The notes beneath the pieces are model-generated. The model was not told the origin of the DNA. It was given only the letters and a program-made list of their open reading frames with translations, and made no database searches. A program made the position numbers and the translations under genes. This document shows positions 1-64,000 of a stretch of DNA of 64,000 nucleotides, one piece after another. Location: positions 75,351 through 139,350 of the forward strand of contig JANSYM010000003.1 of assembly GCA_024742355.1 (NCBI GenBank), given 5' to 3'. Position 1 is the stretch's first letter. Each line of letters starts with the position of its first letter. Source of the stretch: Hyphomonadaceae bacterium. GTDB taxonomy: Bacteria; Pseudomonadota; Alphaproteobacteria; Caulobacterales; Hyphomonadaceae.

Positions 1-158
1 GAATACGCGCGGCGATACGCTGTACAGCTGACACGGATCGAAGCCCCTCATTTATGTGCATTAGATTCAACACGAAGGGCTTGGCAGCCCCGCCAACAGT
101 TCTTACGTTCACGCCCTCAGACGCAAAGTCAACGCCCATCTACACTGGAGCCCATGCT

Positions 159-569
159 ATGGCCGATATCCGCAAAGTTACCGACGGGTTCGCCGTCGCG
201 CCGCAAATTGATGAGGCCGATGTTCAGGCGATTGTGGATGCCGGTTACAAGACGCTGATTGCCAATCGCCCAGACGGCGAGGGCGGCATCGATCAGCCAC
301 GTATGGGCGCCATTCGCGCCAAGGCGGAAGCGCTTGGATTGACCTTCGTTGCGATCCCGTTCGCCGGAGCGCCGACCCCCGACATTCTGGAACGATTCGG
401 CGCGGCTCTGGCCGAAGCGCCGGCGCCTGTGCTGGCGTATTGCCGCACCGGAACCCGCTCGATTACAGCCTGGGCTCTGACCCATGGCGGGCAGGGCATG
501 GGTGATGAAGTGGTCGATGCTGCTGCAGGCGCAGGCTACGATCTTGGCGCCCTCAAGCCACTTCTGTAG
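159..569 (+). CDS. TIGR01244/DUF442-type sulfurtransferase or phosphatase-like protein
   Basis: Contains IANRPDGE and AYCRTGTRS (Cys-x5-Arg type loop); GGAG RBS before ATG 159. Confidence 0.8.
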   Translation: MADIRKVTDGFAVAPQIDEADVQAIVDAGYKTLIANRPDGEGGIDQPRMGAIRAKAEALGLTFVAIPFAGAPTPDILERFGAALAEAPAPVLAYCRTGTRSITAWALTHGGQGMGDEVVDAAAGAGYDLGALKPLL

Positions 570-689
570 CGCTGCGTCCAACTGATTGTGAGCATTTATT
601 CACTTCAGGTGCCGGAAAGACCTTGCTAGCGTCTTCACAAAATGCGAGTTCACGCTAAACGGCCGCTGCGAAGGCTTAAGGAGTAAAGT

Positions 690-1622
690 ATGTCACGAAA
701 CTGGCTGACAGACTTTAAGTATGAAGACGGTGCCTGGCTGGTCAAAAAGACCGGACACCGTGTGCCTGCGACGCGCGAGCTGGCCAATGACATCTTCACC
801 TGGCTGACCTTCTACACGCTGGCGCAATCCTGGCGCAGCTGGCGGCGGATCAGCGGTCACAAGCGTCCGACCATCGCCTTCTACCCTGAAAAACCGCGCC
901 CCTGGTACTTTATCTGGCCGGTCATGCACGCGTCTGGCGCGAAGCTGATTTCGGATACCAGCGTCGCCGACATCGTCTTCCAGTTCGACGATTCGACCGA
1001 GACCAATCACACCCCGCCCAAGACCAAGCCGGGCGCGAAACTGGTCAATTTTGGCTGCACTGACATCTCCAAGTCCAATGTCGCCGCCGCGTTCGAGCGC
1101 GCCGCGGGTTACAGCCTGGCGGTCGATCCGCGCACGTTCCCGGGGACCATGGTCGAGAAGTCGGAAAAGAATGCCTGTCATGATGGCCGCATCCTGGAAG
1201 GCCCGATCGAACCGCTGGAAGACAAGACCTATCAGGTCCTGGTCGACAATGAGATTGAAGGTGGGCTGATCGAGGATTTGCGCTGCTCGATTTGCGGCGG
1301 CGAACCGGCAGTTGTGTTTCGCAAACGGCGCCCGATTGGCCGCCGCTTCCTCAACGAGAATGCCGAAGTTCTGCTCGACACGCCGCAGAATTGCTACACG
1401 GAAGATGAAATTCGCGTGATCTCACGATTTGCTGAAGAGATCGGTCTGGAATGGGGCGGTGTCGACGTGCTACGCGACAATGCGTCAGGCAAGATCTATA
1501 TTGTCGACGCGAACAAGACCGACATGGGCCCACCCGTCGCGCTGAAGCTTGGTGACAAGCTGAAATCGACCCGCCGGATGGCGAAAGCATTTGTCGCCGC
1601 GTTTGCGCCGAAACGTAGGTAG
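690..1622 (+). CDS. Hypothetical protein with ATP-grasp-like C-terminal region
   Basis: 310 aa; KSEKNACHDG, YQVLVDN, EDLR, WGGVDVLRD and IYIVDANKT resemble ATP-grasp motifs; AAGGAG RBS. Confidence 0.55.
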   Translation: MSRNWLTDFKYEDGAWLVKKTGHRVPATRELANDIFTWLTFYTLAQSWRSWRRISGHKRPTIAFYPEKPRPWYFIWPVMHASGAKLISDTSVADIVFQFDDSTETNHTPPKTKPGAKLVNFGCTDISKSNVAAAFERAAGYSLAVDPRTFPGTMVEKSEKNACHDGRILEGPIEPLEDKTYQVLVDNEIEGGLIEDLRCSICGGEPAVVFRKRRPIGRRFLNENAEVLLDTPQNCYTEDEIRVISRFAEEIGLEWGGVDVLRDNASGKIYIVDANKTDMGPPVALKLGDKLKSTRRMAKAFVAAFAPKRR

Positions 1623-1693
1623 TTTGCCGGACTTGCAAAATCAGGGCACGACGTCCCAGAAGAAATCTAGAAGAAACAAGACAGCAATCTCCC

Positions 1694-2605
1694 ATGGCCA
1701 TTCCCTTTGTGCGTGAAATTGAATTTGAATATGGAAAAGTGGAGCAAGTCTCTCCGCTGATCCGGCGCGTTGTCGCCAACAATCCAGGCCCGTTTACCTA
1801 TGTCGGTACGGGCGTCTACATTATCGGCCATGGCGACGTCGCCGTGATTGATCCAGGCCCGCATGACGCGGCGCATTTCGAAGCGCTGAAAGCGGCGCTC
1901 GAAGGTGAAACGGTGAAATATGTCCTGGTCTCGCACGGACATTCGGACCACTCGCCACTGGCCAAGCCGCTGGCCGAATGGGCCGGCTGTAAGGTCTATG
2001 CCAAAGGCTGCGGTGAGCCGACCGCCAAGGGCGAGCTCGGCAGCGAAGATGATCCCGGCTTCTCGCCCGACGAATGCACCGCTGATGGCGACCTGTTCGA
2101 AGGCCCTGGCTGGACCCTCGAAACCATCGAAACGCCGGGCCACACGACCAATCATCTCTGTTTCGCGCTGAAGGAAGAGAATGCCTGCCTGACCGGCGAC
2201 CACATCATGGGCTGGTCAACTACGATTGTCGCGCCACCAGACGGCAACATGACGGACTATTTTGACAGTCTCGACAAGATCGAAGCCCGCGACTTTGACA
2301 TTCTCTGGCCAACACATGGCTCACCGATCGAAGGCAAGGCCTTCGTCAAGGAGTTCATCCAGGCCTATCGCCAGCACCGCCAGGACCGTGAAGACGGCGT
2401 CATCGCGCAAATGAAAGCCGGCGTCACCTCGATCCCGACCATGGTCGAGACCATGTATGTCGGCCTCGAAGAGCGCCTGTTCCCAGCCGCCTGCATGAGC
2501 CTGCTCGGCCACATGTTCAAGCTGATCGAAGAAGGCCGCGTCGTTGCCAGCGATGAACGCCCCGTCGTCCAGAGCGAGTTTCGCCTGACCAAGGTCGACG
2601 CTTAA
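1694..2605 (+). CDS. MBL-fold metallo-hydrolase
   Basis: SHGHSDH, TPGHTTNH, GDHIMGWST and PTHG motifs. Confidence 0.9.
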   Translation: MAIPFVREIEFEYGKVEQVSPLIRRVVANNPGPFTYVGTGVYIIGHGDVAVIDPGPHDAAHFEALKAALEGETVKYVLVSHGHSDHSPLAKPLAEWAGCKVYAKGCGEPTAKGELGSEDDPGFSPDECTADGDLFEGPGWTLETIETPGHTTNHLCFALKEENACLTGDHIMGWSTTIVAPPDGNMTDYFDSLDKIEARDFDILWPTHGSPIEGKAFVKEFIQAYRQHRQDREDGVIAQMKAGVTSIPTMVETMYVGLEERLFPAACMSLLGHMFKLIEEGRVVASDERPVVQSEFRLTKVDA

Positions 2606-2628
2606 GGTCGTTAAATTCTCACGCGATC

Positions 2629-2736
2629 CGTCACCCTCGACAGCCGCAGGCTGTCTGAGGGCCTATCTCCAGACATCTCCGCCTGCCGCGATTCACGGCG
2701 CTGGATCCCCAGACCGCTGCGCGGTCGGGGAAGACG
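2629..2736. repeat. CGTC-tagged REP-like bipartite palindrome
   Basis: CGTC...GACG ends; hairpins at 2634-2661 and 2707-2730; lies between convergent genes. Confidence 0.8.
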
Positions 2737-2762
2737 CAAGTCAGATGGCAAGCCGGATCGCG

Positions 2763-3653
2763 CTAAGGTGCCCGGCGACCGTCGGCGCGGTCTTCAAGCT
2801 CGACCATCAGGCCGTAGACGCGGGTCGAATTGGCGCCAAGGTCAGACAGGCCGACGCGGCTGGTCGAACGAATGTCGACGCGGCTACCGCTACCTTCAGA
2901 GCGCACGCGCACAGCGACATCATCCTTGAACCCGAACCAGCCAGATGTAGCCGTCGCTTCGACCTGGACATCACCGATACTGTTCGCGCCATCCGCTGCG
3001 CTTGAGACAATGTCCCAGCCCTTGCGGTCCATGATTTGTTCAGCGACAGCTGCGACCTCACTTGGCGCACCGTCGAAATAGAGCGATTCCAGGGTCGGAT
3101 AGACGGTGCCTTTGCCGGCCTCCTTGGATTCGGCTTCTTCCTGCAGCTCCGAGACGAGCCTTCCGGCGGTGCCCGGCCAGCGCTCTTCGGCATATTCGGG
3201 GACCGTTGGCGCATCGAGCACCGGATTGGTCTCGCCCTGCGCCGCGCGGGCGGCCATCAGCGTTTCGCTATACTGGATCGGATCTGACCAGTCGGTCTGA
3301 ATGTCATGCAGCGGCGGTAAGGCAGCGGCTTGCGCGCCCATGCCGGCGAGGCGGAACAAGGTGAATGCAGCAATCAAAGTCGCGGCGAGCGCGAGGATGA
3401 AGGCTTGCTTGCGCGGTGCTTTGATGAGCGCAATCACTTGTGCAATCACGGAGATGATAACGGCAGCGAACGCGATGCGCGGCCCTGTTCCGATGGTCAT
3501 CTGGCCGAGGCCTACCTGCCAGGACCACCAGCCCCATTTGGTGCCAAGCGCCGCAACGGCGAACCACAGGACAGCAAATATAGACGCACACAGCGCGAAG
3601 ATCGCGACTTTCATGCGCCAGCCGGCTTTCGGGGTCTCGATCGCTTCGCTCAT
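2763..3653 (-). CDS. DUF1499 domain membrane protein
   Basis: N-terminal TM helices; C-terminal WFGFKDDVAVRV...RVDIRSTSRVGLSDLGANSTRV. Confidence 0.85.
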   Translation of the reverse strand: MSEAIETPKAGWRMKVAIFALCASIFAVLWFAVAALGTKWGWWSWQVGLGQMTIGTGPRIAFAAVIISVIAQVIALIKAPRKQAFILALAATLIAAFTLFRLAGMGAQAAALPPLHDIQTDWSDPIQYSETLMAARAAQGETNPVLDAPTVPEYAEERWPGTAGRLVSELQEEAESKEAGKGTVYPTLESLYFDGAPSEVAAVAEQIMDRKGWDIVSSAADGANSIGDVQVEATATSGWFGFKDDVAVRVRSEGSGSRVDIRSTSRVGLSDLGANSTRVYGLMVELEDRADGRRAP

Positions 3654-3749
3654 GGGGGGCTCCTCTCTCCCGTTTCAGGCGAGATAGACCATTCTGAGCG
3701 GTAAGGAAATCTTTTGCGCAGCGGCAAGGGGACGCGAAAGGCCGGCGGA

Positions 3750-4496
3750 TTATGGCAAATCCGCAGCTTCGCCGAAGCCTGTATATTCATAAGGCTCAAC
3801 GCCCGGCGCCTGCAGGGCCTGCTCATAGAGCACCCAGGCGCGGGTCTTGTCAGCATCGTCGCAGGTGACGTGCACCCATTCCTGATCTTCGGGGCCTTGC
3901 TCGAATTCCGTGCTGGCGGGCAGCTCCGCCTCGTTCATCTCATAGGCGATGCCGTCCTTCTCGGCGATGAAGAAGCCTTCGGCGATATAGGACTTATAGG
4001 TCAGCTGGTCGCCGGCCTTCAGCTCGAGTTGCTCCGCGCCGTCGCCGACAAACACTTCAAGGCTGGCATCTTCGCGGATTGTGAACGTGGTCGGATAAGT
4101 CATGGCGACAAAGACCAGCTCGTCGCTGATCATCCGCTCGACATTCCACGGACTGTAAGTCGCCTTGTGCGGCAGGCCGCAATAGATGGGCGGATGCTCT
4201 TCATAGGTAATGGTTTCATGACCCAGCACGGTGACGCCTTCCTGGGTGACGGCAAATCCGTTCGGGTATTCGCCTGACCAGTAGAGCTGCATTTCCCAGC
4301 CCTCGGGATACCCGATGGTCGGGATGTCGCCGGCATCGGTCAGCAGTTCCTCGACCTGGATCTCGTCTTCGGCCGGGGCTGAGGATTCGATATCCGTGGT
4401 CGGCGTCTCGCCAGATGTGTCGGTCTCAGGATCGCTGCCGCCACAGGCAGTCAGAACCAGGCTTGCGGCCAGCGCTGTTGCAGTCAATCGGATCAT
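3750..4496 (-). CDS. Hypothetical lipoprotein
   Basis: Signal peptide with lipobox LTAC, followed by an acidic linker. Confidence 0.75.
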   Translation of the reverse strand: MIRLTATALAASLVLTACGGSDPETDTSGETPTTDIESSAPAEDEIQVEELLTDAGDIPTIGYPEGWEMQLYWSGEYPNGFAVTQEGVTVLGHETITYEEHPPIYCGLPHKATYSPWNVERMISDELVFVAMTYPTTFTIREDASLEVFVGDGAEQLELKAGDQLTYKSYIAEGFFIAEKDGIAYEMNEAELPASTEFEQGPEDQEWVHVTCDDADKTRAWVLYEQALQAPGVEPYEYTGFGEAADLP

Positions 4497-4613
4497 CGCT
4501 CTCTCCCTTTCGCCTCTTCTGGCTCTGCCGGGACTCGACTGTCTCTGTCAAATGTGGCGGTTATGAACCGGAACACAGGGCGATTTTTGGAAAGTGAGGC
4601 GTAGCTGGCGATC

Positions 4614-5054
4614 ATGGGCTTTTGGGATTATTTCAAGCACTCCATCGCCAATGCCGGAAACGGTTCTGGACGGGCATCGCGCTCGGAATATGCCGTGTTC
4701 TTTTTCGTCGTTGTGATCGCGATGTTTGGTCCAGTTTTTTTGGGGGATGCACTCGAGTCTCGATATGAAGGCGTTGCCAGCAAAATGGGATCCGCCGCCG
4801 GGTTTGCTTTCGGGTTTTGCCTTGTCATTCCAATGTACAGCCTTGCCGCGCGCCGGTTTCACGATCTGGGGCAGTCCGGCTGGTGGGCGTTGACGAATTG
4901 TTGGCCGCTTTTGATTTTTGCCAAAGGTCAAACGCAAGCCAATGAACATGGCGACCCGCCTGATGCCGAGGCGGGCGCCTACAATACGATCGAGCGTCAA
5001 AGCCTCATCGCGTCAATTCGCTCAGGTCTGAATTCTCTCTATTGGCTTTCTTAG
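4614..5054 (+). CDS. DUF805 family membrane protein
   Basis: GRASRSEY, SLAARRFHDLGQSGWW and N.HGDPP motifs. Confidence 0.8.
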   Translation: MGFWDYFKHSIANAGNGSGRASRSEYAVFFFVVVIAMFGPVFLGDALESRYEGVASKMGSAAGFAFGFCLVIPMYSLAARRFHDLGQSGWWALTNCWPLLIFAKGQTQANEHGDPPDAEAGAYNTIERQSLIASIRSGLNSLYWLS

Positions 5055-5099
5055 CGTTTTCGTGTGGAAGAGGCGCTTCTTATTCTCTAAGGCTTTGCC

Positions 5100-6437
5100 A
5101 TGACCCAACCTGTTGTTCGTTTCGCTCCTTCTCCGACTGGCAAACTGCATGTCGGCAATGTCCGCACCGCGCTGATCAATTGGCTGTTCGCGAAAGGGCA
5201 GGGCGGGACCTTTATCCTGCGCATTGATGACACCGACACAGAGCGCTCCACGGCTGCCTATGAGCAAGGCATTCGCGATGATCTCACCTGGCTCGGCCTG
5301 ACCTGGGACAAGACGTTCAAACAGTCCGAGCGGTTCGACCAGTATGACGCCGCCGCCGAAAAGCTGCGTGAAATGGGTCGGCTTTATGCCTGTTACGAAA
5401 CCGCCGATGAACTGGATCGTCAGCGCAAGTTGCAACGCGCGCGTGGCAAGCCGCCGGTCTATAACCGTGCCGGGCTGGAGCTCACCGATGCGGAGAAGGC
5501 CGCTTATGTAGCCGAAGGGCGCAAGCCGCATTGGCGCTTCAAACTGAGCGGGGAGCGTATCGTCTGGAATGACCTGGTGCGCGGCGAGCAGGCGATTGAT
5601 ACAAGCTCGCTGTCTGACCCGGTTCTGATCCGCGCCGATGGCTCCTATCTCTACACGCTGCCAAGCTGCGTCGATGATATTGAGGCCGGCATCACGCATG
5701 TCGTGCGCGGCGAGGACCACGTTACCAATTCCGGCGCGCAGATCGAGATTTTCAAGGCCCTGGGCGGCACCGCGCCGGGCATGGCGCACACGCCGCTTCT
5801 GGTCGGGGCGGATGGTGCGTCGCTGTCGAAACGCCTCGGCTCGCTGGGCATGGGCGAGCTGCGCAGCCAGGGCATTGAACCCCTGGCCATCTGTTCGCTG
5901 CTCGGCAAGCTCGGCACCAGCGACAATGTCGAAATTCGCGAGTCGCTGGCCCAGCTGGCCGAGGAATTTTCGTTCGACAAGATTGGCCGCGCCCCAGCCA
6001 GATTTGACGAGGCCGAGCTGAGAAGCCTCAACGCTTCCATTACCCACAATCTGTCCTTTGCCGAGGCGCAAGACCGCCTCGCGGCGATTGATGCGAACGC
6101 CGCGAATGAAGCCTTCTGGCTGCTGGTGCGTGAGAATTGCGAGACAATTGAAGATGCTGCCCGGTTTGTCCCGGTGGCGTTTGGCGATATCGATCCGGTG
6201 GTCGATGCCGAGGATCGCGACTTCATCACCGCCGCAGCCGGGCTGTTGCCGGATGGCGAGATCACCAGCGAGACCTGGGGCGCCTGGACCTCTGCTCTGA
6301 AAACGGAAACCGGGCGCAAAGGCAAAGGCCTGTTCATGCCTTTGCGCAAAGCACTGACCGGCATGGAACGCGGCCCGAGCGTCGGCGATATGCTGGTCCT
6401 GATGGGCCGCGACCGGGCGCTCAAGCGTCTCGCTTAA
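5100..6437 (+). CDS. gltX: Glutamate--tRNA ligase
   Basis: RFAPSPTGKLHVGN (HIGH), LRIDDTD, RGEDH and LSKR motifs. Confidence 0.95.
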   Translation: MTQPVVRFAPSPTGKLHVGNVRTALINWLFAKGQGGTFILRIDDTDTERSTAAYEQGIRDDLTWLGLTWDKTFKQSERFDQYDAAAEKLREMGRLYACYETADELDRQRKLQRARGKPPVYNRAGLELTDAEKAAYVAEGRKPHWRFKLSGERIVWNDLVRGEQAIDTSSLSDPVLIRADGSYLYTLPSCVDDIEAGITHVVRGEDHVTNSGAQIEIFKALGGTAPGMAHTPLLVGADGASLSKRLGSLGMGELRSQGIEPLAICSLLGKLGTSDNVEIRESLAQLAEEFSFDKIGRAPARFDEAELRSLNASITHNLSFAEAQDRLAAIDANAANEAFWLLVRENCETIEDAARFVPVAFGDIDPVVDAEDRDFITAAAGLLPDGEITSETWGAWTSALKTETGRKGKGLFMPLRKALTGMERGPSVGDMLVLMGRDRALKRLA

Positions 6438-6458
6438 ACACGCATAAGACGTCGCGAA

Positions 6459-7640
6459 TCAGGCATGCACACGGGCTTCTGGCCACAGGCGCAGGAAGTT
6501 CTCGGTATAGAATTGCGACTTCACGCTTTCGCTCATCTCGCCGATCGATTGTTCGAACTTGCCGATCGGGTCACGGCCGCCTTCGACATGTGGATAGTCG
6601 GATGAGAACAGGTATAGGTCCGGGGACGACTCCTCGATCAGCACGCCGACATCCTCGACCGGGAAGGGCGTGAAGCCCATTTGCGCGGTGAGCTGTTCGG
6701 ATGGCTTGCGCTCGAACCGCAGCGTTTCGTCGACGCGCCCATAGACACGAGTGACCCAATCCAAACGGCGCAAGAGTTCAGGCACCCATCCGGCGCCGAG
6801 TTCCACGGCCGCGCCGCGCAAGCCGCGATGACGCTCGAACAAGCCATCGATCAGCATCATGGACAGGAAGGCCTCGACTGGCTGGTGCAGCACGGCGGCG
6901 TCCTTGGTGCGGACATTCTCGCCGCCGCCCATCCAGTCGCGCACGGCGGCGCGGCCATTATTGCTCCAGGATTTCAGCGCTTGCAGCGGCGAGCCGCCAA
7001 CGTGCAGGACGAAAGGCACACCGGCCTCGGCAAGCCGGGCCCAGAACGGCTCCAGGTCGACATGGCCGGGCGCAAAGCCGATCGGCGCGCGATGCGGCAC
7101 CCAGATCGCTTCCATGCCGCTTTCGAGCGCGAATTCAAGCTCCTGGATCGCCAGCTCGGGCGTATCGAGCGGGACAATGCCGACGCCCATCAGCCGCGCA
7201 TCGTCAGCGCAGAAATCGGCCATGTGTCGATTGTGCGCGCGGGTGGCGGCATAGCGCAGCTTCGAGTCTGTCTTCGAACTCGGATGAAATGGAAAGGCGA
7301 CAGAATGGGTGGCGAAGACCAGCTGTTTTTGGAAGCCAAGCAAGTCCATGGCCTTTGACCGGTCGTCGCGATTGAAGGCACCGAGTGCCTGGATTTCCTT
7401 GGACTTGGCGATCAGCGTGTCGCCGAGGGCAATCTGGTCGTCGACATGTTGCTGCGAGTGCCGGCCGCCCTGATCCATGATCACCGCGACTTCCTCATCG
7501 GTGACCAGAGAGGCGGAATAGTTCACTTCCGGAATGTCATCCCGCACGTCCGGATCGGCATATTTCTTCAGAAAATCCGGTAGCTCCATGATGTGGCTGT
7601 CGGCATCATAGATGGCTCTGTTGTCTGGTGCATAGGCCAT
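6459..7640 (-). CDS. Amidohydrolase family 2 protein
   Basis: DADSH, FVLHVGG, VELGAGW and FSSDYPH motifs. Confidence 0.85.
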   Translation of the reverse strand: MAYAPDNRAIYDADSHIMELPDFLKKYADPDVRDDIPEVNYSASLVTDEEVAVIMDQGGRHSQQHVDDQIALGDTLIAKSKEIQALGAFNRDDRSKAMDLLGFQKQLVFATHSVAFPFHPSSKTDSKLRYAATRAHNRHMADFCADDARLMGVGIVPLDTPELAIQELEFALESGMEAIWVPHRAPIGFAPGHVDLEPFWARLAEAGVPFVLHVGGSPLQALKSWSNNGRAAVRDWMGGGENVRTKDAAVLHQPVEAFLSMMLIDGLFERHRGLRGAAVELGAGWVPELLRRLDWVTRVYGRVDETLRFERKPSEQLTAQMGFTPFPVEDVGVLIEESSPDLYLFSSDYPHVEGGRDPIGKFEQSIGEMSESVKSQFYTENFLRLWPEARVHA

Positions 7641-7737
7641 GTCCCGTCCTTCCCTGCGTTGGTTGCAGGGGAGCGTAGGGAGTCAATTCCGAGTGAGCAA
7701 GTGACAAGGCGGGCGCGGTCGCGACTGCGCCGCGCGC

Positions 7738-8301
7738 CTAGTCGCCCAGCTTCACCACGCGATCGCAGAGCGCCTGGATCGAGGCTTCCGGTGTCTGTTC
7801 GTGAACCAGCGCGGCGCGGAATTCCTGCGGCGTGAACTTGCCGTCAATGATATGGTCCATGAGCTCGAAGAAAGGCGTCCAGAAGCCGTCTTCGTCGAGA
7901 AAGGCCATCGGCTTGGCGTGCAGGCCGAGGCGGGCCCAGCTCAACATCTCGACCGCTTCTTCCAGGGTGCCGATACCGCCGGGCAGAACGATGAAGGCAT
8001 CGCTTTCGTCAAACATACGCTGCTTGCGCGTGTGCATGTCATCGACAATCTCGTGCGGGACTTCTTCGAAGATGCGTTCCTTCTGCAGCAGGAAGCGCGG
8101 CATGATGCCGAGCACCTCGCCGCCATCTGAATGCACGGCCCGCGCACAGGCGCCCATCAGGCCAACGCCGCCGCCGCCATAGACCAGGCGGATATTCTTC
8201 TGGGCCAGCGTCCGCCCGAGATCCTGCGCCAGGCGCAGATATTCAGGCTTCACATCATTGGAGGAGCCACAATACACACAAACAGACTTCAATCCCGTCA
8301 T
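7738..8301 (-). CDS. LOG family nucleotide phosphoribohydrolase (TIGR00730)
   Basis: VCVYCGS, LVYGGG.GLMG, MHTRK and PGGIGTLEE motifs. Confidence 0.92.
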   Translation of the reverse strand: MTGLKSVCVYCGSSNDVKPEYLRLAQDLGRTLAQKNIRLVYGGGGVGLMGACARAVHSDGGEVLGIMPRFLLQKERIFEEVPHEIVDDMHTRKQRMFDESDAFIVLPGGIGTLEEAVEMLSWARLGLHAKPMAFLDEDGFWTPFFELMDHIIDGKFTPQEFRAALVHEQTPEASIQALCDRVVKLGD

Positions 8302-8428
8302 TCATCTTGCCTCTGATTCAAACCGGACGAGCCTTAAAGGACTTTCACGGCGAAAACCAGAAAAAAGCTGTCATGGCATCGCGATTTTCCACCTGCAATC
8401 GCATACGTAAAAACACCTGTGGCAAAAC

Positions 8429-8471
8429 TGCGACTGATTTGCATTTTCGTCCTAGTTGCGATTGATTTTCA
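8429..8471 (+). promoter_or_regulatory. Two tandem Fur-box-like sites
   Basis: TGCGACTGATTTGCA (8429-8443) and TGCGATTGATTTTCA (8457-8471), 28-bp period, upstream of a TonB-dependent receptor. Confidence 0.6.
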
Positions 8472-8522
8472 TTTACGGGTCTTTTAAGCGGGCGCATCAG
8501 ATAATTTTAGGTAGTCCTCACA

Positions 8523-10709
8523 ATGACCTCTTTCTCCTCCCAGTTGCTCCGCACAGCGGCCCTGTCGCTGGTTCTGGCAACCCCTGTCGCCATGGCAGAC
8601 ACACCTGACGACGAAGCCTATGACGACGTCTATGTACAGGACGAAATCGTCGTGGTCGGACATTACCTCTATGCTGACCAGGTCAACGCGCTGAAGACGC
8701 CGACCCCGATCATCGACGTGCCGCAAAGCCTGAGCATTGTGACGGCTGACCAGATCCTCGAGCGCGGCTTTGACAGTGTCGCCGACATCATCTCCTACAC
8801 GCCCGGCGTCAATGCCACGCAAGGCGAGGGACACCGGGATGCGGTTGTGTTTCGCGGCGTTCGGTCGACCGCTGACTTCTTCGTCGATGGGGTACGCGAC
8901 GATGTTCAGTATTACCGCCCGCTCTACAATCTCGAACAGGTCGAGATCCTGCGCGGGCCGAACGCGCTGCTCTTTGGCCGCGGCGGCACGGGCGGCATCC
9001 TCAATCGCGTGACCAAGAAGGGCGTCGTTGGCGAGACCTTCAATCAGTACCAGGCGAGCCTCGACACTTTTGGCGGGTTCGCGGCGCAGATCGACAGCAA
9101 TTTTGCGACAAACGACACCTCCGCGTTCCGCATCAACGCCTATTATGAGAGCCTGGAAGGGCACCGCGACTTCTACGAAGGCGACAATTACGGCATCAAC
9201 CCGACCGCGCGTTTCGAGCTTGGCCCGGACACGACGCTGGACCTGTCCTATGAGTATCTCAATCATGAGCGTTTCATCGATCGCGGGATTCCAACCGGTG
9301 CGGATGGCCGCCCGGTCGAGGCGTTTGATGAGATTGTGTTCGGCGATCCTGAGCTGAACACAGCCGAATTCGAAGCCAATATCCTGCGCGCGAACCTGTC
9401 GCACGCCTTTTCCGATGCATTGAAGGGCAATGTCGTCGTCGCGTATGGCGATTATGACAAGCTGTATCAGAACTTTTACGCGTCGGATTATGTTCCGGAG
9501 ACTCGACCAAACTATGTTACATTGGATGGTTACGTTGACACCACGCAGCGCCAACGCCTGACGCTCGCGGGAAACCTTGTCGGCGAGTTTGAAACCGGAC
9601 AGATTGGTCACACACTGATTGTTGGTGCCGAGTACCTGGATACCAGCAACGATAATGACCGTTTTAACGCACGCTGGGATACCACGGATGACGATAACGA
9701 GATTTTTCTCATCGGCCGGCCGCTCGATCTAAGCGGAGGCGCGGGTACTGGGTTCGGTACTGTGCTGGCTGAAGGATCGGAAGTCCTGAACGGCCCTGCA
9801 GTCGCCACGCGGAACGATTTCTTCGCAGCCGGCTCGCTGAACGACCGCACCGAGAGTGAGATCGAGGTAATGTCGATCTTTGTGCAGGACCAGATCGAGA
9901 TCAATCCGTATTTCGACATCGTTCTCGGCGCCCGCTTTGACAGTTTTGACCAGAGCACGGTCAATCTGTTCGATCCGGCCAACCCGACGACAGCGTCGCG
10001 CACCGACGAGATGGTCTCGCCGCGCCTCGGCGCGATTTACAAGCCAATGGAAAATGTCTCCATTTATGCCAGCTATAGCGAGGCCTTCCTGCCGCGCTCG
10101 GGCGAGCAGTTTGCCAGCACAGGCAGCCTCGATCCGGATGAGTTCGAGCAGGCCGAAATCGGCGTCAAATGGGACTTTACGCAGGGCATGAGCTTCACCG
10201 CCGCCTATTTCCAGAATGATCAGACCCGAGCCGATCGCGACGATCAGACGGGTGAAGGCTTCGAAGAGCGCGGTCTCGAAGTTGAAGGCTTCGAATTGCA
10301 GCTGCAAGGCCAGCTGACCGAGCAGTTCTATCTGACCGCCGGCTACAGCTATCTTGAAGGCGAAACCGACAATGGTGCAGAGCTGCCACGCGAACTGCCT
10401 GAAAACACGTTCTCGGTCTGGGGCAATTACCAGGTCACGGATCGTTTCGGCCTGGGATTTGGCGCCACCTATCAGGACGAATCGTTCATTACCGACTTTG
10501 ATATTGGTTCCACCGGGCCGCATCCGACGCTGCCGAGCTATACGCGGTTTGACGCAGCGGCTTATTACGAGCTCAGCGACGATGTTCGGGTTCAGCTCAA
10601 CATCGAGAACCTGACGGATGAGACCTATTTCCCAAGCGCGCACAGCACGCATCAGGTCACCGTCGGCGCACCGCTCAGTGCCCGGATCGCGATTAGCGGA
10701 CGCTTCTAG
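8523..10709 (+). CDS. TonB-dependent receptor, siderophore (Fiu-like) class
   Basis: Signal peptide, TonB box DEIVVVG, EQVEILRGPNALLFGRGGTGGILNRVTK, NLTDETY and terminal Phe. Confidence 0.93.
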   Translation: MTSFSSQLLRTAALSLVLATPVAMADTPDDEAYDDVYVQDEIVVVGHYLYADQVNALKTPTPIIDVPQSLSIVTADQILERGFDSVADIISYTPGVNATQGEGHRDAVVFRGVRSTADFFVDGVRDDVQYYRPLYNLEQVEILRGPNALLFGRGGTGGILNRVTKKGVVGETFNQYQASLDTFGGFAAQIDSNFATNDTSAFRINAYYESLEGHRDFYEGDNYGINPTARFELGPDTTLDLSYEYLNHERFIDRGIPTGADGRPVEAFDEIVFGDPELNTAEFEANILRANLSHAFSDALKGNVVVAYGDYDKLYQNFYASDYVPETRPNYVTLDGYVDTTQRQRLTLAGNLVGEFETGQIGHTLIVGAEYLDTSNDNDRFNARWDTTDDDNEIFLIGRPLDLSGGAGTGFGTVLAEGSEVLNGPAVATRNDFFAAGSLNDRTESEIEVMSIFVQDQIEINPYFDIVLGARFDSFDQSTVNLFDPANPTTASRTDEMVSPRLGAIYKPMENVSIYASYSEAFLPRSGEQFASTGSLDPDEFEQAEIGVKWDFTQGMSFTAAYFQNDQTRADRDDQTGEGFEERGLEVEGFELQLQGQLTEQFYLTAGYSYLEGETDNGAELPRELPENTFSVWGNYQVTDRFGLGFGATYQDESFITDFDIGSTGPHPTLPSYTRFDAAAYYELSDDVRVQLNIENLTDETYFPSAHSTHQVTVGAPLSARIAISGRF

Positions 10710-10717
10710 AGATTTCG

Positions 10718-10746
10718 AAAAGCCGCCTTCGGGTGGCTTTTCTTTT
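10718..10746 (+). terminator. Rho-independent terminator
   Basis: AAAAGCCGCC-TTCG-GGTGGCTTTT followed by a T tract. Confidence 0.85.
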
Positions 10747-10793
10747 CTGTTCAGACCTGTTCATCGCGGCCCGGCTGCCCCATATGGCGGCCT

Positions 10794-12635
10794 ATGACTG
10801 CGCACGCTGAAACGACTGATCACGACAAGATCGAAAGCGCTGATGGCGGCATTGGCGTTTCCATTGGACGAATTTTGAAACTTCTGGCCCGGCCGGAGCT
10901 GAGCAAATGGCGACCGATCATGGTGCTCGCCATAGTGCTGACCCTGGCCTCTGCCGTGCTGGAAGTGATTGCCCCGATCCTGGTCGGCATCGGCGTCAAC
11001 AAGCTGGTTGCGAATGATGCCGGTATTGTCGCTGGCTTCGGGCCTGCAGCGATATGGATTGGCGCCGCTCTGACCATCCAGTTTGCTGCCCGGGCGATGC
11101 CGCAGCTGAGGGATTGGTTATTCTCCCCGGTGAGCCAGGATGCGCAGCGCATTGCCTGCGTTGATGCATTTGGGCATGCGCAAAGCCTGTCGCTCGGCTT
11201 CCACCAGACCCGGCGCACCGGCGCCCTTAACCGTGTGATTGAGCGCGGGGCCGGTGCAATCGATTATCTGATCCGCTTCCTCGCCTTCAATATCGGGCCG
11301 ACTTTTGTACGCCTGATTCTGGCCGCGATCGCGCTGGCTGTTGCGTATGATCCGTGGCTTGGCCTGATCGCGATTGTCACCGTCGTTATTTATGCCATCG
11401 CGACCATTCTGATAACCGAGTGGCGCGTCCGCCAGCGGCGCCGAATGAATGTTGCCGATACGCGTTTCCGCGGCATCGCCGTCGACATTCTGACCAATTT
11501 CGAGACGGTTAAATCCTTTGCCGCCGAGCGTCGCGAAACCGGGCGTTTCGATGATGCGATGAAGAATTACAATCACCATTATGTCGAGACCGTCCGCAGC
11601 ATGTATGTGCTGAACGCGACGCAGGCCTTCGTGATGATGTTCGGCATGGGCGTGGCTTTGGTGCTGTCGGCCTGGAACGTCACTCAGAGCCGGATGGAGA
11701 TTGGCGGCGTCATGGCCGTGCAGATGCTGTTCGTGTCGCTCTATGCGCCGCTCAACATTCTCGGCTGGGCCTGGCGCGAGATCAAACAGGGCGCGGTTGA
11801 CCTGGAGAAACTTTACGGCCTGCTCGAAATGAAACCAGAAGTCGCCGATAAGGACGGCGCCGAGGCGCTGGCCAAAGTGCATGGCGATGTCGTCTTCGAC
11901 GAGGTCAGCTTCACCCATGATGCGCGCGCGGTCGGCGTGCAGGATGTCAGCTTCAATCTGCCCGCAGGCAAGAAGATCGCATTTGTCGGCACTTCAGGGG
12001 CCGGCAAGTCGACCCTGCTGAAACTGTTGTTCCGCTTCTATGATGTGCTCGGTGGGCGGGTGCTGATTGATGGCAAGGATGTCCGCGATGTGACCCAGGA
12101 AAGCCTGCGCCAGTCGCTCGGCCTGGTGCCGCAGGACGTGGTCCTGTTCAATGAGACGATCCGATCGAATATCAGTTACGCCAAACCCGATGCCAGTCTG
12201 GATGAGCTCCGCGATGCGGCCCGGCGCGCGCAACTGCTCGACTTTATCGAAGCCTTGCCAGAGGGCTGGGACACGCGCGTCGGCGAACGCGGGCTCAAAC
12301 TCTCAGGCGGTGAGAAACAGCGCGTCGGCATTGCCCGCGTCATTCTTGCGGACCCCGCCATCCTTGTTCTGGACGAAGCCACTTCGGCGCTGGACAGCGC
12401 CACCGAAGCGGCGGTTCAGGACGCGCTCGACGAAGCCTCGAAAGGCCGCACGACGCTGATGGTCGCGCACCGCCTGTCGACTGTGCAGAACGCTGATGAG
12501 ATTGTCGTCCTGAAAGCCGGGCAGGTGATCGAACGCGGAACGCACGAGGCACTCTTGGCATCTGATGGCGAATATGCCGATATGTGGGCGCGACAAGCCA
12601 AGCGCGACGCCCTCACTGTCGCGGCGGCCGAATAG
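10794..12635 (+). CDS. Atm1/ABCB-type ABC transporter (fused TMD-NBD)
   Basis: FHQTRRTGAL, GTSGAGKST, LSGGEKQRV, LVLDEATSALD and AHRLST motifs. Confidence 0.92.
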   Translation: MTAHAETTDHDKIESADGGIGVSIGRILKLLARPELSKWRPIMVLAIVLTLASAVLEVIAPILVGIGVNKLVANDAGIVAGFGPAAIWIGAALTIQFAARAMPQLRDWLFSPVSQDAQRIACVDAFGHAQSLSLGFHQTRRTGALNRVIERGAGAIDYLIRFLAFNIGPTFVRLILAAIALAVAYDPWLGLIAIVTVVIYAIATILITEWRVRQRRRMNVADTRFRGIAVDILTNFETVKSFAAERRETGRFDDAMKNYNHHYVETVRSMYVLNATQAFVMMFGMGVALVLSAWNVTQSRMEIGGVMAVQMLFVSLYAPLNILGWAWREIKQGAVDLEKLYGLLEMKPEVADKDGAEALAKVHGDVVFDEVSFTHDARAVGVQDVSFNLPAGKKIAFVGTSGAGKSTLLKLLFRFYDVLGGRVLIDGKDVRDVTQESLRQSLGLVPQDVVLFNETIRSNISYAKPDASLDELRDAARRAQLLDFIEALPEGWDTRVGERGLKLSGGEKQRVGIARVILADPAILVLDEATSALDSATEAAVQDALDEASKGRTTLMVAHRLSTVQNADEIVVLKAGQVIERGTHEALLASDGEYADMWARQAKRDALTVAAAE

Positions 12636-12649
12636 GAGGCGCAACGCCA

Positions 12650-13567
12650 ATGTCAGACGAAGACTTCAGCCGCAAGAGCTTTCCCTGGCTGCGCGCCGGG
12701 TTTGACCTTGAAGGATATGTTGGCGCGCTGGCGGCCTGGCTCGTCGGGATCCTGCTGGGGATTGTCTGGGGGCCGCTGTTCTGGATCGGGTTCGTCGCGG
12801 CGATCATCATCCTGTTTGCGACCCGTTCAGCTGAACGCACCTCGCCGGACGCTGAAGACCTGATCACAGCCCCGGTCGACGGCATTGTCGTCTCGGTCGG
12901 CGGCGCCATGCCACCGGACGAACTGCGCCTTGGCGGCTCTGGCTGGACGCGTCTGCGCGTCTCGGTTGGACCGACCAAGACCAATGGCGTGCATGCGCCG
13001 ATGGACGGCGCCATCGATCATGTCATTCTCGAAACCGGCGACCCGGCTGCGTTTGCCGCGATGAAGCCGGACCGTCCGGGCCTCGCCATTGCCTTCGTGT
13101 CGCTGGAAAGCGGCAGCCGGTCGGTCGGCATGCGCCTGGCCACAGGCGGGCTTGGACCACGGCTCGAGATCGCTCATGAAGCCGGCGATGCGGTGCGCCT
13201 GGGGCGCAATATTGGCACCATGCGCCTTGGTGGCTGGTGTGACCTCTATGTGCCGTCAGATGTCGATGTTTTGCCGCGCCCGGGCCAGACCCTGATCTGC
13301 GCAGAGACCGTGATCGGGCGATTCGGCAGCGCCACAGCTGACCTGTTCGATCGTGAAGACGAAGTTGAAACACCGGCCCCCGTCGACGAGGACCCGGCCG
13401 AGGATGAACCGATCGAGGCTGAGCTTGTCATTGATGAAGAAGACGAGCTGACCCTGGAAGAACTGGCCGGCGAAGACACTACGTCTGAAGACGATGAAGA
13501 AGAAGACGTCTCGGAAATGTTTGCTCGCTTGCGCAAGGAAGCCAAGAAAATTCAGGATGATGAATAG
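12650..13567 (+). CDS. Phosphatidylserine decarboxylase homolog lacking catalytic Ser/His, with acidic tail
   Basis: Aligns by eye with alphaproteobacterial Psd (PLFWIG, P.DG.V, PP.EL.LG, APM.G, GQT..AETVI); the RFGS cleavage motif reads RLGG. Confidence 0.75.
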   Translation: MSDEDFSRKSFPWLRAGFDLEGYVGALAAWLVGILLGIVWGPLFWIGFVAAIIILFATRSAERTSPDAEDLITAPVDGIVVSVGGAMPPDELRLGGSGWTRLRVSVGPTKTNGVHAPMDGAIDHVILETGDPAAFAAMKPDRPGLAIAFVSLESGSRSVGMRLATGGLGPRLEIAHEAGDAVRLGRNIGTMRLGGWCDLYVPSDVDVLPRPGQTLICAETVIGRFGSATADLFDREDEVETPAPVDEDPAEDEPIEAELVIDEEDELTLEELAGEDTTSEDDEEEDVSEMFARLRKEAKKIQDDE

Positions 13568-13591
13568 TTTGCGCCCGCTGCACGCTGTTCA

Positions 13592-13825
13592 TTGACCTTT
13601 AAGACAATCAGGTCCATGTGGCCCCCGTTGCAGCGCGAAAACACGCGCATGAGACCGGTCGCGTGAATCGCAGTTTGACCTCTGGTCAGCTTGAGCCCGT
13701 CTCTTCAGACACCAAAATTTCCAAACGCCCTCTTTCACGCAGGCCGTTCCCGATCACGCCCCGAACAGGGGATGAGCGTATGGGGCTGCCGTGCAGACCT
13801 GCGCTCGCACTAAGAAAGTTTTTGT
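13592..13825 (+). promoter_or_regulatory. Putative promoter and long structured 5' leader of the DEAD-box helicase gene
   Basis: TTGACC at 13592, about 200 nt non-coding before the GTG, and CGCAGG...CCTGCG pairing potential. Confidence 0.4.
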
Positions 13826-15154
13826 GTGACCACATTTACAGATATGGACCTCAACAAGCAGGTCCTGAAAGCCGTCACAGCCGAAGGTTACTCGACGCCC
13901 ACGCCCATCCAGGCGCAGGCCATCCCGCAATTGCTCGAAGGCCGCGACATGCTCGGCATCGCCCAGACAGGGACCGGCAAGACGGCCGCCTTTGCGCTGC
14001 CGACGCTGGACTTCCTACTCGAAGAGCCGGAACCCCGCAAACCGAAACACACGCGTGTGCTGGTGCTGGCGCCGACGCGCGAGCTGGCCGGGCAGATTGC
14101 CGACAGCTTCCGCACCTATTCGAAATACATGGATTGCGTCACCCACACGGTTTTTGGCGGTGTGAAGATCAATCGCCAGATCCGCGATATGCAAAAGGGC
14201 TGTCATGTCCTTGTCGCTACACCGGGCCGGCTGCTCGACCTGATGAGCCAGGACGCCGTGCGCCTGCGCGATGTTGAAGTGCTGATCCTCGATGAAGCTG
14301 ACCAGATGCTCGACATGGGCTTTATTCATGATCTGCGGAAGATCATCGCGGAAGTTCCTGAGGATCGCCAGACACTGCTCTTCTCGGCGACCATGCCGAA
14401 ACTGATCGAGGATCTGGCTGGTAAATATCTCGACGATCCCGTGCGCGTCTCGGTTGCGCCGGAAAGCACGACAGCAGAACGTGTGACCCAGGGCGTGCTG
14501 CACGTGCCGAACAATCACAAGCTGCCTGTGCTCGGCAAATTGCTCGAAGATCCGAGCATTGACCGCGCCCTGGTCTTTACCCGCACCAAGCACGGTGCCG
14601 ACAAAGTGGTGCGCAAACTGATGGCCAAGGGCCACAAGGCGCTCGCCATTCACGGCAACAAGTCGCAATCCCAGCGCCTGAAAGCGCTGAACGCGTTCAA
14701 AAACGGTGACTGCCGCATCCTGATCGCCACCGATATTGCCGCCCGCGGCATCGACATTGACGGCATCAGCCATGTCATCAATTTCGAGATGCCAAATGTC
14801 GCCGAGCAATATGTCCACCGCATCGGCCGCACCGCGCGCGCCGGGCGCGAAGGCGTATCGATCTCGCTGGTGGCGGAGGACGAGCTTTATTACCTCCGCG
14901 AGGTTGAAAAGATCACGCGAGTCGCAGTTGAGACCCTGCCAACGCCGGAAGGCTGCGAGGACTTTATCCTGCCGACGCCGGACCCATCTGTCCGCGTGCG
15001 CAAGCCGAAAGGCCCGTCGCGGCGTTCCGGTAAGTCGCCGCAGCACGGTTCACGGCGCAATCGCCCGGAAGGCGTGTCCAAGTCTAAGCAGCGCTCCCGC
15101 AAACGGCCTGGCAAAAATCAACGCCAGCGCGACCGCGCTAAGGTGATGAGCTAA
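13826..15154 (+). CDS. DEAD-box RNA helicase (RhlE-like)
   Basis: AQTGTGKT, PTRELA, ATPGRL, DEAD, SAT and HRIGRTAR motifs; basic C-terminal tail. Confidence 0.95.
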   Translation: MTTFTDMDLNKQVLKAVTAEGYSTPTPIQAQAIPQLLEGRDMLGIAQTGTGKTAAFALPTLDFLLEEPEPRKPKHTRVLVLAPTRELAGQIADSFRTYSKYMDCVTHTVFGGVKINRQIRDMQKGCHVLVATPGRLLDLMSQDAVRLRDVEVLILDEADQMLDMGFIHDLRKIIAEVPEDRQTLLFSATMPKLIEDLAGKYLDDPVRVSVAPESTTAERVTQGVLHVPNNHKLPVLGKLLEDPSIDRALVFTRTKHGADKVVRKLMAKGHKALAIHGNKSQSQRLKALNAFKNGDCRILIATDIAARGIDIDGISHVINFEMPNVAEQYVHRIGRTARAGREGVSISLVAEDELYYLREVEKITRVAVETLPTPEGCEDFILPTPDPSVRVRKPKGPSRRSGKSPQHGSRRNRPEGVSKSKQRSRKRPGKNQRQRDRAKVMS

Positions 15155-15163
15155 ATATCCGAC

Positions 15164-15253
15164 GATACCTGCGCAGGCAGGTATCCAAGGACGGTAAGGG
15201 CCTGCAGTCCTGATCGAACATTTTGTCCCTGGACCCCTGCCTACGCAGGGGTC
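15164..15253. repeat. REP-like bipartite palindrome
   Basis: ATACCTGC-GCAG-GCAGGTAT-CCA ... TGGACCCCTGC-CTAC-GCAGGGGTC between convergent genes. Confidence 0.75.
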
Positions 15254-15296
15254 TGCGGATGTTGGAACAATGCGTCCACCCAATTCGCGCCGATCG

Positions 15297-15506
15297 TTAC
15301 TCTTCCTCTGGCCCGGAATTCATCCAGGTGAAGACCGGTTTGAGGGGCAAGGCCCAGCCGATGCCAGCGACGACATAGAAGATCAGATTGGCCCATTTGG
15401 GCGCTGCGGCGAGGGAGGAGCCAAGCGTCGCGGCGCCCCAGATCCAGAAGACCAGGAACGCCATGATAATAATGCTGGCAACGAGACGGCGTTGTGATCG
15501 GGGCAT
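15297..15506 (-). CDS. DUF2842 small membrane protein
   Basis: Two TM helices; FYVVAGIGWALPLKPVFTWM. Confidence 0.8.
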   Translation of the reverse strand: MPRSQRRLVASIIIMAFLVFWIWGAATLGSSLAAAPKWANLIFYVVAGIGWALPLKPVFTWMNSGPEEE

Positions 15507-15581
15507 CAACTGCTTTTTCCTGCTTCCTGCGACCGTGTGGCCGCTTGCTGTTCGAGGTCAGAGCTTCAAATAGAGCGCATT

Positions 15582-16625
15582 ATGCCAGACGCAATCTCTC
15601 CTGTTGCCGCACGCTGGATTCGCCGCTGGCTGATCCTGATCGGATTGATGGTCTATGCCATGATCCTGATCGGCGGCGCCACCCGCCTCACTGATTCCGG
15701 CCTGTCCATCACCGAATGGGAGCCAATCAAGGGCGCGCTGCCGCCATTTGGCGAAGCGGCCTGGCTCGCAGAGTTCGAGAAGTACAAGCAGACGGCCGAG
15801 TTCCAGCAGCAGAACTACAATATGAGCTTGGCGGAGTTCCAGTACATCTATTGGTGGGAATGGGGACATCGCCTGTTCGGCCGCCTGATCGGCCTGGTCG
15901 CGATTGCCGGCTTTGTCTGGTTTGCGGCTAAACGCTGGATGTCGCGCCGCTGGCTTGTCCGCATAGCAGTGCTGATCGCGCTCGGCGGCCTGCAGGGCTT
16001 TATCGGCTGGTGGATGGTGGCGAGCGGGATTGGCGAGACCGATCGTCTCGATGTCGCGCCTTATCGCCTGATGACGCATTTTGGCCTGGCCTTGCTGATC
16101 ATTGGCATGACGGCCTGGTACTGGCTCGATCTCGGCGAGCGCGCGCGCGTGGGCGCAAGCCAGCGATTGCGTGTGGTGGCGCTGGCCATCCTCATCCTGA
16201 CCAGCATTCAGATGCTCAGCGGCGCGCTGGTTGCCGGTCTCGATGCCGGGCGCACTTATACGGACTGGCCGCTGATGGCGGGCGAACTGATCCCCGGGCA
16301 TTATGTCGACGAGCAGCTCGGCCTGCGCAGTCTGTTTGAAGGCCGCGCCGCGACGCAGTTCAATCACCGTTTCTTTGCCTACACGCTATGGGCCATGGCG
16401 ATTGTCGGCGCCGTTCTGGCGCGCGGGACGGCCGTCTCCAAGGCGTTCATGCTGGTCGCTGGCCTCATCAGTGCGCAAGCCGTCTGGGGCATCATCACGC
16501 TGGTCAATGCCGCGCCGCTGCCCGTGGCGCTGGTTCATCAGGGGCTGGGCGTGGTGGTCCTGCTCAGCGCGGTCTGGCTGGTCTGGATCACTCGGACGGA
16601 GAATATCCGAACGGCTCTGCAGTAA
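15582..16625 (+). CDS. ctaA: Heme A synthase (COX15/CtaA)
   Basis: GGATRLTDSGLSITEW, WEWGHR, QGFIGWWMVASG, HFG, QFNHR and LVHQ motifs. Confidence 0.93.
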   Translation: MPDAISPVAARWIRRWLILIGLMVYAMILIGGATRLTDSGLSITEWEPIKGALPPFGEAAWLAEFEKYKQTAEFQQQNYNMSLAEFQYIYWWEWGHRLFGRLIGLVAIAGFVWFAAKRWMSRRWLVRIAVLIALGGLQGFIGWWMVASGIGETDRLDVAPYRLMTHFGLALLIIGMTAWYWLDLGERARVGASQRLRVVALAILILTSIQMLSGALVAGLDAGRTYTDWPLMAGELIPGHYVDEQLGLRSLFEGRAATQFNHRFFAYTLWAMAIVGAVLARGTAVSKAFMLVAGLISAQAVWGIITLVNAAPLPVALVHQGLGVVVLLSAVWLVWITRTENIRTALQ

Positions 16626-17598
16626 CCTTGCTTGGGTCCACGAAAGTCACCGTGTGGGCGCCGCGAATATCCTCGCCGCCAATCACCATCACACCGCCCG
16701 GATAACCGCCGCCGCGGGCATCCCCGGTTGCCGCCATATCGACCGGCCGCGTCGGCGGGCGCACGCTGATCCCGTCATGGACGGTAAAGGTTTCGACATC
16801 GCCTGCTTCGGTTGAGAGTGAATAGCCACCCAGATCATCGAGCAGGAAGCGATACGTATTGTTGCGATGCTTGATCTCGGCTGCGGCGAGGACCGGCTCG
16901 GTGAACACCACCGCGTCGCCTTCCGACAGCAGGCAGGCGGAGATATCGCGCGCTGCCGCGATCGGTTCATTGAGCAACAGGATGAGGTCCGCCCCCGCCT
17001 CGACGATGCGGCCGGTATGCAGCTGGCGGCGTTCTTCCTGGGTCCAGAAGCCAATCCGCATGACGCCATCACTGTCGACCACCGGCCCGGCGCTGCACAG
17101 GCCTTCGATCAGCCCGTCGACTCCGGCATCAAGCGGCAAGGGCAGGGGCGCGTCGAGTTCGCCGCCATGGATATAGAGCGATAGATCACCGCTGCTGGTA
17201 ATGCCTGGAAAGATGGTCACCGGTGTGCCTTGCAGCAGCATGTAGCGGCCATCAGCGACCTGCGAGACGGCCATATCGGCCTTGTCGGTCACCCGCTCGC
17301 CTTCAAAATCCAGGAATTGCAGGCCGCCATCCTCGAATGTCACCGCAACCGTAGAGCCAATTGCGCCCGCCAGAGCAACGCTGGCAATCGGTGATTCCAG
17401 ATCCTTTGTCTGCCAGACTGCAGGCAGTTCCAGGCCCTCTGGCTGGGCCGACTCGACAGAGTCCACGGGCGAGTCAGCGACATCGCTCGCAACCGGCTCT
17501 CCGCCGGGGTTACAGGCGGCTGCAAGGAAAAGCAGACTCAGCGTGAAAGGCGCGTTGACAAGGCGTTTCGCGGCGCGTAGATGCGGGCGCTTGAACAT
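16588..17598 (-). CDS. Lipoprotein, possibly a degenerate beta-propeller phytase homolog
   Basis: Lipobox AAAC; [14 protein letters not shown] and DGIS...GYPGGVMVI resemble phytase blades. Confidence 0.5.
17555..17583 (+). promoter_or_regulatory. Putative sigma70 promoter of rplM-rpsI
   Basis: TTGACA-N17-TAGATG, about 55 nt upstream of the rplM start. Confidence 0.55.
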
Positions 17599-17636
17599 TA
17601 TCCAGTAACTCCGAATTGAGAGGCTCCGGCGGAGCA

Positions 17637-18101
17637 ATGAAAACTTATAACGCACCTGCCGACGTTGAGAACAAATGGATCGTCATCGACGCGACCGATG
17701 TCGTTGTGGGTCGTCTTGCTTCCTACGTCGCCAAACGTCTGCGTGGCAAGCACCGCGCTGACTTCACGCCGCACATCGATACCGGCGACCATGTCGTTGT
17801 GATCAATGCTGAAAAAGCGAAGTTCACCGGCAACAAGCTGGCAGACAAAGTCTATTACCGTCACACGGGTCACCCGGGCGGTATTAAAGAGACCACAGCT
17901 GGCAAAATCATGTCTGGTCGTTTCCCAGAGCGCGCCATTGAAATGGCCGTTAAGCGCATGATGCCGAAAGAAAGCACGCTGGCACGCAAGCAGTTCTCGA
18001 AACTGCGCGTCTATGCCGGCACAGAGCATCCGCACGAGGCGCAAGGCCCTGAAGCGGTCGACTTTGCTGCGATGAACACCAAGAACACGAAGGTCGCCTA
18101 A
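17637..18101 (+). CDS. rplM: 50S ribosomal protein L13
   Basis: WIVIDA...GRLAS...[14 protein letters not shown] and [10 protein letters not shown]. Confidence 0.98.
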
Positions 18102-18103
18102 AG

Positions 18104-18592
18104 ATGGCTGAAACTGCACAATCCCTCGAAGACCTGAAAGACGTCACTGAAGGCGAAGGCGCTGCGGAGCTGGCTCCGATCACCGCTGAGCCAAAGATTG
18201 ACGAGCATGGCCGCTCTTACGGCACAGGTCGCCGGAAGTCTGCAACCGCCCGCGTCTGGCTCAAGCCTGGCTCTGGCAAGATCACCATCAATGGCAAAGA
18301 CCAGGACGAGTATTTCGCCCGTCCGGTCCTGCGCATGGTGCTTGAGCAGCCACTGGTCGAAGCTGATCGCCGCACACAGTATGACGTCGTTGCGACCGTC
18401 AAAGGCTCTGGCCTGTCCGGTCAGGCTGGCGCTGTCCGTCACGGCATTGCCCGCGCCCTGGTCAATTACGAGCCAGAACTGCGCCGCACGCTGAAGCCAT
18501 TCGGCTTCCTGACCCGTGACCCACGCGTTGTTGAGCGTAAGAAATACGGCCGCGCGAAAGCCCGTCGTAGCTTCCAGTTCTCCAAGCGCTAA
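18104..18592 (+). CDS. rpsI: 30S ribosomal protein S9
   Basis: [20 protein letters not shown] and C-terminal RRSFQFSKR. Confidence 0.98.
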
Positions 18593-18619
18593 GCGTTACG
18601 GTTTATTCGAACACGTGAT

Positions 18620-18646
18620 AAAGGCGCTCCAGCGGGGCGCCTTTTT
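18620..18646 (+). terminator. Rho-independent terminator
   Basis: AAAGGCGCTCC-AGCG-GGGCGCCTTTTT. Confidence 0.85.
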
Positions 18647-18670
18647 CGTATCTGAAACAAGGGTTTGGCC

Positions 18671-19711
18671 ATGAATGACAAGACGACACTGAAAGCCGCC
18701 GTGCTCGGCGCCTCAGGCTATACCGGCGCCGAGACCGTGCGCTTGTTGGCCGGCCATCCACGCGTCGAGGCCGTGGCCGCAACCGGGCACAGCCTGGCCG
18801 GCAAACAGCTTTCAGAGATTTTCCCGCATCTTGCCGGCGCTGCCGACTTGCCGGTGGTGAAGGCCGACGATGTCGACTGGTCGAACGTGGATGTCGCCTT
18901 TGGCTGTCTGCCGCATGGCACCAGCCAGGACCTGATCGAAACCCTGCCAGACCATGTTCGTGTGGTTGACCTGTCAGCGGATTACCGGCTGCGCGACGCA
19001 GCGCTCTATGCCGAGACCTATGGCCGGGCGCATCTCAATCCTGAACGCACAGCGCACGTGAAATACGGCCTGCCGGAATGGCGCGGCGCGGACCTGTCGG
19101 GCGAAACGCTCGTCGCTTGCCCCGGCTGCTATCCGACCGCGAGCCTGCTGGCTTTGCTGCCAATCATCGATTTGGTCGATCCGGACAGCGTGATCATCGA
19201 CGCCAAGTCGGGCGTGTCCGGTGCTGGTCGCGGCCTCAAGGAAGGCAATCTGTTCTCAGAAGCGGCTGAAGGCGTGCACGCTTATGGCGTCGGCACCCAT
19301 CGCCATGCGCCGGAAATCGAACAGGAACTCAACCTGCAAGCGGGCCGCACCGATATTGGCGTCACTTTCACCCCGCACCTCATCCCGATGACGCGCGGCG
19401 AACTGGTGACCTGCCATGTCCGTGGCGATGTCGATCAGATTCATGCGGCGCTCATCGCCAAATATGCAGCTGCACCCTTCGTGTCGGTCCTGCCGCTTGG
19501 CGCCCCAACCCCGGATACACGGCACGTGCGCGGCACCAATAATTGCCGCATCGCGGTCTATCCGGACCGGGTCAAAGGCCGCGTCGTGGTGATCGCGGTG
19601 ATCGACAATCTCGTCAAAGGCTCCAGCGGCCAGGCGATCCAGAACCTCAACCTGATGATGGACTGGGACGAAACGCTGGGCTTGGCGGGGCTGCAGGCGC
19701 TGTTTCCTTAA
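18671..19711 (+). CDS. argC: N-acetyl-gamma-glutamyl-phosphate reductase
   Basis: GASGYTG, DLSADYR, PGCYPT, SGVSGAGR and DNLVKGSSGQA motifs. Confidence 0.96.
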   Translation: MNDKTTLKAAVLGASGYTGAETVRLLAGHPRVEAVAATGHSLAGKQLSEIFPHLAGAADLPVVKADDVDWSNVDVAFGCLPHGTSQDLIETLPDHVRVVDLSADYRLRDAALYAETYGRAHLNPERTAHVKYGLPEWRGADLSGETLVACPGCYPTASLLALLPIIDLVDPDSVIIDAKSGVSGAGRGLKEGNLFSEAAEGVHAYGVGTHRHAPEIEQELNLQAGRTDIGVTFTPHLIPMTRGELVTCHVRGDVDQIHAALIAKYAAAPFVSVLPLGAPTPDTRHVRGTNNCRIAVYPDRVKGRVVVIAVIDNLVKGSSGQAIQNLNLMMDWDETLGLAGLQALFP

Positions 19712-19735
19712 TTCAGAAACGCGCGCACCTGCGAG

Positions 19736-19817
19736 CCTCATCCTGAGCGAAGTCGAAGGACGAGGCGGGCTTTCAGGAAGCACGGCCCTTTATCCTTCGA
19801 CTTCGCTCAGGATGAGG
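19736..19817. repeat. REP-type perfect 25-bp inverted repeat
   Basis: CCTCATCCTGAGCGAAGTCGAAGGA (19736-19760) and its exact reverse complement (19793-19817). Confidence 0.9.
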
Positions 19818-19843
19818 GCCTGAAAAACTGAACTTCCCTTCAA

Positions 19844-19973
19844 GTGCTCCCCACGGGCATGTCCGTGGGGTCCAGCACGGGCTCTTGCCGCAGAGATCGA
19901 GAGAGGCGCGACCGCTCCCGGTCGTTCCCGCGAGCGCGCGTGATGGGCTACCCGATCAAGTCGGGTAGAGCAT
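19844..19973. repeat. REP-like bipartite palindrome
   Basis: GTGCTC/GAGCAT ends; hairpin CCCCACGG..CCGTGGGG-TCCA and TGGG-CTACCCGA-TCAAG-TCGGGTAG. Confidence 0.8.
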
Positions 19974-20013
19974 GCCCAGACAAGACTGGACAGAGTGATA
20001 AGGTGAGATCGGA

Positions 20014-20027
20014 TTGATCGCGATCAA
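20014..20027. promoter_or_regulatory. FNR/FixK-type box
   Basis: Perfect TTGAT-CGCG-ATCAA, 62 nt upstream of the SIMPL gene start. Confidence 0.6.
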
Positions 20028-20089
20028 TGGCTCTGGACAAAGTACGTTCGTTATTTCATAATGTAATAATGTTATATTTGGAGGTGAGT

Positions 20090-20872
20090 ATGATCCATAA
20101 ACCCCTGATTTGTTTCGCCATGGCGTTTGCATTGACGCCCGTCGCTCAGGTTCAGGAACAAGAGGTGGAGACCAGCGAACCAGGTTTCATTGAGGTCTAC
20201 GCGATCGGTCGAGCCGAGCGAGCGCCGAGCCACTTTGTCGTAAATGCCACTTTGCAGATCCGGCGCGAACAACGCGAGAAAGCCAGTCGCGAACTGGAAG
20301 CCTTCACCAACAAAGTCGGAAGTGAGGTTGATCGGATTAGCGGCTTGACCAGTCTGCAGATTGAAACCGAACAGCTCTCTACGAGCGCGGAGCGTTCCAA
20401 AAAATGCCAACGCGGCGGCCCCTTGTTTGGGTCGAAGGATGGGGAGTGCGCGCCGATCGGCTACAATGCCTATGTTCGCTACCGGATTGAGGGTTCCCCG
20501 GCAGACAAAGCTGGCGACGTCGTGTCGTTTCTGGAACAAGTCGAGGATAGCGAAAACCAGATTGCCGGTTTCTTCTACGAACAAACCGAACAAGCGACCC
20601 AGGCAGCGCGGGCAGACGCTATTCGCCGCGCGGTCGCCAATGCCAGGACTTTGGCCAATGGTGCAAATGTCAGGCTTGGCAAGATCATTTCCATACAAGA
20701 AGGGGTGACCGCGCCGCGATCGATGCAGCGTGCATACGCGGTCGCGCCGTCGAACCTGGCCAATGACAATATGCGGCGAGTCGCGCGTCAGCCGCGCTTC
20801 GAAATCTCAGCCAATCCGAAGCTTCAGGAATTTCGCGTTGGAGTCACGCTCCGTATTGAAATCGAGCAATAG
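20090..20872 (+). CDS. SIMPL (DUF541) domain exported protein
   Basis: Signal peptide; ARADAIRRAVANARTLANGANVRLGKIISIQEG; GGAGG RBS. Confidence 0.8.
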   Translation: MIHKPLICFAMAFALTPVAQVQEQEVETSEPGFIEVYAIGRAERAPSHFVVNATLQIRREQREKASRELEAFTNKVGSEVDRISGLTSLQIETEQLSTSAERSKKCQRGGPLFGSKDGECAPIGYNAYVRYRIEGSPADKAGDVVSFLEQVEDSENQIAGFFYEQTEQATQAARADAIRRAVANARTLANGANVRLGKIISIQEGVTAPRSMQRAYAVAPSNLANDNMRRVARQPRFEISANPKLQEFRVGVTLRIEIEQ

Positions 20873-20878
20873 CTCAGC

Positions 20879-21505
20879 TCATTTCGCCTCGCTCGCGCGT
20901 TTGATGCGCTCCCCGGACCACGAGCGCCAGTCTTCCGCCTCATCCAGATCAATCAACGTTGGCAGCTCGGCAACGCGAGACCCTGTCGGCAAATTTCGCC
21001 GCACATCCGCCATCGCGTGCGGCCCCGACCAGCGCACCGTCCCGAACGGCGAGCGGGTGCGCGCCGTCTTGTTCAACCCGAACAGCCAGAACCCGCCATC
21101 GGTGGCGGGGCCGAACACCGCGTCATGGGTGTGCAGCGCCCGGATCGCGCGGCGGATGAGGGCGGGCGACAGGTCGGGGGCATCGGCGCCGATGAACAGG
21201 ACCGGGCCGGGTGGGGCTTCGGTGAGGCCCTTATTCAGCCGGTCGGTTAGGTCGCCGTGCCCCTGTGAGCGCCGGTCCAGGCTTGCCGGCCAGATTCCGC
21301 CCAGGCTTTCGCCAAGGGCACGGTCCGGCGCGGTGTAGAGGACAGGCGTCCACGGTCCAGCCATGGCGGCACGCATGGTTCGCGCCAGCGTCATCATTGC
21401 GATCCGCCGCGCCTGCGTCGGCGATCCAAGGCTGCGCGCCAGCCGTGTCTTGGCGAGGCCCATGCGCGGCGGCTTGGCATAGATGAGGAGATGGGCGCGG
21501 CGCAT
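20879..21505 (-). CDS. TIGR04282/DUF2064 family glycosyltransferase-like protein
   Basis: YAKPP.MGLAKTRLA, QGHGDL, IGADAP, GPATDGGFW and DLDEAED motifs. Confidence 0.88.
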   Translation of the reverse strand: MRRAHLLIYAKPPRMGLAKTRLARSLGSPTQARRIAMMTLARTMRAAMAGPWTPVLYTAPDRALGESLGGIWPASLDRRSQGHGDLTDRLNKGLTEAPPGPVLFIGADAPDLSPALIRRAIRALHTHDAVFGPATDGGFWLFGLNKTARTRSPFGTVRWSGPHAMADVRRNLPTGSRVAELPTLIDLDEAEDWRSWSGERIKRASEAK

Positions 21506-21717
21506 CAGTCGCGCAGGATCTCGATGCCAATGACCCGGTTATCTTTGTCCAGATCCAGAATGAGCTGCGGGCCTTTGAAGTCCGGCGCGACGGCCGCGAG
21601 GTCCACGCTGCGCTTGACGCATCCCGGGGTGCCCGGGCCCGGATGATCGGGCAGGGACAGATAGCCGACGCCTTCGGTTTCATCCCAGCGAAGTTCAGCT
21701 GAATTTTGGTCGCTCAT
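21505..21717 (-). CDS. DUF2283 domain protein (copy 2)
   Basis: WDE...GYLSL and LILDLDKDNRVIGIEIL. Confidence 0.8.
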   Translation of the reverse strand: MSDQNSAELRWDETEGVGYLSLPDHPGPGTPGCVKRSVDLAAVAPDFKGPQLILDLDKDNRVIGIEILRD

Positions 21718-21911
21718 TTCACCACCTCAATCCCGATCACGCGGTTTTGCTCATCAATATCCAGAATGACCTGCATGCCGCGCAGGCTGTCATCCAGTGC
21801 AAACACATCAATCGAGCGGGCGACACAGCCCGGTGTCCCGGCGCCCGGATGATCGGGCAGGTAGACATAGCCTGCTTCCAGTTCTTCGTCCCAGCTAGCA
21901 TCCAGCGACAT
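21714..21911 (-). CDS. DUF2283 domain protein (copy 1)
   Basis: WDEELEAGYVYL and VILDIDEQNRVIGIEVV. Confidence 0.8.
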   Translation of the reverse strand: MSLDASWDEELEAGYVYLPDHPGAGTPGCVARSIDVFALDDSLRGMQVILDIDEQNRVIGIEVVK

Positions 21912-21933
21912 GGCACACCTTCGAATCGAGCCC

Positions 21934-22620
21934 CTAGGAATAGGATTTTGCCAGCTTTTCCGGGCTGGCACCAAGAAAATATCGCGTGACCAGAAACGCG
22001 TTTTTCCAGGCTCGCTTGCGCCAGCCATCGCGCTCATATTTTTCCGCATCGGTACGCGCCTCAGCCGACAGGATTGCCAGTCGCTTCTTGCCGATCGAGC
22101 GGACGATTTTGACATCCTCCATGAATGGCGTGTCGGGATAGCCGCCCACCTCGCGATAAAGCTTGCGCGAGAGCATCAGGCCCTGGTCGCCATAAGGCAG
22201 GCCCAGCGTGCGCGCCCGCCAGTTCGCCCGCCGCGCCACGACTTTGGCCATGTGATCGTCCGACCGGTAGGCCAGGGTGAAGGCGGCGGCGTGGCCGGGG
22301 CGGGCGCTGATATGCGCCTTGGCCCGCTCGGCCCAATCGCGCGACAGCGCCGTGTCTGCATGCAGGAAGAGCAGCCAGTCGCCGCGGGCCTGCTCGGCGC
22401 CATGCCGCAGCTGCGCGGCTCGGCCTTTCTCGGGCGCGGTGATGACGGTTGCGCCAGCGCCCTCAGCGAGCCGCCGCGTCTGATCTTCGCTTCCGCCATC
22501 GACCAGGATGACTTCGCGGATTAGCCCGCTCTCAAGCCCCGGCATCAGCGAGGACAGGCAAAGCGGCAGGACCCGCTCGGCATTGTAAGCCGGGATGATG
22601 ATGGAAAGGGGGGCGGGCAT
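21934..22620 (-). CDS. TIGR04283 family GT2 glycosyltransferase
   Basis: SIIIPAYNAE, VDGGSED, GRAAQL..GA, FLHADT, YGDQG and FMEDV motifs. Confidence 0.9.
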   Translation of the reverse strand: MPAPLSIIIPAYNAERVLPLCLSSLMPGLESGLIREVILVDGGSEDQTRRLAEGAGATVITAPEKGRAAQLRHGAEQARGDWLLFLHADTALSRDWAERAKAHISARPGHAAAFTLAYRSDDHMAKVVARRANWRARTLGLPYGDQGLMLSRKLYREVGGYPDTPFMEDVKIVRSIGKKRLAILSAEARTDAEKYERDGWRKRAWKNAFLVTRYFLGASPEKLAKSYS

Positions 22621-22878
22621 TTAGCTTGTGTGCCACCTGATGAAAGACAAAATGCTCAACAGTCTGGTGGCTAAACGCCTCGCCACGCTTAGCCTTGCTA
22701 GGCCAAAGCCGAGTAATATGCCTACGGGCATTGCAATGACCGTCGATACGCCTTCGCCCAGCCGCAGACCAAATACCAGGCCAAGAAACAATCCGATCCC
22801 GATAATGCCACCAAACAGGATAAAGGTGAGCCAGACACGCGCGACGCGGTCCATCGCGGTTTTTTCTTCCTCGATCAA
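22621..22878 (-). CDS. Small hypothetical membrane protein
   Basis: Two hydrophobic helices; abuts both neighbours on the same strand (alternative ATG at 22854). Confidence 0.55.
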   Translation of the reverse strand: MIEEEKTAMDRVARVWLTFILFGGIIGIGLFLGLVFGLRLGEGVSTVIAMPVGILLGFGLARLSVARRLATRLLSILSFIRWHTS

Positions 22879-23711
22879 ACCTCGACTCCCATTTCACCCA
22901 AGCGAGCCTGGACCAGCAGCAGATCGCGCCAGGCGCGGCTTTTGTCCTGGGGGCGGCGGAGGAGGTAGGCGGGATGGAACATCGGGACCAGCGGAACCTG
23001 CGTGCCCGCCGGGGTCTCGAACGGCCGCTCTGAACCGCGCAGGCGCATGATGCCGGTCTTGGTGTCGAGCAGGGATTTGGCCGCCACCCCGCCGGTCGCG
23101 ATGATGATCTTGGGCTGGGCGAGATCGATCATGCGATTGACGAATGGCCGGCAGACCGCGAGCTCATCCGCCTCGGGATTGCGATTGCCCGGCGGGCGCC
23201 AATAATTGACATTGGAGATGAACGCATTGGTCTTGCGATCCAATCCAATCGCGGCGAGCATCTTGTCGAGCAACTGGCCGGCCTTGCCGACAAAGGGCAG
23301 GCCGATCCGATCTTCCTGACCACCCGGACCTTCGCCGAGCACCATCACCGGCGCGCCTTGAGTGCCATCGAACACGACCGTCTTTTCGCAAAGCTGTTTC
23401 AGCGGGCAGCCGTCAAATCCCTCAATCGCGGATTTGAGGTCATCCAGCGACGCGGCCGCAGAAGCGAGTGATTCGGCCTCGCTGAGCCAGTCCGAGACCG
23501 ACTTCTGCGCGTTTCGGCGCGACTTGCGGGAGTTTCGTTCTTGTCCCTGTGTCGCTTGCGGAGCGTCCGAAACCGGAGGCGCGGACTCCCGTGCTGCGCC
23601 TTGCTGCGCCCGCATGGCGGCATCAATTTCCGACTGATCAACATCGACTCCCATATCCTCCCACCACTCGGTGAGCGCCTTTAACGCTGCGGCAGAGGCA
23701 TTTTGGGGCAT
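22875..23711 (-). CDS. Uracil-DNA glycosylase family 4
   Basis: CPLKQLC, GEGPG.QED.G.PFVG, WRPPGNR.P and MFHPAYLLR motifs. Confidence 0.93.
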   Translation of the reverse strand: MPQNASAAALKALTEWWEDMGVDVDQSEIDAAMRAQQGAARESAPPVSDAPQATQGQERNSRKSRRNAQKSVSDWLSEAESLASAAASLDDLKSAIEGFDGCPLKQLCEKTVVFDGTQGAPVMVLGEGPGGQEDRIGLPFVGKAGQLLDKMLAAIGLDRKTNAFISNVNYWRPPGNRNPEADELAVCRPFVNRMIDLAQPKIIIATGGVAAKSLLDTKTGIMRLRGSERPFETPAGTQVPLVPMFHPAYLLRRPQDKSRAWRDLLLVQARLGEMGVEV

Positions 23712-23806
23712 TGTGACCTTGTAAACTTTGGCTAAACAGGTGAGCGAATAGTGGATGATACCTAATTGGCGCGCAAGTCGTGCTGCCAGCTTTTGGGAGA
23801 GAATTG

Positions 23807-25486
23807 ATGAGCGAACGCGAGTCCATGGAATTTGACCTGGTCATTGTCGGCGGCGGCCCTGCCGGTCTGGCTGCGGCCATTCGGGCGAAACAGCTGGCCA
23901 ATGAAGCCGGCGAAGAGCTGGAAGTTGTGGTGTTGGAAAAAGGTGGGGAAATCGGCGCGCATATCCTCTCCGGCCTGGTCCTCGACCCGAAGGCGATGGA
24001 TGAGCTCATTCCTGACTGGCGCACGCGCGACGACCGTCCGATTCGCACCGAGGTGAATGCCGACAAGTATAAGCTGCTCGGCCCGAATGGCTCCATGGCC
24101 ATGCCGACCTTCGCTTTCCCGCCATTCATGCACAATCATGGCTGCTATATCGGCTCACTGGCCAATGTTTGCCGCTGGCTTGGTGAGCGCGCGGAAGAGC
24201 TGGAAGTCCAGGTTTTCCCAGGCTTTGCCGCCTCGGAAGTGGTCTATGGCGACAATGGCGAAGTGCGCGGCGTCGTTGCTGGCGTCATGGGCATTGCCGA
24301 AGATGGCAGCCACAAGCCGGACTATGAGCCTGGCATGGAACTGCTCGGCAAATATGTCCTGTTCGCGGAAGGCGCGCGTGGCTCGCTGACCAAGGAAGTC
24401 AAAGCGAAATACGATCTTGAAGCTGATTGCGACCCGCAAAAATACGGCATCGGCCTGAAAGAAGTCTGGAAAGTGCCGGCCGACCACCCGGAATTCTCTG
24501 CCGGATACGTGCAGCACACCTTTGGCTGGCCGGTGAAGGACAAGGACGGAAATGGCGGCGGTTTCCTCTACCATTTCTCCGAAGGCGGCGAGAATTATGT
24601 CTCCGTCGGCTATGTCGTGCACCTGAATTACAAGAACCCGCACCTGTCGCCTTATGACGAGTTCCAGCGCTACAAGCACCATGACGAAATCTCGAAATTC
24701 CTGAAAGGCGGCAAGCGCGAAGCCTATGGCGCCCGGGCGATCACCTCAGGCGGCATCCAGTCAATCCCGAAGCTCGCCTTCCCGGGTGGCGCCCTGATTG
24801 GTTGCTCAGCAGGATTTGTGAACCTGCCGCGCATCAAAGGCACGCACAATGCGATGAAGACCGGCATGATGGCCGCTGAAGAAGCCGTCGCCGCGGTCCG
24901 TGCTGGCCGCGCCTCTGATGAGCTCAGCTCCTATCAGCAGGCGGTTCGCGACAGCTGGGTCTGGACCGACCTTGCCCGTGTGCGCAATGTCAAACCTCTG
25001 ATGTCGCGCTATGGCACCATGCCTGGCGCCGTGCTCGGCATGCCGGACATGTGGATGCGCTATCTGCTCGGCTTCGGCTACATTCCGCAACTCAAGCATG
25101 GCAAGGCCGATCATGAATATCTGAAGCCGGCTTCGAAGTTCAAGCCGATCGAATATCCGAAACCGGACGGCGTGCTCAGCTTCGACAAGCTGACCAATGT
25201 CTCCTTCACCAATACCTATCATGCAGAAGACCAGCCCAAGCACCTGAAAGTGGCGGACCTCGCCCTGCAGAAATCGTCTGAGCGCGATGTCTTCAATGGC
25301 CCGTCGGCGCGCTATTGCCCGGCCGGTGTGTATGAGTGGATTGAAGAGGACGGCAAGGAGCCGGTATTCCAGATCAACTCGCAGAACTGCATTCACTGCA
25401 AGACGTGCGACATCAAGGATCCGAACCAGAATATCAACTGGGTCACGCCTGAAGGTGGTGGCGGACCGGCTTATCCGAACATGTAA
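23807..25486 (+). CDS. ETF-ubiquinone oxidoreductase
   Basis: IVGGGPAG, GAHILSG, KGTHNAMKTG; 4Fe-4S motifs YCPAGVYE and CIHCKTCDIKDP. Confidence 0.95.
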   Translation: MSERESMEFDLVIVGGGPAGLAAAIRAKQLANEAGEELEVVVLEKGGEIGAHILSGLVLDPKAMDELIPDWRTRDDRPIRTEVNADKYKLLGPNGSMAMPTFAFPPFMHNHGCYIGSLANVCRWLGERAEELEVQVFPGFAASEVVYGDNGEVRGVVAGVMGIAEDGSHKPDYEPGMELLGKYVLFAEGARGSLTKEVKAKYDLEADCDPQKYGIGLKEVWKVPADHPEFSAGYVQHTFGWPVKDKDGNGGGFLYHFSEGGENYVSVGYVVHLNYKNPHLSPYDEFQRYKHHDEISKFLKGGKREAYGARAITSGGIQSIPKLAFPGGALIGCSAGFVNLPRIKGTHNAMKTGMMAAEEAVAAVRAGRASDELSSYQQAVRDSWVWTDLARVRNVKPLMSRYGTMPGAVLGMPDMWMRYLLGFGYIPQLKHGKADHEYLKPASKFKPIEYPKPDGVLSFDKLTNVSFTNTYHAEDQPKHLKVADLALQKSSERDVFNGPSARYCPAGVYEWIEEDGKEPVFQINSQNCIHCKTCDIKDPNQNINWVTPEGGGGPAYPNM

Positions 25487-25501
25487 TCCAGGGCAGCGGG
25501 G

Positions 25502-26089
25502 ATGCGCGAATATACGTTCAAACCCGCGCCCATTCGCAAGAAGCAGACCTGGGCGATCAAGGATGGTCACCTGATGCAACGCGGTGCCGCGCAGGCGCTC
25601 AATCTCGCGTGCGTGGCCTCCGCCAGCTGGAACACAGTGACCTATCGCGGCACGCGCAGCGCCTGGCTGCACCTGAAATCAGAGCAGGGCGTCACCAAGA
25701 TCGAGTGCAATGATCATGGCGGCGGCCGGGATGATTTTTTCGCCCTGGTCGATGCGATCTTGCGAGAGCTCAGCAGGGTTCAGCCGAACCTGCAGATCGC
25801 GCATGGTTATTCTGCACCCTGGCGCCTCGCGCTGTTTCTACTCGGCATTTTGGGCACGCTCCTGGGTCTGTTCCTGATCTTTGCTGGCGTCACCAATATG
25901 ACCGGCCGGGGATCGGTGGAGGCCGGGATAGCAGGCCTCGCACTCGTCATCTTGCTGTTCCCCGTGGCGTGGACATGCCGCCCGAACATCAAGGCGCAAA
26001 CGGTTCCGCCGCTGGACCTCGCGCGCGAGATCGCGTCACTCAGCGGCGCGTCGGTGTCTGATCCAGAGGACGATCCCCGCGAGGCATAG
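25502..26089 (+). CDS. Hypothetical membrane protein
   Basis: Soluble N-terminus with two C-terminal TM helices; follows ETF-QO on the same strand. Confidence 0.65.
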   Translation: MREYTFKPAPIRKKQTWAIKDGHLMQRGAAQALNLACVASASWNTVTYRGTRSAWLHLKSEQGVTKIECNDHGGGRDDFFALVDAILRELSRVQPNLQIAHGYSAPWRLALFLLGILGTLLGLFLIFAGVTNMTGRGSVEAGIAGLALVILLFPVAWTCRPNIKAQTVPPLDLAREIASLSGASVSDPEDDPREA

Positions 26090-27094
26090 GCCCCAGAACA
26101 CGGCAAATGGCGCGGCACCACCGCCCTTCGCGGCGATATAGGCCGCCGCCGCGCTGACGGCGCTGAATCCCCAATACAGGATCGCCACATCGAGATGGCT
26201 CCAGCCGCTGGCGATGAGGCGCTGATAGGCATGATCCAGATGCGGCTCCAGCCAGTTGCGACCATGCTTGGCGCGCCAGATCAGGGTCATCAGCACGTCG
26301 ATGAGGAAAGGCAGCGCGAGCGTCGCAATGGTCCAGATATTGAGGCCAGAGACAAGACCAAGTCCGGCAAACAAGGCGCCAAGGCCGAGTGCGCCAGCAT
26401 CGCCGACAAACAGGGCGCCGCGCAAATTGTGCAGCATGAATCCGGCAAGCGCGCCAAACAGGGCGAACCAGAAGACGCTGAACTGCCAGTCACCGATCAG
26501 GGTTCCGCAAATGGCGAGGCCGATCAGCATGATTGCAAGTGACCCCACCGCCAGGCCGTTTGAGCCATCGATGAAGTTGACCGCATTGATGAAGACCAGC
26601 AGCCAGGCCGCGCTGCCAATGATCAGAACAAGCGGCAGCGTGACGTCACCCCAGGGCGAGGACAAGGCGGCTGGCACAAGACCAGAAGCTGCGACGCCGA
26701 GGCAAAGGCCCGCGAGGGCGATCAGTTTCAGCTTTGTATTGGCGGTCCAGATATCGTCCCAAAGCCCCAGCAAAAACGCGCCTGCGACCAGAATGGGCAC
26801 TGTTTCGCGTCCCCGCAGCAGGTCCGCAATGGCTGACCCAAGCTGCGATAGCCCGGGTCCGAGACCCGCGCCCCAGGTCAGGATCAATATGAAGAATGCG
26901 ACCAGGCCGCCGAACAGCGCCCCCGCTGCGATGGCGACGCCTCCCAGGCGAGGGACGGCCGTCGATTGCTGTTTCCGCCCGCCATCGGGCGCGTCGACAA
27001 TGCCAGACCGTTTGACCAGGCTGATGGCGAGCAAGCAGACCGCGAACCCGATCGCCGCAAAACCCGCGGAGGCGACCATCAACCCGATACTCAT
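26036..27094 (-). CDS. MraY/WecA-family (GT4) polyprenyl-phosphate sugar-1-phosphate transferase
   Basis: PRLGG, GLWDD, NAVNFIDGSNGL, FVGDAG and HAYQRL motifs. Confidence 0.88.
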   Translation of the reverse strand: MSIGLMVASAGFAAIGFAVCLLAISLVKRSGIVDAPDGGRKQQSTAVPRLGGVAIAAGALFGGLVAFFILILTWGAGLGPGLSQLGSAIADLLRGRETVPILVAGAFLLGLWDDIWTANTKLKLIALAGLCLGVAASGLVPAALSSPWGDVTLPLVLIIGSAAWLLVFINAVNFIDGSNGLAVGSLAIMLIGLAICGTLIGDWQFSVFWFALFGALAGFMLHNLRGALFVGDAGALGLGALFAGLGLVSGLNIWTIATLALPFLIDVLMTLIWRAKHGRNWLEPHLDHAYQRLIASGWSHLDVAILYWGFSAVSAAAAYIAAKGGGAAPFAVFWGLCLAGIVLWIRHRRAAE

Positions 27095-27981
27095 CGCCCA
27101 GCCCCCAGCATGGTCGCTTTGACCCACCAGTCGCTGCGCTGTGCTGACAACGACGCCCCTGCGGCTTCGGCAGCGTCCATCGTGTCAAACAAGGCAAAGC
27201 AGGTGGCGCCAGACCCGCTCATCCGGATGAGGCGGGCGCCAGGCACGGCCTGCAAAGCGGCGAGCGCGCGTGTGATTTCGGGATGTTTGCTCATGGCCGG
27301 TGTTTCGAGGCTGTTTTCCGTATTGTCGCGCAGCCAGGACAGGAAGGCGCGCAGCGCGGTGCGATTGTCCGGCAAGGGCGGATGGTCCGGCACCGCGCCG
27401 GGGGCGACGTCATCATAAGCTGCGAACACAGGCCCGGTCGGACAAGGCGTGCCCGGATTGACGAGAAGGGCCGGAATACGCGGCACGCTGAGGACGGGAT
27501 CGTATGTCTCGCCTTCGCCGGTCATCAGGCCCGGCAGGCTGCGAAAGCAGGCCAGGACATCGCCGCCAATCAGCGGCGCGATTGTCTCGGCCATGGCCTG
27601 TACATTCTCGCCGCCATGCGCGCGCACGATCAGGCGCAGCGCGGCGCCGGCATCGGCCGAACCGCCCCCAATTCCGGCAGCACAGGGCAGGTTCTTGATC
27701 AGGCGAAAGGCGAGCTGCGGGGCATTGCCATCCAGCGCGTCATTCATCGCGCGGGCGGCTTTCAGCACCAGATTGTCCTTTGCGGGGCCTGATTGATCCG
27801 CATAGGGACCGTCGACGGCGAGGCTGAAATGGCTGGCGGGTTCTGCCGTAATCACGTCCGCCGTGTCGACATCGCTAAACGCGACCAGCGAAATCAGATT
27901 GTGCCGTCCATTCTCCTTCGGCGGGCCGACATGCAGGGAAAGATTGATCTTGGCAGGTGCGAATTCCGACAGTCGGGTCAT
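27091..27981 (-). CDS. ispE: 4-diphosphocytidyl-2C-methyl-D-erythritol kinase
   Basis: APAKINLSL, KNLPCAAGIGGGSADA and RMSGSGATCF motifs. Confidence 0.95.
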   Translation of the reverse strand: MTRLSEFAPAKINLSLHVGPPKENGRHNLISLVAFSDVDTADVITAEPASHFSLAVDGPYADQSGPAKDNLVLKAARAMNDALDGNAPQLAFRLIKNLPCAAGIGGGSADAGAALRLIVRAHGGENVQAMAETIAPLIGGDVLACFRSLPGLMTGEGETYDPVLSVPRIPALLVNPGTPCPTGPVFAAYDDVAPGAVPDHPPLPDNRTALRAFLSWLRDNTENSLETPAMSKHPEITRALAALQAVPGARLIRMSGSGATCFALFDTMDAAEAAGASLSAQRSDWWVKATMLGAGR

Positions 27982-29720
27982 GGGAAGGCGGGCGTCTGCA
28001 CATCATTGACCGCCTGCAAGAGCGCAATTCCGCCTGCCAGTTTCCGGTTCAGGAGATCGCGCTCTTCCTCGTCGGCGGCGTATTTCAGCGCACGTTCCCA
28101 CTGGAACCCGGCTTCCTTGAAGCGTCCGACCTGCCAATAGGCATCGCCGAGATGGTCGAGTATCTCCGAGATGGTCGGCTCCAGTTCGGCAGCGCGTTCG
28201 AGATAGAATATCGCGCGCTCATAATTACCAAGCTTGTAGTGCGCCCAGCCGAGACTGTCGGTAATGGCGCCATTGTCGGGCGCGTAGCGCAGGGCGGTTT
28301 CGATCAAGGCCAGGCCTTCATCGAGATTGATACCGCGATCAATCCAGCTATAGCCGAGATAATTCATGATCGTCGGATTGTCCGGCCGCAGGTTCATTGC
28401 GGTTTGCAGGTCATTCTCGGCCCGTGGCCACTCGCCGAGACGCTCACGGGCGCCGCCGCGCGCATAATAGATGCGCCAGTCATAATGGCCTTCGGCTTCG
28501 TCCGCTTCGATAATGTCGGTGAATGTGTCCTCGGCTTCACCGTCGCGGCCGAGCGATTGCAGCAGGTCGGCGAGCTGGACGCGGATATTGCGGTCATCGG
28601 TCCGCGCCAGCGTCTCGCGGGCAATGATCAGGGCCTCATCGTCGCGGCCTTCGCGGCGCAGCGCCCAGGCCAGCTGTCCCTGCGCGCTGGTATGATGGAC
28701 GGACTCATCGGTGATGGTTTTCAACAGCGCGATGGCTTCCGGTCGCCGATCAGACTGGTCCAGCACATCGGCCCAGAGCGTCTTGGCGACGTCGAGGTCC
28801 GGGTCGAGATAACTGGCCATGGCGAAATAGACGGCAGGCACATCGCCATAGCCCTGCGAAGCTTGCGGCGCCGTCGCCAGATAGATGGCAAGCGCGGTGC
28901 CCTCCGCCGCAGAGTAGCTTGGCATTGGCGTGACCGCGCCGGCTTCGATTTCATCGGCGAGCGCGGTCAGGGCGGGGTGGCGGCCAACTTCGGTGCGGAA
29001 TGCTGTCAGTCTCTGCAGTGCCTTTTCTTCGTCACCAGCCAGCGCCAGCAGGCGAGCCTCGGTTTCCACGCCCAAGGCGAGGCGGGCGCTCAGGTCGAAC
29101 AGATAACCGAGATCGGAACGCGCGCCGGCTTCATCGCCGGAATTGGCTTTCATGATCGCCGCCAGGGTTTGCCCCATCAGCGTGAACAGGCCGTCTTCAC
29201 CACCGGCTTGCTGCTGTAGCGCGATCGCCGACTGCGGATCGTCATCCAGCAGATTCCAGGCGGCCAGGCTGCGGGCGAGCATGGCGTGATAATCATTGCG
29301 CCAGGGCTGGTCGAGATGCGCCAGCGCGGCAGTGCTGTCACCGCGCCGCGTGGCTTCGATGGCGAGCAGCAGTCGTGGCAATTCGGTTTCATCCAGCGTT
29401 TCCGGCGGCAGGCGCTTGGCGAGGGCAACCGCGCGCGGTACCTCGCCGATGCGCAAGATCGAGAAGATCGCCTGTTCGGCCACCCAGGGGTCATCGTGCA
29501 CCTGTCGCAACAGCCGGGCATAGTGTCTGGCCGAGGTTTGCGGGTCGTCGGTCAGGCCCGCATATTTTGCGACCGCATAGGTGCTCAGCGTGTCGATTTC
29601 CTTGCGCAACTGTGTGTCGGCTTCGGCCCGCGCCAGAATTTCAGCTGGCGCCACGGCGCCGCTGGAAACACAGGCGGAGACGGTCAGACAGGACACGGAG
29701 AAAAGAAGCGCGCGAAACAT
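27978..29720 (-). CDS. Tetratricopeptide repeat lipoprotein
   Basis: Lipobox SAC; NYLGYSW and DSLGWAHYKLG TPR units; adjacent to ispE. Confidence 0.88.
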   Translation of the reverse strand: MFRALLFSVSCLTVSACVSSGAVAPAEILARAEADTQLRKEIDTLSTYAVAKYAGLTDDPQTSARHYARLLRQVHDDPWVAEQAIFSILRIGEVPRAVALAKRLPPETLDETELPRLLLAIEATRRGDSTAALAHLDQPWRNDYHAMLARSLAAWNLLDDDPQSAIALQQQAGGEDGLFTLMGQTLAAIMKANSGDEAGARSDLGYLFDLSARLALGVETEARLLALAGDEEKALQRLTAFRTEVGRHPALTALADEIEAGAVTPMPSYSAAEGTALAIYLATAPQASQGYGDVPAVYFAMASYLDPDLDVAKTLWADVLDQSDRRPEAIALLKTITDESVHHTSAQGQLAWALRREGRDDEALIIARETLARTDDRNIRVQLADLLQSLGRDGEAEDTFTDIIEADEAEGHYDWRIYYARGGARERLGEWPRAENDLQTAMNLRPDNPTIMNYLGYSWIDRGINLDEGLALIETALRYAPDNGAITDSLGWAHYKLGNYERAIFYLERAAELEPTISEILDHLGDAYWQVGRFKEAGFQWERALKYAADEEERDLLNRKLAGGIALLQAVNDVQTPAFP

Positions 29721-29801
29721 AGCCTGTCTTGTCTCAACGACCGCGGTTTCAGGCAAGTAAAAGTCTGAAATTTAATTGCAGGTCATTTTTTGCCGAAACG
29801 C

Positions 29802-30821
29802 CTAGTGCGCGCGGCTGACACAGAAGTCGGCAAGACCAGACAGGGCCTTGGTCCACTGGCTGTCCGGCAGGGTGCGCAGCGCCGCCTTGGCGAGCTCTGC
29901 ATAGGCTTTCGCTTCGACCAGGGTTGCCTCTGCCGCACCGGTGGAGCGGATCAGGTAGATCGCATGCGCCAGATCACCTTCGGCCTGCTGCTCAGGATCG
30001 AGCGCCCGGTCCCAGAAGTCCTGGTCTTCCGAGCTGCCGCGTCGCCGCGCGATGATCACAGGCAGGGTCGTTTTGCCTTCCCGGAAGTCGTCCCCGACGG
30101 CTTTGCCAATGACGGAGGTCGTGCCGCCATAATCGAGGGCATCGTCAATGATCTGGAAGGCGAGGCCAAGATTTTTGCCGTAAGAGGCAAGCGCTGCCGC
30201 ATATTGTTCGCCTTGCGGACCTGCTGACAGGGCGCCGGCTTCAGCGGCGGCCTCGAACAGGGCCGCCGTCTTCGCCTCGATAATGGCGAGATATTCTTCG
30301 GTGGGCAGATCTGTCCGGCTCGCGGCAGCAAGCTGGTGCACTTCGCCTTCCGCAATCACCGACGAGGCGTCCGAGAGGATGCGCAGGATTTCCAGGCTGC
30401 CGGTCTCGACCATCAGCGTGAACGCGCGGGCGAACAGGAAGTCACCGACCAGGATGGAGGCATTATTGCCCCAGACATTCTTAGCCGCTTTCTTGCCGCG
30501 GCGCAGATCACTGTCATCGACAACATCATCATGCAGCAGGGTGGCTGTGTGAATGAACTCGACGGCTGTGGCCAGGGCGTGCGTGCCGGCATTCGCGCCG
30601 CCGCAGGCATGGGCGGCTGCCAGCGTGATCATCGGGCGCAGGCGTTTGCCGCCAGCCGAGACGATATAGCCAGACAGATCGGGAATGACGTCGACCGGGC
30701 TTTTTGCACGCGCAATCAGCAAGGCCTCCGTTGCCGTGAGGTCGTCGCTCAGCATGTCCTGCAGACGTTCAACAATTGTGTCGATGTCAGCGGTGCGGGA
30801 GGGGTTGGTTTGCGCTGTCAC
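29802..30821 (-). CDS. ispB: Polyprenyl (octa/decaprenyl) diphosphate synthase
   Basis: GGKRLRP, LLHDDVVD...RRG and FQIIDD motifs. Confidence 0.9.
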   Translation of the reverse strand: MTAQTNPSRTADIDTIVERLQDMLSDDLTATEALLIARAKSPVDVIPDLSGYIVSAGGKRLRPMITLAAAHACGGANAGTHALATAVEFIHTATLLHDDVVDDSDLRRGKKAAKNVWGNNASILVGDFLFARAFTLMVETGSLEILRILSDASSVIAEGEVHQLAAASRTDLPTEEYLAIIEAKTAALFEAAAEAGALSAGPQGEQYAAALASYGKNLGLAFQIIDDALDYGGTTSVIGKAVGDDFREGKTTLPVIIARRRGSSEDQDFWDRALDPEQQAEGDLAHAIYLIRSTGAAEATLVEAKAYAELAKAALRTLPDSQWTKALSGLADFCVSRAH

Positions 30822-30929
30822 GCCGGAAGTCCTATTTCACTTTTGCTTCGCTTTCCATACAGGTAGCGCAAAATTGAAGTCTCGCAGCTGCGGTAAGCCA
30901 CCGCATGCGGCAAAAGTGGAGAAATATCC

Positions 30930-31139
30930 GTGGAAGAAGTGTTTCGTACCAATGACTTGGTGAAGCTGTCATATATCCGGCACCTCCTGCAGGAAGACGG
31001 TATCGAGCCCTTCGTGCTGGACGAGCATACTGCAATGATTGATGGCCGCGGCCCGATGGTGCCGATCCGGATCACCGTACGCGAAGACCTGGCCGACCGG
31101 GCGCGTTTCCTGCTGCGCGATGTGGAGAAGGATGCGTGA
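30930..31139 (+). CDS. DUF2007 domain protein
   Basis: RTNDLVKLSYIRHLLQEDGIE and RITVREDLADRAR. Confidence 0.8.
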   Translation: MEEVFRTNDLVKLSYIRHLLQEDGIEPFVLDEHTAMIDGRGPMVPIRITVREDLADRARFLLRDVEKDA

Positions 31140-31873
31140 CAGCGTTTTCGGTCGATGATTTCTATTCCGGCCGGATCAAGGTCTATCAGCCCAAAAAAGG
31201 CTTTCGCGCGGGGACAGACAGCCTGTTGCTCGCCTCAGCGCTGGATAGATTCACTGAGGGCGAAGTGCTGGACATTGGTTGCGGTGCCGGCGGTGCACTT
31301 CTCCCGGCTGCGCACCGGCTGAAACGAGCACGCCTCACAGGTCTCGAGATCGACCCGGAAATGGTGACGCTCGCTGAAAAAGGCGTGGCGACAAACGTGT
31401 TTCAGGAGCGTGTCCAGGTCCGGCAGGGCAGCGTGAGCGATCTGCCGGACGCCTGGCAGAACCGGTTTGATCTGGTCATCTCCAATCCGCCATTCTTCGA
31501 GACCGGAACAATCCAGACACCGGGCGAGGGTAAGGAAACGGCCTATCTGGAGAGCGTGACGCTAAAGGATTGGATCAATGCCATGCTGTTCGCGCTGCGC
31601 CCAAAAGGCACGTTCGTGATGGTGCATCGCGCGGCGGACCTGGCGCGGATCCTCTCGATTATCGAGCGTCAGACCGGGGAAATTACCGTCCTTCCCATCC
31701 ATTCCTATCCCGGCGCCGAGGCCAAGCGGGTGTTGGTGCGAGCGCGAAAAGGGCTTCGTTCCGGGCCCATGCGTTTGCTGGAGCCGCGTTATCTCTATCA
31801 CGAGAAAGGCGGTGAGCGCCGCGGCTGGACGCTCGCCATGCAGCGCGATGGCGCCGAGATTGACTGGAATTAA
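31136..31873 (+). CDS. tRNA1(Val) A37 N6-methyltransferase-like SAM methyltransferase
   Basis: [17 protein letters not shown] and NPPF motifs. Confidence 0.88.
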
Positions 31874-31947
31874 GCGCGCCCCATGCTTGCCCCGAAGCGC
31901 AGACCGGAGTAGGCGGAGCGCATCAGAATCTATCGGCTGAGCCTGCC

Positions 31948-32850
31948 ATGACCGCACCTGTTGCCCGCGACAAACCAAATTCATTCCAGGAGCTTATCCT
32001 GCGCCTCCAGAATTACTGGGCGGAGCAGGGCTGCGCCATCCTGCAGCCCTATGACATGGAAGTCGGGGCCGGGACGCTGCATCCGGCTACGGTCCTGCGG
32101 GCGCTGGGTCCGAAAGACTGGCGCGCCGCCTATGTTCAGCCTTCGCGCCGCCCAGCCGATGCGCGCTACGGCGAAAACCCGATGCGGCTGGGCCATTATT
32201 ACCAATACCAGGTCATCCTGAAGCCAAACCCGCGCAACCTGCAGGATCTGTATCTGAACTCGCTCTACGAGATCGGCATCGACCCGACCGTGCACGATAT
32301 TCGTTTTGTCGAGGATGACTGGGAGAACCCGACGGTCGGGGCCTGGGGCCTCGGTTGGGAAGTCTGGTGCGATGGTATGGAAGTCAGCCAGTACACCTAT
32401 TTCCAGCAAGTCGGTGGCCTGGATGTGTTCCCGGTCTCGGGCGAGCTGACATACGGCCTGGAGCGCCTGGCCATGTATGTGTTCGGCGTCGACAATGTCT
32501 ATGACCTGCCCTTCAACGCCCCGGACAGCGAAACGCCGCTCTCCTATGGCGATGTCTTCATCGAGAATGAGCGCCAGCAATCGGCCTTCAATTTCGAGCA
32601 TTCGGATGTCGAGATGCTGCAGCGCTGGTTCAGCGATTGCGAAAACCAGTCCAACACGCTGCGCGATGCCGGCAAGCCACTGCCCGCCTATGATTTCGCG
32701 CTGAAAGCCAGCCACGTGTTCAATCTGATCGATGCGCGTGGCGCCATTTCGCCGACCGAGCGCCAGGCCTTTATCGGCCGCGTCCGTGACCTGGCGCGCG
32801 GCGCCGCAGAGCAATGGGCCGAGCAGGAAGCTGCGAGGGCTGAGGGATGA
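31948..32850 (+). CDS. glyQ: Glycine--tRNA ligase alpha subunit
   Basis: [22 protein letters not shown] and ELTYGLERL motifs. Confidence 0.98.
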
Positions 32851-33212
32851 GCAAGGTCAATATTGCCGAGAAGTTCGAGCTGTTCGAAGAAGCCTGGACC
32901 CCGAAAATTGCGGGCCAGGTCAATGACATGCATTTGAAGCTCGCCAAGTTTCGTGGCGACTTCCAATGGCACTCACACGATAAGGAAGATGAGCTGTTCC
33001 TGGTCGTCAGCGGCACGATGCGGATGGCCTTTCGCGATCGCGAAGAGATTGTCGAGACCGGCGAGTTCATCATCGTCCCGCGCGGCGTCGAGCATCGACC
33101 GGGCGCGGTCGGTGAGGAATGCCACGTGATCCTGCTTGAGCCTGCAACGACCGTGAATACCGGCGACGGGGCGACGACCGATTTTACCGTAACAGATTTG
33201 GAGGAAATCTGA
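32847..33212 (+). CDS. Cupin domain protein
   Basis: [11 protein letters not shown] and VPRGVEHRP motifs. Confidence 0.88.
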
Positions 33213-33451
33213 TGGCTGATCCAGAAATTGGCGGCAATGAGCCAATCGCGGTCGAAGTCGAAGAAGGCAAGATCTATTGGTGGTGTGCATGTGGGCGCTC
33301 GGCCAACCAACCCTTCTGCGACGGCTCGCACAAGGACACTGAATTTATTCCGCAAGGCTGGGAAGCGCCGAAAACCGGCAAAGTCTTCTTCTGCGCCTGC
33401 AAACGTTCCGGCAAGGCACCACTGTGCGACGGCGCGCATAACAATCTCTGA
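33212..33451 (+). CDS. CDGSH iron-sulfur domain protein with two motifs
   Basis: WCACGRS..QPFCDGSH and FCACKRS...PLCDGAH. Confidence 0.92.
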   Translation: MADPEIGGNEPIAVEVEEGKIYWWCACGRSANQPFCDGSHKDTEFIPQGWEAPKTGKVFFCACKRSGKAPLCDGAHNNL

Positions 33452-33474
33452 GACAGACACGATACTGGGCTGAT

Positions 33475-35598
33475 ATGGCTGAACTTTTCCTCGAAATTTT
33501 CTGCGAAGAAATTCCTGCGCGCATGCAGGCCAAGGCGGAACGCGATCTTCGCGACGCGGTCCTGAAGGGCCTCGGCGAGGCAGGGCTCGCAGTAGAGACC
33601 TCGTCCTCCATGTCGGGGCCGCGGCGTCTGGCGGTTTCCTGCACGGGCGTCCCGGCCGGGTCCGACGATGTTACCGAGGAACGCAAGGGCCCGAAGGTTG
33701 GCGCACCGGACAAGGCGGTCGAAGGCTTTCTGCGCGGCGCCGGCCTCAGCTCGATTGACGAGGCCGAGGTGCGGTCTGATCCGAAGAAAGGCGATTTCTA
33801 TGTCGCCAAGCGGACCATCCCCGGCCGCGCGACGGCGGACATTGTCGCTGAGCTGATCCCGGACATTATGCGCGGATTCCACTGGCCGAAATCGATGCGC
33901 ACAGGTCGCGGCGAGATGCGTTGGGTGCGCCCGCTGCAGCGCATTGTCTGCCTGTTTGACGGCAAGATTGTCGGTTTCGAAGTCGACGGCATTGCCAGCG
34001 GCGACGAGACCGAAGGCCACCGCGTACATGGCCGCGGCCCGTTCAAGGTCAGCGGCGCAAAAGACTATGTCGCGCAGCTCGAAGGCGACGGCCATGTCCT
34101 GCTGACCCGCGATGTCCGGCGGACCAAGATTGACGCCGAAGCCAAAGCGATCTGCGAGAAAGCCGGCCTGCAACTGGTCGAAGACAAGGGCCTGCTCGAG
34201 GAAGTGGTCGGCCTGGCCGAATGGCCGGTGGAGATCCTTGGCGAAATGGACCCGGTTTTCCTTGAGCTGCCGCCAGAAGTCATTCAGCTCTCGATGCGCA
34301 CGCACCAGAAATACTTTGCCGTGCGCGACCCGAAGACGGGCGCGCTGGCGCCGAATTTTGTCGTTGTCGCCAATATTGACGCGGCCGATGGCGGCAAGGC
34401 GATTGCGGCCGGGAACCGGAAAGTCCTGTCGGCCCGCCTCGAAGACGGCCGCTTTTTCTGGGAGAATGACAAGAAAACCGGCCTGGACGCGATGGCGCCG
34501 AAGCTCGGCAAGATCGATTTCAAGAAAGAGCTCGGCACGGTCGCCGACAAGGTTGAGCGCATTGCAGCTCTGGCCCGCGAACTGACGCCCAAGGTTGGCG
34601 CGGATGCCGATCTCGCCGAACGCGCCGCGCGCCTCGCCAAGGCCGACCTGGTCTCTGAGATGGTCTATGAATTCCCGGAACTGCAGGGCGTGATGGGCCG
34701 GTATTATGCGCTGGAAGCGGGCGAAGACGCACGCGTCGCCGACGCGGTGCGTGATCACTACAAGCCGCAAGGCCCATCAGATGCGGTGCCGTCTGAGCCG
34801 GTCAGTATTGCAGTCGCGCTCGCCGACAAGCTCGACACGCTGGTCGGTTTCTGGGCGATTGACGAGAAGCCGACAGGGTCGAAGGACCCGTTTGCGTTGA
34901 GACGTGCGGCGCTGGGTGTGGTTCGTGTGATACTCGAAAACTCGATTTCGATTTCCATCAAAGAGATATCTGAAGCGCACTTATCGCGATTGTTGGTTCA
35001 AGATCCGAGCGACACGGATGCGTTCGCTGTATTTCACTCCGATCATACAGTGGAGTACAAAGTTGTAGCGAACCTCCTCTCCTTCTTCGCCGACCGCCTC
35101 AAACAATACCTCCGCGATCAGGGCCAACGCCATGACCTGATCGATGCCGTGTTTGCGCTCGGGGAGGACGACCTCGTCCTGATCGTCAAACGCGTCGAAG
35201 CGCTCGCGGCTTTCCTCGACTCCGAGGACGGAGCGAACCTGCTCGCAGGCTATAAGCGCGCGGCGAATATTCTCCGCGCTGAGGAGAAGAAGGACAAGCG
35301 GGCCTTTGACGGCGCGGTCGACGAGAGCAAGCTCGGCGCCAAGGCTGAGAAAGCCCTGCACGCCGCGGTGGCCAAGGCTTCCGATGCAGCCGAGGCCGCG
35401 CTCGAGAAAGAGGATTTCGCCGCCGCCATGTCCGCTTTGGCCAGCCTGCGGGCGCCGGTCGATGCGTTCTTCGATGGTCCGGACAGCGTCATGGTCAATG
35501 CTGATGAGGCCGACATCCGCGAAAACCGGCTAAACCTGCTCAACATGATGCGCGCAGCGATCGGAACGGTCGCTGATTTCAGCAAGATTGAGGGCTGA
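33475..35598 (+). CDS. glyS: Glycine--tRNA ligase beta subunit
   Basis: LEIFCEEIPARM, RWVRP, EFPELQG.MG and GSKDPFALRRAALG motifs. Confidence 0.97.
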   Translation: MAELFLEIFCEEIPARMQAKAERDLRDAVLKGLGEAGLAVETSSSMSGPRRLAVSCTGVPAGSDDVTEERKGPKVGAPDKAVEGFLRGAGLSSIDEAEVRSDPKKGDFYVAKRTIPGRATADIVAELIPDIMRGFHWPKSMRTGRGEMRWVRPLQRIVCLFDGKIVGFEVDGIASGDETEGHRVHGRGPFKVSGAKDYVAQLEGDGHVLLTRDVRRTKIDAEAKAICEKAGLQLVEDKGLLEEVVGLAEWPVEILGEMDPVFLELPPEVIQLSMRTHQKYFAVRDPKTGALAPNFVVVANIDAADGGKAIAAGNRKVLSARLEDGRFFWENDKKTGLDAMAPKLGKIDFKKELGTVADKVERIAALARELTPKVGADADLAERAARLAKADLVSEMVYEFPELQGVMGRYYALEAGEDARVADAVRDHYKPQGPSDAVPSEPVSIAVALADKLDTLVGFWAIDEKPTGSKDPFALRRAALGVVRVILENSISISIKEISEAHLSRLLVQDPSDTDAFAVFHSDHTVEYKVVANLLSFFADRLKQYLRDQGQRHDLIDAVFALGEDDLVLIVKRVEALAAFLDSEDGANLLAGYKRAANILRAEEKKDKRAFDGAVDESKLGAKAEKALHAAVAKASDAAEAALEKEDFAAAMSALASLRAPVDAFFDGPDSVMVNADEADIRENRLNLLNMMRAAIGTVADFSKIEG

Positions 35599-35715
35599 TC
35601 AGCCCAGTATCTGTACCAGCGTCGGATCGGTCACCAGCACCACACAGAGAGCGATGGCGCTTAGCCCCGCCAGCGTGTTGAGGGATAGCAGATCCCGCAA
35701 TCTCAATTTTAACAT
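35599..35715 (-). CDS. Candidate 38-aa small membrane protein
   Basis: MLKLRLRDLLSLNTLAGLSAIALCVVLVTDPTLVQILG; its stop abuts the glyS stop; contains rare codons (TTA, CTA, AGA). Confidence 0.3.
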   Translation of the reverse strand: MLKLRLRDLLSLNTLAGLSAIALCVVLVTDPTLVQILG

Positions 35716-36040
35716 CAGCCCAGCCTTTCCAGGACGCATCATGCATTGATTCTAGGACGGGTCCTTATCGTTGCATCTCAAAAACGTTTCACGATTGTGC
35801 GAGATCGTGTCTGAACAGAGGCTGAGCCACCTCGTTGTTCTTGATTCATGTTGCGGCGCAGCAACAAGAATTTGCTAAAATCACGTCGATCCAGCCGATA
35901 TGGGGCATGTTTGTTCGGTGACAGCGTAATCAGACGAAATGACGTCTTGATTCTCGGCGCCAACCATGGCGCTTGGCTTTCGAGTAGAGTCCCGGCAAAA
36001 GTGTCGGCGCATTCCATATGGGAATCGAGGAGTTTGAACG

Positions 36041-38722
36041 ATGGCTGATGGCGCAAACGCAGACACCAAATGGGTCTATTCCTTTGGCGGCGGCAGCTCG
36101 GATGGCGGCGCCGCGCTGAAGAACCTGCTCGGCGGCAAAGGCGCAAACCTGGCTGAGATGGCGAGCCTGGGCCTGCCCGTCCCGCCCGGATTTACGCTGA
36201 CGACTGAAGTTTGCACCGCTTATTACGATCTCGATGAAGCCTATCCTGACGGGCTCGATGCTCAGGTCGATGCGGCGCTGAAAGCGCTGGAAGAAAAAGC
36301 CGGGAAGACGTTCGGAGACGCGGAAAATCCGCTGCTGGTTTCGGTCCGCTCCGGCGCGCGCGCTTCCATGCCGGGCATGATGGACACGGTGCTCAATCTC
36401 GGCCTGTCCGAAATCACGGTCCAGGGTCTCGCAGCCAAGGCCGGTGAGCGCTTTGCCTATGACAGCTATCGTCGTTTCATTCAGATGTATTCCAACGTCG
36501 TGCTCGGCCTGCGCCATGACACGTTCGAGTATATTCTGGACGATTACAAGGACAGCCAGGGCTTTGAACTCGATACAGAGATGGAGGCGGCTGACTGGAA
36601 AGAAATCGTCTCGCAATACAAGGCCGCTGTTCAGGAAAAGCTGGGCAAGCCGTTTCCGGATGATGCCCGCGAACAGCTCTGGGGCGCGATTGGCGCCGTG
36701 TTCGGGTCGTGGATGAATGACCGCGCCATCCTCTATCGCAAGCTGAATGACATCCCGGCCGAATGGGGCACGGCGGTCAATGTTCAGTCCATGGTGTTCG
36801 GGAATATGGGCGAGACGTCGGCGACCGGCGTGGCCTTTACCCGCGACCCGTCGACTGGCGGCAATACATTCTATGGCGAGTTCCTGACCAATGCGCAGGG
36901 CGAGGATGTGGTTGCGGGAATCCGTACTCCGGCCCCGATCAGCCGCGCGCGCGCCGATGAGCTGAAGTCAGACGAAGCCCCGCTCGAAGAGGTGATGCCT
37001 GCGGTCTACAAGCAGCTCACTGACGTCGCCGACACGCTGGAAGCGCATTATCGCGACATGCAGGATATCGAGTTCACCGTCGAGGACGGCACGCTCTACA
37101 TGCTGCAAACCCGCAACGGCAAACGCACCGCTGCGGCGGCGCTGAAGATCGCGGTCGACATGGCGAAAGAGGGCCTGATCAGCGAGGAAGAAGCGATCCT
37201 GCGGCTGGAGCCAGCGCAGCTGGACCAGCTCCTGCACCCGACCATTTCACCGAACGCGACCCGCGATGTTGTCGTCAAAGGCTTGCCCGCCAGTCCGGGC
37301 GCGGCGGTCGGACAGGTTGTGTTCGATTCCAACGAAGCGGCGCATCTGGCGGAAGCTGGCCGCGCCGTGATCCTGGTCCGGGTTGAGACCAGCCCGGAAG
37401 ATATTCATGGCATGCACGCAGCGCGCGCGATTGTGACGGCGCGCGGCGGCATGACCTCGCACGCCGCCGTTGTCGCGCGCGGCATGGGCCGGCCCTGTGT
37501 GTGCGGTGCCGGTGACTTGCAGATCGACACCGAGGCTGGTCTGTTCCGTGTCGGTGGCCGGGAGGTCAAGAAAGGCGAAATCATCACCGTCGATGGCGCC
37601 GAAGGTGAAGTCCTGTTCGGCGAGGTCGAGATGCAGCAGCCGGACCTGTCCGGCGATTTCGGCGTGCTGATGGGCTGGGCCGACAAGGTCCGCAAGCTGA
37701 ATGTCCGTACCAATGCCGAAACGCCAGCCGATGTGAACGTCGCAAGAGAATTCGGGGCCGAAGGCATCGGTCTTTGCCGCACAGAGCACATGTTCTTTGA
37801 CGCGGACCGCATTCCGGTCGTGCGCTCGATGATTCTGGCCGGAACCAAGGATGGACGGGAAGCGGCGCTCGAAAAGCTGCTGCCAATGCAACGCTCGGAT
37901 TTTGAAGAGATTTTCCGAATCATGGGCGAGCTGCCATGCACCATCCGACTGCTTGATCCGCCGCTGCACGAATTCATGCCGCACTCTGAGGCAGAGATGC
38001 AGGAGGTTGCGACCTCTTCCGGGATGGATGTGAAATCACTCAAGGCACAAGCCGATGCGCTGCATGAAAGCAATCCGATGCTCGGCCATCGTGGCTGCCG
38101 ACTCGGGATTACCTATCCCGAGATCTACGCCATGCAGGCGCGGGCGATTTTTGAGGCCGCGGTTCAGGTCGCGAAAGAGACGGGCGCCAAGCCAGTACCG
38201 GAAGTGATGATCCCGCTGGTCGGGACGCGCAAGGAACTGGATATCCTGAAAGCCGTTGTCGACGCGGCGGCAAAGGCTGTGTTCGCGGAAACTGGCACAG
38301 AACTCGACTATCTGGTCGGCACCATGATCGAGCTTCCGCGCGCTGCGCTGCGGGCCGGGCAGATCGCCGAAACGGCCGAGTTCTTCTCGTTCGGGACGAA
38401 TGACCTGACCCAGACTACGCTTGGCATTTCACGCGATGATGCCGGCCGATTCCTGACCTCGTATGAGGAGCAGGGCATTTATGAAAAAGACCCGTTCGTG
38501 ACCATCGACCAGGATGGTGTCGGCGAGCTGGTCCGCACCGCCGCAGAGCGCGGTCGGAACACGCGATCCGGCATCAAGCTCGGCATTTGCGGTGAGCATG
38601 GCGGCGATCCGGCCTCAGTGATTTTCTGTCACAATATTGGCCTCGATTATGTGTCCTGTTCGCCTTATAGGGTGCCAATCGCGCGCCTGGCAGCCGCGCA
38701 TGCTGTCTTGAATCAGGACTAA
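36041..38722 (+). CDS. ppdK: Pyruvate, phosphate dikinase
   Basis: LGGKGANLAEM, GGMTSHAAVVARG (phospho-His) and FSFGTNDLTQ motifs. Confidence 0.97.
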   Translation: MADGANADTKWVYSFGGGSSDGGAALKNLLGGKGANLAEMASLGLPVPPGFTLTTEVCTAYYDLDEAYPDGLDAQVDAALKALEEKAGKTFGDAENPLLVSVRSGARASMPGMMDTVLNLGLSEITVQGLAAKAGERFAYDSYRRFIQMYSNVVLGLRHDTFEYILDDYKDSQGFELDTEMEAADWKEIVSQYKAAVQEKLGKPFPDDAREQLWGAIGAVFGSWMNDRAILYRKLNDIPAEWGTAVNVQSMVFGNMGETSATGVAFTRDPSTGGNTFYGEFLTNAQGEDVVAGIRTPAPISRARADELKSDEAPLEEVMPAVYKQLTDVADTLEAHYRDMQDIEFTVEDGTLYMLQTRNGKRTAAAALKIAVDMAKEGLISEEEAILRLEPAQLDQLLHPTISPNATRDVVVKGLPASPGAAVGQVVFDSNEAAHLAEAGRAVILVRVETSPEDIHGMHAARAIVTARGGMTSHAAVVARGMGRPCVCGAGDLQIDTEAGLFRVGGREVKKGEIITVDGAEGEVLFGEVEMQQPDLSGDFGVLMGWADKVRKLNVRTNAETPADVNVAREFGAEGIGLCRTEHMFFDADRIPVVRSMILAGTKDGREAALEKLLPMQRSDFEEIFRIMGELPCTIRLLDPPLHEFMPHSEAEMQEVATSSGMDVKSLKAQADALHESNPMLGHRGCRLGITYPEIYAMQARAIFEAAVQVAKETGAKPVPEVMIPLVGTRKELDILKAVVDAAAKAVFAETGTELDYLVGTMIELPRAALRAGQIAETAEFFSFGTNDLTQTTLGISRDDAGRFLTSYEEQGIYEKDPFVTIDQDGVGELVRTAAERGRNTRSGIKLGICGEHGGDPASVIFCHNIGLDYVSCSPYRVPIARLAAAHAVLNQD

Positions 38723-38815
38723 GAATCGCGCTTTTGGGTGGTTTTGTTTCACAATCGCAATAAATTGTGATCTGGCGAACTGTGTCTTGCGCGCAACAAT
38801 ATTTGGGTGCGCCGT

Positions 38816-38838
38816 TTTGGTTAAAAGAGTTAACCAAA
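38816..38838. promoter_or_regulatory. 9-bp inverted repeat containing CtrA half-site-like TTAACC
   Basis: TTTGGTTAA-AAGAG-TTAACCAAA in an AT-rich region upstream of the cell wall hydrolase. Confidence 0.4.
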
Positions 38839-39095
38839 TCTTGATTTTGCAATGAATCCCGCCATTTAGAGCGCTGCCAAGCTTAACAGGCCGTAATTCA
38901 GGGCACATTCAGCTCAGATCGGGCATGAGAAATCGGAGCTTTGTGACAGAAAATAGAATTGATTTTCTAGGCTGGCAGGAAATATGCAGCACACAAGAAC
39001 GTAATCCAGGACGGCATGAAGGCCGCGATCAAAAGGAAGAGTTTGGCACTTGTAGAGTTTAGACGCTGCAAGGGTGGTGGGAACAGAAGACGACA

Positions 39096-40145
39096 ATGAC
39101 TGACGTATCGAAAAACCCGATGACGGGCGCTTCAGTGACCGCGCGTATTCAGCGCTGGTGGAAAGCGCAGACATCGGCCCATCAGAGAAAGAAGTTCACG
39201 CACGGGGCGCTCGGCGCGTCTTGCTTCAGCGCCTTTGTGCTTGCCATGCCGATGATCTCGACGGTCAATGCAGACCAGCAGAGCGCTGAACAGTTCCGTG
39301 ATCGCAGCGCCCAGCTCGCCGAAATCCGCGAAGAAGAGATCGAAGTCACCTCTGCGCTGACAGATCAGTCTGTCCTGCTCAGCCATGACTGGTTGCGTAC
39401 GGTTGAATTCTCGCTGCAGCGCGACCCAAGTTCTGCGCTCAGCCGCTATGCCGCTTATGATCGCGACAAAGCCGCCATTCGCAGCGTCGTTTCTCTGGAA
39501 GTGCCGAAGCGCACCGAAGCGGAAAACATGCTGGCGCAAACCGAATGCCTGGCCACCGCGATCTATTACGAAGCGCGCAGCGAAGTTTATCAGGGTCAGC
39601 TCGGCGTTGCCGAAGTGATCATGAACCGTGTGAACGATCACCGCTATCCGAACTCGGTCTGTGACGTTGTCTATCAAGGCGCGACCCGCACCACCGGTTG
39701 CCAGTTCACTTTCACCTGCGACGGCGCGATGAGCAAGAAACCGCGCGGCGAGAAATGGCAGAAGGCTCAGACCATCGCGGCGCACGTCATGATGGACCTG
39801 AATGAGGGCCATACGGGCGGCGCGACGCACTATCACGCCACCTACGTGAACCCGGTCTGGAATTCCGGCCTGATCAAGACCAACAAGATCGGCACTCACA
39901 TTTTCTATCGCTTCCCTCGCGGCGGCGAATGGTCGGTTGCCTCTGCACGCCAGGCCGCCCGTCTGGCGCAGCGCCGAGCCGGTGTCACCACACTGGTGCC
40001 TGCTGAAGCGGCTGTCACGGCAACGCCAGAAGTGCTGACGCCTTCTGATGAGCCTGTCGAAACCGAAATGACGGTGGCAGATCTGAACGCGCAAGCCCTG
40101 GAACGGGTTCAGGAGCGCGAACTGATCGATGCGATTGGCGGCTAA
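39096..40145 (+). CDS. Cell wall hydrolase, SleB/Hydrolase_2 family
   Basis: CLATAIYYEAR, VIMNRV, CQFTFTCDG and ATHYHATYVNPVW motifs. Confidence 0.92.
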   Translation: MTDVSKNPMTGASVTARIQRWWKAQTSAHQRKKFTHGALGASCFSAFVLAMPMISTVNADQQSAEQFRDRSAQLAEIREEEIEVTSALTDQSVLLSHDWLRTVEFSLQRDPSSALSRYAAYDRDKAAIRSVVSLEVPKRTEAENMLAQTECLATAIYYEARSEVYQGQLGVAEVIMNRVNDHRYPNSVCDVVYQGATRTTGCQFTFTCDGAMSKKPRGEKWQKAQTIAAHVMMDLNEGHTGGATHYHATYVNPVWNSGLIKTNKIGTHIFYRFPRGGEWSVASARQAARLAQRRAGVTTLVPAEAAVTATPEVLTPSDEPVETEMTVADLNAQALERVQERELIDAIGG

Positions 40146-40151
40146 GGCCGG

Positions 40152-40961
40152 CTAGTCGCGGTCTGGAAGACCCTCGACAATCTGTTTCTTGATCCGTCCC
40201 GGCATGAACCGGGCGGCAAAGCGCGCCTGTTTGGCGCGTTTGCCCGCCATATAGTGCACATCCTTGCCATGCGCCGCTTCCCAGGCGGTCTCGGCCGCCA
40301 GTGAAACCGGGTAGACATCCTGGCCCTGGGCGCGGATCTCGTCCGCCATCTTGACGTTGGAGCCCTCGGTCGCGCCCATGTCGAGGATCGGCGTGTCGAT
40401 AAACCAGGGCATCAGGCTGGTGCAGCGAATCCCGAGCCCGGACAGCTCAACATCCAGCGCCTCAGTCAGACCGCGGACAGCAAACTTGGTGGCCGAATAC
40501 ACGGCCAGGCGCGGCGATCCGATAATGCCCGCCGTGGAGGCCGTGTTCACGATCCGCGCACCGGCCGTCTCCTTCAGCAAAGGCAAAGCGGCATAGACGC
40601 CATTCACCACGCCTTTGACATTCACGTCGATGACAAGGTCAGACTCTTCAGGTGGAATATCTTCAAACCAGCCATGCCGTCCGATGCCGGCATTGTTGAA
40701 CAGGACGTCCATCTTGCCGCCGGTCGCATCGCTGAACCCGGCAATGGCTGCTTTCCAGTCGTCGCGTTTGGTGACGTCGAGGCGGGCAACATGGCAGTTC
40801 TCCTCGCCAAGTTCCCGGGCCACATCCGCCAGGCCGCTCTCGTCGATATCATAGAGACCGCAATACCAGCCGCGCGACTGGAACAGACGCGCCGTTTCCG
40901 CGCCAATGCCGGAAGCTGCGCCGGTGATGAATATGGACTTCCGCCCGTTTGCCGCGCTCAT
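40152..40961 (-). CDS. SDR family oxidoreductase
   Basis: TGAASGIG, NNAG and YSATK motifs. Confidence 0.92.
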   Translation of the reverse strand: MSAANGRKSIFITGAASGIGAETARLFQSRGWYCGLYDIDESGLADVARELGEENCHVARLDVTKRDDWKAAIAGFSDATGGKMDVLFNNAGIGRHGWFEDIPPEESDLVIDVNVKGVVNGVYAALPLLKETAGARIVNTASTAGIIGSPRLAVYSATKFAVRGLTEALDVELSGLGIRCTSLMPWFIDTPILDMGATEGSNVKMADEIRAQGQDVYPVSLAAETAWEAAHGKDVHYMAGKRAKQARFAARFMPGRIKKQIVEGLPDRD

Positions 40962-40996
40962 GATATCCTCCTGCCAGGTCGTTTATTGACGACAGG

Positions 40997-41854
40997 TCAG
41001 AGGATATCGAGCCCGAGGTCAAGATTTGACGCAGAGTGAGTGAGCGCGCCGGACGAGATATAGTCGACGCCGGTTTCCGCCTTGGCGGCGACAGTTTCCA
41101 GCGTGATGCCGCCACTCGCCTCGGCAAGGCATTGGCCATCAATCATCGCGACTGCTTCGCGCAGCAGGTCTGGCGCCATATTGTCGAGCAGCACAGCGTG
41201 CGGTTTGTGCGGCAGGGCCTCTGCGAGCTGGTCGAGCGTATCGACTTCAATCTCGATCATGCGCAAGTGCCCGGCATAAGCGTGGGCGCGTTGCAAGGCT
41301 TCAGCGATCGAGCCAGAGGCGGCAATGTGATTGTCCTTGATCAGGATCGCATCATCGAGGCCGTAGCGGTGCGAGGTGCCGCCGCCGCAGCGTACGGCGC
41401 GTTTTTCGACCGCGCGATGCCCGGGCGTTGTCTTTCGCGTGCAGACGATCTTGGCTTTGGTGTGCGCGATCTTCTCGGCAAAGGCGCTGGTCAGGGTGGC
41501 GATACCGGACAGGCGGCCCAGGAAGTTCAGCATGGTTCGCTCGGCGATCAGGATCGACCGGGCATCGCCTTGCATGACCGCAATTGTGTCTCCAGGACCG
41601 ATCGGATCGCCATCGGCTTTTTGCTCATCGAGGGAAACTGACCCGCCGACGAGTTTGAGCGTGTATCGGGCTGCGTCCATGCCTGCCAGGCGTCCGGGCG
41701 CACGTGCCCGCAAATGCGCGGTGAGCTGTGTGCCTGGCTTGATCGTCGCGTCTGTGGTCAGGTCGCCGGCGCGGCCAAGATCTTCGGCCAGGGCAAGACG
41801 CACGAGCGGGTCGAGGACGATATCGGGCAAAGGCGGTGGCGGAATAAAACTCAT
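40997..41854 (-). CDS. nadC: Nicotinate-nucleotide diphosphorylase (carboxylating)
   Basis: EDLG..GDLT, TRKTTPG, LIKDNH, EIEVD, LLDN and EASGG motifs. Confidence 0.96.
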   Translation of the reverse strand: MSFIPPPPLPDIVLDPLVRLALAEDLGRAGDLTTDATIKPGTQLTAHLRARAPGRLAGMDAARYTLKLVGGSVSLDEQKADGDPIGPGDTIAVMQGDARSILIAERTMLNFLGRLSGIATLTSAFAEKIAHTKAKIVCTRKTTPGHRAVEKRAVRCGGGTSHRYGLDDAILIKDNHIAASGSIAEALQRAHAYAGHLRMIEIEVDTLDQLAEALPHKPHAVLLDNMAPDLLREAVAMIDGQCLAEASGGITLETVAAKAETGVDYISSGALTHSASNLDLGLDIL

Positions 41855-43416
41855 GAGACAGGTTCCAGTATCGGAGCGGAATTGGTGTCGAGGGACAGAA
41901 AGGTGCGGGCCGGGTCTGTCTGCGTACCCGGAAAATCGCTGCGGAAATGGCCGCCGCGACTTTCCTCACGCTTGAGCGCGGCAGACGCGATCAGGCGGGC
42001 GGCGACCAGCGTTCTGGCCGGACCATGGTTGCGTTCCAGAGCGTTTATTTCGTCGAGGAGCGCCGCTAATGCGGGCGCGTCTCTGACGACGCCGCATTTG
42101 GTCGCCATATGTTGACGCAGTTCCTGCAAAGCCTCGTCTGGAATGTCGGCTGGCAGCTCGCCGCGGCTCTCGCCAGCAAGTTTCAGGTCTGAGTCGCGCA
42201 GGCGGTCGGCAATTCGCGCCGCCATGACAACGGCTTCCAGCAGCGAGTTCGAGGCCAGGCGGTTCGCCCCGTGCGCCCCGGTGCTGGAACATTCGCCGCA
42301 GACGCTCAAGCCGTTCAGGCTGGAGCGGCCCCAGGTATCGGATAGAATCCCGCCCATATGATAGTGCATAGCGGGCGCGACCGGGATGGTTGCCTGTCGC
42401 GGATCGATGCCCGCCGCCATGCACGCGGCAAAGACGGTCGGGAAGTGATCCTTGATATGATCACCGATCGCGTCGCGGGTATCGAGATAGACTTTGCGGC
42501 CTTCCGACAGCTCGGTATGGATCGCGCGCGCAACCTCATCGCGAGGGGCCAGCTCGGCCTGCGGATGATAGCGCGACATGAAGGACTGACCATCTGCGCC
42601 GGTCAGGACCGCACCTTCGCCGCGCAAGGCTTCGGTGGCGAGCGGCGAGGGATCGAGGCCGACATCCATGGCGGTCGGGTGAAACTGCACAAATTCGGGA
42701 TCGGCGATCACGGCGCCGATTGACCAGGCCATGGCGAGTGCATCGCCGCGCGCTTGGGGTGGATTGGTGGTCACCCGGAACAGGCCGCCGGACCCGCCTG
42801 TGCACAAGACGGTTTCGGGGCTGGTAAACGTCGATGTGCGTCCGCGCGCATCCTTCAGGATCGCACCGGCGACGCGGCCCTTGTCATCCTGCAGCAGACC
42901 AACCGCGCGCGCATGCTCGATGATCCGGATGTGTCCGGCTGCTTTCACGGCCGCCGTCAAGGCGCCCATAATGGCTTTCCCGGCGAGGTCCCCGGCAACG
43001 CGAGCAACGCGGGGGTGTGAATGGGCGGCTTCCAGGCTGAGCGCCAGGCGACCATCTGGTGTGCGGTCGAATGGAACGCCGAGTTCAATCAGGTCACGTA
43101 CACGTTTCGGGCCGTCTTCGGCGATGAGCTTGGCAATCGCCGGATCGACCAGGCCGGCGCCGGCGACAACCGTATCGGCCGCGTGCCGTTCCGGACTGTC
43201 CTGTGGATGCAGCGCGGCGGCGAGGCCGCCCTGGGCCCACGCCGAAGACGCGGCCTGTCCAAGCGGCGCAGGCGAAATAATGGTGCAAGGGCGCGGCGCC
43301 AGGCGCAGGGCGAGGAACAAGCCGGCCAATCCGGCCCCGACAATCAGAATGCGCGCATCGCCTGCTGCAGCAGGGGCGGTATATGTTTCGGGCCGAGGCC
43401 CGCCCATTGTGGTCAA
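41851..43416 (-). CDS. nadB: L-aspartate oxidase
   Basis: GAGLAG, SAWAQGG, EAAHS, QFHPT, HYHMGG and GANRLASNSLLE motifs; likely TTG start overlapping the upstream stop. Confidence 0.93.
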   Translation of the reverse strand: MTTMGGPRPETYTAPAAAGDARILIVGAGLAGLFLALRLAPRPCTIISPAPLGQAASSAWAQGGLAAALHPQDSPERHAADTVVAGAGLVDPAIAKLIAEDGPKRVRDLIELGVPFDRTPDGRLALSLEAAHSHPRVARVAGDLAGKAIMGALTAAVKAAGHIRIIEHARAVGLLQDDKGRVAGAILKDARGRTSTFTSPETVLCTGGSGGLFRVTTNPPQARGDALAMAWSIGAVIADPEFVQFHPTAMDVGLDPSPLATEALRGEGAVLTGADGQSFMSRYHPQAELAPRDEVARAIHTELSEGRKVYLDTRDAIGDHIKDHFPTVFAACMAAGIDPRQATIPVAPAMHYHMGGILSDTWGRSSLNGLSVCGECSSTGAHGANRLASNSLLEAVVMAARIADRLRDSDLKLAGESRGELPADIPDEALQELRQHMATKCGVVRDAPALAALLDEINALERNHGPARTLVAARLIASAALKREESRGGHFRSDFPGTQTDPARTFLSLDTNSAPILEPVS

Positions 43417-43841
43417 GAAATGCCCCCTTCGGCTCTCTTCCATTCTGCCGGCAAGACACTGCCAGCACTGACCAGCGCGCCATGCATGCGGGATGCCGAC
43501 TGGATAGTCAGGGTAAAATTATCGGGCGCGTAAAACGGGCTTTCGAATCCGTTGATGAACTCGACGATCCGGCAGCGTACCGAGAGCTGGTTGCCAAGCA
43601 CCGAAGCGCTGCAGTCTTGCCGGACAAGATAATCCTCGGGCAGGTCCGTACAGCTTTGGCGCGCTGTCAGCTCGCCGGTATAGCTTGTCTCATCGGTTTT
43701 CTCGAGGACCGCCGTACCACCGAAACTGCAATTATCAGAGATGTTCGCGGAGAAGGTCCATTGTCCGGCAATATTGGTGTCTGCCTGAACCGTGGGAGCG
43801 AGCAGTGAAAGGGACAGGAAGGCGACCAGCCAGCGGATCAT
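43413..43841 (-). CDS. Hypothetical secreted protein (paralog A)
   Basis: Signal peptide ending VQA-D; Cys-rich beta-strand protein; YAPDNFTLTIQ. Confidence 0.8.
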   Translation of the reverse strand: MIRWLVAFLSLSLLAPTVQADTNIAGQWTFSANISDNCSFGGTAVLEKTDETSYTGELTARQSCTDLPEDYLVRQDCSASVLGNQLSVRCRIVEFINGFESPFYAPDNFTLTIQSASRMHGALVSAGSVLPAEWKRAEGGIS

Positions 43842-44290
43842 GAGATTCCGTCTTCCGATCGTCGAAACTCAACCGGTGCCGTCGCCGCAGAAACCAGGGC
43901 GCCCCACATTCTGGTATGGTCCTGAATGGTCAGGCTGAAATTGTCAGGCACATAGATCAGACCTTCAATCTTCGCTTCCAGCATCTGCGTGATTTGCGAA
44001 CGGACTGAAACCTGATTGCCAAACCGGCGGGCCTTGCACGACTGCTCGACCACGGAACGGCCCCACATGGAGCAGACTTCGACAGCGGTGAGTTCGCACT
44101 CATACAGGCCGTCTTCCGGATGCGAACTGAGGCGCATCGTGCCTGTCATGATGCACTGGCCTTGACGGTAGGGCTTGGTCTGGAAGCTCCAGGAGCCAAG
44201 CACATCCGACGGGTCCTTGGTGTCGGCTTGAGCAGGGAGCAAGGCGAGGCCGAACAGTGCCGCAATACATGCGGTTACGAGCTTCGCCAT
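43838..44290 (-). CDS. Hypothetical secreted protein (paralog B)
   Basis: Signal peptide ending AQA-D; YVPDNFSLTIQ; ATGA overlap with paralog A. Confidence 0.8.
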   Translation of the reverse strand: MAKLVTACIAALFGLALLPAQADTKDPSDVLGSWSFQTKPYRQGQCIMTGTMRLSSHPEDGLYECELTAVEVCSMWGRSVVEQSCKARRFGNQVSVRSQITQMLEAKIEGLIYVPDNFSLTIQDHTRMWGALVSAATAPVEFRRSEDGIS

Positions 44291-44351
44291 GACAGACTCC
44301 TCTTGATCACGTTGAAATCACCTTACTCGGCGATGTGGCGGCGACAAGGCA

Positions 44352-45500
44352 TCAACTGGGTGAAAATACTTCAATCTCCATCGGCTTGAGACCTGTCTCA
44401 AATGCCAGTGGATTTTCCATTTTCGGCAGCGCCAGCATGGCGTCGATGGCCTGTTTCGCACGCACACGCACAGATTCTTCAATCGTCACTTCATGCTTCA
44501 TCTCGATCAGGCAATCGAGAATGTTCTCGAGCGTGATCTGCTTCATGTGCGGGCAAAGATTGCACGGGCGCACGAAGTCGACGCCGGGATTCTCGGTCGC
44601 GACATTGTCCGACATCGAACACTCAGTCAGCAACACGACCTTGGCCGGGCTTTCATCCTTCACATAATTGGCAAGCGCCGCGGTGGAGCCAGCAAAGTCG
44701 GCGGCTTCGAGCACATCCGGCGGACATTCCGGGTGGGCGAGAATGACCACGCCAGGGTGCGCCTCGCGCAGGGCGTCGACATCATCGGCGCTGAACAACT
44801 CATGCACCTCACAGGCGCCGGGCCAGGTGATGATGCGAATATCGGTCTGGGCCGCGACATTCTTGGCGAGATACTGGTCCGGAACCAGAACCACGGTGTC
44901 GGTGTTCCATTCCTTGGCGATCGCCTCGACAACCTGCGCGGCATTGGAGCTGGTGCAGGTAATGTGGCACTCGGCTTTCACGTCGGCCGTCGTGTTGACA
45001 TAGGTGACGACGGGATAGTCGGGATAACGCTCCTTGATCAGGCGCACATCGGTGCCGGTGATCGAACTCGCCAGCGAGCAGCCGGCTTCCAGGCTGGAAA
45101 TCAGAACGGTCTTGCTGGGGGCGAGGATCTTCGAGGTCTCGGCCATGAAGTGGACGCCCGCCTGGACGATAATGTCGGCATCGACCTCGGCGGCTTCACG
45201 GGCGAGCTGCAAACTGTCGCCCCGGAAATCGCCAACCAGGCGGAAAATGTCCGGTGTCATGTAATTATGGGCCAGAATGACAGCATTCTTCTCAGCCTTG
45301 AGATCGTTGATCGCGGCCACCAGGGGGGCCACGGCCGGCCATTCCATTGGCGTGATGAAATCGTTCACCAGCGGGTACAGATGGTCCGTCTTGGCTTTGA
45401 CATCATCATCATAAGCCAGGCCTCGCGCTTCTGCGGCGGTGGCCGCGCGCAGCGGGGTCGGGGTCGGACATCCAGGTCCGGAATCAATCAGTCTTGCCAT
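44352..45500 (-). CDS. nadA: Quinolinate synthase
   Basis: LAHNY, GDSLQL, GVHFMAET, AGCSLA, YVNTTA, HPEC and CNLCPHMK motifs. Confidence 0.96.
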   Translation of the reverse strand: MARLIDSGPGCPTPTPLRAATAAEARGLAYDDDVKAKTDHLYPLVNDFITPMEWPAVAPLVAAINDLKAEKNAVILAHNYMTPDIFRLVGDFRGDSLQLAREAAEVDADIIVQAGVHFMAETSKILAPSKTVLISSLEAGCSLASSITGTDVRLIKERYPDYPVVTYVNTTADVKAECHITCTSSNAAQVVEAIAKEWNTDTVVLVPDQYLAKNVAAQTDIRIITWPGACEVHELFSADDVDALREAHPGVVILAHPECPPDVLEAADFAGSTAALANYVKDESPAKVVLLTECSMSDNVATENPGVDFVRPCNLCPHMKQITLENILDCLIEMKHEVTIEESVRVRAKQAIDAMLALPKMENPLAFETGLKPMEIEVFSPS

Positions 45501-45512
45501 ATCAGCCTCCTG

Positions 45513-45533
45513 TTATGCTCAATCTGAGCATTA
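45513..45533. promoter_or_regulatory. NadQ-type operator (proximal)
   Basis: TTATGCTCA-ATC-TGAGCATTA palindrome 12 nt upstream of nadA; fits ttATRCTCannntGAGYATaa. Confidence 0.8.
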
Positions 45534-45602
45534 TATGGGCGCGAAGAAGCTCGAGTTCAAGAATCGGCCTCAAAAATCAGAGAAACCCATCACGCCCCAC
45601 CC

Positions 45603-45623
45603 TTATGCTACGGGTGAGCAAAA
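45603..45623. promoter_or_regulatory. NadQ-type operator (distal, degenerate)
   Basis: TTATGCTAC-GGG-TGAGCAAAA. Confidence 0.55.
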
Positions 45624-45706
45624 GCCCAATAGAGCAAAAAAACCGACAAGGCAAGACAATCTTCGATCGTGACTCCTGCAGTGGTCACAACACAGTGCGA
45701 GCGCTG

Positions 45707-45722
45707 TTAAGACTCTGTTAAC
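45707..45722 (+). promoter_or_regulatory. CtrA box with a GANTC site in its spacer
   Basis: TTAA-GACTCTG-TTAAC, a perfect TTAA-N7-TTAAC; GACTC at 45711-45715. Confidence 0.7.
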
Positions 45723-45740
45723 GATAAACTTCTTGCGGGA

Positions 45741-45780
45741 GAACAAAAGATGAATATAGATATTGGAACACAAGGAGAAC
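45741..45780 (+). promoter_or_regulatory. Two alphaproteobacterial LexA boxes
   Basis: GAAC-N7-GAAT (45741-45755) and perfect GAAC-N7-GAAC (45766-45780) overlapping the AAGGAG RBS. Confidence 0.72.
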
Positions 45781-45784
45781 AAAG

Positions 45785-46120
45785 ATGCGTGAGATCAAGT
45801 TTCGTGGCCGGTCAGGAAAGGCCTATTCTTTCATTCGGATGGCGCCCACTGCGCCCTGGGCCCGCGAATCTGGGGTGGCGCTGTTTGCGGCGCAAGGTCC
45901 ATTTGGCTGGCGTGTGGTGCGGCTGACAACGCTGCGCGGCCGTTTGCATGATGTGCAACCGATCTGGGCCTGGGCAGATGCAGAGCGGTATGGCGCGCGG
46001 ACCGTCTTTATCATGCGGGAAACCGACCCGTCCGATCGCGCATCGGCATTAGCGGACCTGGAAGCCGGTCTCAATCCCGTGCTCGAGCAGCCGCAAGCCG
46101 ACCTCGCCCTCGCCGCCTAA
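45785..46120 (+). CDS. Small hypothetical protein, possibly a degenerate GIY-YIG-like fold
   Basis: 111 aa; strong RBS; SGVALF...RGRLH...ALADLEAGLNPVL. Confidence 0.75.
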   Translation: MREIKFRGRSGKAYSFIRMAPTAPWARESGVALFAAQGPFGWRVVRLTTLRGRLHDVQPIWAWADAERYGARTVFIMRETDPSDRASALADLEAGLNPVLEQPQADLALAA

Positions 46121-47874
46121 TTGGCCAGGCGCGCGCCGTACCAGGCTTCGATATCGGTTTCGATGAAGGGCAGGGGGCGCGGGCCGGGTTGGATCAACGT
46201 GCGTTGGAAATCGGATTCTGAAAAGCGTTCTCCCAGAACCGCGCGCGCGCGTTCTGCCAGGGTCTCAAATCTGTGATAGGCCGCCGCCACCGATGTGTGA
46301 AAGCCGGGGCGCGCCATGATGCGAAGCGCAAGCTGCCGCGCCAGCGGCTCGCTCAGTCCCGCATTTTCTGAAATATAGCTCGTTGCTTCCGGCAAAGACC
46401 AGCGATCCAGATGAAGCCCGGTATCGGCGGCTGCCAGGGTCGAATGCATCAGTTTGATGGACGCGCGTGCCGCCTGGTCCAGCGGCGGCAAAGACGTGTT
46501 CTGGTAACTGTTTTGCCAGACATAGAGGCGCCAGGCCTCATCAATCGCTGCATAGGCCGTGATTGTCCGATAATCCGGCAGCTCGCCGTCGCCTTCCGTG
46601 CGCCAGGTCAGATAAGGCTGAGATTGCCACAGCGATTGGTACGTCGTCAGCGCGTCGGCTTGTGCTGCAAAGCTGGGGACGTCTTGAACCAACGCCCAGA
46701 CCGTCACAGGCGCAAGGTCACGAATGATATTGGCTTCTGGTTCCGTCATATCGTCGATCGGATCGACCGCGTCCGGGGATTGGACTTGCTGTTCAAACCA
46801 GCTCAAATGCTGACCCAGGTCTTCCGGCGGCTCGATGGGCTCTGCGGGCGGCGTCACTTCATCTGCGATGGGAAGCACCAACAGGCCGCGCACCGCTGCT
46901 GATTGCGTGGCGACATCGACCAGGTTTCGCGCATGCAGGCGGTCGCTGTTCATGGCCTCGCCCGTCGATGCTCTGAGAATGCCGACAAACAGATCCTGCC
47001 CCTTCGGCTGCGCCCAGACACCGGCCTGGTCAGACGCGGTGTCTGAATTCTCTGCGAGCGTCGCCGACAAATCTTGCAGGGCCGGTCGCAAACGCTCTGA
47101 GACTTCGCGCTGAACAACGATGATCAATTGATCGCGTTGCGCAGGCTCGAGGTCCGGCAGGTCGAGGGTCAAGGCTGCGAATGTCGCCGACAGCAGGTCG
47201 AGTGCCGAAGGGTCGTCGGATGTCAAAAGGTCCAATCGTTGCCGGGTTTCGTCCGCCAGCGCTCGCGGCAGATCGAGACCGGCGGCGCGGTCTGCAATCA
47301 GGCGTCGACGGGTGTCTTCCACCGCGGCACTCAGACTCTGCAAACGTGCAATATAGGCGGCCGCCTGGTCGATACTGTTGATCGACTGCTGATAGGCCAG
47401 CAGATTGGGCCCCTCGACCCAGATGCCGGAATAGGGGTCCACGGCGTACGGACGCTGCGCGACATAATCGAACCGGCCATAGCCCAGCTGCTCCAGCGCG
47501 ATCAGATCGACAATCGCGGCTTCAGCGATGGCAAGATCACGCGTCAGAGGATGGCTGTCGGCCAGACGCGGGCGCTGGCGCAGGCGCTGCAATAGCTCGA
47601 TGCGCACCAGTCGTCGTCGCTCGAACCCAGCCTGGGAATGATTGTCGAGCGCATAGATGGCGGAGGGGCCAAGATACGCCTCCATATCGAGGCGGCTCGC
47701 TGTCTCCGGCGACAATGAGAGCTCTGTACGCAGGAAGTCGCCGGCAATCGCTTGCGATTGCGTAATCGCGCGGCGCGCTGATCGCGATCCGTCTTCGCTT
47801 TGGCTGCACGCCGCCGGCGTCATCAGCGAAGCCGCTGTCAGCATTGAGAATGCGAGAATCTGAGCCCGTTTCAT
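46117..47874 (-). CDS. DUF885-like lipoprotein, degenerate
   Basis: Start MKRAQILAFSM...PAAC; SPETAS.L and ID.GLH.D.WS resemble DUF885; no HExxPGH motif. Confidence 0.7.
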   Translation of the reverse strand: MKRAQILAFSMLTAASLMTPAACSQSEDGSRSARRAITQSQAIAGDFLRTELSLSPETASRLDMEAYLGPSAIYALDNHSQAGFERRRLVRIELLQRLRQRPRLADSHPLTRDLAIAEAAIVDLIALEQLGYGRFDYVAQRPYAVDPYSGIWVEGPNLLAYQQSINSIDQAAAYIARLQSLSAAVEDTRRRLIADRAAGLDLPRALADETRQRLDLLTSDDPSALDLLSATFAALTLDLPDLEPAQRDQLIIVVQREVSERLRPALQDLSATLAENSDTASDQAGVWAQPKGQDLFVGILRASTGEAMNSDRLHARNLVDVATQSAAVRGLLVLPIADEVTPPAEPIEPPEDLGQHLSWFEQQVQSPDAVDPIDDMTEPEANIIRDLAPVTVWALVQDVPSFAAQADALTTYQSLWQSQPYLTWRTEGDGELPDYRTITAYAAIDEAWRLYVWQNSYQNTSLPPLDQAARASIKLMHSTLAAADTGLHLDRWSLPEATSYISENAGLSEPLARQLALRIMARPGFHTSVAAAYHRFETLAERARAVLGERFSESDFQRTLIQPGPRPLPFIETDIEAWYGARLAN

Positions 47875-48006
47875 GGCTTCAGATAAGCGCGATTTGTGCA
47901 AAGAAGTATGAAACATCTGCAATTGCTGCATTCCTTGCCACTCTTCCTGTTGTCGGCCTTGGTCATTTCCGTTACACCCCGCCAGTCTTACCAAGCGGAG
48001 TGACCC

Positions 48007-48822
48007 GTGGAAAATACCCCGAACACACAAAATCCTGAACTGACCGGAAACGTTCTGTTCTACAAGAACCCTCAACCTCTGAACCCGGAACAGCATGCTG
48101 GTTTGGGTGTAAAGCAGATCGATGATCCCTTCGGTTTCCTGCGCACCGCACACGCCGTTCCTGTAACCGTCACCGAATTCGGCATGACCGCGACGGCTTA
48201 TCCGATCATCTTTGTCGGCGAAGAGTTTACGCCGATTGCGGCGATGGGCGTGCGCCAAGGCGAGAACCTGTTCGTTCGCGACGATGGCCAGACGGAGCCG
48301 GATTATTACATCCCGGCCTTCGTACGCCGCTATCCGTTCGTGTTTGCCAATGACAATAATAGCGAACGTCTGTTGCTCTGCGTCGACCGCGATGCGCCGA
48401 TGGTGACCAACCAACCGGAAGTGCCATTGTTCGAAAATGGCGAGCCGAGCGAGTTCACGCAGAACGCAATCGAATTCTGTCAGGAGTTCGAACGCCAACG
48501 CCGCGCCACGGAAGATTTCGTCAAGATCGTTCGCGGCATGGGCCTGTTCGAGCAAAAGACCGTGGCGTTCCAGCCGCGCGATCCGCAAGGCAATCCGGTT
48601 GGTGAACAACAAAAGATCGCTGATTACTGGGCGATTGATGAGAACAAGCTGGCTGAACTGTCGCCAGAACAGTTTGCCGAGCTGCGCACCAATGGTGCTC
48701 TTGGTGCGATCTATGCGCACCTGATCTCGCTGCTCAACTGGCAACGCATCATTCAGCGTGCCCTGGCAAAATCTCAGGCACAGGCGACTGCCGCTCCAGC
48801 GGCTGAGGCGCCAATCGCCTAA
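48007..48822 (+). CDS. SapC family protein
   Basis: VTEF..TATAYPIIF, YIPAFVRRYPF and AIYAHLISL motifs. Confidence 0.88.
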   Translation: MENTPNTQNPELTGNVLFYKNPQPLNPEQHAGLGVKQIDDPFGFLRTAHAVPVTVTEFGMTATAYPIIFVGEEFTPIAAMGVRQGENLFVRDDGQTEPDYYIPAFVRRYPFVFANDNNSERLLLCVDRDAPMVTNQPEVPLFENGEPSEFTQNAIEFCQEFERQRRATEDFVKIVRGMGLFEQKTVAFQPRDPQGNPVGEQQKIADYWAIDENKLAELSPEQFAELRTNGALGAIYAHLISLLNWQRIIQRALAKSQAQATAAPAAEAPIA

Positions 48823-48843
48823 GGTCTGAGCGATAAAAGCTTC

Positions 48844-48874
48844 AAGAAGGCGACGCACACGCGTCGCCTTTTTT
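48844..48874 (+). terminator. Rho-independent terminator
   Basis: AAGGCGACGC-ACAC-GCGTCGCCTTTTTT. Confidence 0.88.
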
Positions 48875-48977
48875 ATTGCGATATGAGCGCGACACCGCGG
48901 TCACATATTCGCGAGGTGGTTTTACTGTTAAGCAGGGTTCGATATGCAGCCCGCAACACAGACACTTGGAATACTGC

Positions 48978-51254
48978 ATGGCCCTTCTTCGCATTGCGTT
49001 TCTTAGCCTTATTGCCGTTCTGGCCGCATGGCTTCCAGCCCTCAGCCAGCCCGTCGATGGCGGACATGCCCGCGTCGAGCTGGTCAGCGAGCGCGCCCTG
49101 GCCGTTCCCGGCGAAACGGTCTGGTTCGGCCTGTCATTCGAGATCGATCCCAATTGGCACATTTACTGGCGCAATGCAGGCGATGCCGGGATTCCGCCGG
49201 AAATCACCTGGCGCGACGTGGGTGGGGTCGCGGCAGAGCAGGTTGGCGGATTTGCCTGGCCGCTGCCGGAGCTGCTGCCTGTCGTTCCCGGCCAGATCAT
49301 GGATTATGGCTATTCCGACCAGGTTGTTCTGCCCTTCATGGTGACGTTGCCGGACGATGCAGAAGGCCCGCTCTTGTTCGAAGGCGTCGCGGACTATCTG
49401 ATTTGCGAGGATGTCTGCATTCCCGAGAGTGCTGACATCCGCCTCTTATTGTCGGTTGGCGGCGCCCAGATTCCCGACCAGTACGGTTCCGACCTGATCC
49501 AGGCTTCCCTGGCGAGCGTGCCGCCTGAATTCTCTGGTGACGCGCGCCTGTCTGATGCCGGCGATGCCTGGGTTCTCTCCGTCGACAGCCCTGAATTGTC
49601 CGGCCTGCAGGGCAATGCGCGCTTCTTTCCATACAATCACGAAATCAAGCATGCGGCCGATCAGGCCGCGAGTTTCGGCCCCGAAGGGTTGCAGCTGCGT
49701 CTGACCCCTGACCGTGAGGGCGATCCGCTTCCCGAAACGATTGCCGGTGTGGTCAAGGTTGGCGAGACCGCGGTGGCGATTTCGGCGGACGCAGGTCCGG
49801 TCCTGCCCGGCACCAGCAGAGCGGGCGGCTTTTCGACCCAGGCCAGCGGCGCGGCAACCAGTTTGCCCGTTTTGATGGCGTTTGCGCTGATTGGCGGTTT
49901 GATCCTCAATCTCATGCCCTGCGTGCTGCCGGTCTTGTCGATCAAGGCAATGGGCGTGGTCTCGGCGAGCGCCAGTGGCCATGAACGCGAGGCGCGCGCG
50001 CACGGCTTGTGGTACGCAGCTGGCGTCCTGGCCAGTTTTGGCGCCCTGGCGGCGGCGGTGCTCAGCGTCCGCGCCGCGACCGGGGTGGCGATCTGGGGCT
50101 TCTGGCTGCAAAATCCGATCCTGGTCACGGCCCTGATCCTGATCATCTTCCTGATCGGTCTGTGGCTGCTCGGCATGTTCGAACTGGGCACCTCGGTCCA
50201 GGCCGTCGGATCAGACCTGGCGGCCAAACAGGGCAGCGCTGGCGCATTCTTCACCGGCGTTCTCGCAGCTGTTGTCGGCGCGCCATGTACCGGACCCTTT
50301 CTCGGCGCGGCGCTAGGAGCCGTGATGCTGCAGCCATCGATCAATGTCGTGCTCGTCTTGCTGACCATGGGCCTCGGCATGGCCTTGCCTTTCCTGGCGC
50401 TGAGTTTCCTGCCAGGGCTGCAGAAAATGATCCCCAAGCCTGGCGCCTGGATGGAGACACTGAAACAAGTCTTTGCGTTCCCGATGTTCCTCACTGCGGC
50501 CTGGCTGCTGTCTGTGTTGGGCGCGCAGGCCGGAAACCGAATGGTGGCCATGGTGGTCGCGGGTGCTGCGCTGATCGCGTTTGGAATTTGGGCGTTAAAA
50601 GCAGCCGGACAGGGTGCAAAGTCAATTCTTCTCTCCATTCTTGGGCTTGCCGTGATTGTCCCGGCGTTCGGGCTGATCACCGCGATGAGTGGTCCTCAAG
50701 TGGACGTAAGCGGCGCTGTATTCAGCATGCTCTGGATCGTTGCCTTAGTTGTCGCATTCGTTGGTGTCGCGCAGTCGAGCGCAAATGTGTCTGCGCAGAC
50801 GGCCCGCGGCTTGGCGGGTCTCGCGATCATTGCCGGGTTGGTCTGGCCGCTCGCGCAGGCGCGAACCGCACTAACGACAGAACGCCCGAGCACCGCCTAT
50901 GCCGCAAAATACGAAACCGAGGCCTGGTCGCCGGAACGGGTCGCCGAGCTGACCTCCGAAGGTCGCGCAGTGTTCGTCGATTTCACGGCTGAATGGTGCG
51001 TGACGTGCCAGGCCAATAAGTTGCAGACCCTGCAGACCCGGCCCGTCACAGAAGCCTTCGCCGCCGGCAATGTCGCCTTCCTGGTGGCCGACTTCACCAA
51101 TGGCGACAAGACCATCGCCCTTGAGCTGCAAAAACACAATCGCGCCGGGGTTCCGATGTATCTCTGGTACGCGCCGGGCGAGACCCAGCCTCACGTCCTC
51201 CCGGAATTGTTATCTATCGATCTTGTAACAGGACTTGTCGACGGCGCGGGTTAG
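48978..51254 (+). CDS. dsbD: Protein-disulfide reductase DsbD/ScsB family
   Basis: WHIYWRN.GD.G, ICEDVCIP, LMPCVLP, APCTGPFLG and DFTAEWCVTC motifs. Confidence 0.9.
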   Translation: MALLRIAFLSLIAVLAAWLPALSQPVDGGHARVELVSERALAVPGETVWFGLSFEIDPNWHIYWRNAGDAGIPPEITWRDVGGVAAEQVGGFAWPLPELLPVVPGQIMDYGYSDQVVLPFMVTLPDDAEGPLLFEGVADYLICEDVCIPESADIRLLLSVGGAQIPDQYGSDLIQASLASVPPEFSGDARLSDAGDAWVLSVDSPELSGLQGNARFFPYNHEIKHAADQAASFGPEGLQLRLTPDREGDPLPETIAGVVKVGETAVAISADAGPVLPGTSRAGGFSTQASGAATSLPVLMAFALIGGLILNLMPCVLPVLSIKAMGVVSASASGHEREARAHGLWYAAGVLASFGALAAAVLSVRAATGVAIWGFWLQNPILVTALILIIFLIGLWLLGMFELGTSVQAVGSDLAAKQGSAGAFFTGVLAAVVGAPCTGPFLGAALGAVMLQPSINVVLVLLTMGLGMALPFLALSFLPGLQKMIPKPGAWMETLKQVFAFPMFLTAAWLLSVLGAQAGNRMVAMVVAGAALIAFGIWALKAAGQGAKSILLSILGLAVIVPAFGLITAMSGPQVDVSGAVFSMLWIVALVVAFVGVAQSSANVSAQTARGLAGLAIIAGLVWPLAQARTALTTERPSTAYAAKYETEAWSPERVAELTSEGRAVFVDFTAEWCVTCQANKLQTLQTRPVTEAFAAGNVAFLVADFTNGDKTIALELQKHNRAGVPMYLWYAPGETQPHVLPELLSIDLVTGLVDGAG

Positions 51255-51297
51255 AGTAGGTTACAGCTGTAGCTGGATCAATCTGGGAGCCTTATCC

Positions 51298-51945
51298 ATG
51301 ACGAGTTTTACACGCCGCAATCTCGGCCTCGCGGCGGGCATGGCCACTGCCGTCGCGCTGACCGCTGGCGCAATGATCGCCTTCTCCGCCAATGCGACAC
51401 CGATTACGGGCGAGGCGGCCCCGGGGTTCACCAACGCTGTGACCGCCACCGGTGACACGATCTCGCTGTCTGATTTTGCTGGGCAGACCGTGGTCATGGA
51501 ATGGACCAATCATGACTGCCCGTTCGTGAAGAAGCACTATGCCGAGCCGGTGACCAATATGCAGACCCTGCAGTCTGAGGCGACGGCCGGTGGCACCGTC
51601 TGGATCCAGGTCATTTCCTCGGCGCCGGGCAAGCAGGGCTATCTCGAGGCCGAGGCCGCGCTGGCCAAGAATACAGAGCGCGGGGCCGCGCCGACTTACA
51701 CCATTCTCGATCCGAGCGGCGATATTGGCCGGGCATATGATGCTAAGACGACGCCGCACATGTACGTCATCGAAGGCGATGGCGAGCTTGCCTATGAAGG
51801 CGCGATCGACTCGATCCGCTCCGCCCGCGTCAGCGACATTGGCAAGGCCACCAATTATGTCACGGCCGCGCTCACGGCTGTCACCGCAGGCGCAACGCCA
51901 GACGTGACCAGCTCCAAGCCTTATGGCTGCTCTGTGAAATATTAG
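51298..51945 (+). CDS. Exported redoxin (AhpC/TSA, peroxiredoxin-like)
   Basis: TRRNL signal; EWTNHDCPFV, YDAKTTPHMY and PYGCSVKY motifs. Confidence 0.85.
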   Translation: MTSFTRRNLGLAAGMATAVALTAGAMIAFSANATPITGEAAPGFTNAVTATGDTISLSDFAGQTVVMEWTNHDCPFVKKHYAEPVTNMQTLQSEATAGGTVWIQVISSAPGKQGYLEAEAALAKNTERGAAPTYTILDPSGDIGRAYDAKTTPHMYVIEGDGELAYEGAIDSIRSARVSDIGKATNYVTAALTAVTAGATPDVTSSKPYGCSVKY

Positions 51946-51970
51946 AGCCGGGCGCCCGAACCTGCACCAA

Positions 51971-51998
51971 GCCGCTCTGGTCTCCGGAGCGGCATTTT
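51971..51998 (+). terminator. Probable terminator
   Basis: GCCGCTC...GAGCGGC stem followed by ATTTT. Confidence 0.6.
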
Positions 51999-52052
51999 GT
52001 TGTTGCGCCGGACACATCGCGACATGGCCGGTTCGCCAAGTTGATTGGTGAA

Positions 52053-52077
52053 TGGTGGTTCGGGGGAGACTTGAACT
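52053..52077 (-). other. tRNA 3'-end duplication (att site)
   Basis: Minus strand reads AG-TTCAAGT-CTCCC-CCGAACC-A-CCA: T-loop, 3' T-stem, 7-nt acceptor strand, discriminator, CCA; no pairing 5' half upstream. Confidence 0.8.
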
Positions 52078-52126
52078 TGCGATTAGATCCCGTTTCATAT
52101 AGCCCTTCAGCATAAGAAGCTAATCT

Positions 52127-52149
52127 GGTCCCGCCTTCGGTCCCGCCTT
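52127..52149. repeat. Tandem 11-bp direct repeat, possible integrase arm-type sites
   Basis: GGTCCCGCCTT at 52127-52137 and 52139-52149, 50 nt inside the att core. Confidence 0.55.
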
Positions 52150-52282
52150 ATCGCAACTCCTTTTGGGAATTTCAAACCGCGCTCGTCGCGTTGGAATATG
52201 CGGGGCCGGTCGAAGCGCCAATCAAATTCTCTCAGAGCAATTTATATCAAGATGACCGTGTGCCTGTGCGATCTGCAATGGT

Positions 52283-52296
52283 TTGACCCAGATCAA
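52283..52296. promoter_or_regulatory. FNR/FixK-type box
   Basis: TTGAC-CCAG-ATCAA (one mismatch), 64 nt upstream of the cytochrome c gene. Confidence 0.65.
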
Positions 52297-52360
52297 TGCA
52301 TTTGATGTCATGTCGAGACACCCTGAAGCGCATCGAGCTTTGATCGTTGAGGGTAGTTTC

Positions 52361-52831
52361 ATGATACGTTTTGCAAATTTGGGCCTCATTACAATGTTTG
52401 GGGTGGTAGGTCTCATTCCTGTTCTTTCCGCTTGCGAGCGACCACAATCTGCCGGTTTCACATTGCCCGAAGGCGATTCCGAACGCGGCAAAGAGACCTT
52501 CATGGATCTTGGTTGCACGTTCTGTCACACCGTCGATGGAGTGGAAGGCCTGCGCACCGATATGCCGGAGCCTGCACGGACAATCGTCCTCGGTGGAGAA
52601 AAGTCGCGCGTGTACACGTATGGTGAGCTCGTAACTTCGATCATCAATCCGTCTCACAAGATTTCTCAACCGGAGTTGGATGATGTTGTGGATGCTGAGG
52701 GCAAGTCTCAAATGGTCGTCTACAATGACATTATGACCGTTACTGAGATGACGGACCTGGTGACGTTTCTCGAGGCAAACTACTCTCTGGAACCTTATCG
52801 CCCTTCAGCCTATCCAGCCTATGGTCCTTGA
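52361..52831 (+). CDS. Monoheme cytochrome c lipoprotein
   Basis: Lipobox LSAC; CTFCH; SIINPSH; distal QMVVYND. Confidence 0.85.
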   Translation: MIRFANLGLITMFGVVGLIPVLSACERPQSAGFTLPEGDSERGKETFMDLGCTFCHTVDGVEGLRTDMPEPARTIVLGGEKSRVYTYGELVTSIINPSHKISQPELDDVVDAEGKSQMVVYNDIMTVTEMTDLVTFLEANYSLEPYRPSAYPAYGP

Positions 52832-52884
52832 AAAGATGACGGAGCCGCAAATCGATTGAGACGTCTGATGGGAAGGTTAATCGC

Positions 52885-53412
52885 ATGAAGCTGTTCGTGG
52901 GGTATGCATCTAAAGAAGGCCAATCGCGCAAGATTGCCCGACACATTGCGGATTTTGCATTTGATACCGGGCATTCAGTGGAATTGCAGGCTGTGGCGGA
53001 CGATAGCGGGGTCGAGCTTTCTCGCTTCGATGCTGTCATTCTCGCGGCGCCTATTCATACTGGCCATTATCCGAAACCGTTCGCTCAGTTTGTGTCCGTG
53101 CATGCTGACACGTTGAACACGGCGCAAGCGCGGTTCGTTTCGGTGTCTCTGGCTGCGGCTGGACATGATGCTGAGGATTGGCGGAGTCTGGAGCACATAG
53201 CGGATGACTTCAAACAAGCGACAGGATGGAGTCCGACCGACACAAAACACGTCGCAGGAGCCTATATGCCCTCCAGGTACGATATCCTGACCCGTTTCAT
53301 CATGCGCCGGATCGTGTCCCAAAAGGACCCGGAAGCCAATCTGGGAGAGGACAAGGAATATACTGATTGGGGCGATCTTAACGCATGGATCAATAGCTGG
53401 CTCAATCCGTAA
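52885..53412 (+). CDS. HemG-like flavodoxin (possible protoporphyrinogen oxidase)
   Basis: YASKEGQSRKIA, APIHTGHY, FVSVSLAA, VAGAY..SRY..L.RFIMRRI and EYTDW motifs. Confidence 0.82.
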   Translation: MKLFVGYASKEGQSRKIARHIADFAFDTGHSVELQAVADDSGVELSRFDAVILAAPIHTGHYPKPFAQFVSVHADTLNTAQARFVSVSLAAAGHDAEDWRSLEHIADDFKQATGWSPTDTKHVAGAYMPSRYDILTRFIMRRIVSQKDPEANLGEDKEYTDWGDLNAWINSWLNP

Positions 53413-53415
53413 GGG

Positions 53416-54645
53416 TCAGATGAGGCCGAACGAAAACAGTGCGACGCAGGTCACGAGCCCGGTGACTGGAACAAAAATCGGAACTTGAAACCCAATCGCT
53501 GTTCTCTGTTCGCGCCGCTTCAGAAAAATCAATGACAGGTTCACGATCGCGAATATAGCCAATGCGACTTGGGACGTAAGTTCTGCGAGGCGTTCGATGG
53601 CTACAAACAGGCTGAGCGCAAGGACAATCGCGGCGACCAGGATGGTAGCCACCAGAGGGGTCTTGGTTTGCGGGTGAATGTAGCCGAGTTGGGCCGGTAA
53701 TTGGTTCTGTTTAGATAGACCATATATCACGCGTGAAGACATGATCATCTGAATGAGAACGCCATTCAGGGTCGCGACAGACGCGATCAAATTAAACCCG
53801 CCTCGCAGAGCGGGCGAAGCGTCCGTGAACATCAGGTTCAAAGGTGCCGCAGATTGCGATAGTGCGTCGATTGGTACGATCAAAACGACCACAGAAACGA
53901 CAGCAAGATAGAGCAATGTTGCCAGAACCAGCGTCCAGATAATTGCGCGTGGCATGTTGCGATCGGGGTTGATCGCCTCTTCAGCAATGTTGGCTAGGTC
54001 TTCAAATCCGACAAACGCAAAGAAGGCGAGCAGGCTGGCGGCGCCGATACCTAACCATACCTGGCCCTCCAGCGGCGGAACAAGCCGGTCGAGCTGCAGC
54101 AGGATTTCGGGATTTCCGCCTAGTCCATACATAAGTACGAGAAGCAATCCGATGATTTCCAGAACTGTGAACACCGCCGCCATCGTCACAGATTCCAAAA
54201 CGCCTAATATGGCGACGCCACCCAATACAAAAGCAATGAGGAAGGTCAGAATGCGCGAATCAACGCTTGTCAGATCCTGCAAGTAAGCACTCGCGCCGAC
54301 CATGATCGCCGATGAGGAAATGATCCCGACCGAAGCCACCAGCAAGCCGACCAATAAGGCAATCCGTTTTGATCGAAGGCCCGCGTCGACATAGGCAGCC
54401 TCTCCGGCGCTTACCGGAAATCTGGCACTGAGTTCAGCATAGGAAAATCCGGTGAACGAAACCACGATCGCAGCCGCCAGGAATGCAACGGGTGCGTAAG
54501 TACCAGCGTGCGCGGCGGTCGTGCCGACCAACACGTAGATTCCCGCTCCAACGGTGACTCCAAGACCGTACAGAATGAGCAAGGGGAGAGTCAGGCGACG
54601 GCTTAGGTGTGGTTCGGTTGAGTTGGGGGTTTGGGGTGTCGACAT
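53416..54645 (-). CDS. APC family amino acid permease
   Basis: LYGLGVTVGAGIY, YAELSARFP..AGEAAY and FAFVGFED motifs; about 12 TM helices. Confidence 0.9.
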   Translation of the reverse strand: MSTPQTPNSTEPHLSRRLTLPLLILYGLGVTVGAGIYVLVGTTAAHAGTYAPVAFLAAAIVVSFTGFSYAELSARFPVSAGEAAYVDAGLRSKRIALLVGLLVASVGIISSSAIMVGASAYLQDLTSVDSRILTFLIAFVLGGVAILGVLESVTMAAVFTVLEIIGLLLVLMYGLGGNPEILLQLDRLVPPLEGQVWLGIGAASLLAFFAFVGFEDLANIAEEAINPDRNMPRAIIWTLVLATLLYLAVVSVVVLIVPIDALSQSAAPLNLMFTDASPALRGGFNLIASVATLNGVLIQMIMSSRVIYGLSKQNQLPAQLGYIHPQTKTPLVATILVAAIVLALSLFVAIERLAELTSQVALAIFAIVNLSLIFLKRREQRTAIGFQVPIFVPVTGLVTCVALFSFGLI

Positions 54646-54701
54646 CTGCTTTCATCCATTGGCCTGAAGGATTGTCATCGGATGCGACGGCAATTGCGTC
54701 A

Positions 54702-54736
54702 TTGATGCGCATCAAATTCGAATTGATGTCGATCAA
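54702..54736. promoter_or_regulatory. Two perfect tandem FNR/FixK-type boxes
   Basis: TTGAT-GCGC-ATCAA (54702-54715) and TTGAT-GTCG-ATCAA (54723-54736). Confidence 0.8.
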
Positions 54737-54964
54737 AACCGTTGGCCCTGTGTGCTCTAGGTTAGATGTGTTGCTGTGAAATATCGTGGCTATTCCTGCG
54801 TCCTTCTTACGCAATCATGGGGTTCGCTCCATCACGGTGGCTTGCAGGCAACACAGGCGCACGTGGCGGATTGGTGCACGAAGCAAGCGAATCCCACCAG
54901 CTCGCCGCGTGCCGCTCTGGTGACGTGTGTTTTGGATGCGGAGTGCAATCCCATCGAGGCGAAA

Positions 54965-55417
54965 ATGAGTGTGACTGGGCTTAGTAAGATTGATGACACC
55001 GTGCACACTACCAATGTGTGGTTGAAGCAAATCATGACTGCGTGTCACTGGACGGAACGTCAGGATGCTTATCGCGCGCTGCGCGTAACCCTGCATGCGT
55101 TGCGAGATCATCTTCCAATTGAATCCGTCGCGCATCTTTCGGCGCAACTTCCGACGCTTATTCGGGGCCTGTTTTTCGAAGGCTGGAGGCCTGGGCGAGC
55201 CGAATCCCCCGGACGCGATCTGGAGTCTTTTATCCAGCCCATCGAGGACGCGTTTGATCGGTATCCCGGTGTCGATTCTGAACATGTGGCGCGCGCGGTT
55301 TTCGAAACAATGTGCAGCCACATATCGGAGGGCGAAGTGCATCATGTTGAACGCGCTCTACCGCGACGGGTCCGCCGAATGATCGTCTCCGAAGACCAGG
55401 AACTATCGTCCCGCTGA
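54965..55417 (+). CDS. DUF2267 domain protein
   Basis: TVHTTNVWL, AYRALRVTLHALRD.L, HLSAQLP.LIRG.F.EGW motifs. Confidence 0.88.
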   Translation: MSVTGLSKIDDTVHTTNVWLKQIMTACHWTERQDAYRALRVTLHALRDHLPIESVAHLSAQLPTLIRGLFFEGWRPGRAESPGRDLESFIQPIEDAFDRYPGVDSEHVARAVFETMCSHISEGEVHHVERALPRRVRRMIVSEDQELSSR

Positions 55418-56296
55418 TTTGATGATCGCTTTTGAAAGTTGGTTGGCGATTGCGATTGTTGAGTTTGGACCGAGCACCGTTTCAGTCGCCGCCACTGCCT
55501 GCACGCCCTCTGAGGCGAAGCTTTCGAGAACTTCAATTGCTGCAAGACAATGTGTTGCGCAGCAAAGGATCTTAGCGTCCGGATAGGCCAGATGGCATCG
55601 GCGCACCGTTTGAAGCATCGTCGCGCCTGAAGAGATAATATCATCAACGAGAACGATTGTATGTTCGTTGAAGTCGGTGAGGTCGGGAAGAGAGATTTCC
55701 ACATCCCGATCCCCGCGGCGTATCTTGCGCAGCGTTTGATATGGTGCCTGCAGGTGTCCCGCGATTTTGCGCACCCATTGCTCGCTTTCGATGTCGGGCC
55801 CGACAATCATCGATTTCCCAGAGTGGCTGGAAATCCACCCAGCGATAGGCTCATCTGCGGATACACAATACGTCGGGATCTCGTAAACTTCATCGAGCGT
55901 TTGGTAGCGATGGAGATGAGGATCAACGGTGATCAGGCGGTCGAAGTTGTGTGAGATTAGTTTGGCAAAGGCTGCCGCACTGACGATTTCACCAGGATTG
56001 AACGCGATGTCCTGGCGCATATAGGGCAGGTAGGGTGAAACCAGCGTCACGCTCTTCGCGCCTTGTTGGCGGAATCCGTTCGCAAGCATCAATACGTGCA
56101 AAAGCTTGGCATCGGGATTATCCAGCCTGGCCACCAGGAAAATGTCCTGATTTTCGACAGTGTCGAGAATTCGAAAAAGCGTTTCACCGTCCGGAAACCG
56201 GTGCAGATCGAGTCGACCGAGGGGAATGCCGGATGCGCCGGCAATGTCTTCGGCAAGAGACTGCGCGCCCGCGCCACTGAAAATCATCTTGGTCAT
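55403..56296 (-). CDS. Ribose-phosphate diphosphokinase-like protein (accessory, phosphorylase-associated type)
   Basis: HRFPDGE, PYLPYMRQD, VDPHLHR, GPDIESEQW and VDDIISSGAT (PRPP-binding loop). Confidence 0.88.
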   Translation of the reverse strand: MTKMIFSGAGAQSLAEDIAGASGIPLGRLDLHRFPDGETLFRILDTVENQDIFLVARLDNPDAKLLHVLMLANGFRQQGAKSVTLVSPYLPYMRQDIAFNPGEIVSAAAFAKLISHNFDRLITVDPHLHRYQTLDEVYEIPTYCVSADEPIAGWISSHSGKSMIVGPDIESEQWVRKIAGHLQAPYQTLRKIRRGDRDVEISLPDLTDFNEHTIVLVDDIISSGATMLQTVRRCHLAYPDAKILCCATHCLAAIEVLESFASEGVQAVAATETVLGPNSTIAIANQLSKAIIKSAGR

Positions 56297-57807
56297 GGCG
56301 ATGTCAGTTCCACGATTCCCGGATTCGCGTCGATGAAGTCGAGTGCGTATGCCAATTCGCCCGGGGATTGGGTGTGCAGTGTAAAAAGAGCGTCACCCTG
56401 CGCTACCGCGTCTCCCAAATAGACATGTAAGTCGATCCCCGCCGCCACATCCTCGGGCGCGCCAGCCAGTTTTGCAGCTTTGGCAAGCCGTCGATTGTCA
56501 ATTCGCGCCACTCGGCCAGGGCGCGGCGCTATGATGGCGCGCTGGTGTTCGGCCACGGGCGGCGACGCGAGCCGTCCCTGGGCTTTGCAAATGGCTTCGA
56601 AATGGGCGTTCGCCGCTCCGGAAGCGAGGGTTTCTCGAGCCCGTTGCGTGCCTTGCGCAGGTTTCGCCGCGCCGGTGAGCTCCAGCAGAGCCCCAGACAG
56701 CACGCAGGCGCGGTCGCGTAATTCCGGTGGTGCATTAGCTTCGTTTCTCAGCACTGCCAGAACGTCGCGCGCTTCCAATGACGGTCCTATGCCGCGGCCA
56801 ACCGGTTGGGTTCCATCTGTGATCTCGACGCTGATCTTGATATCGAAGTGGGCGGCGATGGCTTCGAAGTGTTGGCGAAGTGACTCCGCGGCTTCAGCGC
56901 TGCGAACTTTTGCGGTTGGGCCAACTGGGATGTCGATGACCAGATGAGTGGCACCGGCAGCGATCTTCTTCGACAGCACCGACGCAATGAGGGGACCTTC
57001 GCTGTCCAGGTCCAGCGCTTTCTGGATGCGAATGAGCGTGTCGTCGGCAGGACTGAAATTGACACTCCCGCCCCAGACAAAACATGCCTGTTCCCGCGTC
57101 AGGACGGCCTTCATGTCGGAGAGGGATAAACTCACATTTGTAATAGTACTCATTGTGTCCGCCGTACCCGCTGGCGAGGTGATCGCCTTCGACGATGTCT
57201 TCGGCATGGTCAGGCCGTTTGCGGCAGCAATTGCGACAACGATTGGCGTTGTGCGATTTCCCGGCAGCCCGCCGACACAATGCTTGTCAGCGATAATGCT
57301 TGCGTCCCAATCCAAACGGCTGCCGGAATCAACCATGGCGCGGGTCAGAGCGATGGTTTCATCATCGTCCAGAATACGCGCTGAACAGGCGGTTACAAAT
57401 GCCGTGAGCTGTATGTCAGAATACCGGCCATGGACGATGTCATCGATGATTTGCCGGGCGGTGTTCTCCGTCAGCTTTTGCCCGAAAATCTTTCCCCGGA
57501 CATCTGCAAAAGACGACAGAGGAGCCGGATGCGATATCGTAAGCGTCTCCGCGCCTTCAAGGTGCAAGCGTTTCCAGGCAATCTCGGACAGTCCGATCTC
57601 CTCCGCGCCAACCAGATTGCTCGTCACGTAGTGCAAAGTGGCGAAGATCTCGGCGGCGCCGTTCTTCAACAAGACACGCGAATGGGCTGAAAACCCTTCG
57701 GATTTGCACGCGGCACAGTCTTGCTGCACGAATGCAATGGCTTCGTGTTGAGAGTCTATTCCGAGTCGCCGCGCCGTCAGAACCGGTCGTCCATCATCAG
57801 TGCTCAT
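56293..57807 (-). CDS. Archaeal-type NMP/AMP phosphorylase homolog (TIGR02645-like thymidine phosphorylase family)
   Basis: Extra N-terminal domain (RRLGID...CKSEGF); DKHCVGGLPGNRTT, KTSSKAITSPAGTADTM, SVLSKK and QPVGRGIGP motifs. Confidence 0.88.
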   Translation of the reverse strand: MSTDDGRPVLTARRLGIDSQHEAIAFVQQDCAACKSEGFSAHSRVLLKNGAAEIFATLHYVTSNLVGAEEIGLSEIAWKRLHLEGAETLTISHPAPLSSFADVRGKIFGQKLTENTARQIIDDIVHGRYSDIQLTAFVTACSARILDDDETIALTRAMVDSGSRLDWDASIIADKHCVGGLPGNRTTPIVVAIAAANGLTMPKTSSKAITSPAGTADTMSTITNVSLSLSDMKAVLTREQACFVWGGSVNFSPADDTLIRIQKALDLDSEGPLIASVLSKKIAAGATHLVIDIPVGPTAKVRSAEAAESLRQHFEAIAAHFDIKISVEITDGTQPVGRGIGPSLEARDVLAVLRNEANAPPELRDRACVLSGALLELTGAAKPAQGTQRARETLASGAANAHFEAICKAQGRLASPPVAEHQRAIIAPRPGRVARIDNRRLAKAAKLAGAPEDVAAGIDLHVYLGDAVAQGDALFTLHTQSPGELAYALDFIDANPGIVELTSP

Positions 57808-59168
57808 GTCAGTTCCACGCGTTCATTATGCTCGGCAACTGTGACATGCCAGTTTTTCCGTTCTTCAATCAGGTGTCGTAGACTATCGGCAGCGTCGGGT
57901 TCGCCGTGGACGATGAACGTTTCTCTGGGAGGTTTGGAAAACCCGTTCAGCCATTCCAGGATCTCGGTTCGATCTGCGTGCGCGGACAACATGTGCAGGT
58001 TCGCGACTTCTGCTCGAACGGGATAGTATTGGCCATGAATTTTGATTTCCTGCGCCCCCTCTAGCATATGCGCTCCGCGCGTTCCGCCAGCTTGGAAACC
58101 CGCGAAGAGAATGGTGTTCCGGGGATCCCCCGCATAAGCCTTCAGATGAAAGAGAATACGACCACCTGTGGCCATTCCGCTTGCGGAAATGATGATTTTC
58201 TGTTCGCTATCAAGGTCCAGAGACTTTGAGTCTTCGGTGCTGCGTGTGAACGTGGCGAGGCCGCATGCCGCTCGCGCTTGCTTGGGCGTCAGGCGCAAAC
58301 CGTCTGTGTGGCGACAGAAAATGTCGCTGGCATCTATCGCCATTGGACTGTCCAAAAAGACCGGTAAATCGGGAATCTCCTGGCGCCCTATCAAGTTGCG
58401 CAAGTGAAATAACAACGCCTGCGCACGTCCGACGGCAAAAGATGGGATGATCACTGACCCGCCGCGCTTGGCGGTTCGGTTGATGATTTCTGCCAACGCT
58501 TGCTCCGCGTCCATGTCAGGGTGATCGCGATTGCCATAAGTCGACTCAAGGAACAGATAGTCCGCTGCGACGATTTTTGCGGGTCTATCCATGATAAGAT
58601 TGTCGAGCCGGCCGAGATCGCCCGAAAACACGAGTTTTTTGCCGTCAGCGTCAACTTCAACAATGGCGGCGCCGAGGATGTGACCGGCAACGTGGAACCT
58701 GATCCGGATGTCCTTTGTCACCTGCACCCAGCTGCCAAACTGATGAGACTGGAGGCTTGGCAATGCCATTTCAGCTTGTTTTTTGTCATATAGCGGGCGC
58801 GCTGGTTTGTGCCGCGTGTAGCCGCCCCGATTTGCGGCTTTCGCCTCTCGCTCTTGCAGGTATCCGCTATCGAGCCACAGAATATCGCACAGCGCGCGGG
58901 TGCCTTCCGTGCAGTGTACCAAGCCGGTGAATCCGTTCGCGACCATGACCGGGACGTAGCCCGAATGGTCCAAATGGGCATGCGTCAGGACAACCGCATC
59001 AATATCTTTTGGGTCGATTGCGAGTGGTTTCCAATTGCGCAGGCGCAACTGTTTGTAGCCTTGAAACAGACCACAATCGACCAGGATGCGCTGTGTGTCG
59101 ACTTCAATCAGAAACTTCGAACCCGTGACGGTGCCGGCGCCGCCGAGAAATCGAACAGACAGATTCAT
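57804..59168 (-). CDS. MBL-fold beta-CASP ribonuclease-like protein
   Basis: THAHLDHSG, AGHILG, SGDLG, ESTYG, PSFAVGRAQ, SASGMATGGR, SAHAD and VHGE motifs. Confidence 0.92.
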   Translation of the reverse strand: MNLSVRFLGGAGTVTGSKFLIEVDTQRILVDCGLFQGYKQLRLRNWKPLAIDPKDIDAVVLTHAHLDHSGYVPVMVANGFTGLVHCTEGTRALCDILWLDSGYLQEREAKAANRGGYTRHKPARPLYDKKQAEMALPSLQSHQFGSWVQVTKDIRIRFHVAGHILGAAIVEVDADGKKLVFSGDLGRLDNLIMDRPAKIVAADYLFLESTYGNRDHPDMDAEQALAEIINRTAKRGGSVIIPSFAVGRAQALLFHLRNLIGRQEIPDLPVFLDSPMAIDASDIFCRHTDGLRLTPKQARAACGLATFTRSTEDSKSLDLDSEQKIIISASGMATGGRILFHLKAYAGDPRNTILFAGFQAGGTRGAHMLEGAQEIKIHGQYYPVRAEVANLHMLSAHADRTEILEWLNGFSKPPRETFIVHGEPDAADSLRHLIEERKNWHVTVAEHNERVELT

Positions 59169-59230
59169 CTGGCGTGCCTCCCAACAAACAGTTGCAGCTT
59201 ACGAATTACGAACCTAGCAGAAAATTTCGC

Positions 59231-59244
59231 TTGATCAGGATCAA
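59231..59244. promoter_or_regulatory. Perfect FNR/FixK-type box in a divergent promoter
   Basis: TTGAT-CAGG-ATCAA between the beta-CASP start (59168) and the cytochrome c start (59302). Confidence 0.8.
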
Positions 59245-59301
59245 TTCTGCGGGTCGAAAAACCGGTATCGCGTCATCACACAACCGTAGGAGGCGAAGCG
59301 A

Positions 59302-59640
59302 TTGAAACTTGTATTTACATCTTTCGGGATTGCGCTCGCAATGGCCGTCGCATGCGCGCCTGCGCCTGAAGCGGTGTCCGGTGAAGCCTCTGGTGAGGTT
59401 TTGGCCAAACGCCTGTGCGCGGGGTGTCATGCTGTGGGTGTCGACGATGCAAGTCGACATTCCAGCGCGCCGCCATTTCGTGCCCTGTCGGATTCCTATC
59501 CGGTGGAATACCTGGCAGAAGCGTTGGCAGAAGGCATAATCGTCGGCCATCCCGACATGCCGGTTTTCGAAATGAGTCCGGGCCAGATCGACGGCTTTTT
59601 GCTGTATCTGGAAGATCTCCAGGAGGCGCCGTCAGACTAG
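59302..59640 (+). CDS. Small monoheme cytochrome c lipoprotein
   Basis: AGGAGG RBS and TTG start; lipobox AVAC; CAGCH; GHPDMP (distal Met). Confidence 0.88.
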   Translation: MKLVFTSFGIALAMAVACAPAPEAVSGEASGEVLAKRLCAGCHAVGVDDASRHSSAPPFRALSDSYPVEYLAEALAEGIIVGHPDMPVFEMSPGQIDGFLLYLEDLQEAPSD

Positions 59641-59676
59641 GTGAGCCCCGACGCGGCGACGATTTTCCCGAGTGAT

Positions 59677-59690
59677 TTGAACTGGATCAA
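59677..59690. promoter_or_regulatory. FNR/FixK-type box
   Basis: TTGAA-CTGG-ATCAA (one mismatch), 56 nt upstream of the USP gene. Confidence 0.65.
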
Positions 59691-59746
59691 TTCCAGACCT
59701 CCAAAAAGGGATCAGAGTACCGGCACGAAAGATGGAGGCTTCGGAT

Positions 59747-60622
59747 ATGAGTTACAAGACACTTCTCGCGCCGTTGCAGTTCAAAGAAACGGCTGAAGCG
59801 ATTATGAGCAGCGCTATGGTGGTGGCGAATGAGTTTGGCAGCCATGTGCATGCCAAACATGTCAGAGCACCCTTTGTTGCCTTCGCGCCTTACGCCTATC
59901 ACACGATCAGCATGGCGACGGCGCCTGTCATGGTGTCGGAACAGTTTGATGCTGCAACAGCCGAACATGCCGCAGCACTGAAGAGCATTTTTGAGTCCGA
60001 GTGCAAACGTAGGGCGCTGCGCATTGTGCCTTTCAGCGAAGGTTGCGCCAGCCCGAAGAAGTCGGCTTCCTGGAGCGACACAACCGGTCCGGTTATCCAG
60101 AGCATGGCTCACTTTGGCCGGGTCTGCGATTTGTCGATCGTTACCCTCCCGGACAAGGGCAATGAACGGCGGGACACGCCGCTGTTTGAAGGGCTTCTCA
60201 TGGCTTCTGGGCGCCCCGTTCTTGTGGTTCCCATCGATGGGCTAAAACGGATTCCGAAGCGGGTTCTCGTCGCTTGGGACGGTAGTTTGCCAGCGACCCG
60301 AGCCCTGCAACTGGCCTTGCCGCTGCTGGGCGCCGCCGATCAAGTGTTTGTGGCGACGGTTGGGGAAGTTGATTTTGGAATGCCCGATGCAGAAGACGCC
60401 GCCTCTTTTCTCGCCAGTCACGCGATCAATGCAGAAGCCCGAACTGTGGACTGGCCGAAGAAGCCGATTGCCGAACGCCTGATGAACCAGGCGGAAGCGA
60501 CAAATAGTGAGCTCATCGTGATGGGTGGATACTCTCACACGCGTCTCTATGAAACGCTCCTGGGCGGTACAACGCGCCACATGCTGGCGCACGCCGACCG
60601 CGCGCTGTTCCTCGCGCATTGA
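59747..60622 (+). CDS. Universal stress protein (tandem domains)
   Basis: SGRPVLVVP, VLVAWDGS..ATRAL and LIVMGGYSHTRL.E..LGGTTR motifs. Confidence 0.92.
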   Translation: MSYKTLLAPLQFKETAEAIMSSAMVVANEFGSHVHAKHVRAPFVAFAPYAYHTISMATAPVMVSEQFDAATAEHAAALKSIFESECKRRALRIVPFSEGCASPKKSASWSDTTGPVIQSMAHFGRVCDLSIVTLPDKGNERRDTPLFEGLLMASGRPVLVVPIDGLKRIPKRVLVAWDGSLPATRALQLALPLLGAADQVFVATVGEVDFGMPDAEDAASFLASHAINAEARTVDWPKKPIAERLMNQAEATNSELIVMGGYSHTRLYETLLGGTTRHMLAHADRALFLAH

Positions 60623-60625
60623 ACC

Positions 60626-61369
60626 GTGTCTGGCGTTCAAACTCTCGAAGCAAAACCTGCGTCAGCGGACGTGTTACTCTCTGTGCACGGTCTGACCAAG
60701 GTCTATCAAACCGGCGCGGTAAAGGTGCATGCGCTGCGCGGAATCGACCTTACAATCGAAACCGGTGAACTCATTGTTTTGCTTGGCGCTTCGGGAAGCG
60801 GAAAGTCGACCCTGCTCAACATCATTGGCGGCCTGGACTCGCCGACGACGGGACGTGTTTCTTTCCTTGGAGAAGATATAACCGAGTATGGACCTTCGGC
60901 ATTGACGCAGTTTCGACGCGCGCATGTCGGGTTCATTTTCCAGTTCTACAACCTGGTGCCCAGTTTGACCGCGCGAGAGAATGTCGCGCTGGTGACGGAA
61001 ATATCGAGTAATCCCATCGCACCGGAAGAGGCGTTGAGAATGGTTGGCCTAGGCGAGCGCATTCATCACTTTCCGGCACAATTGTCGGGCGGAGAGCAAC
61101 AACGGGTTGCTGTTGCGCGCGCGATCGCCAAACGTCCCAACCTGCTGCTTTGCGATGAACCCACAGGCGCGTTGGACAGCAAAACTGGTGTGCAGGTCCT
61201 TGAAGCCTTGAAAACCGTGAACGAAGAGCTCGGCGCAACCACGCTGATCATTACGCACAATATCGGCATTGCTGAAATGGCGGACCGGGTCATCCGACTG
61301 TCCGACGGGATGATTTCAGAAGAGCGACAAATGGGGCGACGGCGATTGCCTTCGGAGCTGTCATGGTAG
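60626..61369 (+). CDS. ABC transporter ATP-binding protein (LolD/MacB-like)
   Basis: [34 protein letters not shown] and ITHN motifs. Confidence 0.93.
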
Positions 61370-63738
61370 GGTTTTTGTCAGCTCTCGATCGGAAACTTCT
61401 ACGCGATCTGTGGCGGCTGCGCGGGCAGGGGCTCGCGGTTGGAATCATTATCGCCTGCGGCGTCGGAATTATGATTATGGCGCTGGGGTCACTCGCTTCC
61501 CTTCAAGAGAGCCGCAGTACCTATTATGAACGGTATCGGTTCGCGGATGTCTTTGCGGATGTCAAACGGGCTCCCAACCACATTCTCGCTGACGTGCGCG
61601 ACATTCCCGGCGTGAAATCAGCTGAAACAAGAATCACCCGAATTGTTACGCTGGACATCGAAGCGCTGCGAGAACCTGCGAATGCGCAACTGGTGTCGTT
61701 GCCCAATGAAGGGCGACCGATCCTCAACGATCTTATTCTGTACGAGGGTCGATGGCCGGATCTGTTGCGGACCGAAGAAGCCATTATCAGTCGCGCATTT
61801 GCTGAGGCGCACGACTATCATCCCGGCGATCGTGTTCGCGCAGTCTTAAATGGTCGCGCCCAGGACATCGAAGTTGTCGGCATTGGCGATAGCCCTGAAT
61901 TTGTCTGGACCCTCGGCATTGGCAGCCTTCTGCCAGACGACAAGCGATTTGGCGTGTTCTGGATGCGCCGGCAATCGCTAGAGAGGACCTTCGAACTCGA
62001 TGGCGCGTTCAACAGCCTGACAGTGTCGTTGCTGCCGGGTGCAATTGAACAAGACGTCATTGATCAACTGGACCGATTGCTGGCGCCTTATGGGGCGATC
62101 GGAGCGTATGGCAGAGACACTCAGTTTTCCAACGCCTTTGTTGAATCTGAGATGGGACAGATGGTGGCGATGGCGCGGATAATTCCGCCGATATTCCTGA
62201 TCGTATCAGCGTTTCTGATCCATGCCATCCTGTCTCGCCTGATCGCGGTGGAACGCCAGCAAATTGGATTGCTCAAAGCGTTTGGATTCACCAACCGCGA
62301 AGTCGCCAGCCACTACATCAAGATGGCTGTGGTGTTGAGCCTGTTCGGTGTTCTGGGTGGCATCTTGATCGGGCGGCAATTAGCGCGGCTCGCAACCCAT
62401 ATCTATTCCGACACGATGCGGTTTCCCGAGATCATTCAAGTGGTGGATTCAACGGCTTACGCGAGTGGCACGAGCGCGGCGATATTGGCTGCCATACTGG
62501 GGGCACTGAGCGCGGCGCTCAAAGCCGCAAGCCTGAAGCCAGCAGAGGCGATGAACCCGGCGCCACCCACGATTTATAAACGCGGCGGCTTGATTCCGGC
62601 TTGGGTAGCGTCGCGCCTCGACGAGCCGACCCGAATGATCGTTCGCCATATAACGCGGTGGCCTGCCCGCGCGGCCATGACGATGTTCGGCATCGCTGCA
62701 TCCATGGCCCTTCTGGTCGGAACTCTCTTTGCCTTCGATTCAACCGAGGAAATGATCGAAACGATCTACTATCGCACCGATGTTTTTGACGCTGCGGTGA
62801 CCTTCGCCGACACCAAGGACTATGAATCGGTATCTGAGCTGAAGCGTTTGCCTGGTGTTTTGGATGTTGAGCCAATTCGGGATGTGTATGTTCGATTCCA
62901 TCACGGGCTTCACACAGAGCGAGGATCGATCACGGCAATCCAGGTCAGATCAGAATCTAAACGACTAATAGATGCGGAAGGGCGGGTTGTCGGCGTCGCA
63001 GAGACGGGGCTGACTTTATCCTCGCGGCTTGCAGAGATGCTGGATGTCGGGATCGGTGAGTGGGTGACCGTCGAGGTTTTGGAGGGGCGCAGGCCTGTCG
63101 TCGAACTTCCGGTGACGGCCATAGTCGAAGAGTATATCGGCTACGCCGCTTACATGAACCTCGAAGAGATCGGGCGCCAACTGGGTGAAGTCCGGATCAT
63201 TTCTGGCGCCTATCTAAAACTCGACCCGGATCAGTCAACGGCGTTCAGCGACGCCGTCCTTGATCGCCCGCAAGTTGCGAGTGTCGCTTTGCGATCGGCG
63301 GTTATCGACACATTCAACGAAACGCTGGAAGAGACCATCTCGATCATGATGACAATCTACTCGCTAATCGGTGGTGCGATCGCGGCGGGCGTTGTCTATA
63401 ATGCGGCTCGAATATCGCTGACCGAACGCGGTCGAGAGTTGGCCAGCCTGCGCGTGCTTGGATTTACACGGGGAGAGGCGGCTTACATCCTCCTTGGAGA
63501 ACAAGCCTTGCTGGTTTTGGTAGCGATTCCGGTAGGGGCCCTTTTAGGGGCTGGATTCGCGCAATTGATCGTAATTGGCATGTCCACAGATCTCTACCGT
63601 GTACCCTATGCAATGGCACCGTCTACACGAGGATTCGCGGCCATCGTTGTTTTGATCGCATCGATTGGCGCCGCCGCGCTTGTTGCCCAGCGCATCCGCA
63701 ATCTTGATCTCATCGAAGTCCTTAAAACCCGGGAGTAA
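61363..63738 (+). CDS. FtsX/MacB-like ABC permease with duplicated module
   Basis: [21 protein letters not shown] and [14 protein letters not shown] motifs. Confidence 0.9.
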
Positions 63739-63742
63739 ACCT

Positions 63743-64000
63743 ATGTCGCGCACTCGTATCGTCATTTGGAGCGTGATTGCGTTTTTTGTCTTCCTGGGCG
63801 GTCTCTGGGCTTTCTGGCCACGTGCGGTGCTGGTCGACATGACGCCAATCAGCGTTGGGCATATGGAGGTCGCTATCACAGAGGAAGGGGAAGCTAGGGT
63901 GCGCGACCTCTTCGTTGTCTCGTCGCCCGCTGCGGGATATCTGAATCGAATTGAAATCGACCCTGGTGAGTGCGTTTCCGCGGGCGAGACGCGATTGGCC
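63743..64000 (+). CDS. HlyD/RND periplasmic adaptor subunit (partial, runs off the window)
   Basis: N-terminal TM; ITEEGEARVRDLFVVSSPAAGYL.RI...PG. Confidence 0.85.
   Translation, partial: MSRTRIVIWSVIAFFVFLGGLWAFWPRAVLVDMTPISVGHMEVAITEEGEARVRDLFVVSSPAAGYLNRIEIDPGECVSAGETRLA

Follow-up and report, generated by a model that had tools for sequence, protein, structure and literature searches.

A Hyphomonadaceae gene with conserved LexA and CtrA boxes encodes a predicted catalytically dead GIY-YIG protein

The window, a 64-kb stretch of Hyphomonadaceae DNA (64,000 nucleotides), contains a forward-strand gene for a protein of 111 amino acids. Homologs of this protein were recovered (n = 107), and the taxonomic range of the family is limited to Hyphomonadaceae, which are stalked, budding bacteria of marine and fresh waters. 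Searches of Pfam, NCBIfam, and PDB sequences with the 111-aa protein gave no match, and a likeness of residues 9-30 to a WW domain (Pin1, E = 0.45) was taken as chance. A metagenome scan used a 9-sequence alignment subset of the family. Known RNA families were not found in the intergenic region upstream of the gene, there are no tRNAs in the 64-kb window, and the synteny of the gene shows no association with repair genes and none with uvr genes. In public RNA, one metatranscriptome contig spans positions 45845-46128 over the coding region; this weak transcript evidence is too little to place the transcription start.

A preliminary description of this DNA had listed CtrA, LexA, and GANTC motifs upstream of the gene, and direct reading of the sequence found all of them at the positions it gave. 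The features of the locus are as follows.

45561..45565, no strand: GANTC site GAATC; lacks conservation and is unlikely to take part in the control
45671..45675, no strand: GANTC site GACTC; not conserved
45706..45722, forward: CtrA box GTTAA-N7-TTAAC with palindromic ends (TTAA-N7-TTAAC at 45707-45722)
45711..45715, no strand: GANTC site GACTC in the CtrA-box spacer; present in the closest relatives only
45723..45732, forward: conserved A-rich linker GATAAACTTC, 10 nt, separating the CtrA box from the -35
45733..45738, forward: inferred -35-like hexamer TTGCGG in a conserved CTTGC block (family consensus TTGCAT or TTGCGT)
45741..45755, forward: predicted LexA box 1 (GAAC-N7-GAAT), lying within the promoter spacer and extending to the -10
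45755..45760, forward: inferred -10-like hexamer TATAGA, conserved (family consensus TATAAA or TATAAC)
45766..45780, forward: predicted LexA box 2, a perfect GAAC-N7-GAAC that spans the Shine-Dalgarno sequence and the predicted start of transcription
45785..46120, forward: coding sequence of the 111-aa pseudo-GIY-YIG protein, from the ATG at 45785 through the stop codon
45785..45844, forward: residues 1-20, N-terminal beta-hairpin F-x-G-x-S-G-x-x-Y-x-F with strands at residues 3-7 and 13-19
45866..46075, forward: residues 28-97, degenerate GIY-YIG core (beta-beta-alpha-beta-alpha) from the profile alignment
46082..46117, forward: residues 100-111, variable tail ending in LALAA, a putative ssrA-like degron; low confidence and probably disordered

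The Shine-Dalgarno sequence GGAG (45774-45777) is covered by LexA box 2. Every distinct orthologous promoter (102 of 102) has a perfect GAAC-N7-GAAC over the ribosome-binding site, starting 15 to 21 nt 5' of the ATG. One or more further LexA boxes occur in the core promoter of the orthologs, at -40 to -51. Box 1 has one mismatch in the window (GAAT); its counterpart in the Hyphomonas clade is a perfect GAAC-N7-GAAC, and the Hyphomonas promoters carry three tandem GAAC units with an 11-nt pitch. Across the orthologs the GAAC tetramers are kept and the spacers vary, and boxes are present in the distant clade of the family as well. Across clades, conservation of the core promoter (0.67-0.70) is comparable with that of the coding sequence (0.63-0.66), and sequence far upstream falls to background (0.21-0.34).

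The repeat is not rare in itself, as the 64-kb window contains two matches to GAAC-N7-GAAC when 1.7 are expected by chance; the second, at 60473, lies within coding sequence and was set aside as a chance match. Its significance comes from its conservation rather than its rarity. Within -120 to +3 of the start codon the repeat was found at 81 of 81 loci, compared with 13 matches in 642 kb elsewhere (13 per kb in promoters versus 0.02 per kb). Twelve other matches in these loci, located in coding sequence and with GC-rich spacers, were also rejected as chance matches.

On the opposite strand, GAAC-N7-GAAC reads GTTC-N7-GTTC, the SOS box determined by experiment in Caulobacter, and the two share an identical 11-nt register; the LexA proteins of Hyphomonas neptunium and Caulobacter are 64% identical. 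LexA wiring, as proposed in the preliminary description, is supported by boxes conserved in every ortholog and in relatives at the equivalent chromosomal position. From these motifs we infer that the gene is under LexA (SOS) control, such that LexA would bind at this promoter and DNA damage would induce the gene. It is highly improbable that the GAAC repeats are instead sites of another factor, for example the -35 element GGAAC of an EcfG-type general stress sigma factor, or a translation-related sequence. GGAAC is indeed found in several of the boxes, but this reading has to contend with a repeat unit and register that are exactly those of the published SOS box, and with boxes placed 5' of the -10, where a role in translation is impossible. 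An EcfG-type stress promoter, searched for as GGAAC-N15-17-CGTT, was found in only 1 of 106 promoters and was rejected as a candidate.

Upstream of the LexA boxes, the sequence at 45707-45722 is the sole perfect TTAA-N7-TTAA in the 64 kb, with a chance expectation of 0.01 per window for TTAA-N7-TTAAC. A CtrA box (TTAA-N7-TTAAC or TTTAC) is present at a fixed phase in 93 of the 106 orthologous promoters; the gap between this box and the -35 is exactly 10 nt, or 21 nt in the distant clade, and no other spacing was seen. The linker that fills the gap has the family consensus CAAAAACTTC or GATAAAnTTC. The -35-like and -10-like hexamers are 16 nt apart, and their assignment is by conservation only, because a strict sigma-70 scan did not call a promoter. 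The conservation of motifs upstream of orthologs, which the preliminary description had suggested examining, thus holds for the CtrA box as it does for the LexA box. In Caulobacter, full activating CtrA motifs usually overlap the -35, whereas the box in the window sits farther upstream.

The window's motif is identical to the consensus obtained for H. neptunium by CtrA ChIP-seq, TTAA-N7-TTAAC (PMC7200025). In that data set, peak 839 (6.6-fold) is assigned to HNE_3159 (PMC7200025), and we found that the summit sequence of this peak is the orthologous promoter, with the orthologous CtrA site. CtrA occupancy of this promoter in H. neptunium has thus been demonstrated by others, and the CtrA wiring claimed from the window alone agrees with a box that is conserved, phased to the -35, and bound in vivo at the ortholog. 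In wild type, HNE_3159 is already expressed at a considerable level (RPKM 326). The gene is 2.4-fold up in a divJ deletion but with p = 0.19, is not among the genes changed at least 2.5-fold on depletion of CckA or ChpT, and lies outside the "direct regulon" of CtrA in H. neptunium. In view of the basal level, the absence from the depletion set, and the p value in the divJ deletion, CtrA may act on the gene strongly or weakly, and as an activator or even as a repressor; we take the effect to be positive. LexA repression may mask a dependence of HNE_3159 on the CckA-ChpT-CtrA pathway.

The preliminary description also proposed a CcrM input at the promoter, which would amount to CcrM/GcrA methylation control through GANTC sites. 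In favor of it, the 285 nt between the genes contain three GANTC sites, including the one within the CtrA-box spacer, but a GANTC within -120 to +3 was found at no more than 16 of 81 loci, and its position was not fixed in any of them. The spacer site is limited to the nearest relatives, and other orthologs have CCCTC, GGTTT, GACCT, and more at its position. The claim of CcrM input is not sustained by this distribution, and we consider such control very unlikely.

The direct searches (Pfam and a mixed 84-sequence family profile, which did not match UvrC in the PDB) assigned no fold to the protein, so the GIY-YIG assignment rests on a transitive chain of profile comparisons. In the first link, hhalign aligned the family (group A, profile A1) with a group of active relatives (group B, profile A5) over 108 columns at 99.7% probability (E = 3e-25); the N-terminal beta-hairpin is conserved in both groups. 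In the second, the group B profile matched the whole of the UvrC N-terminal GIY-YIG domain (E = 2.4e-5). Six of 10 group B proteins also gave Pfam GIY-YIG matches, all of them below threshold. Of two structure models (pLDDT 84 and 88), the latter, from AF2, is a soluble alpha/beta domain, and the sequence has no membrane segment (maximum Kyte-Doolittle value 0.75 over 19 residues). With both models, Foldseek against the PDB returned no GIY-YIG match and nothing below E = 0.2; against BFVD the top TM-scores belonged to phage GIY-YIG endonucleases (0.41-0.49), yet with E values of 0.26-1.3. The fold proposed in the preliminary description was thus upheld by the profile chain and was not recovered by structural comparison with the PDB.

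The six catalytic positions of the GIY-YIG domain align with A32, R46, D56, I60, L89, and E101 of the window protein, and none of the six catalytic residues is kept in 240 of 240 family members. The UvrC Tyr-19 (GIY) position, Ala-32 in the window protein, is occupied by Ala, Val, or Ile throughout the family (240 of 240); that of Tyr-29 (YIG), Arg-46 here, is mostly Arg, Lys, or Ser; that of Arg-39 is Asp-56, or a gap in a 372-sequence alignment; that of Glu-76, here Leu-89, is Leu, Ile, Met, Ala, or Val; and that of Asn-88, here Glu-101, is a gap or variable. At the level of sequence profiles, these data show that the 111-aa protein is homologous to the UvrC N-terminal nuclease and has lost its active site. 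The preliminary description had noted a GIY-YIG-like layout without the tyrosines or the glutamate and had guessed at a catalytically dead protein, and both points agree with the profile chain and the replaced residues. It is extremely unlikely that the product is an active small SOS-induced repair endonuclease of the Cho or UvrC N-terminal type. The GIY-YIG homology and the LexA control known for Escherichia coli Cho would fit such an enzyme, but both Tyr positions and those of Arg, His, Glu, and Asn are non-canonical throughout the family, and the catalytic positions show no conserved replacement set of acidic residues or histidines.

A group of relatives that occupy the equivalent chromosomal position in other Caulobacterales (group B1; P0333, P0369, P0403, and P0312 are examples) resembles the family in its small architecture, its N-terminal hairpin, and the adjoining DUF885 gene. 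The group B1 promoters examined for LexA and CtrA boxes (n = 4) had two perfect GAAC-N7-GAAC boxes in 4 of 4 cases, and the proteins end in -AA in 83 of 118 cases. Unlike the family, group B1 keeps five of six catalytic residues (Tyr, Arg, His, Glu, and Asn), the UvrC Tyr-29 position alone being changed, to Phe, and its promoters had a CtrA box in 0 of 4 cases. Together these proteins trace a stepwise series from nuclease to pseudoenzyme: an intact GIY-YIG domain, a LexA-boxed Phe form with an Ala-Ala tail, and the fully dead, CtrA-wired Hyphomonadaceae form.

If the protein does not cut, it could be a noncatalytic binder of DNA or lesions that tunes excision repair or recombination, for instance by filling the docking site of the UvrC or Cho nuclease domain or by marking damaged or branched DNA. 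Among solved structures the nearest relative is the 3'-incision domain of UvrC, and the group B1 pattern of Arg, His, Glu, and Asn with Phe in place of Tyr-29 suggests that substrate binding was retained when the chemistry was lost. Over the first 80 residues the window protein is basic (+8), as is its own clade (mean +5.3), but the mean is 0 in the distant clade; since a basic net charge is not a consistent feature of the family, composition gives no clear sign of DNA binding. The DNA- and metal-contacting residues of GIY-YIG domains are all replaced in the family, and the gene is unlinked to uvr genes, as described above. We regard this role as unlikely.

The C terminus is probably disordered. 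Its mean pLDDT is ∼50 from residue 101, and the values drop under 50 over residues 105-111 of model 1 and residues 104-106 of model 2; the linker that leads to it varies in length across the family. The last two residues are -AA in 231 of 239 family members (∼97%), mostly as LAA, IAA, MAA, or VAA. The ending LALAA fits the ClpXP degron consensus [L/F/Y/W]-[L/A/R]-L-A-A, so that the hydrophobic-Ala-Ala tail is likely a ClpXP degron of the C-motif-1 class, through which the protein would be degraded. The Ala-Ala tail, the restriction to Hyphomonadaceae, and the LexA-boxed Caulobacterales relatives had all been overlooked in the preliminary description.

Based on the above analyses of promoter and protein, we consider it probable (about 0.7) that the gene belongs to the SOS regulon, is specific to Hyphomonadaceae, and encodes a dead stand-alone GIY-YIG domain with an extra hairpin and a disordered, ssrA-like tail. 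The gene is predicted to be a previously undescribed SOS gene for a pseudonuclease that acquired CtrA control, and its product, not itself an enzyme, most likely serves as a binding factor that damage induces and that is short-lived. In undamaged cells, LexA would occupy at least two direct-repeat operators, one between the -35 and -10 and another over the start site and the ribosome-binding site, and would exclude RNA polymerase. On damage, RecA-stimulated self-cleavage of LexA would allow the promoter to fire. Binding of phosphorylated CtrA at one or two helical turns 5' of the -35 would raise the output, so that expression would peak in CtrA-active stages (late predivisional, bud, or swarmer cells). 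ClpXP would then clear the protein via its C-terminal tail, so that it would exist only as a pulse. As every catalytic residue is lost, the protein would work by attaching to DNA or to a protein of repair or the cell cycle, and not by cutting.

A more specific version of this explanation makes the protein a cell-cycle checkpoint effector that binds a component of division, budding, or replication initiation and delays the cycle after damage, in the manner of SidA, DidA, or SulA but unrelated to them. LexA control, CtrA control, and a degron are what a transient checkpoint signal needs, the lost catalytic site leaves a protein that acts by binding, and the synteny of the gene shows no tie to repair genes. 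The protein has, however, no membrane segment, unlike SidA and DidA, shows no homology to any known division inhibitor in the Pfam, NCBIfam, and PDB sequence searches, and is not pointed to any partner by the analysis; we rate the checkpoint role as unlikely. In its fullest form, which we offer as speculation, the protein would be the effector of a new DNA-damage checkpoint in budding Hyphomonadaceae, in which a nuclease domain has been turned into a pure binding module. It would accumulate only while LexA cleavage coincides with CtrA activity, and would block a late step (division, re-initiation, or the passage of the chromosome into the bud, for example) until ClpXP erases it and the cycle restarts.

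As a probable SOS-regulon gene for a pseudonuclease, with a CtrA box, the gene is a candidate link between the SOS response and the CtrA cell cycle in Hyphomonadaceae. The idea is directly testable, because the ortholog HNE_3159 is found in the genetically tractable H. neptunium, where CtrA binding has already been measured. The promoter, which is as conserved as the coding sequence, could become a reference for dual LexA and CtrA input or serve as an SOS reporter.

Among known systems, the N-terminal GIY-YIG domain of UvrC (Thermotoga maritima, PDB 1YCZ/1YD0) has the same beta-beta-alpha-beta-alpha core order. The family protein differs from it in being a stand-alone protein with an extra N-terminal beta-hairpin and a degron-like C-terminal tail, in a shortened first helix (the site of the catalytic Arg), and in the replacement of Tyr-19, Tyr-29, Arg-39, Glu-76, and Asn-88. 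Cho (YdjQ) of E. coli is an SOS-induced UvrC homolog of about 295 amino acids, controlled by LexA and active as a 3'-incision nuclease. It shares with the family protein a UvrC-type GIY-YIG domain under LexA control, which is predicted in the case of the family; the family protein is one third its size and lacks the catalytic residues that are intact in Cho. SOS proteins that are cleared by ClpXP include E. coli RecN (with a C-terminal LAA), LexA fragments, and UmuD', and SulA is removed by Lon. These proteins combine damage-induced expression with a built-in degradation signal, as is predicted for the family protein, and the LAA-type signal belongs to ClpX C-motif-1, but they are unrelated to it. 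SidA and DidA, the damage-induced division inhibitors of Caulobacter crescentus, are small inner-membrane proteins, and DidA is under DriD rather than LexA. SidA is controlled by LexA (PMC4211646). Both resemble the family gene in being small, lineage-restricted, and from the same order, and in a link to DNA damage, which is predicted for the family gene. The family protein is homologous to neither and has no membrane segment, in keeping with the preliminary description, which did not identify it as SidA or DidA; it differs from both in its solubility, its nuclease-derived fold, and the additional CtrA site.

The ATG at 45785 opens an ORF for a 111-aa protein, the window protein, and this small gene is flanked by a divergent nadA and a convergent DUF885 gene, with SapC after DUF885.

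Features of the small gene and its promoter
45561 and 45671: GANTC sites
45706-45722: CtrA box, GTTAA-N7-TTAAC, with GACTC within the spacer
45733-45738: predicted -35
45741-45755: LexA box 1, GAAC-N7-GAAT
45755-45760: predicted -10
45766-45780: LexA box 2, GAAC-N7-GAAC, overlapping the GGAG ribosome-binding site
45785-46120 (+): small gene
46117-46119 (-): stop codon of the DUF885 gene, overlapping the small-gene TAA (46118-46120)

None of the 107 homologues of the window protein, which come from Henriciella, Hyphomonas and Hyphomonadaceae MAGs, is named, and when 1.84 billion representative proteins were searched exhaustively with a profile, only 60 matched at E <= 0.001. The hosts of a more distant clade (~40% identical, marked by the motif WRWREARRYGA) are again Hyphomonadaceae, together with Hirschia. 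Sequence comparison indicates that the small gene is real and confined to one lineage, the Hyphomonadaceae. Synteny is stable in Hyphomonas (COQ9, DUF2794, small gene, DUF885 on the minus strand, SapC), with 10-110 nt between the small gene and DUF885, and the upstream neighbor in Henriciella is nadA. No terminator-like hairpin was found between the small gene and the DUF885 gene in the window. The window derives from a phycosphere metagenome, and a 284-nt contig of a biofilm metatranscriptome, 97% identical and spanning 45845-46128, weakly suggests that the small gene is transcribed.

Contigs L001, L072 and L074, which carry the small gene with its promoter under the MAG labels Pseudophaeobacter, Candidatus Sulfopaludibacter and Acidobacteria, are probably mis-binned. 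Elsewhere in the window, two tandem paralogous ORFs of ~145 aa (43413-43841 and 43838-44290, both minus strand, 4-nt overlap) have signal-peptide-like N termini and similar ends (...AEWKRAEGGIS and ...VEFRRSEDGIS); Henriciella mobilis has the same pair beyond nadA (L062).

Both GAAC motifs listed in the preliminary description are read in the sequence, and the Caulobacter SOS operator, GTTC-N7-GTTC, is GAAC-N7-GAAC on the opposite strand. Because this motif is not rare by itself (2 found in the window, 1.7 expected), its meaning had to be drawn from orthologues, and the upstream regions of 80 loci from genomes and 40 from metagenomes were compared. A perfect GAAC-N7-GAAC starts 15-21 nt ahead of the ATG in 102 of 102 distinct promoters, nearly all of which have 1-2 additional LexA boxes at -40 to -51; in those of Hyphomonas, GAAC tetramers recur three times with an 11-nt pitch, in addition to the ribosome-binding-site box. 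The density of the motif is 13 per kb in orthologous promoters versus 0.02 per kb in the remaining 642 kb, where the matches fall in coding sequence. The sole other perfect match in the window (60473-60487) has a GC-rich spacer, lies apparently in coding sequence and was treated as chance. When three clades were compared, identity was 0.67-0.70 in the core promoter (-60 to 0), 0.63-0.66 in the coding sequence and 0.21-0.34 from -260 to -130. The LexA proteins of H. neptunium and Caulobacter are 64% identical.

From conserved CTTGC and TATAAA/TATAAC blocks we infer the -35 and -10 elements. Under this placement, box 1 would fall between the two elements, and box 2 would cover the start site together with the ribosome-binding site. 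The promoter was not called by a strict sigma-70 scan. Hirschia-like promoters (L081, L082 and L113) carry an extra GAGAACAAAAAGTG copy upstream, which gives three LexA-like boxes, and a degenerate CtrA-like box, TAAA-N7-TTAAC.

The CtrA box noted earlier is also present and holds the sole perfect TTAA-N7-TTAA in 64 kb; the expected number of CtrA-type boxes per window is 0.01. TTAA-N7-TTAAC or TTAA-N7-TTTAC occurs in 93 of 106 distinct promoters, and a few distant members (L110 and L118) have lost it and kept their LexA boxes. In H. neptunium, the ChIP-seq consensus of CtrA is TTAA-N7-TTAAC, and peak 839 (6.6-fold, summit 3340105) is assigned to HNE_3159, a "hypothetical protein" taken as the orthologue of the small gene (PMC7200025). 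The summit sequence in that paper's supplement, reverse-complemented, is the orthologous promoter, and it matches other Hyphomonas promoters exactly all the way from the CtrA box, across the LexA boxes, to the ribosome-binding site. In a relative, then, this promoter is bound by CtrA in vivo. The RPKM of HNE_3159 is 326 in wild type; deletion of divJ gives 770 (2.4-fold, p = 0.19). The gene is not in the CckA/ChpT depletion regulon. A second, weak CtrA peak (2.8-fold) lies at H. neptunium 3337456-3337862, between SapC (HNE_3156) and DUF885 (HNE_3157), neighbors of the orthologue (PMC7200025, S6 Data); in the window, 47700-48100 holds neither a perfect TTAA-N7-TTAA nor one with a single mismatch.

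The small-gene box lies farther upstream than the activating full CtrA motifs of Caulobacter, most of which overlap the -35, and there may be a separate CtrA-dependent start near 45746, which LexA box 1 would cover too. In 78 promoters the CtrA box stands 10 nt from the predicted -35 and in the other 15 it stands 21 nt away, with no other value; these classes are one helical turn apart, which fits an activator obliged to face RNA polymerase.

A CcrM input had also been proposed. The GANTC sites are present in the window, yet GANTC occurs within -120 to +3 in just 16 of 81 loci and the spacer site is confined to the nearest relatives, so CcrM control of the promoter was rejected.

The window protein has no direct match in Pfam, NCBIfam or PDB sequence searches. 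The weakest matches of the exhaustive search, group B, show the classical GIY-YIG signatures (G-[IV]-Y, Y-[IV]-G, R, H, E-x-D-L-I and P-x-x-N), and Pfam GIY-YIG matches six of ten group B proteins below threshold. The Hyphomonadaceae orthologues (window family) align with group B with a probability of 99.7% (E = 3e-25, 108 columns), and the group B profile reaches the N-terminal GIY-YIG domain of T. maritima UvrC over its whole length (E = 2.4e-5). In an alignment of 372 sequences, none of 240 window-family members has the canonical residue at any of six catalytic positions.

Catalytic positions and the corresponding residues of the window protein
UvrC Tyr19: Ala32
UvrC Tyr29: Arg46
UvrC Arg39: Asp56
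His of the family motif: Ile60
UvrC Glu76: Leu89
UvrC Asn88: Glu101

These results bear out the GIY-YIG layout, lacking tyrosines and catalytic Glu, that had been read from the sequence. AlphaFold models (pLDDT 84 and 88) give beta-beta followed by beta-beta-alpha-beta-alpha, which would correspond to an additional N-terminal hairpin, a GIY-YIG-like core and a low-confidence, probably disordered tail. Foldseek found no PDB match for the models, its best BFVD matches by TM-score were phage GIY-YIG endonucleases, not significant, and a mixed profile failed to reach UvrC; the fold is thus assigned on the strength of the profile chain. Dead and intact relatives alike conserve the hairpin; its likeness (45809-45874, residues 9-30) to the Pin1 WW domain (SGKAYSF...PWARESG versus SGRVYYF...QWERPSG) was dismissed as not significant (E = 0.45).

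Group B divides into B1 (118 proteins) and B2 (10). All ten B2 proteins keep both tyrosines and none ends in -AA; the two B2 loci examined are unrelated, AT-rich contexts lacking LexA boxes. The sources of the B1 proteins are Caulobacterales, Terricaulis and "Hyphomonadaceae" MAGs; these proteins carry Phe where UvrC has Tyr29 and retain the other five residues, and 83 of 118 end in -AA. Each of four B1 loci examined (L125-L128), which occupy the same chromosomal position in other Caulobacterales, has two perfect GAAC-N7-GAAC boxes, no CtrA box and a divergent FUR-family regulator gene directly upstream, and in three (L125, L126 and L128) DUF885 lies 2-3 kb downstream, with a VWA/YfbK gene between. 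LexA box 1 of these loci (GGAACTTTACAAGAAC) includes TTTACA, which could be a -35. The series likely started from an active small GIY-YIG nuclease, passed through an SOS gene whose product had a degron and a weaker active site, and ended in Hyphomonadaceae, where the active site disappeared completely and the CtrA site was acquired.

Ala-Ala ends 231 of 239 window-family members, mostly after Leu, Ile, Met or Val, and the linker ahead of this tail varies in length and sequence. The LALAA of the window protein matches the ClpXP degron consensus [L/F/Y/W]-[L/A/R]-L-A-A, a match that would mark the protein for degradation. In the most likely mechanism, LexA would repress the promoter until DNA damage lifts repression, CtrA would modulate output, probably upward, and the short-lived product would act through binding. 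The protein is basic in the window's clade and not in the distant clade, so DNA binding is plausible and composition is not indicative. A checkpoint role appears unlikely, and one as a repair modulator no less so.

A literature search found HNE_3159 in no paper's main text, its CtrA peak in a supplementary table only, and no description of a dead GIY-YIG protein under SOS control. The window protein has no membrane segment and is therefore not SidA- or DidA-like; the preliminary description had called it functionally like these and had not identified it as either. Judged from its sequence, the small gene is a probable member of the SOS regulon and a derivative of the GIY-YIG superfamily, both kinds already known.

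Follow-up and report, generated by a model that had tools for sequence, protein, structure and literature searches.

Five inverted repeats of the FNR/FixK type lie within 7.4 kb of each other in the 64-kb stretch of DNA analysed here (hereafter the window), which derives from a marine, Henriciella-like member of the Hyphomonadaceae. They raise the question whether the neighbouring genes constitute one transferable regulon for low oxygen and, if so, which protein reads the sites. The initial annotation had described five intergenic boxes, three of them perfect, as part of a horizontally acquired module wired to the FixK/FnrL network of the host. A search of the window with the motif TTGAT-N4-ATCAA recovered all five, and the interpretation is partly supported: we consider it probable that a 20.8-kb island bounded by tRNA-Met sequences forms a single FixK-box regulon, with a FixK-type regulator of its own that a FixLJ-type system of the host may control. 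The boxes are:

52283..52296, unstranded: box 1, TTGACCCAGATCAA, one mismatch; centre 71.5 nt upstream of the cytochrome c ATG at 52361
54702..54715, unstranded: box 2, TTGATGCGCATCAA, perfect; 63.5 nt separate its centre from the permease ATG at 54645
54723..54736, unstranded: box 3, TTGATGTCGATCAA, a perfect match spaced 21 bp from box 2; its centre is 235.5 nt from the DUF2267 ATG and 84.5 nt from that of the permease
59231..59244, unstranded: box 4, TTGATCAGGATCAA, perfect; common to divergent promoters, its centre 69.5 nt from the beta-CASP ATG at 59168 and 64.5 nt from the cytochrome c TTG at 59302
59677..59690, unstranded: box 5, TTGAACTGGATCAA, one mismatch; 63.5 nt from the USP (universal stress protein) ATG at 59747

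The distance of about 55-65 nt to a start codon that had been reported for each site holds for most genes (~57-65 nt from the nearer box edge to the supported start) and fails for DUF2267, where an alternative GTG start nearer to the boxes (54776) is not conserved in relatives. The gene families named in the initial annotation were all borne out by Pfam and NCBIfam profiles, the HemG-like flavodoxin falling below the HemG cut-off:

52361..52831, + strand: monoheme cytochrome c, 156 aa, with one CxxCH and a lipoprotein-like signal; a paralogous gene lies at the island's far end
52885..53412, + strand: Flavodoxin_5 protein, HemG-like (NCBI HemG model 90 bits, cut-off 142)
53416..54645, - strand: APC-family amino-acid permease
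54965..55417, + strand: DUF2267 protein of 150 aa; its gene has a long untranslated leader at 54737-54964
55403..56296, - strand: ribose-phosphate diphosphokinase, Prs-like, operon gene 3 (NF005537, 330 bits, cut-off 322)
56293..57807, - strand: thymidine-phosphorylase-family protein, operon gene 2 (NF003338, 644 bits vs 434)
57804..59168, - strand: beta-CASP metallo-beta-lactamase-fold hydrolase of the metal-dependent RNase type, operon gene 1
59302..59640, + strand: second monoheme cytochrome c, 112 aa, with one CxxCH and a TTG start after AGGAGG; it has a paralog further along the island
59747..60622, + strand: tandem-type USP, its ATG preceded by GGAGG
60626..61369, + strand: ABC transporter ATPase, MacB type
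61363..63738, + strand: FtsX/MacB-type permease, 791 aa
63743..64000, + strand: 5' end of a HlyD/YknX-type membrane-fusion gene (full length 451 aa)

The flavodoxin gene is probably co-transcribed with the first cytochrome c gene, and the USP gene is the probable first member of a USP-ABC-FtsX-HlyD operon. The thymidine-phosphorylase-family protein is of the archaeal or AMP-phosphorylase-like type; its score against the AMP phosphorylase model is below the cut-off (454 vs 535 bits). A public contig that is 100% identical to window positions 51363-64000 extends 8.9 kb further, and together the two sequences delimit the cluster as an island of 20.8 kb at a tRNA-Met gene. The island holds about 21 genes, among them four for small c-type cytochromes and others for an Fe-alcohol dehydrogenase, an acetyl-CoA hydrolase/transferase, a Host_attach protein, MgtC and HSP20; terminal oxidase, denitrification and sensor genes are absent from it. 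Elsewhere, these cargo families are induced by low oxygen in a FixK2- or Anr-dependent manner (PMC9104804, PMC6515984, PMC3721108), and by analogy the cargo probably consists of low-oxygen survival genes.

The boxes are strongly enriched and under purifying selection. Four perfect boxes in the window compare with 0.05 expected from shuffled sequence, and seven with one mismatch allowed compare with 1.8; the island-bearing contig (L006, 21.5 kb) has seven boxes that are perfect or have one mismatch, where 0.96 were expected. Within the whole island there are four perfect and three one-mismatch boxes, all seven confined to 2.1 kb of intergenic DNA (10% of the island), and a conserved weaker eighth site with two mismatches, which retains TTGA-N6-TCAA. 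These sites lie in almost every promoter region of the island, several of them between divergent genes; boxes 2 and 3 may belong to the permease or to DUF2267, and no box precedes HSP20, acetyl-CoA hydrolase or the regulator gene. The enrichment of boxes in the island, which the initial annotation had proposed to test, is clear: ~1.0 Mb of Hyphomonadaceae and related chromosomal DNA yielded only one perfect box, and against this background the four in the island have P ~8e-9.

Across up to eight Hyphomonadaceae genomes the boxes are conserved and the flanking DNA has diverged. Boxes 3, 4 and 5 coincide with stretches of 15-17 columns without variation, in intergenic alignments whose mean identity is 64-67%: box 3 lies inside 17 such columns (four genomes, mean 67%), box 4 inside 16 (four genomes, diverged flanks), and box 5, mismatch and spacer included, is identical in all eight related loci. 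Box 1 has a counterpart 61-75 nt upstream of an ortholog or paralog in seven other loci; box 2 is found only in the window and in the Henriciella relative L001, being degenerate in L002 and L003. In up to eight loci the distance to the orthologous start is kept while the 4-nt spacer often changes, as at the far-end cytochrome c, Fe-ADH/Host_attach and MgtC. The notion that the boxes are functionless chance palindromes, for which nothing speaks but the shortness of the motif, is refuted by the shuffle and background statistics, the exclusively intergenic placement and the conservation of position and sequence between genomes, and its probability is negligible. Related clusters without boxes do exist (L124 of H. 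jannaschiana; a second three-gene operon in L121), and the beta-CASP/thymidine-phosphorylase/Prs operon is preceded by a box in 2 of 80 diverse genomes; gene content alone therefore does not imply FNR control.

The island boundaries are marked by the following features:

51235-51945: core redoxin-family gene (Pfam Redoxin/AhpC-TSA)
51971..51993, + strand: terminator-like hairpin after the core redoxin-family gene, marking the end of core DNA
52049..52077, - strand: left island boundary, a 29-bp copy of the 3' end of tRNA-Met(CAT), from the T-loop to CCA plus 4 nt
52078..64000, unstranded: left 11.9 kb of the 20.8-kb island, the right part of which runs to about window-equivalent 72854

An exact second copy of the 29-bp repeat lies 20,806 bp to the right (window-equivalent 72855-72883), and intact tRNA-Met genes in L010, L015 and L057 have the same sequence as their 3' end. 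ARAGORN detected no whole tRNA in the 64-kb window, and we can only infer an intact tRNA-Met gene at the right end, since no more than 3 nt of the public contig follow the right-hand repeat. The GC content of the island part (52078..64000) is 0.556 as against 0.605 in window positions 1-52048, i.e. five points lower; homology to L001 begins exactly at box 1 (52283), and in relatives the cluster occupies other chromosomal sites. In its tRNA 3'-end direct repeat, deviating GC, variable site occupancy among relatives and a tRNA crossover length that differs with the cargo, the locus resembles other tRNA-gene-associated islands; it departs from them in that the intact right-hand tRNA is presumed and in that integrase, excisionase, transfer or other mobility genes were found neither in the island nor beside the cluster in relatives.

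The horizontal acquisition originally postulated is accordingly only partly shown, with the repeats, the low GC and the different loci in relatives on one side and the lack of mobility genes and a core-like degree of cargo identity on the other. It is conceivable, though rather unlikely, that an old, vertically inherited Hyphomonadaceae cluster was moved by rearrangement and that the tRNA-Met fragment is a relic of unrelated integrations at a hotspot. The closest relatives of the cargo are indeed other Hyphomonadaceae, with 81-94% protein identity to the Henriciella relative, which equals or exceeds that of the two core proteins compared (81-86%; DsbD, 81%, redoxin-family protein, 85%). Moreover, in two relatives this position has tRNA-Met fragments with different cargo, which identifies the site as a general hotspot, and the cluster is GC-poor in all six genomes, so that its low GC characterises the cluster itself and does not indicate that it arrived recently. 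Yet the exact 29-bp repeats bracket precisely the cluster, and the crossover segment comprises ~25 nt of the tRNA as compared with ~48 nt in L008 and L050, which implies a separate event. Furthermore, none of ~45 related loci with DsbD and the redoxin-family gene holds the cluster within ~9 kb after the latter, and a contig of a second organism shows the same tRNA segment fused directly to box 1, the outer flank being different.

No regulator gene is present in the window, as had been stated, but the statement does not extend to the module: the suggested check of the island for its own CRP/FNR regulator uncovered a gene for a protein of 236 aa ~2.5 kb past the window end (window-equivalent 66520-67230), with the Pfam domains cNMP_binding, HTH_Crp_2 and Crp. 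Its top NCBIfam match is Caulobacter FixK, at 135 bits against an equivalog cut-off of 300, so that it can be called FixK-type but not a demonstrated ortholog of FixK; the closest solved relative is FixK2 (4I2O, E = 8e-31). The recognition helix, LTLETVSR, is of the E-SR type (ETVSR), and DIADYLGLTLETVSRMxNKLK is invariant in seven orthologs except for one M/L position. In these orthologs the N-terminus is variable; the regulator has no Fe-S cysteine cluster and hence cannot sense oxygen through one. Two cysteines, C106 and C179, are conserved in six of the seven orthologs. The oxidation-sensitive C183 of FixK2 (PMC9104804) has no equivalent in the island protein; the position it would occupy is two residues away from C179.

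These features could also be reconciled with a Dnr/NnrR-like or other effector-responsive CRP/FNR regulator, for which the signal would be nitric oxide, redox or another stress. Dnr and NnrR likewise lack the cysteine cluster and recognise boxes of a similar kind, the solved relatives include DNR (3DKW, E = 9e-15), and the conserved C106 and C179 would fit such a sensor. The matches to FixK2 and Caulobacter FixK are, however, much stronger than that to DNR, the island lacks denitrification genes, the homologous genes of Bradyrhizobium and Burkholderia are microoxia-induced, and a FixJ-like element precedes the regulator gene, all of which makes this explanation very improbable.

A FixK-type protein encoded on the island means that the boxes need not be read by FixK or FnrL of the host, as had been proposed. 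It is nevertheless possible that a chromosomal FixK, FnrL or FnrN alone reads them, the island regulator being redundant, auxiliary or otherwise employed. The core DNA of the window contains one perfect box:

20014..20027, unstranded: core box TTGATCGCGATCAA, upstream of a SIMPL/DUF541 gene and 70.5 nt from its ATG at 20091

The motif is therefore in use outside the island too, and at the same distance. FNR-family proteins with an E-SR helix have one box in common, and cases of cross-talk are on record: in Sphingopyxis both FnrN and FixK act on Fnr boxes, FixK as an auxiliary (PMC7713065). Against wiring to the host only, the window contains no host regulator, and the fixK-like gene, with its near-invariant helix, travels with the cluster in six Hyphomonadaceae loci (these were retrieved by searching with that regulator). 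We regard exclusive control by the host as unlikely; it is compatible with the island-borne regulon insofar as both proteins may bind, and the island regulator is likely to read the island boxes.

The likely connection to the host lies one level higher, at a conserved element that resembles published FixJ sites:

window-equivalent 67304-67328: FixJ-like element, CTACGTAGTTTTAC, upstream of the regulator gene

The published FixJ SELEX consensus is GTAGTTTCCC (PMC4999443), and this sequence, exact or with one mismatch, occurs 90-103 nt upstream of four sister fixK-like genes (P ~6e-6 vs background). The element of the island itself has two to three mismatches to published consensus sequences, and matches of this quality are not rare by chance (4 found vs 1.3 expected in 21.5 kb), so that the case for FixJ rests on conservation and position: the element is kept ~94-98 nt upstream of the regulator ATG in six genomes, including one with a different gene upstream. 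In one sister locus, FixL-like and FixJ-like genes lie 2-4.5 kb from the fixK-like gene. The nearest phylogenetic model is the FixLJ-FixK-FixT system of Caulobacter crescentus, where FixJ targets fixK and respiratory genes are under the control of FixK boxes (Crosson et al. 2005, as given in Table S1 of PMC4999443). It differs in the low score of the island protein against its FixK and in its targets, core-DNA genes for terminal oxidases and heme enzymes.

Taken together, the sequences suggest a cascade from host FixLJ through island fixK to the boxes. Low oxygen would be sensed by a FixL/FixJ-type system of the host, which would transcribe the island fixK; FixK dimers would then bind the boxes and activate 10-12 transcription units, yielding the four cytochromes c, the HemG-like flavodoxin, the permease, the RNase/nucleoside-phosphorylase/PRPP-synthase operon, USP, the MacB-type exporter and others. 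A box-controlled gene precedes the regulator gene in the same orientation, and the search for terminator-like sites between the two gave none, so that read-through would allow positive feedback. Box centres throughout the island are 54-85 nt from start codons, consistent with activator sites near -41.5 and leaders of ~15-45 nt. Transcription starts are predicted near 52331 (+), 54667 (-), 54771 (+), 59196 (-), 59279 (+) and 59725 (+); -10-like hexamers at the expected offset are weak. Among public sequencing runs, only DNA runs, and RNA runs with next to nothing of this sequence, turned up.

The island adds a new case to a type of locus that is already known. With the FixLJ-FixK2 system of Bradyrhizobium diazoefficiens it shares the regulator type, the box TTGAT-N4-ATCAA, a FixJ-type element upstream of fixK, a three-gene operon of a thymidine-phosphorylase-family protein (TP), Prs and an MBL (metallo-beta-lactamase-fold) hydrolase with a box ~70 nt upstream, and Host attachment proteins, USPs and cytochromes c as regulon members. 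The corresponding genes, bll3117-bll3116-bll3115 (TP family, Prs, MBL), have a FixK2 box at -74 and drop 6.6- to 30.6-fold in a fixK2 deletion (PMC9104804); like Host attachment proteins and USPs, they are induced in microoxia (PMC6515984). In B. diazoefficiens, however, members of the regulon are spread across a 9-Mb chromosome, with fixK2 adjoining fixLJ, whereas here one island without fixLJ holds both regulator and targets; the MBL gene is last in that operon and first in the island operon, and the island regulator has no equivalent of C183 and a cysteine two residues away.

At the level of protein families, the low-oxygen-activated (lxa) locus of Burkholderia cenocepacia has USPs, a small heat-shock protein, an alcohol dehydrogenase, a cytochrome c, a metal-dependent RNase and an ABC/membrane-fusion set in common with the island. 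It is likewise a compact cluster with many intergenic Anr/Fnr-like inverted repeats and its own CRP/Anr-related regulator. The betaproteobacterial locus comprises 50 genes (BCAM0275a-BCAM0323), with the motif at 17 intergenic points, and the bacterium requires it to survive when oxygen is absent (Sass et al. 2013, PMC3721108); it includes two-component systems, PHA synthesis, acetate kinase and a class II ribonucleotide reductase, while the smaller island, which has no sensor, is distinguished by its four c-type cytochromes, the thymidine-phosphorylase/Prs pair and the tRNA-Met repeats.

A pattern scan of the window recovers the palindrome TTGAT-N4-ATCAA in perfect form at 54702, 54723, 59231 and 20014 and with one mismatch at 52283 and 59677, against 0.05 perfect copies and 1.8 copies with at most one mismatch expected from dinucleotide-preserving shuffles of the same sequence. 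The five boxes on which the initial annotation had based a low-oxygen island (boxes 1-5, at 52283, 54702, 54723, 59231 and 59677) are indeed found at their reported places, three of them perfect and all of them intergenic. A further candidate at 34948 (TCGAT...) lies inside glyS and was discarded as noise. The rest of the island, a 20.8-kb segment bounded by tRNA-Met sequence, could be read from a public contig (L006), which was reached through the FtsX protein, matches window positions 51363-64000 at 100% identity and runs on for another 8.9 kb. Past the window it contains the box TTGAGGAGGATCAA between the genes for an iron alcohol dehydrogenase (Fe-ADH) and a Host_attach protein, the perfect box TTGATGCGGATCAA upstream of the last cytochrome c, and the two-mismatch site TTGACTTCGCTCAA between MgtC and a 168-aa gene (boxes 6 and 7 and a weak eighth site). 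The island thus holds four perfect and three one-mismatch boxes, while about 1.0 Mb of related chromosomal DNA holds one and 53, respectively (P ~8e-9 for the perfect ones), and all seven fall inside the intergenic 10% of the island (2.1 kb). Such an excess over chance of the palindrome in promoter regions is what characterizes an FNR/FixK-box regulon.

The gene list of the initial annotation is borne out by Pfam and NCBIfam. It comprises two monoheme cytochromes c (156 and 112 aa, one CxxCH apiece) and a Flavodoxin_5 protein that is HemG-like but scores under the cut-off of NCBI for HemG. It also includes an APC permease, a DUF2267 protein and a three-gene operon encoding a beta-CASP MBL hydrolase, a thymidine-phosphorylase-family (TP) protein and a ribose-phosphate diphosphokinase (Prs). 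After the gene for a universal stress protein (USP) come those for an ABC ATPase and an FtsX/MacB permease, and an HlyD-type gene begins before the window ends. On L006 the HlyD-type gene is followed by an acetyl-CoA hydrolase/transferase and then, on the opposite strand, by a 236-aa regulator of the CRP/FNR family; further genes encode the iron alcohol dehydrogenase, a Host_attach/baeRF protein, an MgtC/DUF4010 protein, the 168-aa protein without known function, a third and a fourth small cytochrome c, and HSP20. The 156/157-aa cytochromes at the island ends are paralogs with 52% identity, and a 34-nt direct repeat (91% identity; L006 8168-8201 and 19908-19941) lies inside two small cytochrome c paralogs, where it reflects gene duplication within the island.

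In the window, 63.5-71.5 nt separate the centre of a box from the start codon with the best support, with 84.5 nt between box 3 and the permease; over the whole island the range is 54-85 nt, which is compatible with a site centred at -41.5 (or at -61.5 and further). Measured from the nearer box edge, the spacing is 57-65 nt, close to the 55-65 nt first proposed for every site; this rule fails for DUF2267, where 235 nt separate the conserved start (54965) from the nearest box. In choosing starts, a GTG at 54776 was dropped for 54965 and an ATG at 59732 for 59747, on the basis of the orthologous start in a Henriciella relative (L001), Shine-Dalgarno spacing and public gene calls. The DUF2267 leader or spacer (54737-54964) is some 190-230 nt long, untranslated, and carries a conserved patch, CACGTGGCGGATTGGTG-CACGAAGC; it has no Rfam match, and a small ORF or N-terminal extension within its 230 nt was rejected, as no frame is kept among four genomes. 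The -10-like hexamers at box-bearing promoters are weak, a sigma-70 consensus scan of the box-bearing intergenic regions gave no promoter-like match, and terminators are unremarkable. The missing sigma-70 matches agree with promoters that may depend on an activator, for which they are weak evidence.

To assess conservation of the boxes, intergenic regions of the window were aligned with those of three relatives whose beta-CASP proteins show 81-87% identity. Mean identity of the orthologous intergenic regions is 64-67%, and boxes 3, 4 and 5 comprise 15-17 invariant columns, so that these sites are conserved at orthologous promoters in related genomes. Boxes 6 and 7 and the weak eighth site occur at unchanged positions in 5-8 loci, and box 2 occurs only in the two closest genomes. 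The box-to-start distance is nearly fixed and the 4-nt spacer often changed:

Distance from box to start codon in up to eight loci
Both large cytochromes c: 61-75 nt
Beta-CASP: 60-73 nt
USP promoter: box at a nearly constant distance from the start
Fe-ADH and Host_attach: 57-67 nt
MgtC: 52.5-55.5 nt

Bases that deviate from the consensus are kept as well, i.e. TTGAA at USP, TTGAG at Fe-ADH and Host_attach, and TTGAG...GTCAA at MgtC. No box was found at the regulator gene, HSP20 and acetyl-CoA hydrolase of the island. Judged from these alignments, the pattern is that expected for operator sites under selection. In five relatives a LonB-like AAA protease gene that is absent from the island of the window stands beside the USP gene (L002 6685-9225; also L003, L082, L083 and L084) and has a perfect box of its own, TTGATGCGCATCAA or TTGATCCCGATCAA; the second cytochrome c, where present, sits between the two genes.

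The initial annotation had seen no regulator gene, had regarded the island as pre-wired to a FixK/FnrL network of the host, and had advised a check of the remaining island for a CRP/FNR regulator of its own. The absence holds within the window, where a Pfam scan of 20 further ORFs revealed neither a CRP/FNR gene nor a two-component system; those recognised are housekeeping genes (argC, glyS, a class I Glu/Gln-type tRNA synthetase, PPDK, ETF-QO, a fumarate-reductase/aspartate-oxidase-type FAD-dependent flavoprotein, a DEAD helicase, a TonB receptor and others). The island, however, does possess a regulator, encoded on L006 about 2.5 kb beyond the window end, and the earlier interpretation is therefore upheld in part and corrected on this point. 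The protein combines a cNMP-binding-like domain with a Crp-type HTH and is devoid of the N-terminal Fe-S cysteine motif, as is characteristic of the FixK subgroup. Its best family match is NCBI's Caulobacter FixK model with 135.5 bits versus a cut-off of 300, and because this score lies under the equivalog cut-off we class the regulator as FixK-type, not as a FixK ortholog. Among solved structures its best relative is FixK2 of B. diazoefficiens (4I2O, E = 8e-31), with FNR and DNR far lower. The segment DIADYLGLTLETVSRMxNKLK is invariant in seven orthologs except for one M/L position and includes the E--SR recognition helix (LTLETVSR) of a cognate regulator; the E-SR residues are the readers of TTGAT. 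By contrast with this segment, the first 30 residues vary among the seven orthologs and contain one non-conserved cysteine and no cysteine cluster, so the protein cannot sense oxygen in the manner of FNR. In all arrangements compared, the regulator gene lies downstream of, and on the same strand as, a box-controlled gene (Fe-ADH or MgtC), and no terminator-like site was found between the two; read-through from this neighbour would allow positive feedback on the regulator gene.

A candidate for control of the regulator itself is a 25-nt element, CTACGTAGTTTTACGGGATTAAACC, which lies about 94-98 nt upstream of its ATG (L006 15942-15966, minus strand; window-equivalent 67304-67328) and is conserved in six genomes, one of them with a different upstream neighbour. 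Known FixJ sites include GTAMGTAG and GTAGTTTCCC from SELEX and TAAGTAATTTCCCTTA from S. meliloti fixK (PMC4999443). The island element differs from published sites by 1-3 mismatches, and from the consensus sequences by 2-3, which alone is not significant, and its match to a composite FixJ consensus was likewise rejected as sole evidence. For four fixK-like genes of sister Hyphomonadaceae, a copy of GTAGTTTCCC with at most one mismatch lies 90-103 nt upstream, a placement with P ~6e-6 (background 9e-6 per base); in two of these sister loci (L122 and L086) an exact GTAGTTTCCC stands at the same distance as the island element. One of the four also encodes FixL-like and FixJ-like proteins, 2-4.5 kb from its fixK-like gene, the only place where fixLJ was seen. 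Based on these sites and neighbours, we propose a cascade in which FixLJ of the host would act on the fixK-type gene of the island and its product on the boxes. We consider the step from regulator to boxes likely and the FixJ step slightly favoured, while oxygen as the signal is suggested by analogy. If the cascade is true, one island with one upstream FixJ site would suffice to link a survival programme to the sensor of the host, which would offer a simple model of regulon spread.

One close parallel is the lxa locus of B. cenocepacia, a cluster of 50 genes that is required to survive anoxia and whose expression rises 2- to 240-fold at 6% oxygen; it bears an Anr/Fnr-like motif at 17 intergenic points and has its own Anr-related regulator (PMC3721108). 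Its genes encode USPs, a small HSP, alcohol dehydrogenases, a cytochrome c, a metal-dependent RNase and an ABC transport set (PMC3721108). Set against Table 4 and the text of PMC3721108, the island shares, at the level of families, USP, small HSP, alcohol dehydrogenase, cytochrome c, RNase and ABC transport; it too has a CRP/Anr-like regulator of its own and many intergenic copies of an Anr/Fnr-like motif. Similarly, the genes bll3117-bll3116-bll3115 of B. diazoefficiens encode a TP-family protein, Prs and an MBL hydrolase, are down 6.6- to 30.6-fold in a fixK2 deletion and have a FixK2 box at -74 (PMC9104804); their proteins, Host attachment proteins and USPs are induced by microoxia (PMC6515984). 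The island resembles them, again at family level: its beta-CASP, TP and Prs genes likewise form a single operon, preceded by a FixK box at a distance of about 70 nt (PMC9104804, Table 2).

A generalization that the three-gene operon is FNR-controlled everywhere was rejected: across 80 diverse loci, all three genes occur together in 43, and an upstream box was found in two only. Boxless clusters exist within the Hyphomonadaceae too: Henriciella MAG72 has a second beta-CASP/TP/Prs operon devoid of a box, and Hyphomonas jannaschiana VP2 combines FtsX-HlyD, Host_attach and MgtC with the three-gene operon and no consensus box. The wiring is thus lineage-specific and not inferable from gene content. 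A fixK-like gene also stands with USP and many boxes in more distant loci, which belong to a Sulfitobacter, a Marinimicrobia-labelled MAG and two Rhodospirillaceae MAGs and some of which add beta-CASP, TP/Prs or HSP20; three more TP-anchored loci, one of them from Rhodanobacter, show a weaker fixK-like match.

The limits of the island are marked by a 29-nt sequence, TGAATGGTGGTTCGGGGGAGACTTGAACT (window 52049-52077), with an exact second copy 20,806 bp rightward, 3 nt before the end of L006. Read on the opposite strand it represents the T-loop, acceptor arm and CCA of tRNA-Met(CAT), and in three relatives the DsbD and redoxin-family genes found here are followed by an intact tRNA-Met(CAT). The window holds only this fragment (no whole tRNA and no Rfam family were found in it), 56 nt past a terminator-like hairpin after the redoxin-family gene; here GC drops from 0.605 to 0.55, and the 52 kb to the left are housekeeping genes. 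The right end is inferred from the sequence of L006, which stops at the repeat. A tRNA island is recognised by a direct repeat of tRNA 3' sequence at either end, by deviating base composition and by variable occupancy of the site among relatives, and all three are seen here. Indeed, the cluster is absent from about 9 kb after the redoxin-family gene in some 45 Hyphomonadaceae loci holding DsbD and that gene. Two close relatives carry a longer tRNA-Met 3' fragment (~48 nt) at this place (L008 13125-13172 and L050 13199-13246). Unrelated genes follow it, encoding an RND efflux pump in one relative and a PfkB sugar kinase and an MFS sugar transporter in the second, which identifies the site as an integration hotspot for different elements. 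Conversely, the cluster occupies other places in five other genomes, 2.4 Mb from the DsbD locus in one complete genome, and a contig from sequencing run X5 joins the tRNA segment directly to box 1 (52283), with a different outer flank. The 205 bp between tRNA fragment and box 1 (52078-52282), which this contig skips, have no counterpart in L001, and in run X4 a related strain lacks 12 nt at 52127.

No integrase or mobility gene was found on the island, whose genes are all otherwise assigned or too small and whose intergenic DNA amounts to 2.1 kb, nor was an integrase found between the redoxin-family gene and tRNA-Met or beside the cluster in relatives. Its cargo is 81-94% identical to that of the Henriciella relative, DsbD and the redoxin-family protein 81-86%, and the cluster is GC-poor in six of six genomes compared. 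Recent autonomous transfer is disfavoured by the lack of a mobility gene, by cargo as close as DsbD and the redoxin-family protein, and by the low GC in all six. A plasmid origin was rejected, since megablast of 52000-64000 against PLSDB gave no match. It is conceivable, though on balance doubtful, that the island is a self-contained 'plug-in' regulon in which one FixJ-type site at its own fixK ties about 20 genes to the oxygen sensor of the host, and that the cassette of regulator, FixK boxes and hypoxia-survival genes moves integrase-free, in the form of mosaic modules, among the genomes of marine Alphaproteobacteria and from one chromosomal site to another. In that case the operon of RNase, nucleoside phosphorylase and PRPP synthase would constitute an RNA-salvage route for maintenance energy during oxygen starvation. 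The host, a phycosphere bacterium, belongs to a family described as aerobic. For FNR/FixK specialists there is nothing surprising here; the locus does provide a compact, sequence-defined putative oxygen-limitation regulon, with a regulator, eight predicted operator sites and about 21 genes in 20.8 kb, and extends the FixK2-linked MBL hydrolase/TP-family/Prs operon and the lxa-type gene set to marine Hyphomonadaceae.

Outside the island, the perfect core box TTGATCGCGATCAA (20014-20027) precedes a SIMPL/DUF541 gene that lies downstream of argC. The ATG of this gene, at 20091, follows a GGAGGTG, and the box is centred 70.5 nt upstream of this start, a geometry as in the island promoters. The same argC-SIMPL intergenic region contains a perfect 25-nt inverted repeat, CCTCATCCTGAGCGAAGTCGAAGGA (19736-19760 and 19793-19817, with a 32-nt loop), of REP- or MITE-like appearance.

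Follow-up and report, generated by a model that had tools for sequence, protein, structure and literature searches.

What might a predicted nuclease, an AMP-phosphorylase-type enzyme and a protein resembling ribose-phosphate diphosphokinase (Prs) do together behind an FNR-type box? The question is raised by the window analyzed here, a 64,000-nucleotide stretch of a contig from a Hyphomonadaceae bacterium, in which the three genes lie in this order beside the following promoter features.

57804–59168, minus strand: beta-CASP nuclease ORF, 454 aa
56293–57807, minus strand: AMP-phosphorylase-type ORF, 504 aa
55403–56296, minus strand: Prs-like ORF, 297 aa
59231–59244, read on the minus strand: FNR/FixK-type palindromic box TTGATCCTGATCAA, a perfect TTGAT-N4-ATCAA
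59205–59210, minus strand: candidate −10 element CGTAAT, inferred from sequence, ~27–32 nt downstream of the box center

Operon and promoter

By their coordinates, adjacent ORFs share 4 bp each (57804–57807 and 56293–56296), in agreement with a preliminary description of the locus, and no internal promoter or terminator signals above chance were found within the operon. The box is separated by 62 nt from the nuclease ATG at 59168, its center lying 69.5 nt upstream of the ATG; the position, spacing and perfect match first reported for it are confirmed. The window contains four exact TTGAT-N4-ATCAA sites where 0.05 would be expected (four or more in 0 of 100 shuffles), and seven sites against 1.8 expected when one mismatch is allowed. 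In a promoter alignment with the close relatives L001–L003 the box is the sole conserved island, and in relatives of 79–90% identity it lies 69.5–71.5 nt from the start codon. The first gene is thus preceded by a consensus site that is conserved and present beyond chance, the pattern of an FNR/FixK-activated promoter.

The box is located between divergent genes, as a small CxxCH ORF begins on the plus strand at 59302. In L002 and L003 this ORF is absent, yet the distance from box to nuclease start is unchanged; because the upstream gene in these two loci is co-directional with the operon, we assign the box to the nuclease operon. The spacing between the box and the candidate −10 element, whose TAAT core is partly conserved in the relatives' promoter alignment, would fit a class II FNR promoter geometry, and the 69.5-nt distance to the ATG, taken with this possible −10, is compatible with a site centered near −41.5 from the transcription start. 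No independent sigma-70 −35/−10 pair was found upstream of the operon, and no Crp/Fnr regulator gene within the window. Our best joint explanation, which includes the enzyme roles discussed below and to which we give an even chance, is that the trio forms a translationally coupled operon driven by an FNR/FixK-activated promoter in a marine, Henriciella/Hyphomonas-like alphaproteobacterium.

Other features on either side of the operon are:

59677–59690: FNR-type box TTGATCCAGTTCAA with a single mismatch, preceding the tandem USP gene
59732–60622, plus strand: tandem USP gene (Usp domain; USP HMM 313 bits)
54702–54736: pair of perfect FNR-type boxes, spaced 21 bp apart, between the divergently transcribed permease and DUF2267 genes
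53416–54645, minus strand: amino-acid permease gene
54776–55417, plus strand: DUF2267 gene

The operon, the tandem USP gene, the DUF2267/permease pair and a HemG-like flavodoxin region may together constitute a small local low-oxygen regulon.

The three encoded proteins

Pfam and NCBIfam profiles, together with the closest solved structures, uphold the gene identities originally proposed. The nuclease matches Beta-Casp with 109 bits (cutoff 27.7), RMMBL with 66.9 (21.6) and Lactamase_B with 56.6 (22.7), and the metal-ligand HxHxDH motif (THAHLDH) and the C-terminal SAHAD and VHGE motifs, said earlier to be kept, are read directly in its translation, in regions conserved across 64 homologs. These domains and motifs make it a beta-CASP MBL-fold nuclease. 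Its closest match, over the full length and with 245 bits, is the Thermus thermophilus RNase TTHA0252, followed by Cas14 and archaeal or eukaryotic CPSF-type nucleases. The three-domain architecture and metal-binding motifs that it shares with TTHA0252 and archaeal aCPSF-type nucleases suggest a predicted ribonuclease; unlike these, it is encoded in a nucleotide-metabolism operon with FNR-type control.

The phosphorylase comprises Glycos_trans_3N, Glycos_transf_3 and PYNP_C domains and belongs to the 'thymidine phosphorylase family protein' group of NCBIfam (NF003338, 644.5 bits, cutoff 434; TIGR02645, 557.9 bits, cutoff 434.6). It scores 454.5 bits against the AMP_phos equivalog TIGR03327, below the cutoff of 535, and also falls below the classical thymidine phosphorylase (TP) and PyNP equivalogs NF004490 (201 vs 269), TIGR02643 (132 vs 571) and NF004747 (148 vs 559). 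Positions 2–483 of the AMP_phos profile align with residues 10–491, whereas the TP/PyNP profiles start at residues ~104–106, revealing an extra N-terminal domain. The best solved relative is the Thermococcus kodakarensis AMP phosphorylase (TK0353, PDB 4GA4–4GA6), matched with 318 bits in entries 4GA5/4GA6, the 4GA5 alignment starting at residue 50. With the characterized archaeal enzyme the window protein is ~47% identical and homologous over its full length, the N-terminal domain included, which bears out the archaeal AMP-phosphorylase affinity noted in the preliminary description. Archaeal AMP phosphorylase converts a nucleoside monophosphate (NMP) and phosphate to the free base and ribose-1,5-bisphosphate (R15P), which is then used by R15P isomerase and form III RuBisCO.

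Both enzymes carry DxH[S/C]xGGxPGN[K/R]T and PKTSS[R/K]AITSxAGTAD motifs, seen in the window translation as DKHCVGGLPGNRT and PKTSSKAITS; like those of the other two proteins, the catalytic motifs of the phosphorylase are conserved among its homologs. The phosphate-site serine of the 'HS' motif of archaeal enzymes and TP is a cysteine in the window phosphorylase, and the bacterial clade differs from the archaeal enzyme in several clade-specific conserved cysteines. Because of this serine-to-cysteine change and the missed AMP_phos cutoff, the substrate of the phosphorylase could differ. The KTSSK reading singled out earlier is true of the window sequence but does not extend to the family: the consensus of the bacterial clade is KTSSR, and KTSSK is a local substitution.

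The Prs-like protein, with Pribosyltran_N and Pribosyltran domains, scores above cutoff with NF005537 (329.8 bits, cutoff 322; subfamily PRK07199) and TIGR01251 (185.7 bits, cutoff 113) and below it with all class I Prs equivalogs; its best solved relative is the class III Prs of Methanocaldococcus jannaschii (1U9Y, 143 bits). The FPDGE, RQD and VDPHLH motifs, the K-x-R-x-GD loop and the DDIISSGxT motif are conserved in 81 homologs. The family model and these catalytic elements place it in the ribose-phosphate diphosphokinase family, probably as a class-III-like phosphoribosyl (di)phosphotransferase. It has in common with M. jannaschii Prs (PDB 1U9Y/1U9Z) its length class, FxDGE, RQD, the K-x-R loop and the DDIIS[ST]G.T ribose-5-phosphate loop, and class I regulatory features are not evident. 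It differs from that enzyme in forming a separate subfamily, PRK07199, in being tied genetically to the phosphorylase and in its clade signatures VDPHLHR and K-x-R-x-GDRDV. Classical Prs uses ribose-5-phosphate (R5P), not R15P, and the sequence of the Prs-like protein gives no sign of altered specificity. The reaction first proposed for it (R15P + ATP → PRPP + ADP) is that of Escherichia coli PhnN, a P-loop kinase unrelated to the Prs-like protein; a motif heuristic identified no PhnN-like gene in the window or in related loci.

Distribution of the gene cluster and its oxygen control

The Prs-like gene is present in 66 of 73 phosphorylase loci and, reciprocally, the phosphorylase lies directly upstream in 68 of 78 Prs-like loci (~87%), and at least 595 species have the pair. 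Of the loci, ~55–65% contain the nuclease and ~35–45% lack it. The phosphorylase and Prs-like genes make up the conserved core, to which the nuclease is often added as an accessory; the trio does recur, as had been stated, with the nuclease as a non-obligatory member. Since the nuclease is missing from so many clusters, RNA need not be the source of substrate, and with the pair as the conserved unit the RNA recycling proposed in the preliminary description becomes a weaker reading than nucleotide or phosphoribosyl processing.

A motif heuristic applied to the neighborhoods found no R15P isomerase (IF-2B family) or RuBisCO large-subunit motif in the window, as had been observed before, or in 91 related loci. 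The archaeal arrangement of an AMP phosphorylase working with R15P isomerase and type III RuBisCO is thus not seen in these neighborhoods; the bacterial phosphorylase has instead the Prs-like gene as its partner and is often plasmid-borne, with matches in 122 plasmid records. The commonest neighbor is a P-type ATPase gene (36 of 80 loci), which a salvage model leaves unaccounted for. Other recurrent neighbors encode USPs (18/80), a divergent phosphoketolase-like protein (16/80), acetate kinase (11/80), type II GAPDH and D-2-hydroxyacid dehydrogenase. The phosphorylase–Prs pair is an accessory module rather than a housekeeping Prs, often carried on plasmids and in mobile stress islands.

Exact TTGA-N6-TCAA sites lie upstream of the operon in 17 of 66 alphaproteobacterial loci against a background of 3.0% (p ~9e-12), and sites with one-position variants included in 26 of 66 against 4.9%. 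The suggested survey for FNR boxes thus shows strong enrichment in Alphaproteobacteria, whereas a wider sample with many Gammaproteobacteria and Bacteroidota yielded no FNR-type box ahead of the cluster. Crp/Fnr regulator genes showed no clear enrichment near the surveyed loci.

In the soybean symbiont Bradyrhizobium diazoefficiens, the trio bll3117-3116-3115 is induced by microoxia 5–15 fold in RNA and also at the protein level, mutation of fixK2 lowers its expression 6.6- to 30.6-fold, and a FixK2 box lies at −74; these reports give the trio no function (PMC6515984, PMC9104804). As in the window, three genes of the same annotated families form one operon, in the order phosphorylase–Prs–nuclease rather than nuclease–phosphorylase–Prs, and the published site is imperfect (ATGATCTGGGTCAA) where that of the window is perfect. 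The link between the window and bll3115–3117 is made through annotation, gene arrangement and homologous loci of that gene order (L230 and L234, box at −72/−78), not through an alignment with USDA110. Because the B. diazoefficiens genes are reported to be microoxia-induced and FixK2-dependent, low-oxygen control of the trio is already documented, and the oxygen regulation of these genes is not new. The promoter footprint, the alphaproteobacterial enrichment and the published expression all back the FNR-type control first suggested for the window operon.

Proposed pathway and alternatives

When oxygen becomes limiting, an FNR/FixK-type activator would bind the box ~70 nt before the first start codon and switch the operon on, a step for which B. 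diazoefficiens offers an experimental precedent. The TTHA0252-type beta-CASP RNase, judging by homology, would then degrade RNA towards 5'-NMPs; this step would be an accessory one, because many genomes have no nuclease gene in the cluster. From the NMPs and phosphate the AMP-phosphorylase-type enzyme, given its ~47% identity to the archaeal enzyme and its N-terminal domain, may release the free base and R15P. We hypothesize that the R15P so made is turned by the Prs-like enzyme either into PRPP or back into R5P; the tight two-way gene linkage and the intact catalytic motifs point to this last step. Nucleotide ribose and phosphate would thereby be recovered for use or enter central or fermentative pathways.

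Alternatively, the two enzymes may have textbook activities and share AMP rather than R15P: Prs makes PRPP and AMP from R5P and ATP, and the phosphorylase removes the AMP, either buffering the adenylate energy charge when energy is limiting, a role played in E. coli by AMP nucleosidase, or, with a housekeeping APRT, running R5P → PRPP → AMP → R15P, a route suggested at one time for archaea, in which R15P would be an end product or signal. We consider this possible but unlikely. The catalytic motifs of the Prs-like protein are fully canonical, AMP is by established enzymology the sole metabolite common to both known reactions, the tight phosphorylase–Prs linkage fits equally, and induction at low oxygen is compatible with control of energy charge. 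However, the nuclease would have no role and the fate of R15P would go unexplained, signatures of R15P isomerase, RuBisCO and PhnN not having been found nearby; forming PRPP by converting ATP to AMP would be odd under energy limitation, and there would be a need for an additional, accessory Prs only where the housekeeping enzyme fell short.

An improbable variant of the R15P pathway makes the pair an energy-conserving nucleotide-catabolic module, equivalent in bacteria to the archaeal pentose-bisphosphate pathway but without RuBisCO. R15P is PRPP minus its terminal phosphate, and the Prs-like enzyme might run 'backwards' (R15P + AMP → R5P + ADP), transferring the 1-phosphate to AMP and keeping the energy of the glycosidic bond as a phosphoanhydride. 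The R5P would then pass to the phosphoketolase-like enzyme and acetate kinase, whose genes lie in or beside the operon in ~14–20% of surveyed loci, and RNA and nucleotides would thereby serve as an ATP reserve for anoxic survival.

Ordinary salvage by a pyrimidine or thymidine nucleoside phosphorylase, yielding base and (deoxy)ribose-1-phosphate while Prs supplies PRPP for base salvage, is suggested by the NCBI family name 'thymidine phosphorylase' and by a TP/PyNP catalytic core that is recognizably homologous (~200 bits). We regard it as very improbable, as the classical equivalogs score far below cutoff, the archaeal AMP phosphorylase aligns end to end, N-terminal domain included, and the gene is strictly paired with a dedicated, non-housekeeping Prs-like gene; we know of no such pairing for deoA.

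Hardly more can be said for a mobile metal- or cation-stress island, in which the operon, tied to P-type ATPases and copper handling, would, for example, provide or economize nucleotides for ATP-driven efflux, the FNR box being a local add-on. The P-type ATPase genes are often directly adjacent or co-oriented, copper oxidases, cupredoxins, CopC/D and DUF2933/ICMT are among the neighbors, and many copies are on plasmids. Nevertheless, the surroundings of the operon in this window contain no P-type ATPase or metal-resistance gene, experiments have demonstrated microoxic FixK2 control in a relative, FNR-type boxes are enriched in Alphaproteobacteria, and co-location in islands may reflect joint mobility only; we hold this account to be slightly less probable still.

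The anti-phage or abortive-infection role raised in the preliminary description, through nucleotide-pool depletion or nucleic-acid degradation, is barely credible: a nuclease with nucleotide-cleaving enzymes resembles nucleotide-depletion defenses in outline, and defense genes occur occasionally nearby (AbiEii in L009, a TIR protein in L006), but a PADLOC-DB search with the three proteins returned no significant match (Avs1a MBL domain, 26 bits; PRTase_III-A, 21 bits; none for the phosphorylase), the recurrent neighbors are metabolic or stress genes, and in a relative the operon responds to oxygen and FixK2.

The pathway that we propose draws attention to an archaeal-AMP-phosphorylase-type enzyme that is firmly coupled to a dedicated Prs-like partner across hundreds of bacterial species and numerous plasmids, in a module that low oxygen switches on in B. 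diazoefficiens at least. Because the archaeal downstream enzymes are missing from the neighborhoods searched, either bacteria treat R15P differently or the enzymes have other substrates. The mutants of B. diazoefficiens and the FixK2 toolkit are existing experimental systems. Once resolved, the enzyme roles would fill a gap in nucleotide and pentose metabolism, and the module could explain how non-fermenting aerobes meet their maintenance costs under the hypoxic conditions of nodules, biofilms, phycospheres and infection sites.

Operon layout and protein families

The beta-CASP nuclease, AMP-phosphorylase-type phosphorylase and Prs-like genes form a translationally coupled operon on the minus strand, and the ORF coordinates bear out the 4-bp start/stop overlaps of the preliminary description (57804-57807 and 56293-56296):

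57804-59168, minus strand, nuclease ORF, 454 aa
56293-57807, minus strand, phosphorylase ORF, 504 aa
55403-56296, minus strand, Prs-like ORF, 297 aa

The catalytic motifs that had been described are likewise present in the translations: THAHLDH, SAHAD and VHGE in the nuclease, and the DKHC region DKHCVGGLPGNRT alongside PKTSSKAITS in the phosphorylase. As a whole, the earlier observation was confirmed, and its interpretation, a recycling of RNA through ribose-1,5-bisphosphate (R15P) under low oxygen, was partly supported. The 3' end of the Prs-like gene overlaps that of a plus-strand DUF2267 gene convergently by 15 bp (55403-55417), and no terminator-like structure was found between these two ends. 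Elsewhere the window carries ordinary chromosomal genes (glyS, ppdK, nadABC, asd). Among genomes, Henriciella and Hyphomonas MAGs are nearest (79-90% protein identity in the phosphorylase), and phycosphere metagenome runs contain the exact sequence. In a biofilm metatranscriptome (run X25), two short contigs match the phosphorylase (56958-57123) and the nuclease (58879-59100) at ≥95% identity, a faint indication, with DNA carry-over possible, that a close relative transcribes both genes in biofilm.

The three proteins are homologous to RNases, NMP phosphorylases and Prs, with intact catalytic motifs. The nuclease exceeds the cutoffs of Pfam Lactamase_B, Beta-Casp and RMMBL, and its top solved relative is the Thermus RNase TTHA0252 (full-length, 245 bits), followed by Cas14 and CPSF-type nucleases. 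The phosphorylase exceeds the cutoffs of the NF003338 'thymidine phosphorylase' subfamily and TIGR02645, scores 454.5 bits against the archaeal AMP_phos equivalog (below its cutoff of 535), and lies far under those of the classical TP and PyNP models; its top solved relative is the T. kodakarensis AMP phosphorylase (4GA5/4GA6, 318 bits). Since the AMP_phos profile aligns from residue 10 onward, the extra N-terminal domain ascribed to the phosphorylase is indeed common to it and the archaeal enzyme. The Prs-like protein exceeds the Prs family model and the PRK07199 subfamily, falls under the cutoff for every class I equivalog, and has the M. jannaschii class III Prs as its top solved relative (143 bits). 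FPDGE, RQD, VDPHLH, the K-x-R-x-GD loop and DDIISSGxT are kept among its homologues (n = 81), so that, judged by sequence, it looks like an active enzyme binding a ribose-5-phosphate (R5P) moiety. No biochemical study of the bacterial phosphorylase/Prs-like clade was found in the literature searched.

The window's phosphorylase does read KTSSK where KTSSR had been expected, but this is only a local substitution; because the consensus of the bacterial clade is KTSSR, KTSSK was rejected as a specificity signature. The true clade-specific feature is the Cys of DKHC, a position that the alignments show as Ser in the archaeal enzyme and in TPs. Within the bacterial clade, conservation reaches at least 95% at C34, C242 and C407 and 80-95% at C141 and C177; C177 stands in place of the phosphate-site Ser of the archaeal AMPpase/TP 'HS' motif, and C31/C34 constitute a partly conserved N-terminal CxxC. 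These conserved cysteines may confer redox or metal sensitivity.

Conservation and neighbours of the phosphorylase-Prs pair

Gene linkage was surveyed from the phosphorylase (the best 80 species-level loci of at least 595 matching species, not a random sample) and reciprocally from the Prs-like protein (its top 80 loci, likewise not random). The neighbourhood counts rest on crude ORF calling, and the genome-wide gene densities with which they are compared are rough estimates rather than computed values. A Prs-like gene is present in 66/73 phosphorylase loci and lies directly downstream of the phosphorylase in 55/76; reciprocally, 68/78 Prs-like loci have the phosphorylase immediately upstream, and 73/80 have it no more than 5 kb away. 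Linkage of the two is thus tight in both directions. The recurrence of the whole trio, which the preliminary description had proposed, holds in part: all three genes occur in 44 of the 73 phosphorylase loci, but the nuclease is not constant (47/73, and 42/80 in the reciprocal survey). From these two-way counts, the phosphorylase-Prs pair is the conserved functional unit and the nuclease a frequent accessory. The order nuclease-phosphorylase-Prs is dominant in an Alphaproteobacteria-rich set (41/79 loci).

Matches were found on 122 plasmid records, which shows that the module is accessory and mobile. Prs is essential, and for this reason we infer that the Prs-like gene is distinct from the housekeeping Prs. 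One locus from another genome, L026 (CAYXGD010000151.1, 5.6 kb, binned as 'uncultured Thermoplasmatales archaeon'), encodes a phosphorylase 55% identical to that of the window; this is the level of proteobacterial homologues, so the contig is either bacterial and mis-binned or the product of a transfer.

Stress and fermentation genes flavour the neighbourhood of the cluster:

Genes recurring near the cluster (loci of 80)
P-type ATPases, 36/80
USPs, 18/80
Phosphoketolase-like protein, 16/80
Acetate kinase, 11/80
ICMT/PEMT, 10/80
Type II (archaeal-type) GAPDH, in Bacteroidota, 8/80
D-2-hydroxyacid dehydrogenase, 7/80
Nitroreductase, 6/80
DUF6629, 6/80

The P-type ATPase genes (heavy-metal HMA or Ca/Mg type), the commonest neighbours, often adjoin the cluster (including L004, L005, L007 and L009) and come with DUF2933, ICMT/PEMT, cupredoxin, CopC/D or an N-type ATPase operon; the module's vehicles appear to be mobile stress/metal islands and plasmids. 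No functional link between these ATPases and the module was evident in the 80 survey loci. Crp/Fnr regulator genes lie near the cluster in 5/80 loci, with no clear enrichment. In 14-16 of the 80 loci (e.g., L005, L066, L074), the phosphoketolase-like gene lies within the operon, between the Prs-like gene and the nuclease gene, which the phosphorylase gene follows:

L074:6244-8622, phosphoketolase-like TPP enzyme, ~790 aa
L005:11450-13819, the same, ~790 aa
L066, L068 and L072, about 6200-8600 in each, the same, ~790 aa

Its ~145 bits fall far below the NCBIfam phosphoketolase cutoffs (777-1518), and it matches Pfam XFP_N in part, with no XFP_C match reported; this is a very divergent, apparently uncharacterised subfamily, whose substrate may be other than Xu5P or F6P. 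Seven Bacteroidota loci (L037, L049, L056, L060-L062 and L070) are flanked by the type II GAPDH (450 bits), a D-2-hydroxyacid dehydrogenase and a tandem USP, and carry a gene for a 280-aa Mrr-like nuclease-domain protein directly upstream of the nuclease gene. Taken with the archaeal affinities that all three operon proteins show, the flanking genes of these loci hint that an archaeal-type module was transferred long ago.

Predicted FNR/FixK-type control of the operon

The perfect TTGAT-N4-ATCAA box reported upstream of the operon was recovered as TTGATCCTGATCAA on the minus strand at 59244-59231, 62 nt before the nuclease ATG at 59168. Four exact boxes occur in the 64-kb window versus 0.05 expected (0/100 shuffles gave 4), and seven with ≤1 mismatch versus 1.8 expected. 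Four of these seven, three of them exact, fall within 52-60 kb, where the sites precede a HemG-like flavodoxin region, the trio and a tandem USP gene, or lie in the permease/DUF2267 gap. In that gap, two perfect boxes (54702-54715 and 54723-54736) are 21 bp apart, or two helical turns, between divergent genes:

53416-54645, minus strand, amino-acid permease gene
54776-55417, plus strand, DUF2267 gene

This double box may provide one site per gene or allow cooperative binding. The fourth perfect box, TTGATCGCGATCAA (20014-20027), is far from this patch and abuts the annotated start of another gene, whose start codon probably lies further downstream than annotated:

20027-20872, plus strand, SIMPL/DUF541 gene

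The trio box sits in a divergent intergenic region, shared with a small ORF that could be co-regulated from it:

59302-59640, plus strand, small ORF, 112 aa, with a CAGCH haem-binding motif (CxxCH) and a signal-peptide-like N-terminus

No Pfam match to this ORF was obtained at 1e-5; it is kept in the related locus L001, and L002 and L003 lack it. When the promoter was aligned with those of four relatives, the 14-bp box was the sole conserved island. The window, L001 and L002 share it unchanged, and L003 keeps both half-sites; it is lost in Henriciella L012 (73% identity). L002 (1323-4566) and L003 (1279-4517) have two genes upstream of the operon on the same strand, the first encoding a ~845-aa Lon-related protease (LonB-like, 104 bits, under cutoff) and the second, which ends exactly at the box, a ~235-aa protein with no family match. 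Given that these upstream genes share the operon's direction, that the cytochrome-like CxxCH ORF is missing from both loci and that the box centre keeps a spacing of 69.5-71.5 nt to the start codon, the box serves the nuclease operon. No independent sigma-70-type promoter was detectable upstream of the trio, as expected for an activator-dependent promoter; CGTAAT is a possible -10 element whose spacing would suit a class II arrangement.

How widely this regulation holds depends on the lineage. In a taxonomically broad set (76 usable loci, many of them from Gammaproteobacteria and Bacteroidota), no enrichment upstream of the cluster was found either for the box with ≤2 mismatches (17/76 versus 18% background) or for exact TTGA-N6-TCAA (2/76 versus 1.35%), and universal FNR control was rejected. 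In a second set, seeded with a Bradyrhizobium homologue and consisting mostly of Hyphomicrobiales and other Alphaproteobacteria, exact TTGA-N6-TCAA occurred ≤300 nt upstream in 17/66 loci versus 3.0% background (p ~9e-12), and one-position variants in 26/66 versus 4.9% (p ~2e-17), which overturned the opposite notion that the box is confined to the window's lineage. The FNR/FixK-type site is therefore genuine and conserved in that lineage and in many other Alphaproteobacteria, and the predicted FNR/FixK control recurs in this class but is not universal to the gene cluster.

The regulatory part is essentially documented already in Bradyrhizobium. Microoxia induces three B. diazoefficiens genes, bll3117 (thymidine phosphorylase family), bll3116 (Prs) and bll3115 (MBL-fold hydrolase), at transcript and protein level (PMC6515984). 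A fixK2 mutation lowers expression of the predicted operon bll3117-bll3116-bll3115 by 6.6- to 30.6-fold, and the operon has a FixK2 box at -74 (PMC9104804); neither paper discusses its function. Loci L230 and L234 share this gene order, with a box at -72/-78, which supports the correspondence of the window trio to this operon. The comparative FixK regulon paper PMC4999443 leaves the trio genes unmentioned. The Burkholderia lxa locus was considered as a known home of the trio and rejected, as the main text of PMC3721108 names neither the phosphorylase nor Prs. In the low-oxygen-activated lxa locus of B. cenocepacia, BCAM0300 is a strongly up-regulated 51-kDa MBL-superfamily protein of the functional class 'Translation' that adjoins fermentative genes (PMC6127331); its size and annotation would suit a nuclease of this beta-CASP family that acts without the phosphorylase-Prs pair.

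Proposed function

The phosphorylase would convert NMPs to base and R15P, the Prs-like enzyme would then act on this product, and RNA would be the upstream source of NMPs where the nuclease is present. The logic of archaeal NMP/pentose-bisphosphate metabolism would be shared here, but the partner differs, being Prs-like, and RuBisCO is missing from the neighbourhoods searched. Neither R15P isomerase nor RuBisCO, whose absence from the window had been pointed out, was detected there or in 91 loci by motif heuristics applied to the neighbourhoods, and no protein cluster present in ≥6 loci resembles them.

Conversion of R15P to PRPP by the Prs-like protein, as originally proposed, is possible. 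R15P is PRPP minus its terminal phosphate, and among the alternative reactions open to a Prs active site a reverse-type one, R15P + AMP -> R5P + ADP, would for that reason lie closest in chemical terms. That this reaction, combined with the phosphoketolase-like and acetate kinase neighbours, makes nucleotides an anoxic energy reserve seems to us improbable. The main rival to a Prs-like enzyme consuming R15P is that both enzymes have their canonical activities and are linked via AMP, either as energy-charge control or as a route R5P -> PRPP -> AMP -> R15P. The frequent P-type ATPase neighbours are left unexplained by the R15P model. A role in phage defence, the alternative first offered, was dropped since a PADLOC scan gave no significant defence-system match.

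The phosphorylase-Prs pair is very widespread, and in the biochemistry proposed for it the Prs-like enzyme would take up the product of an NMP phosphorylase.
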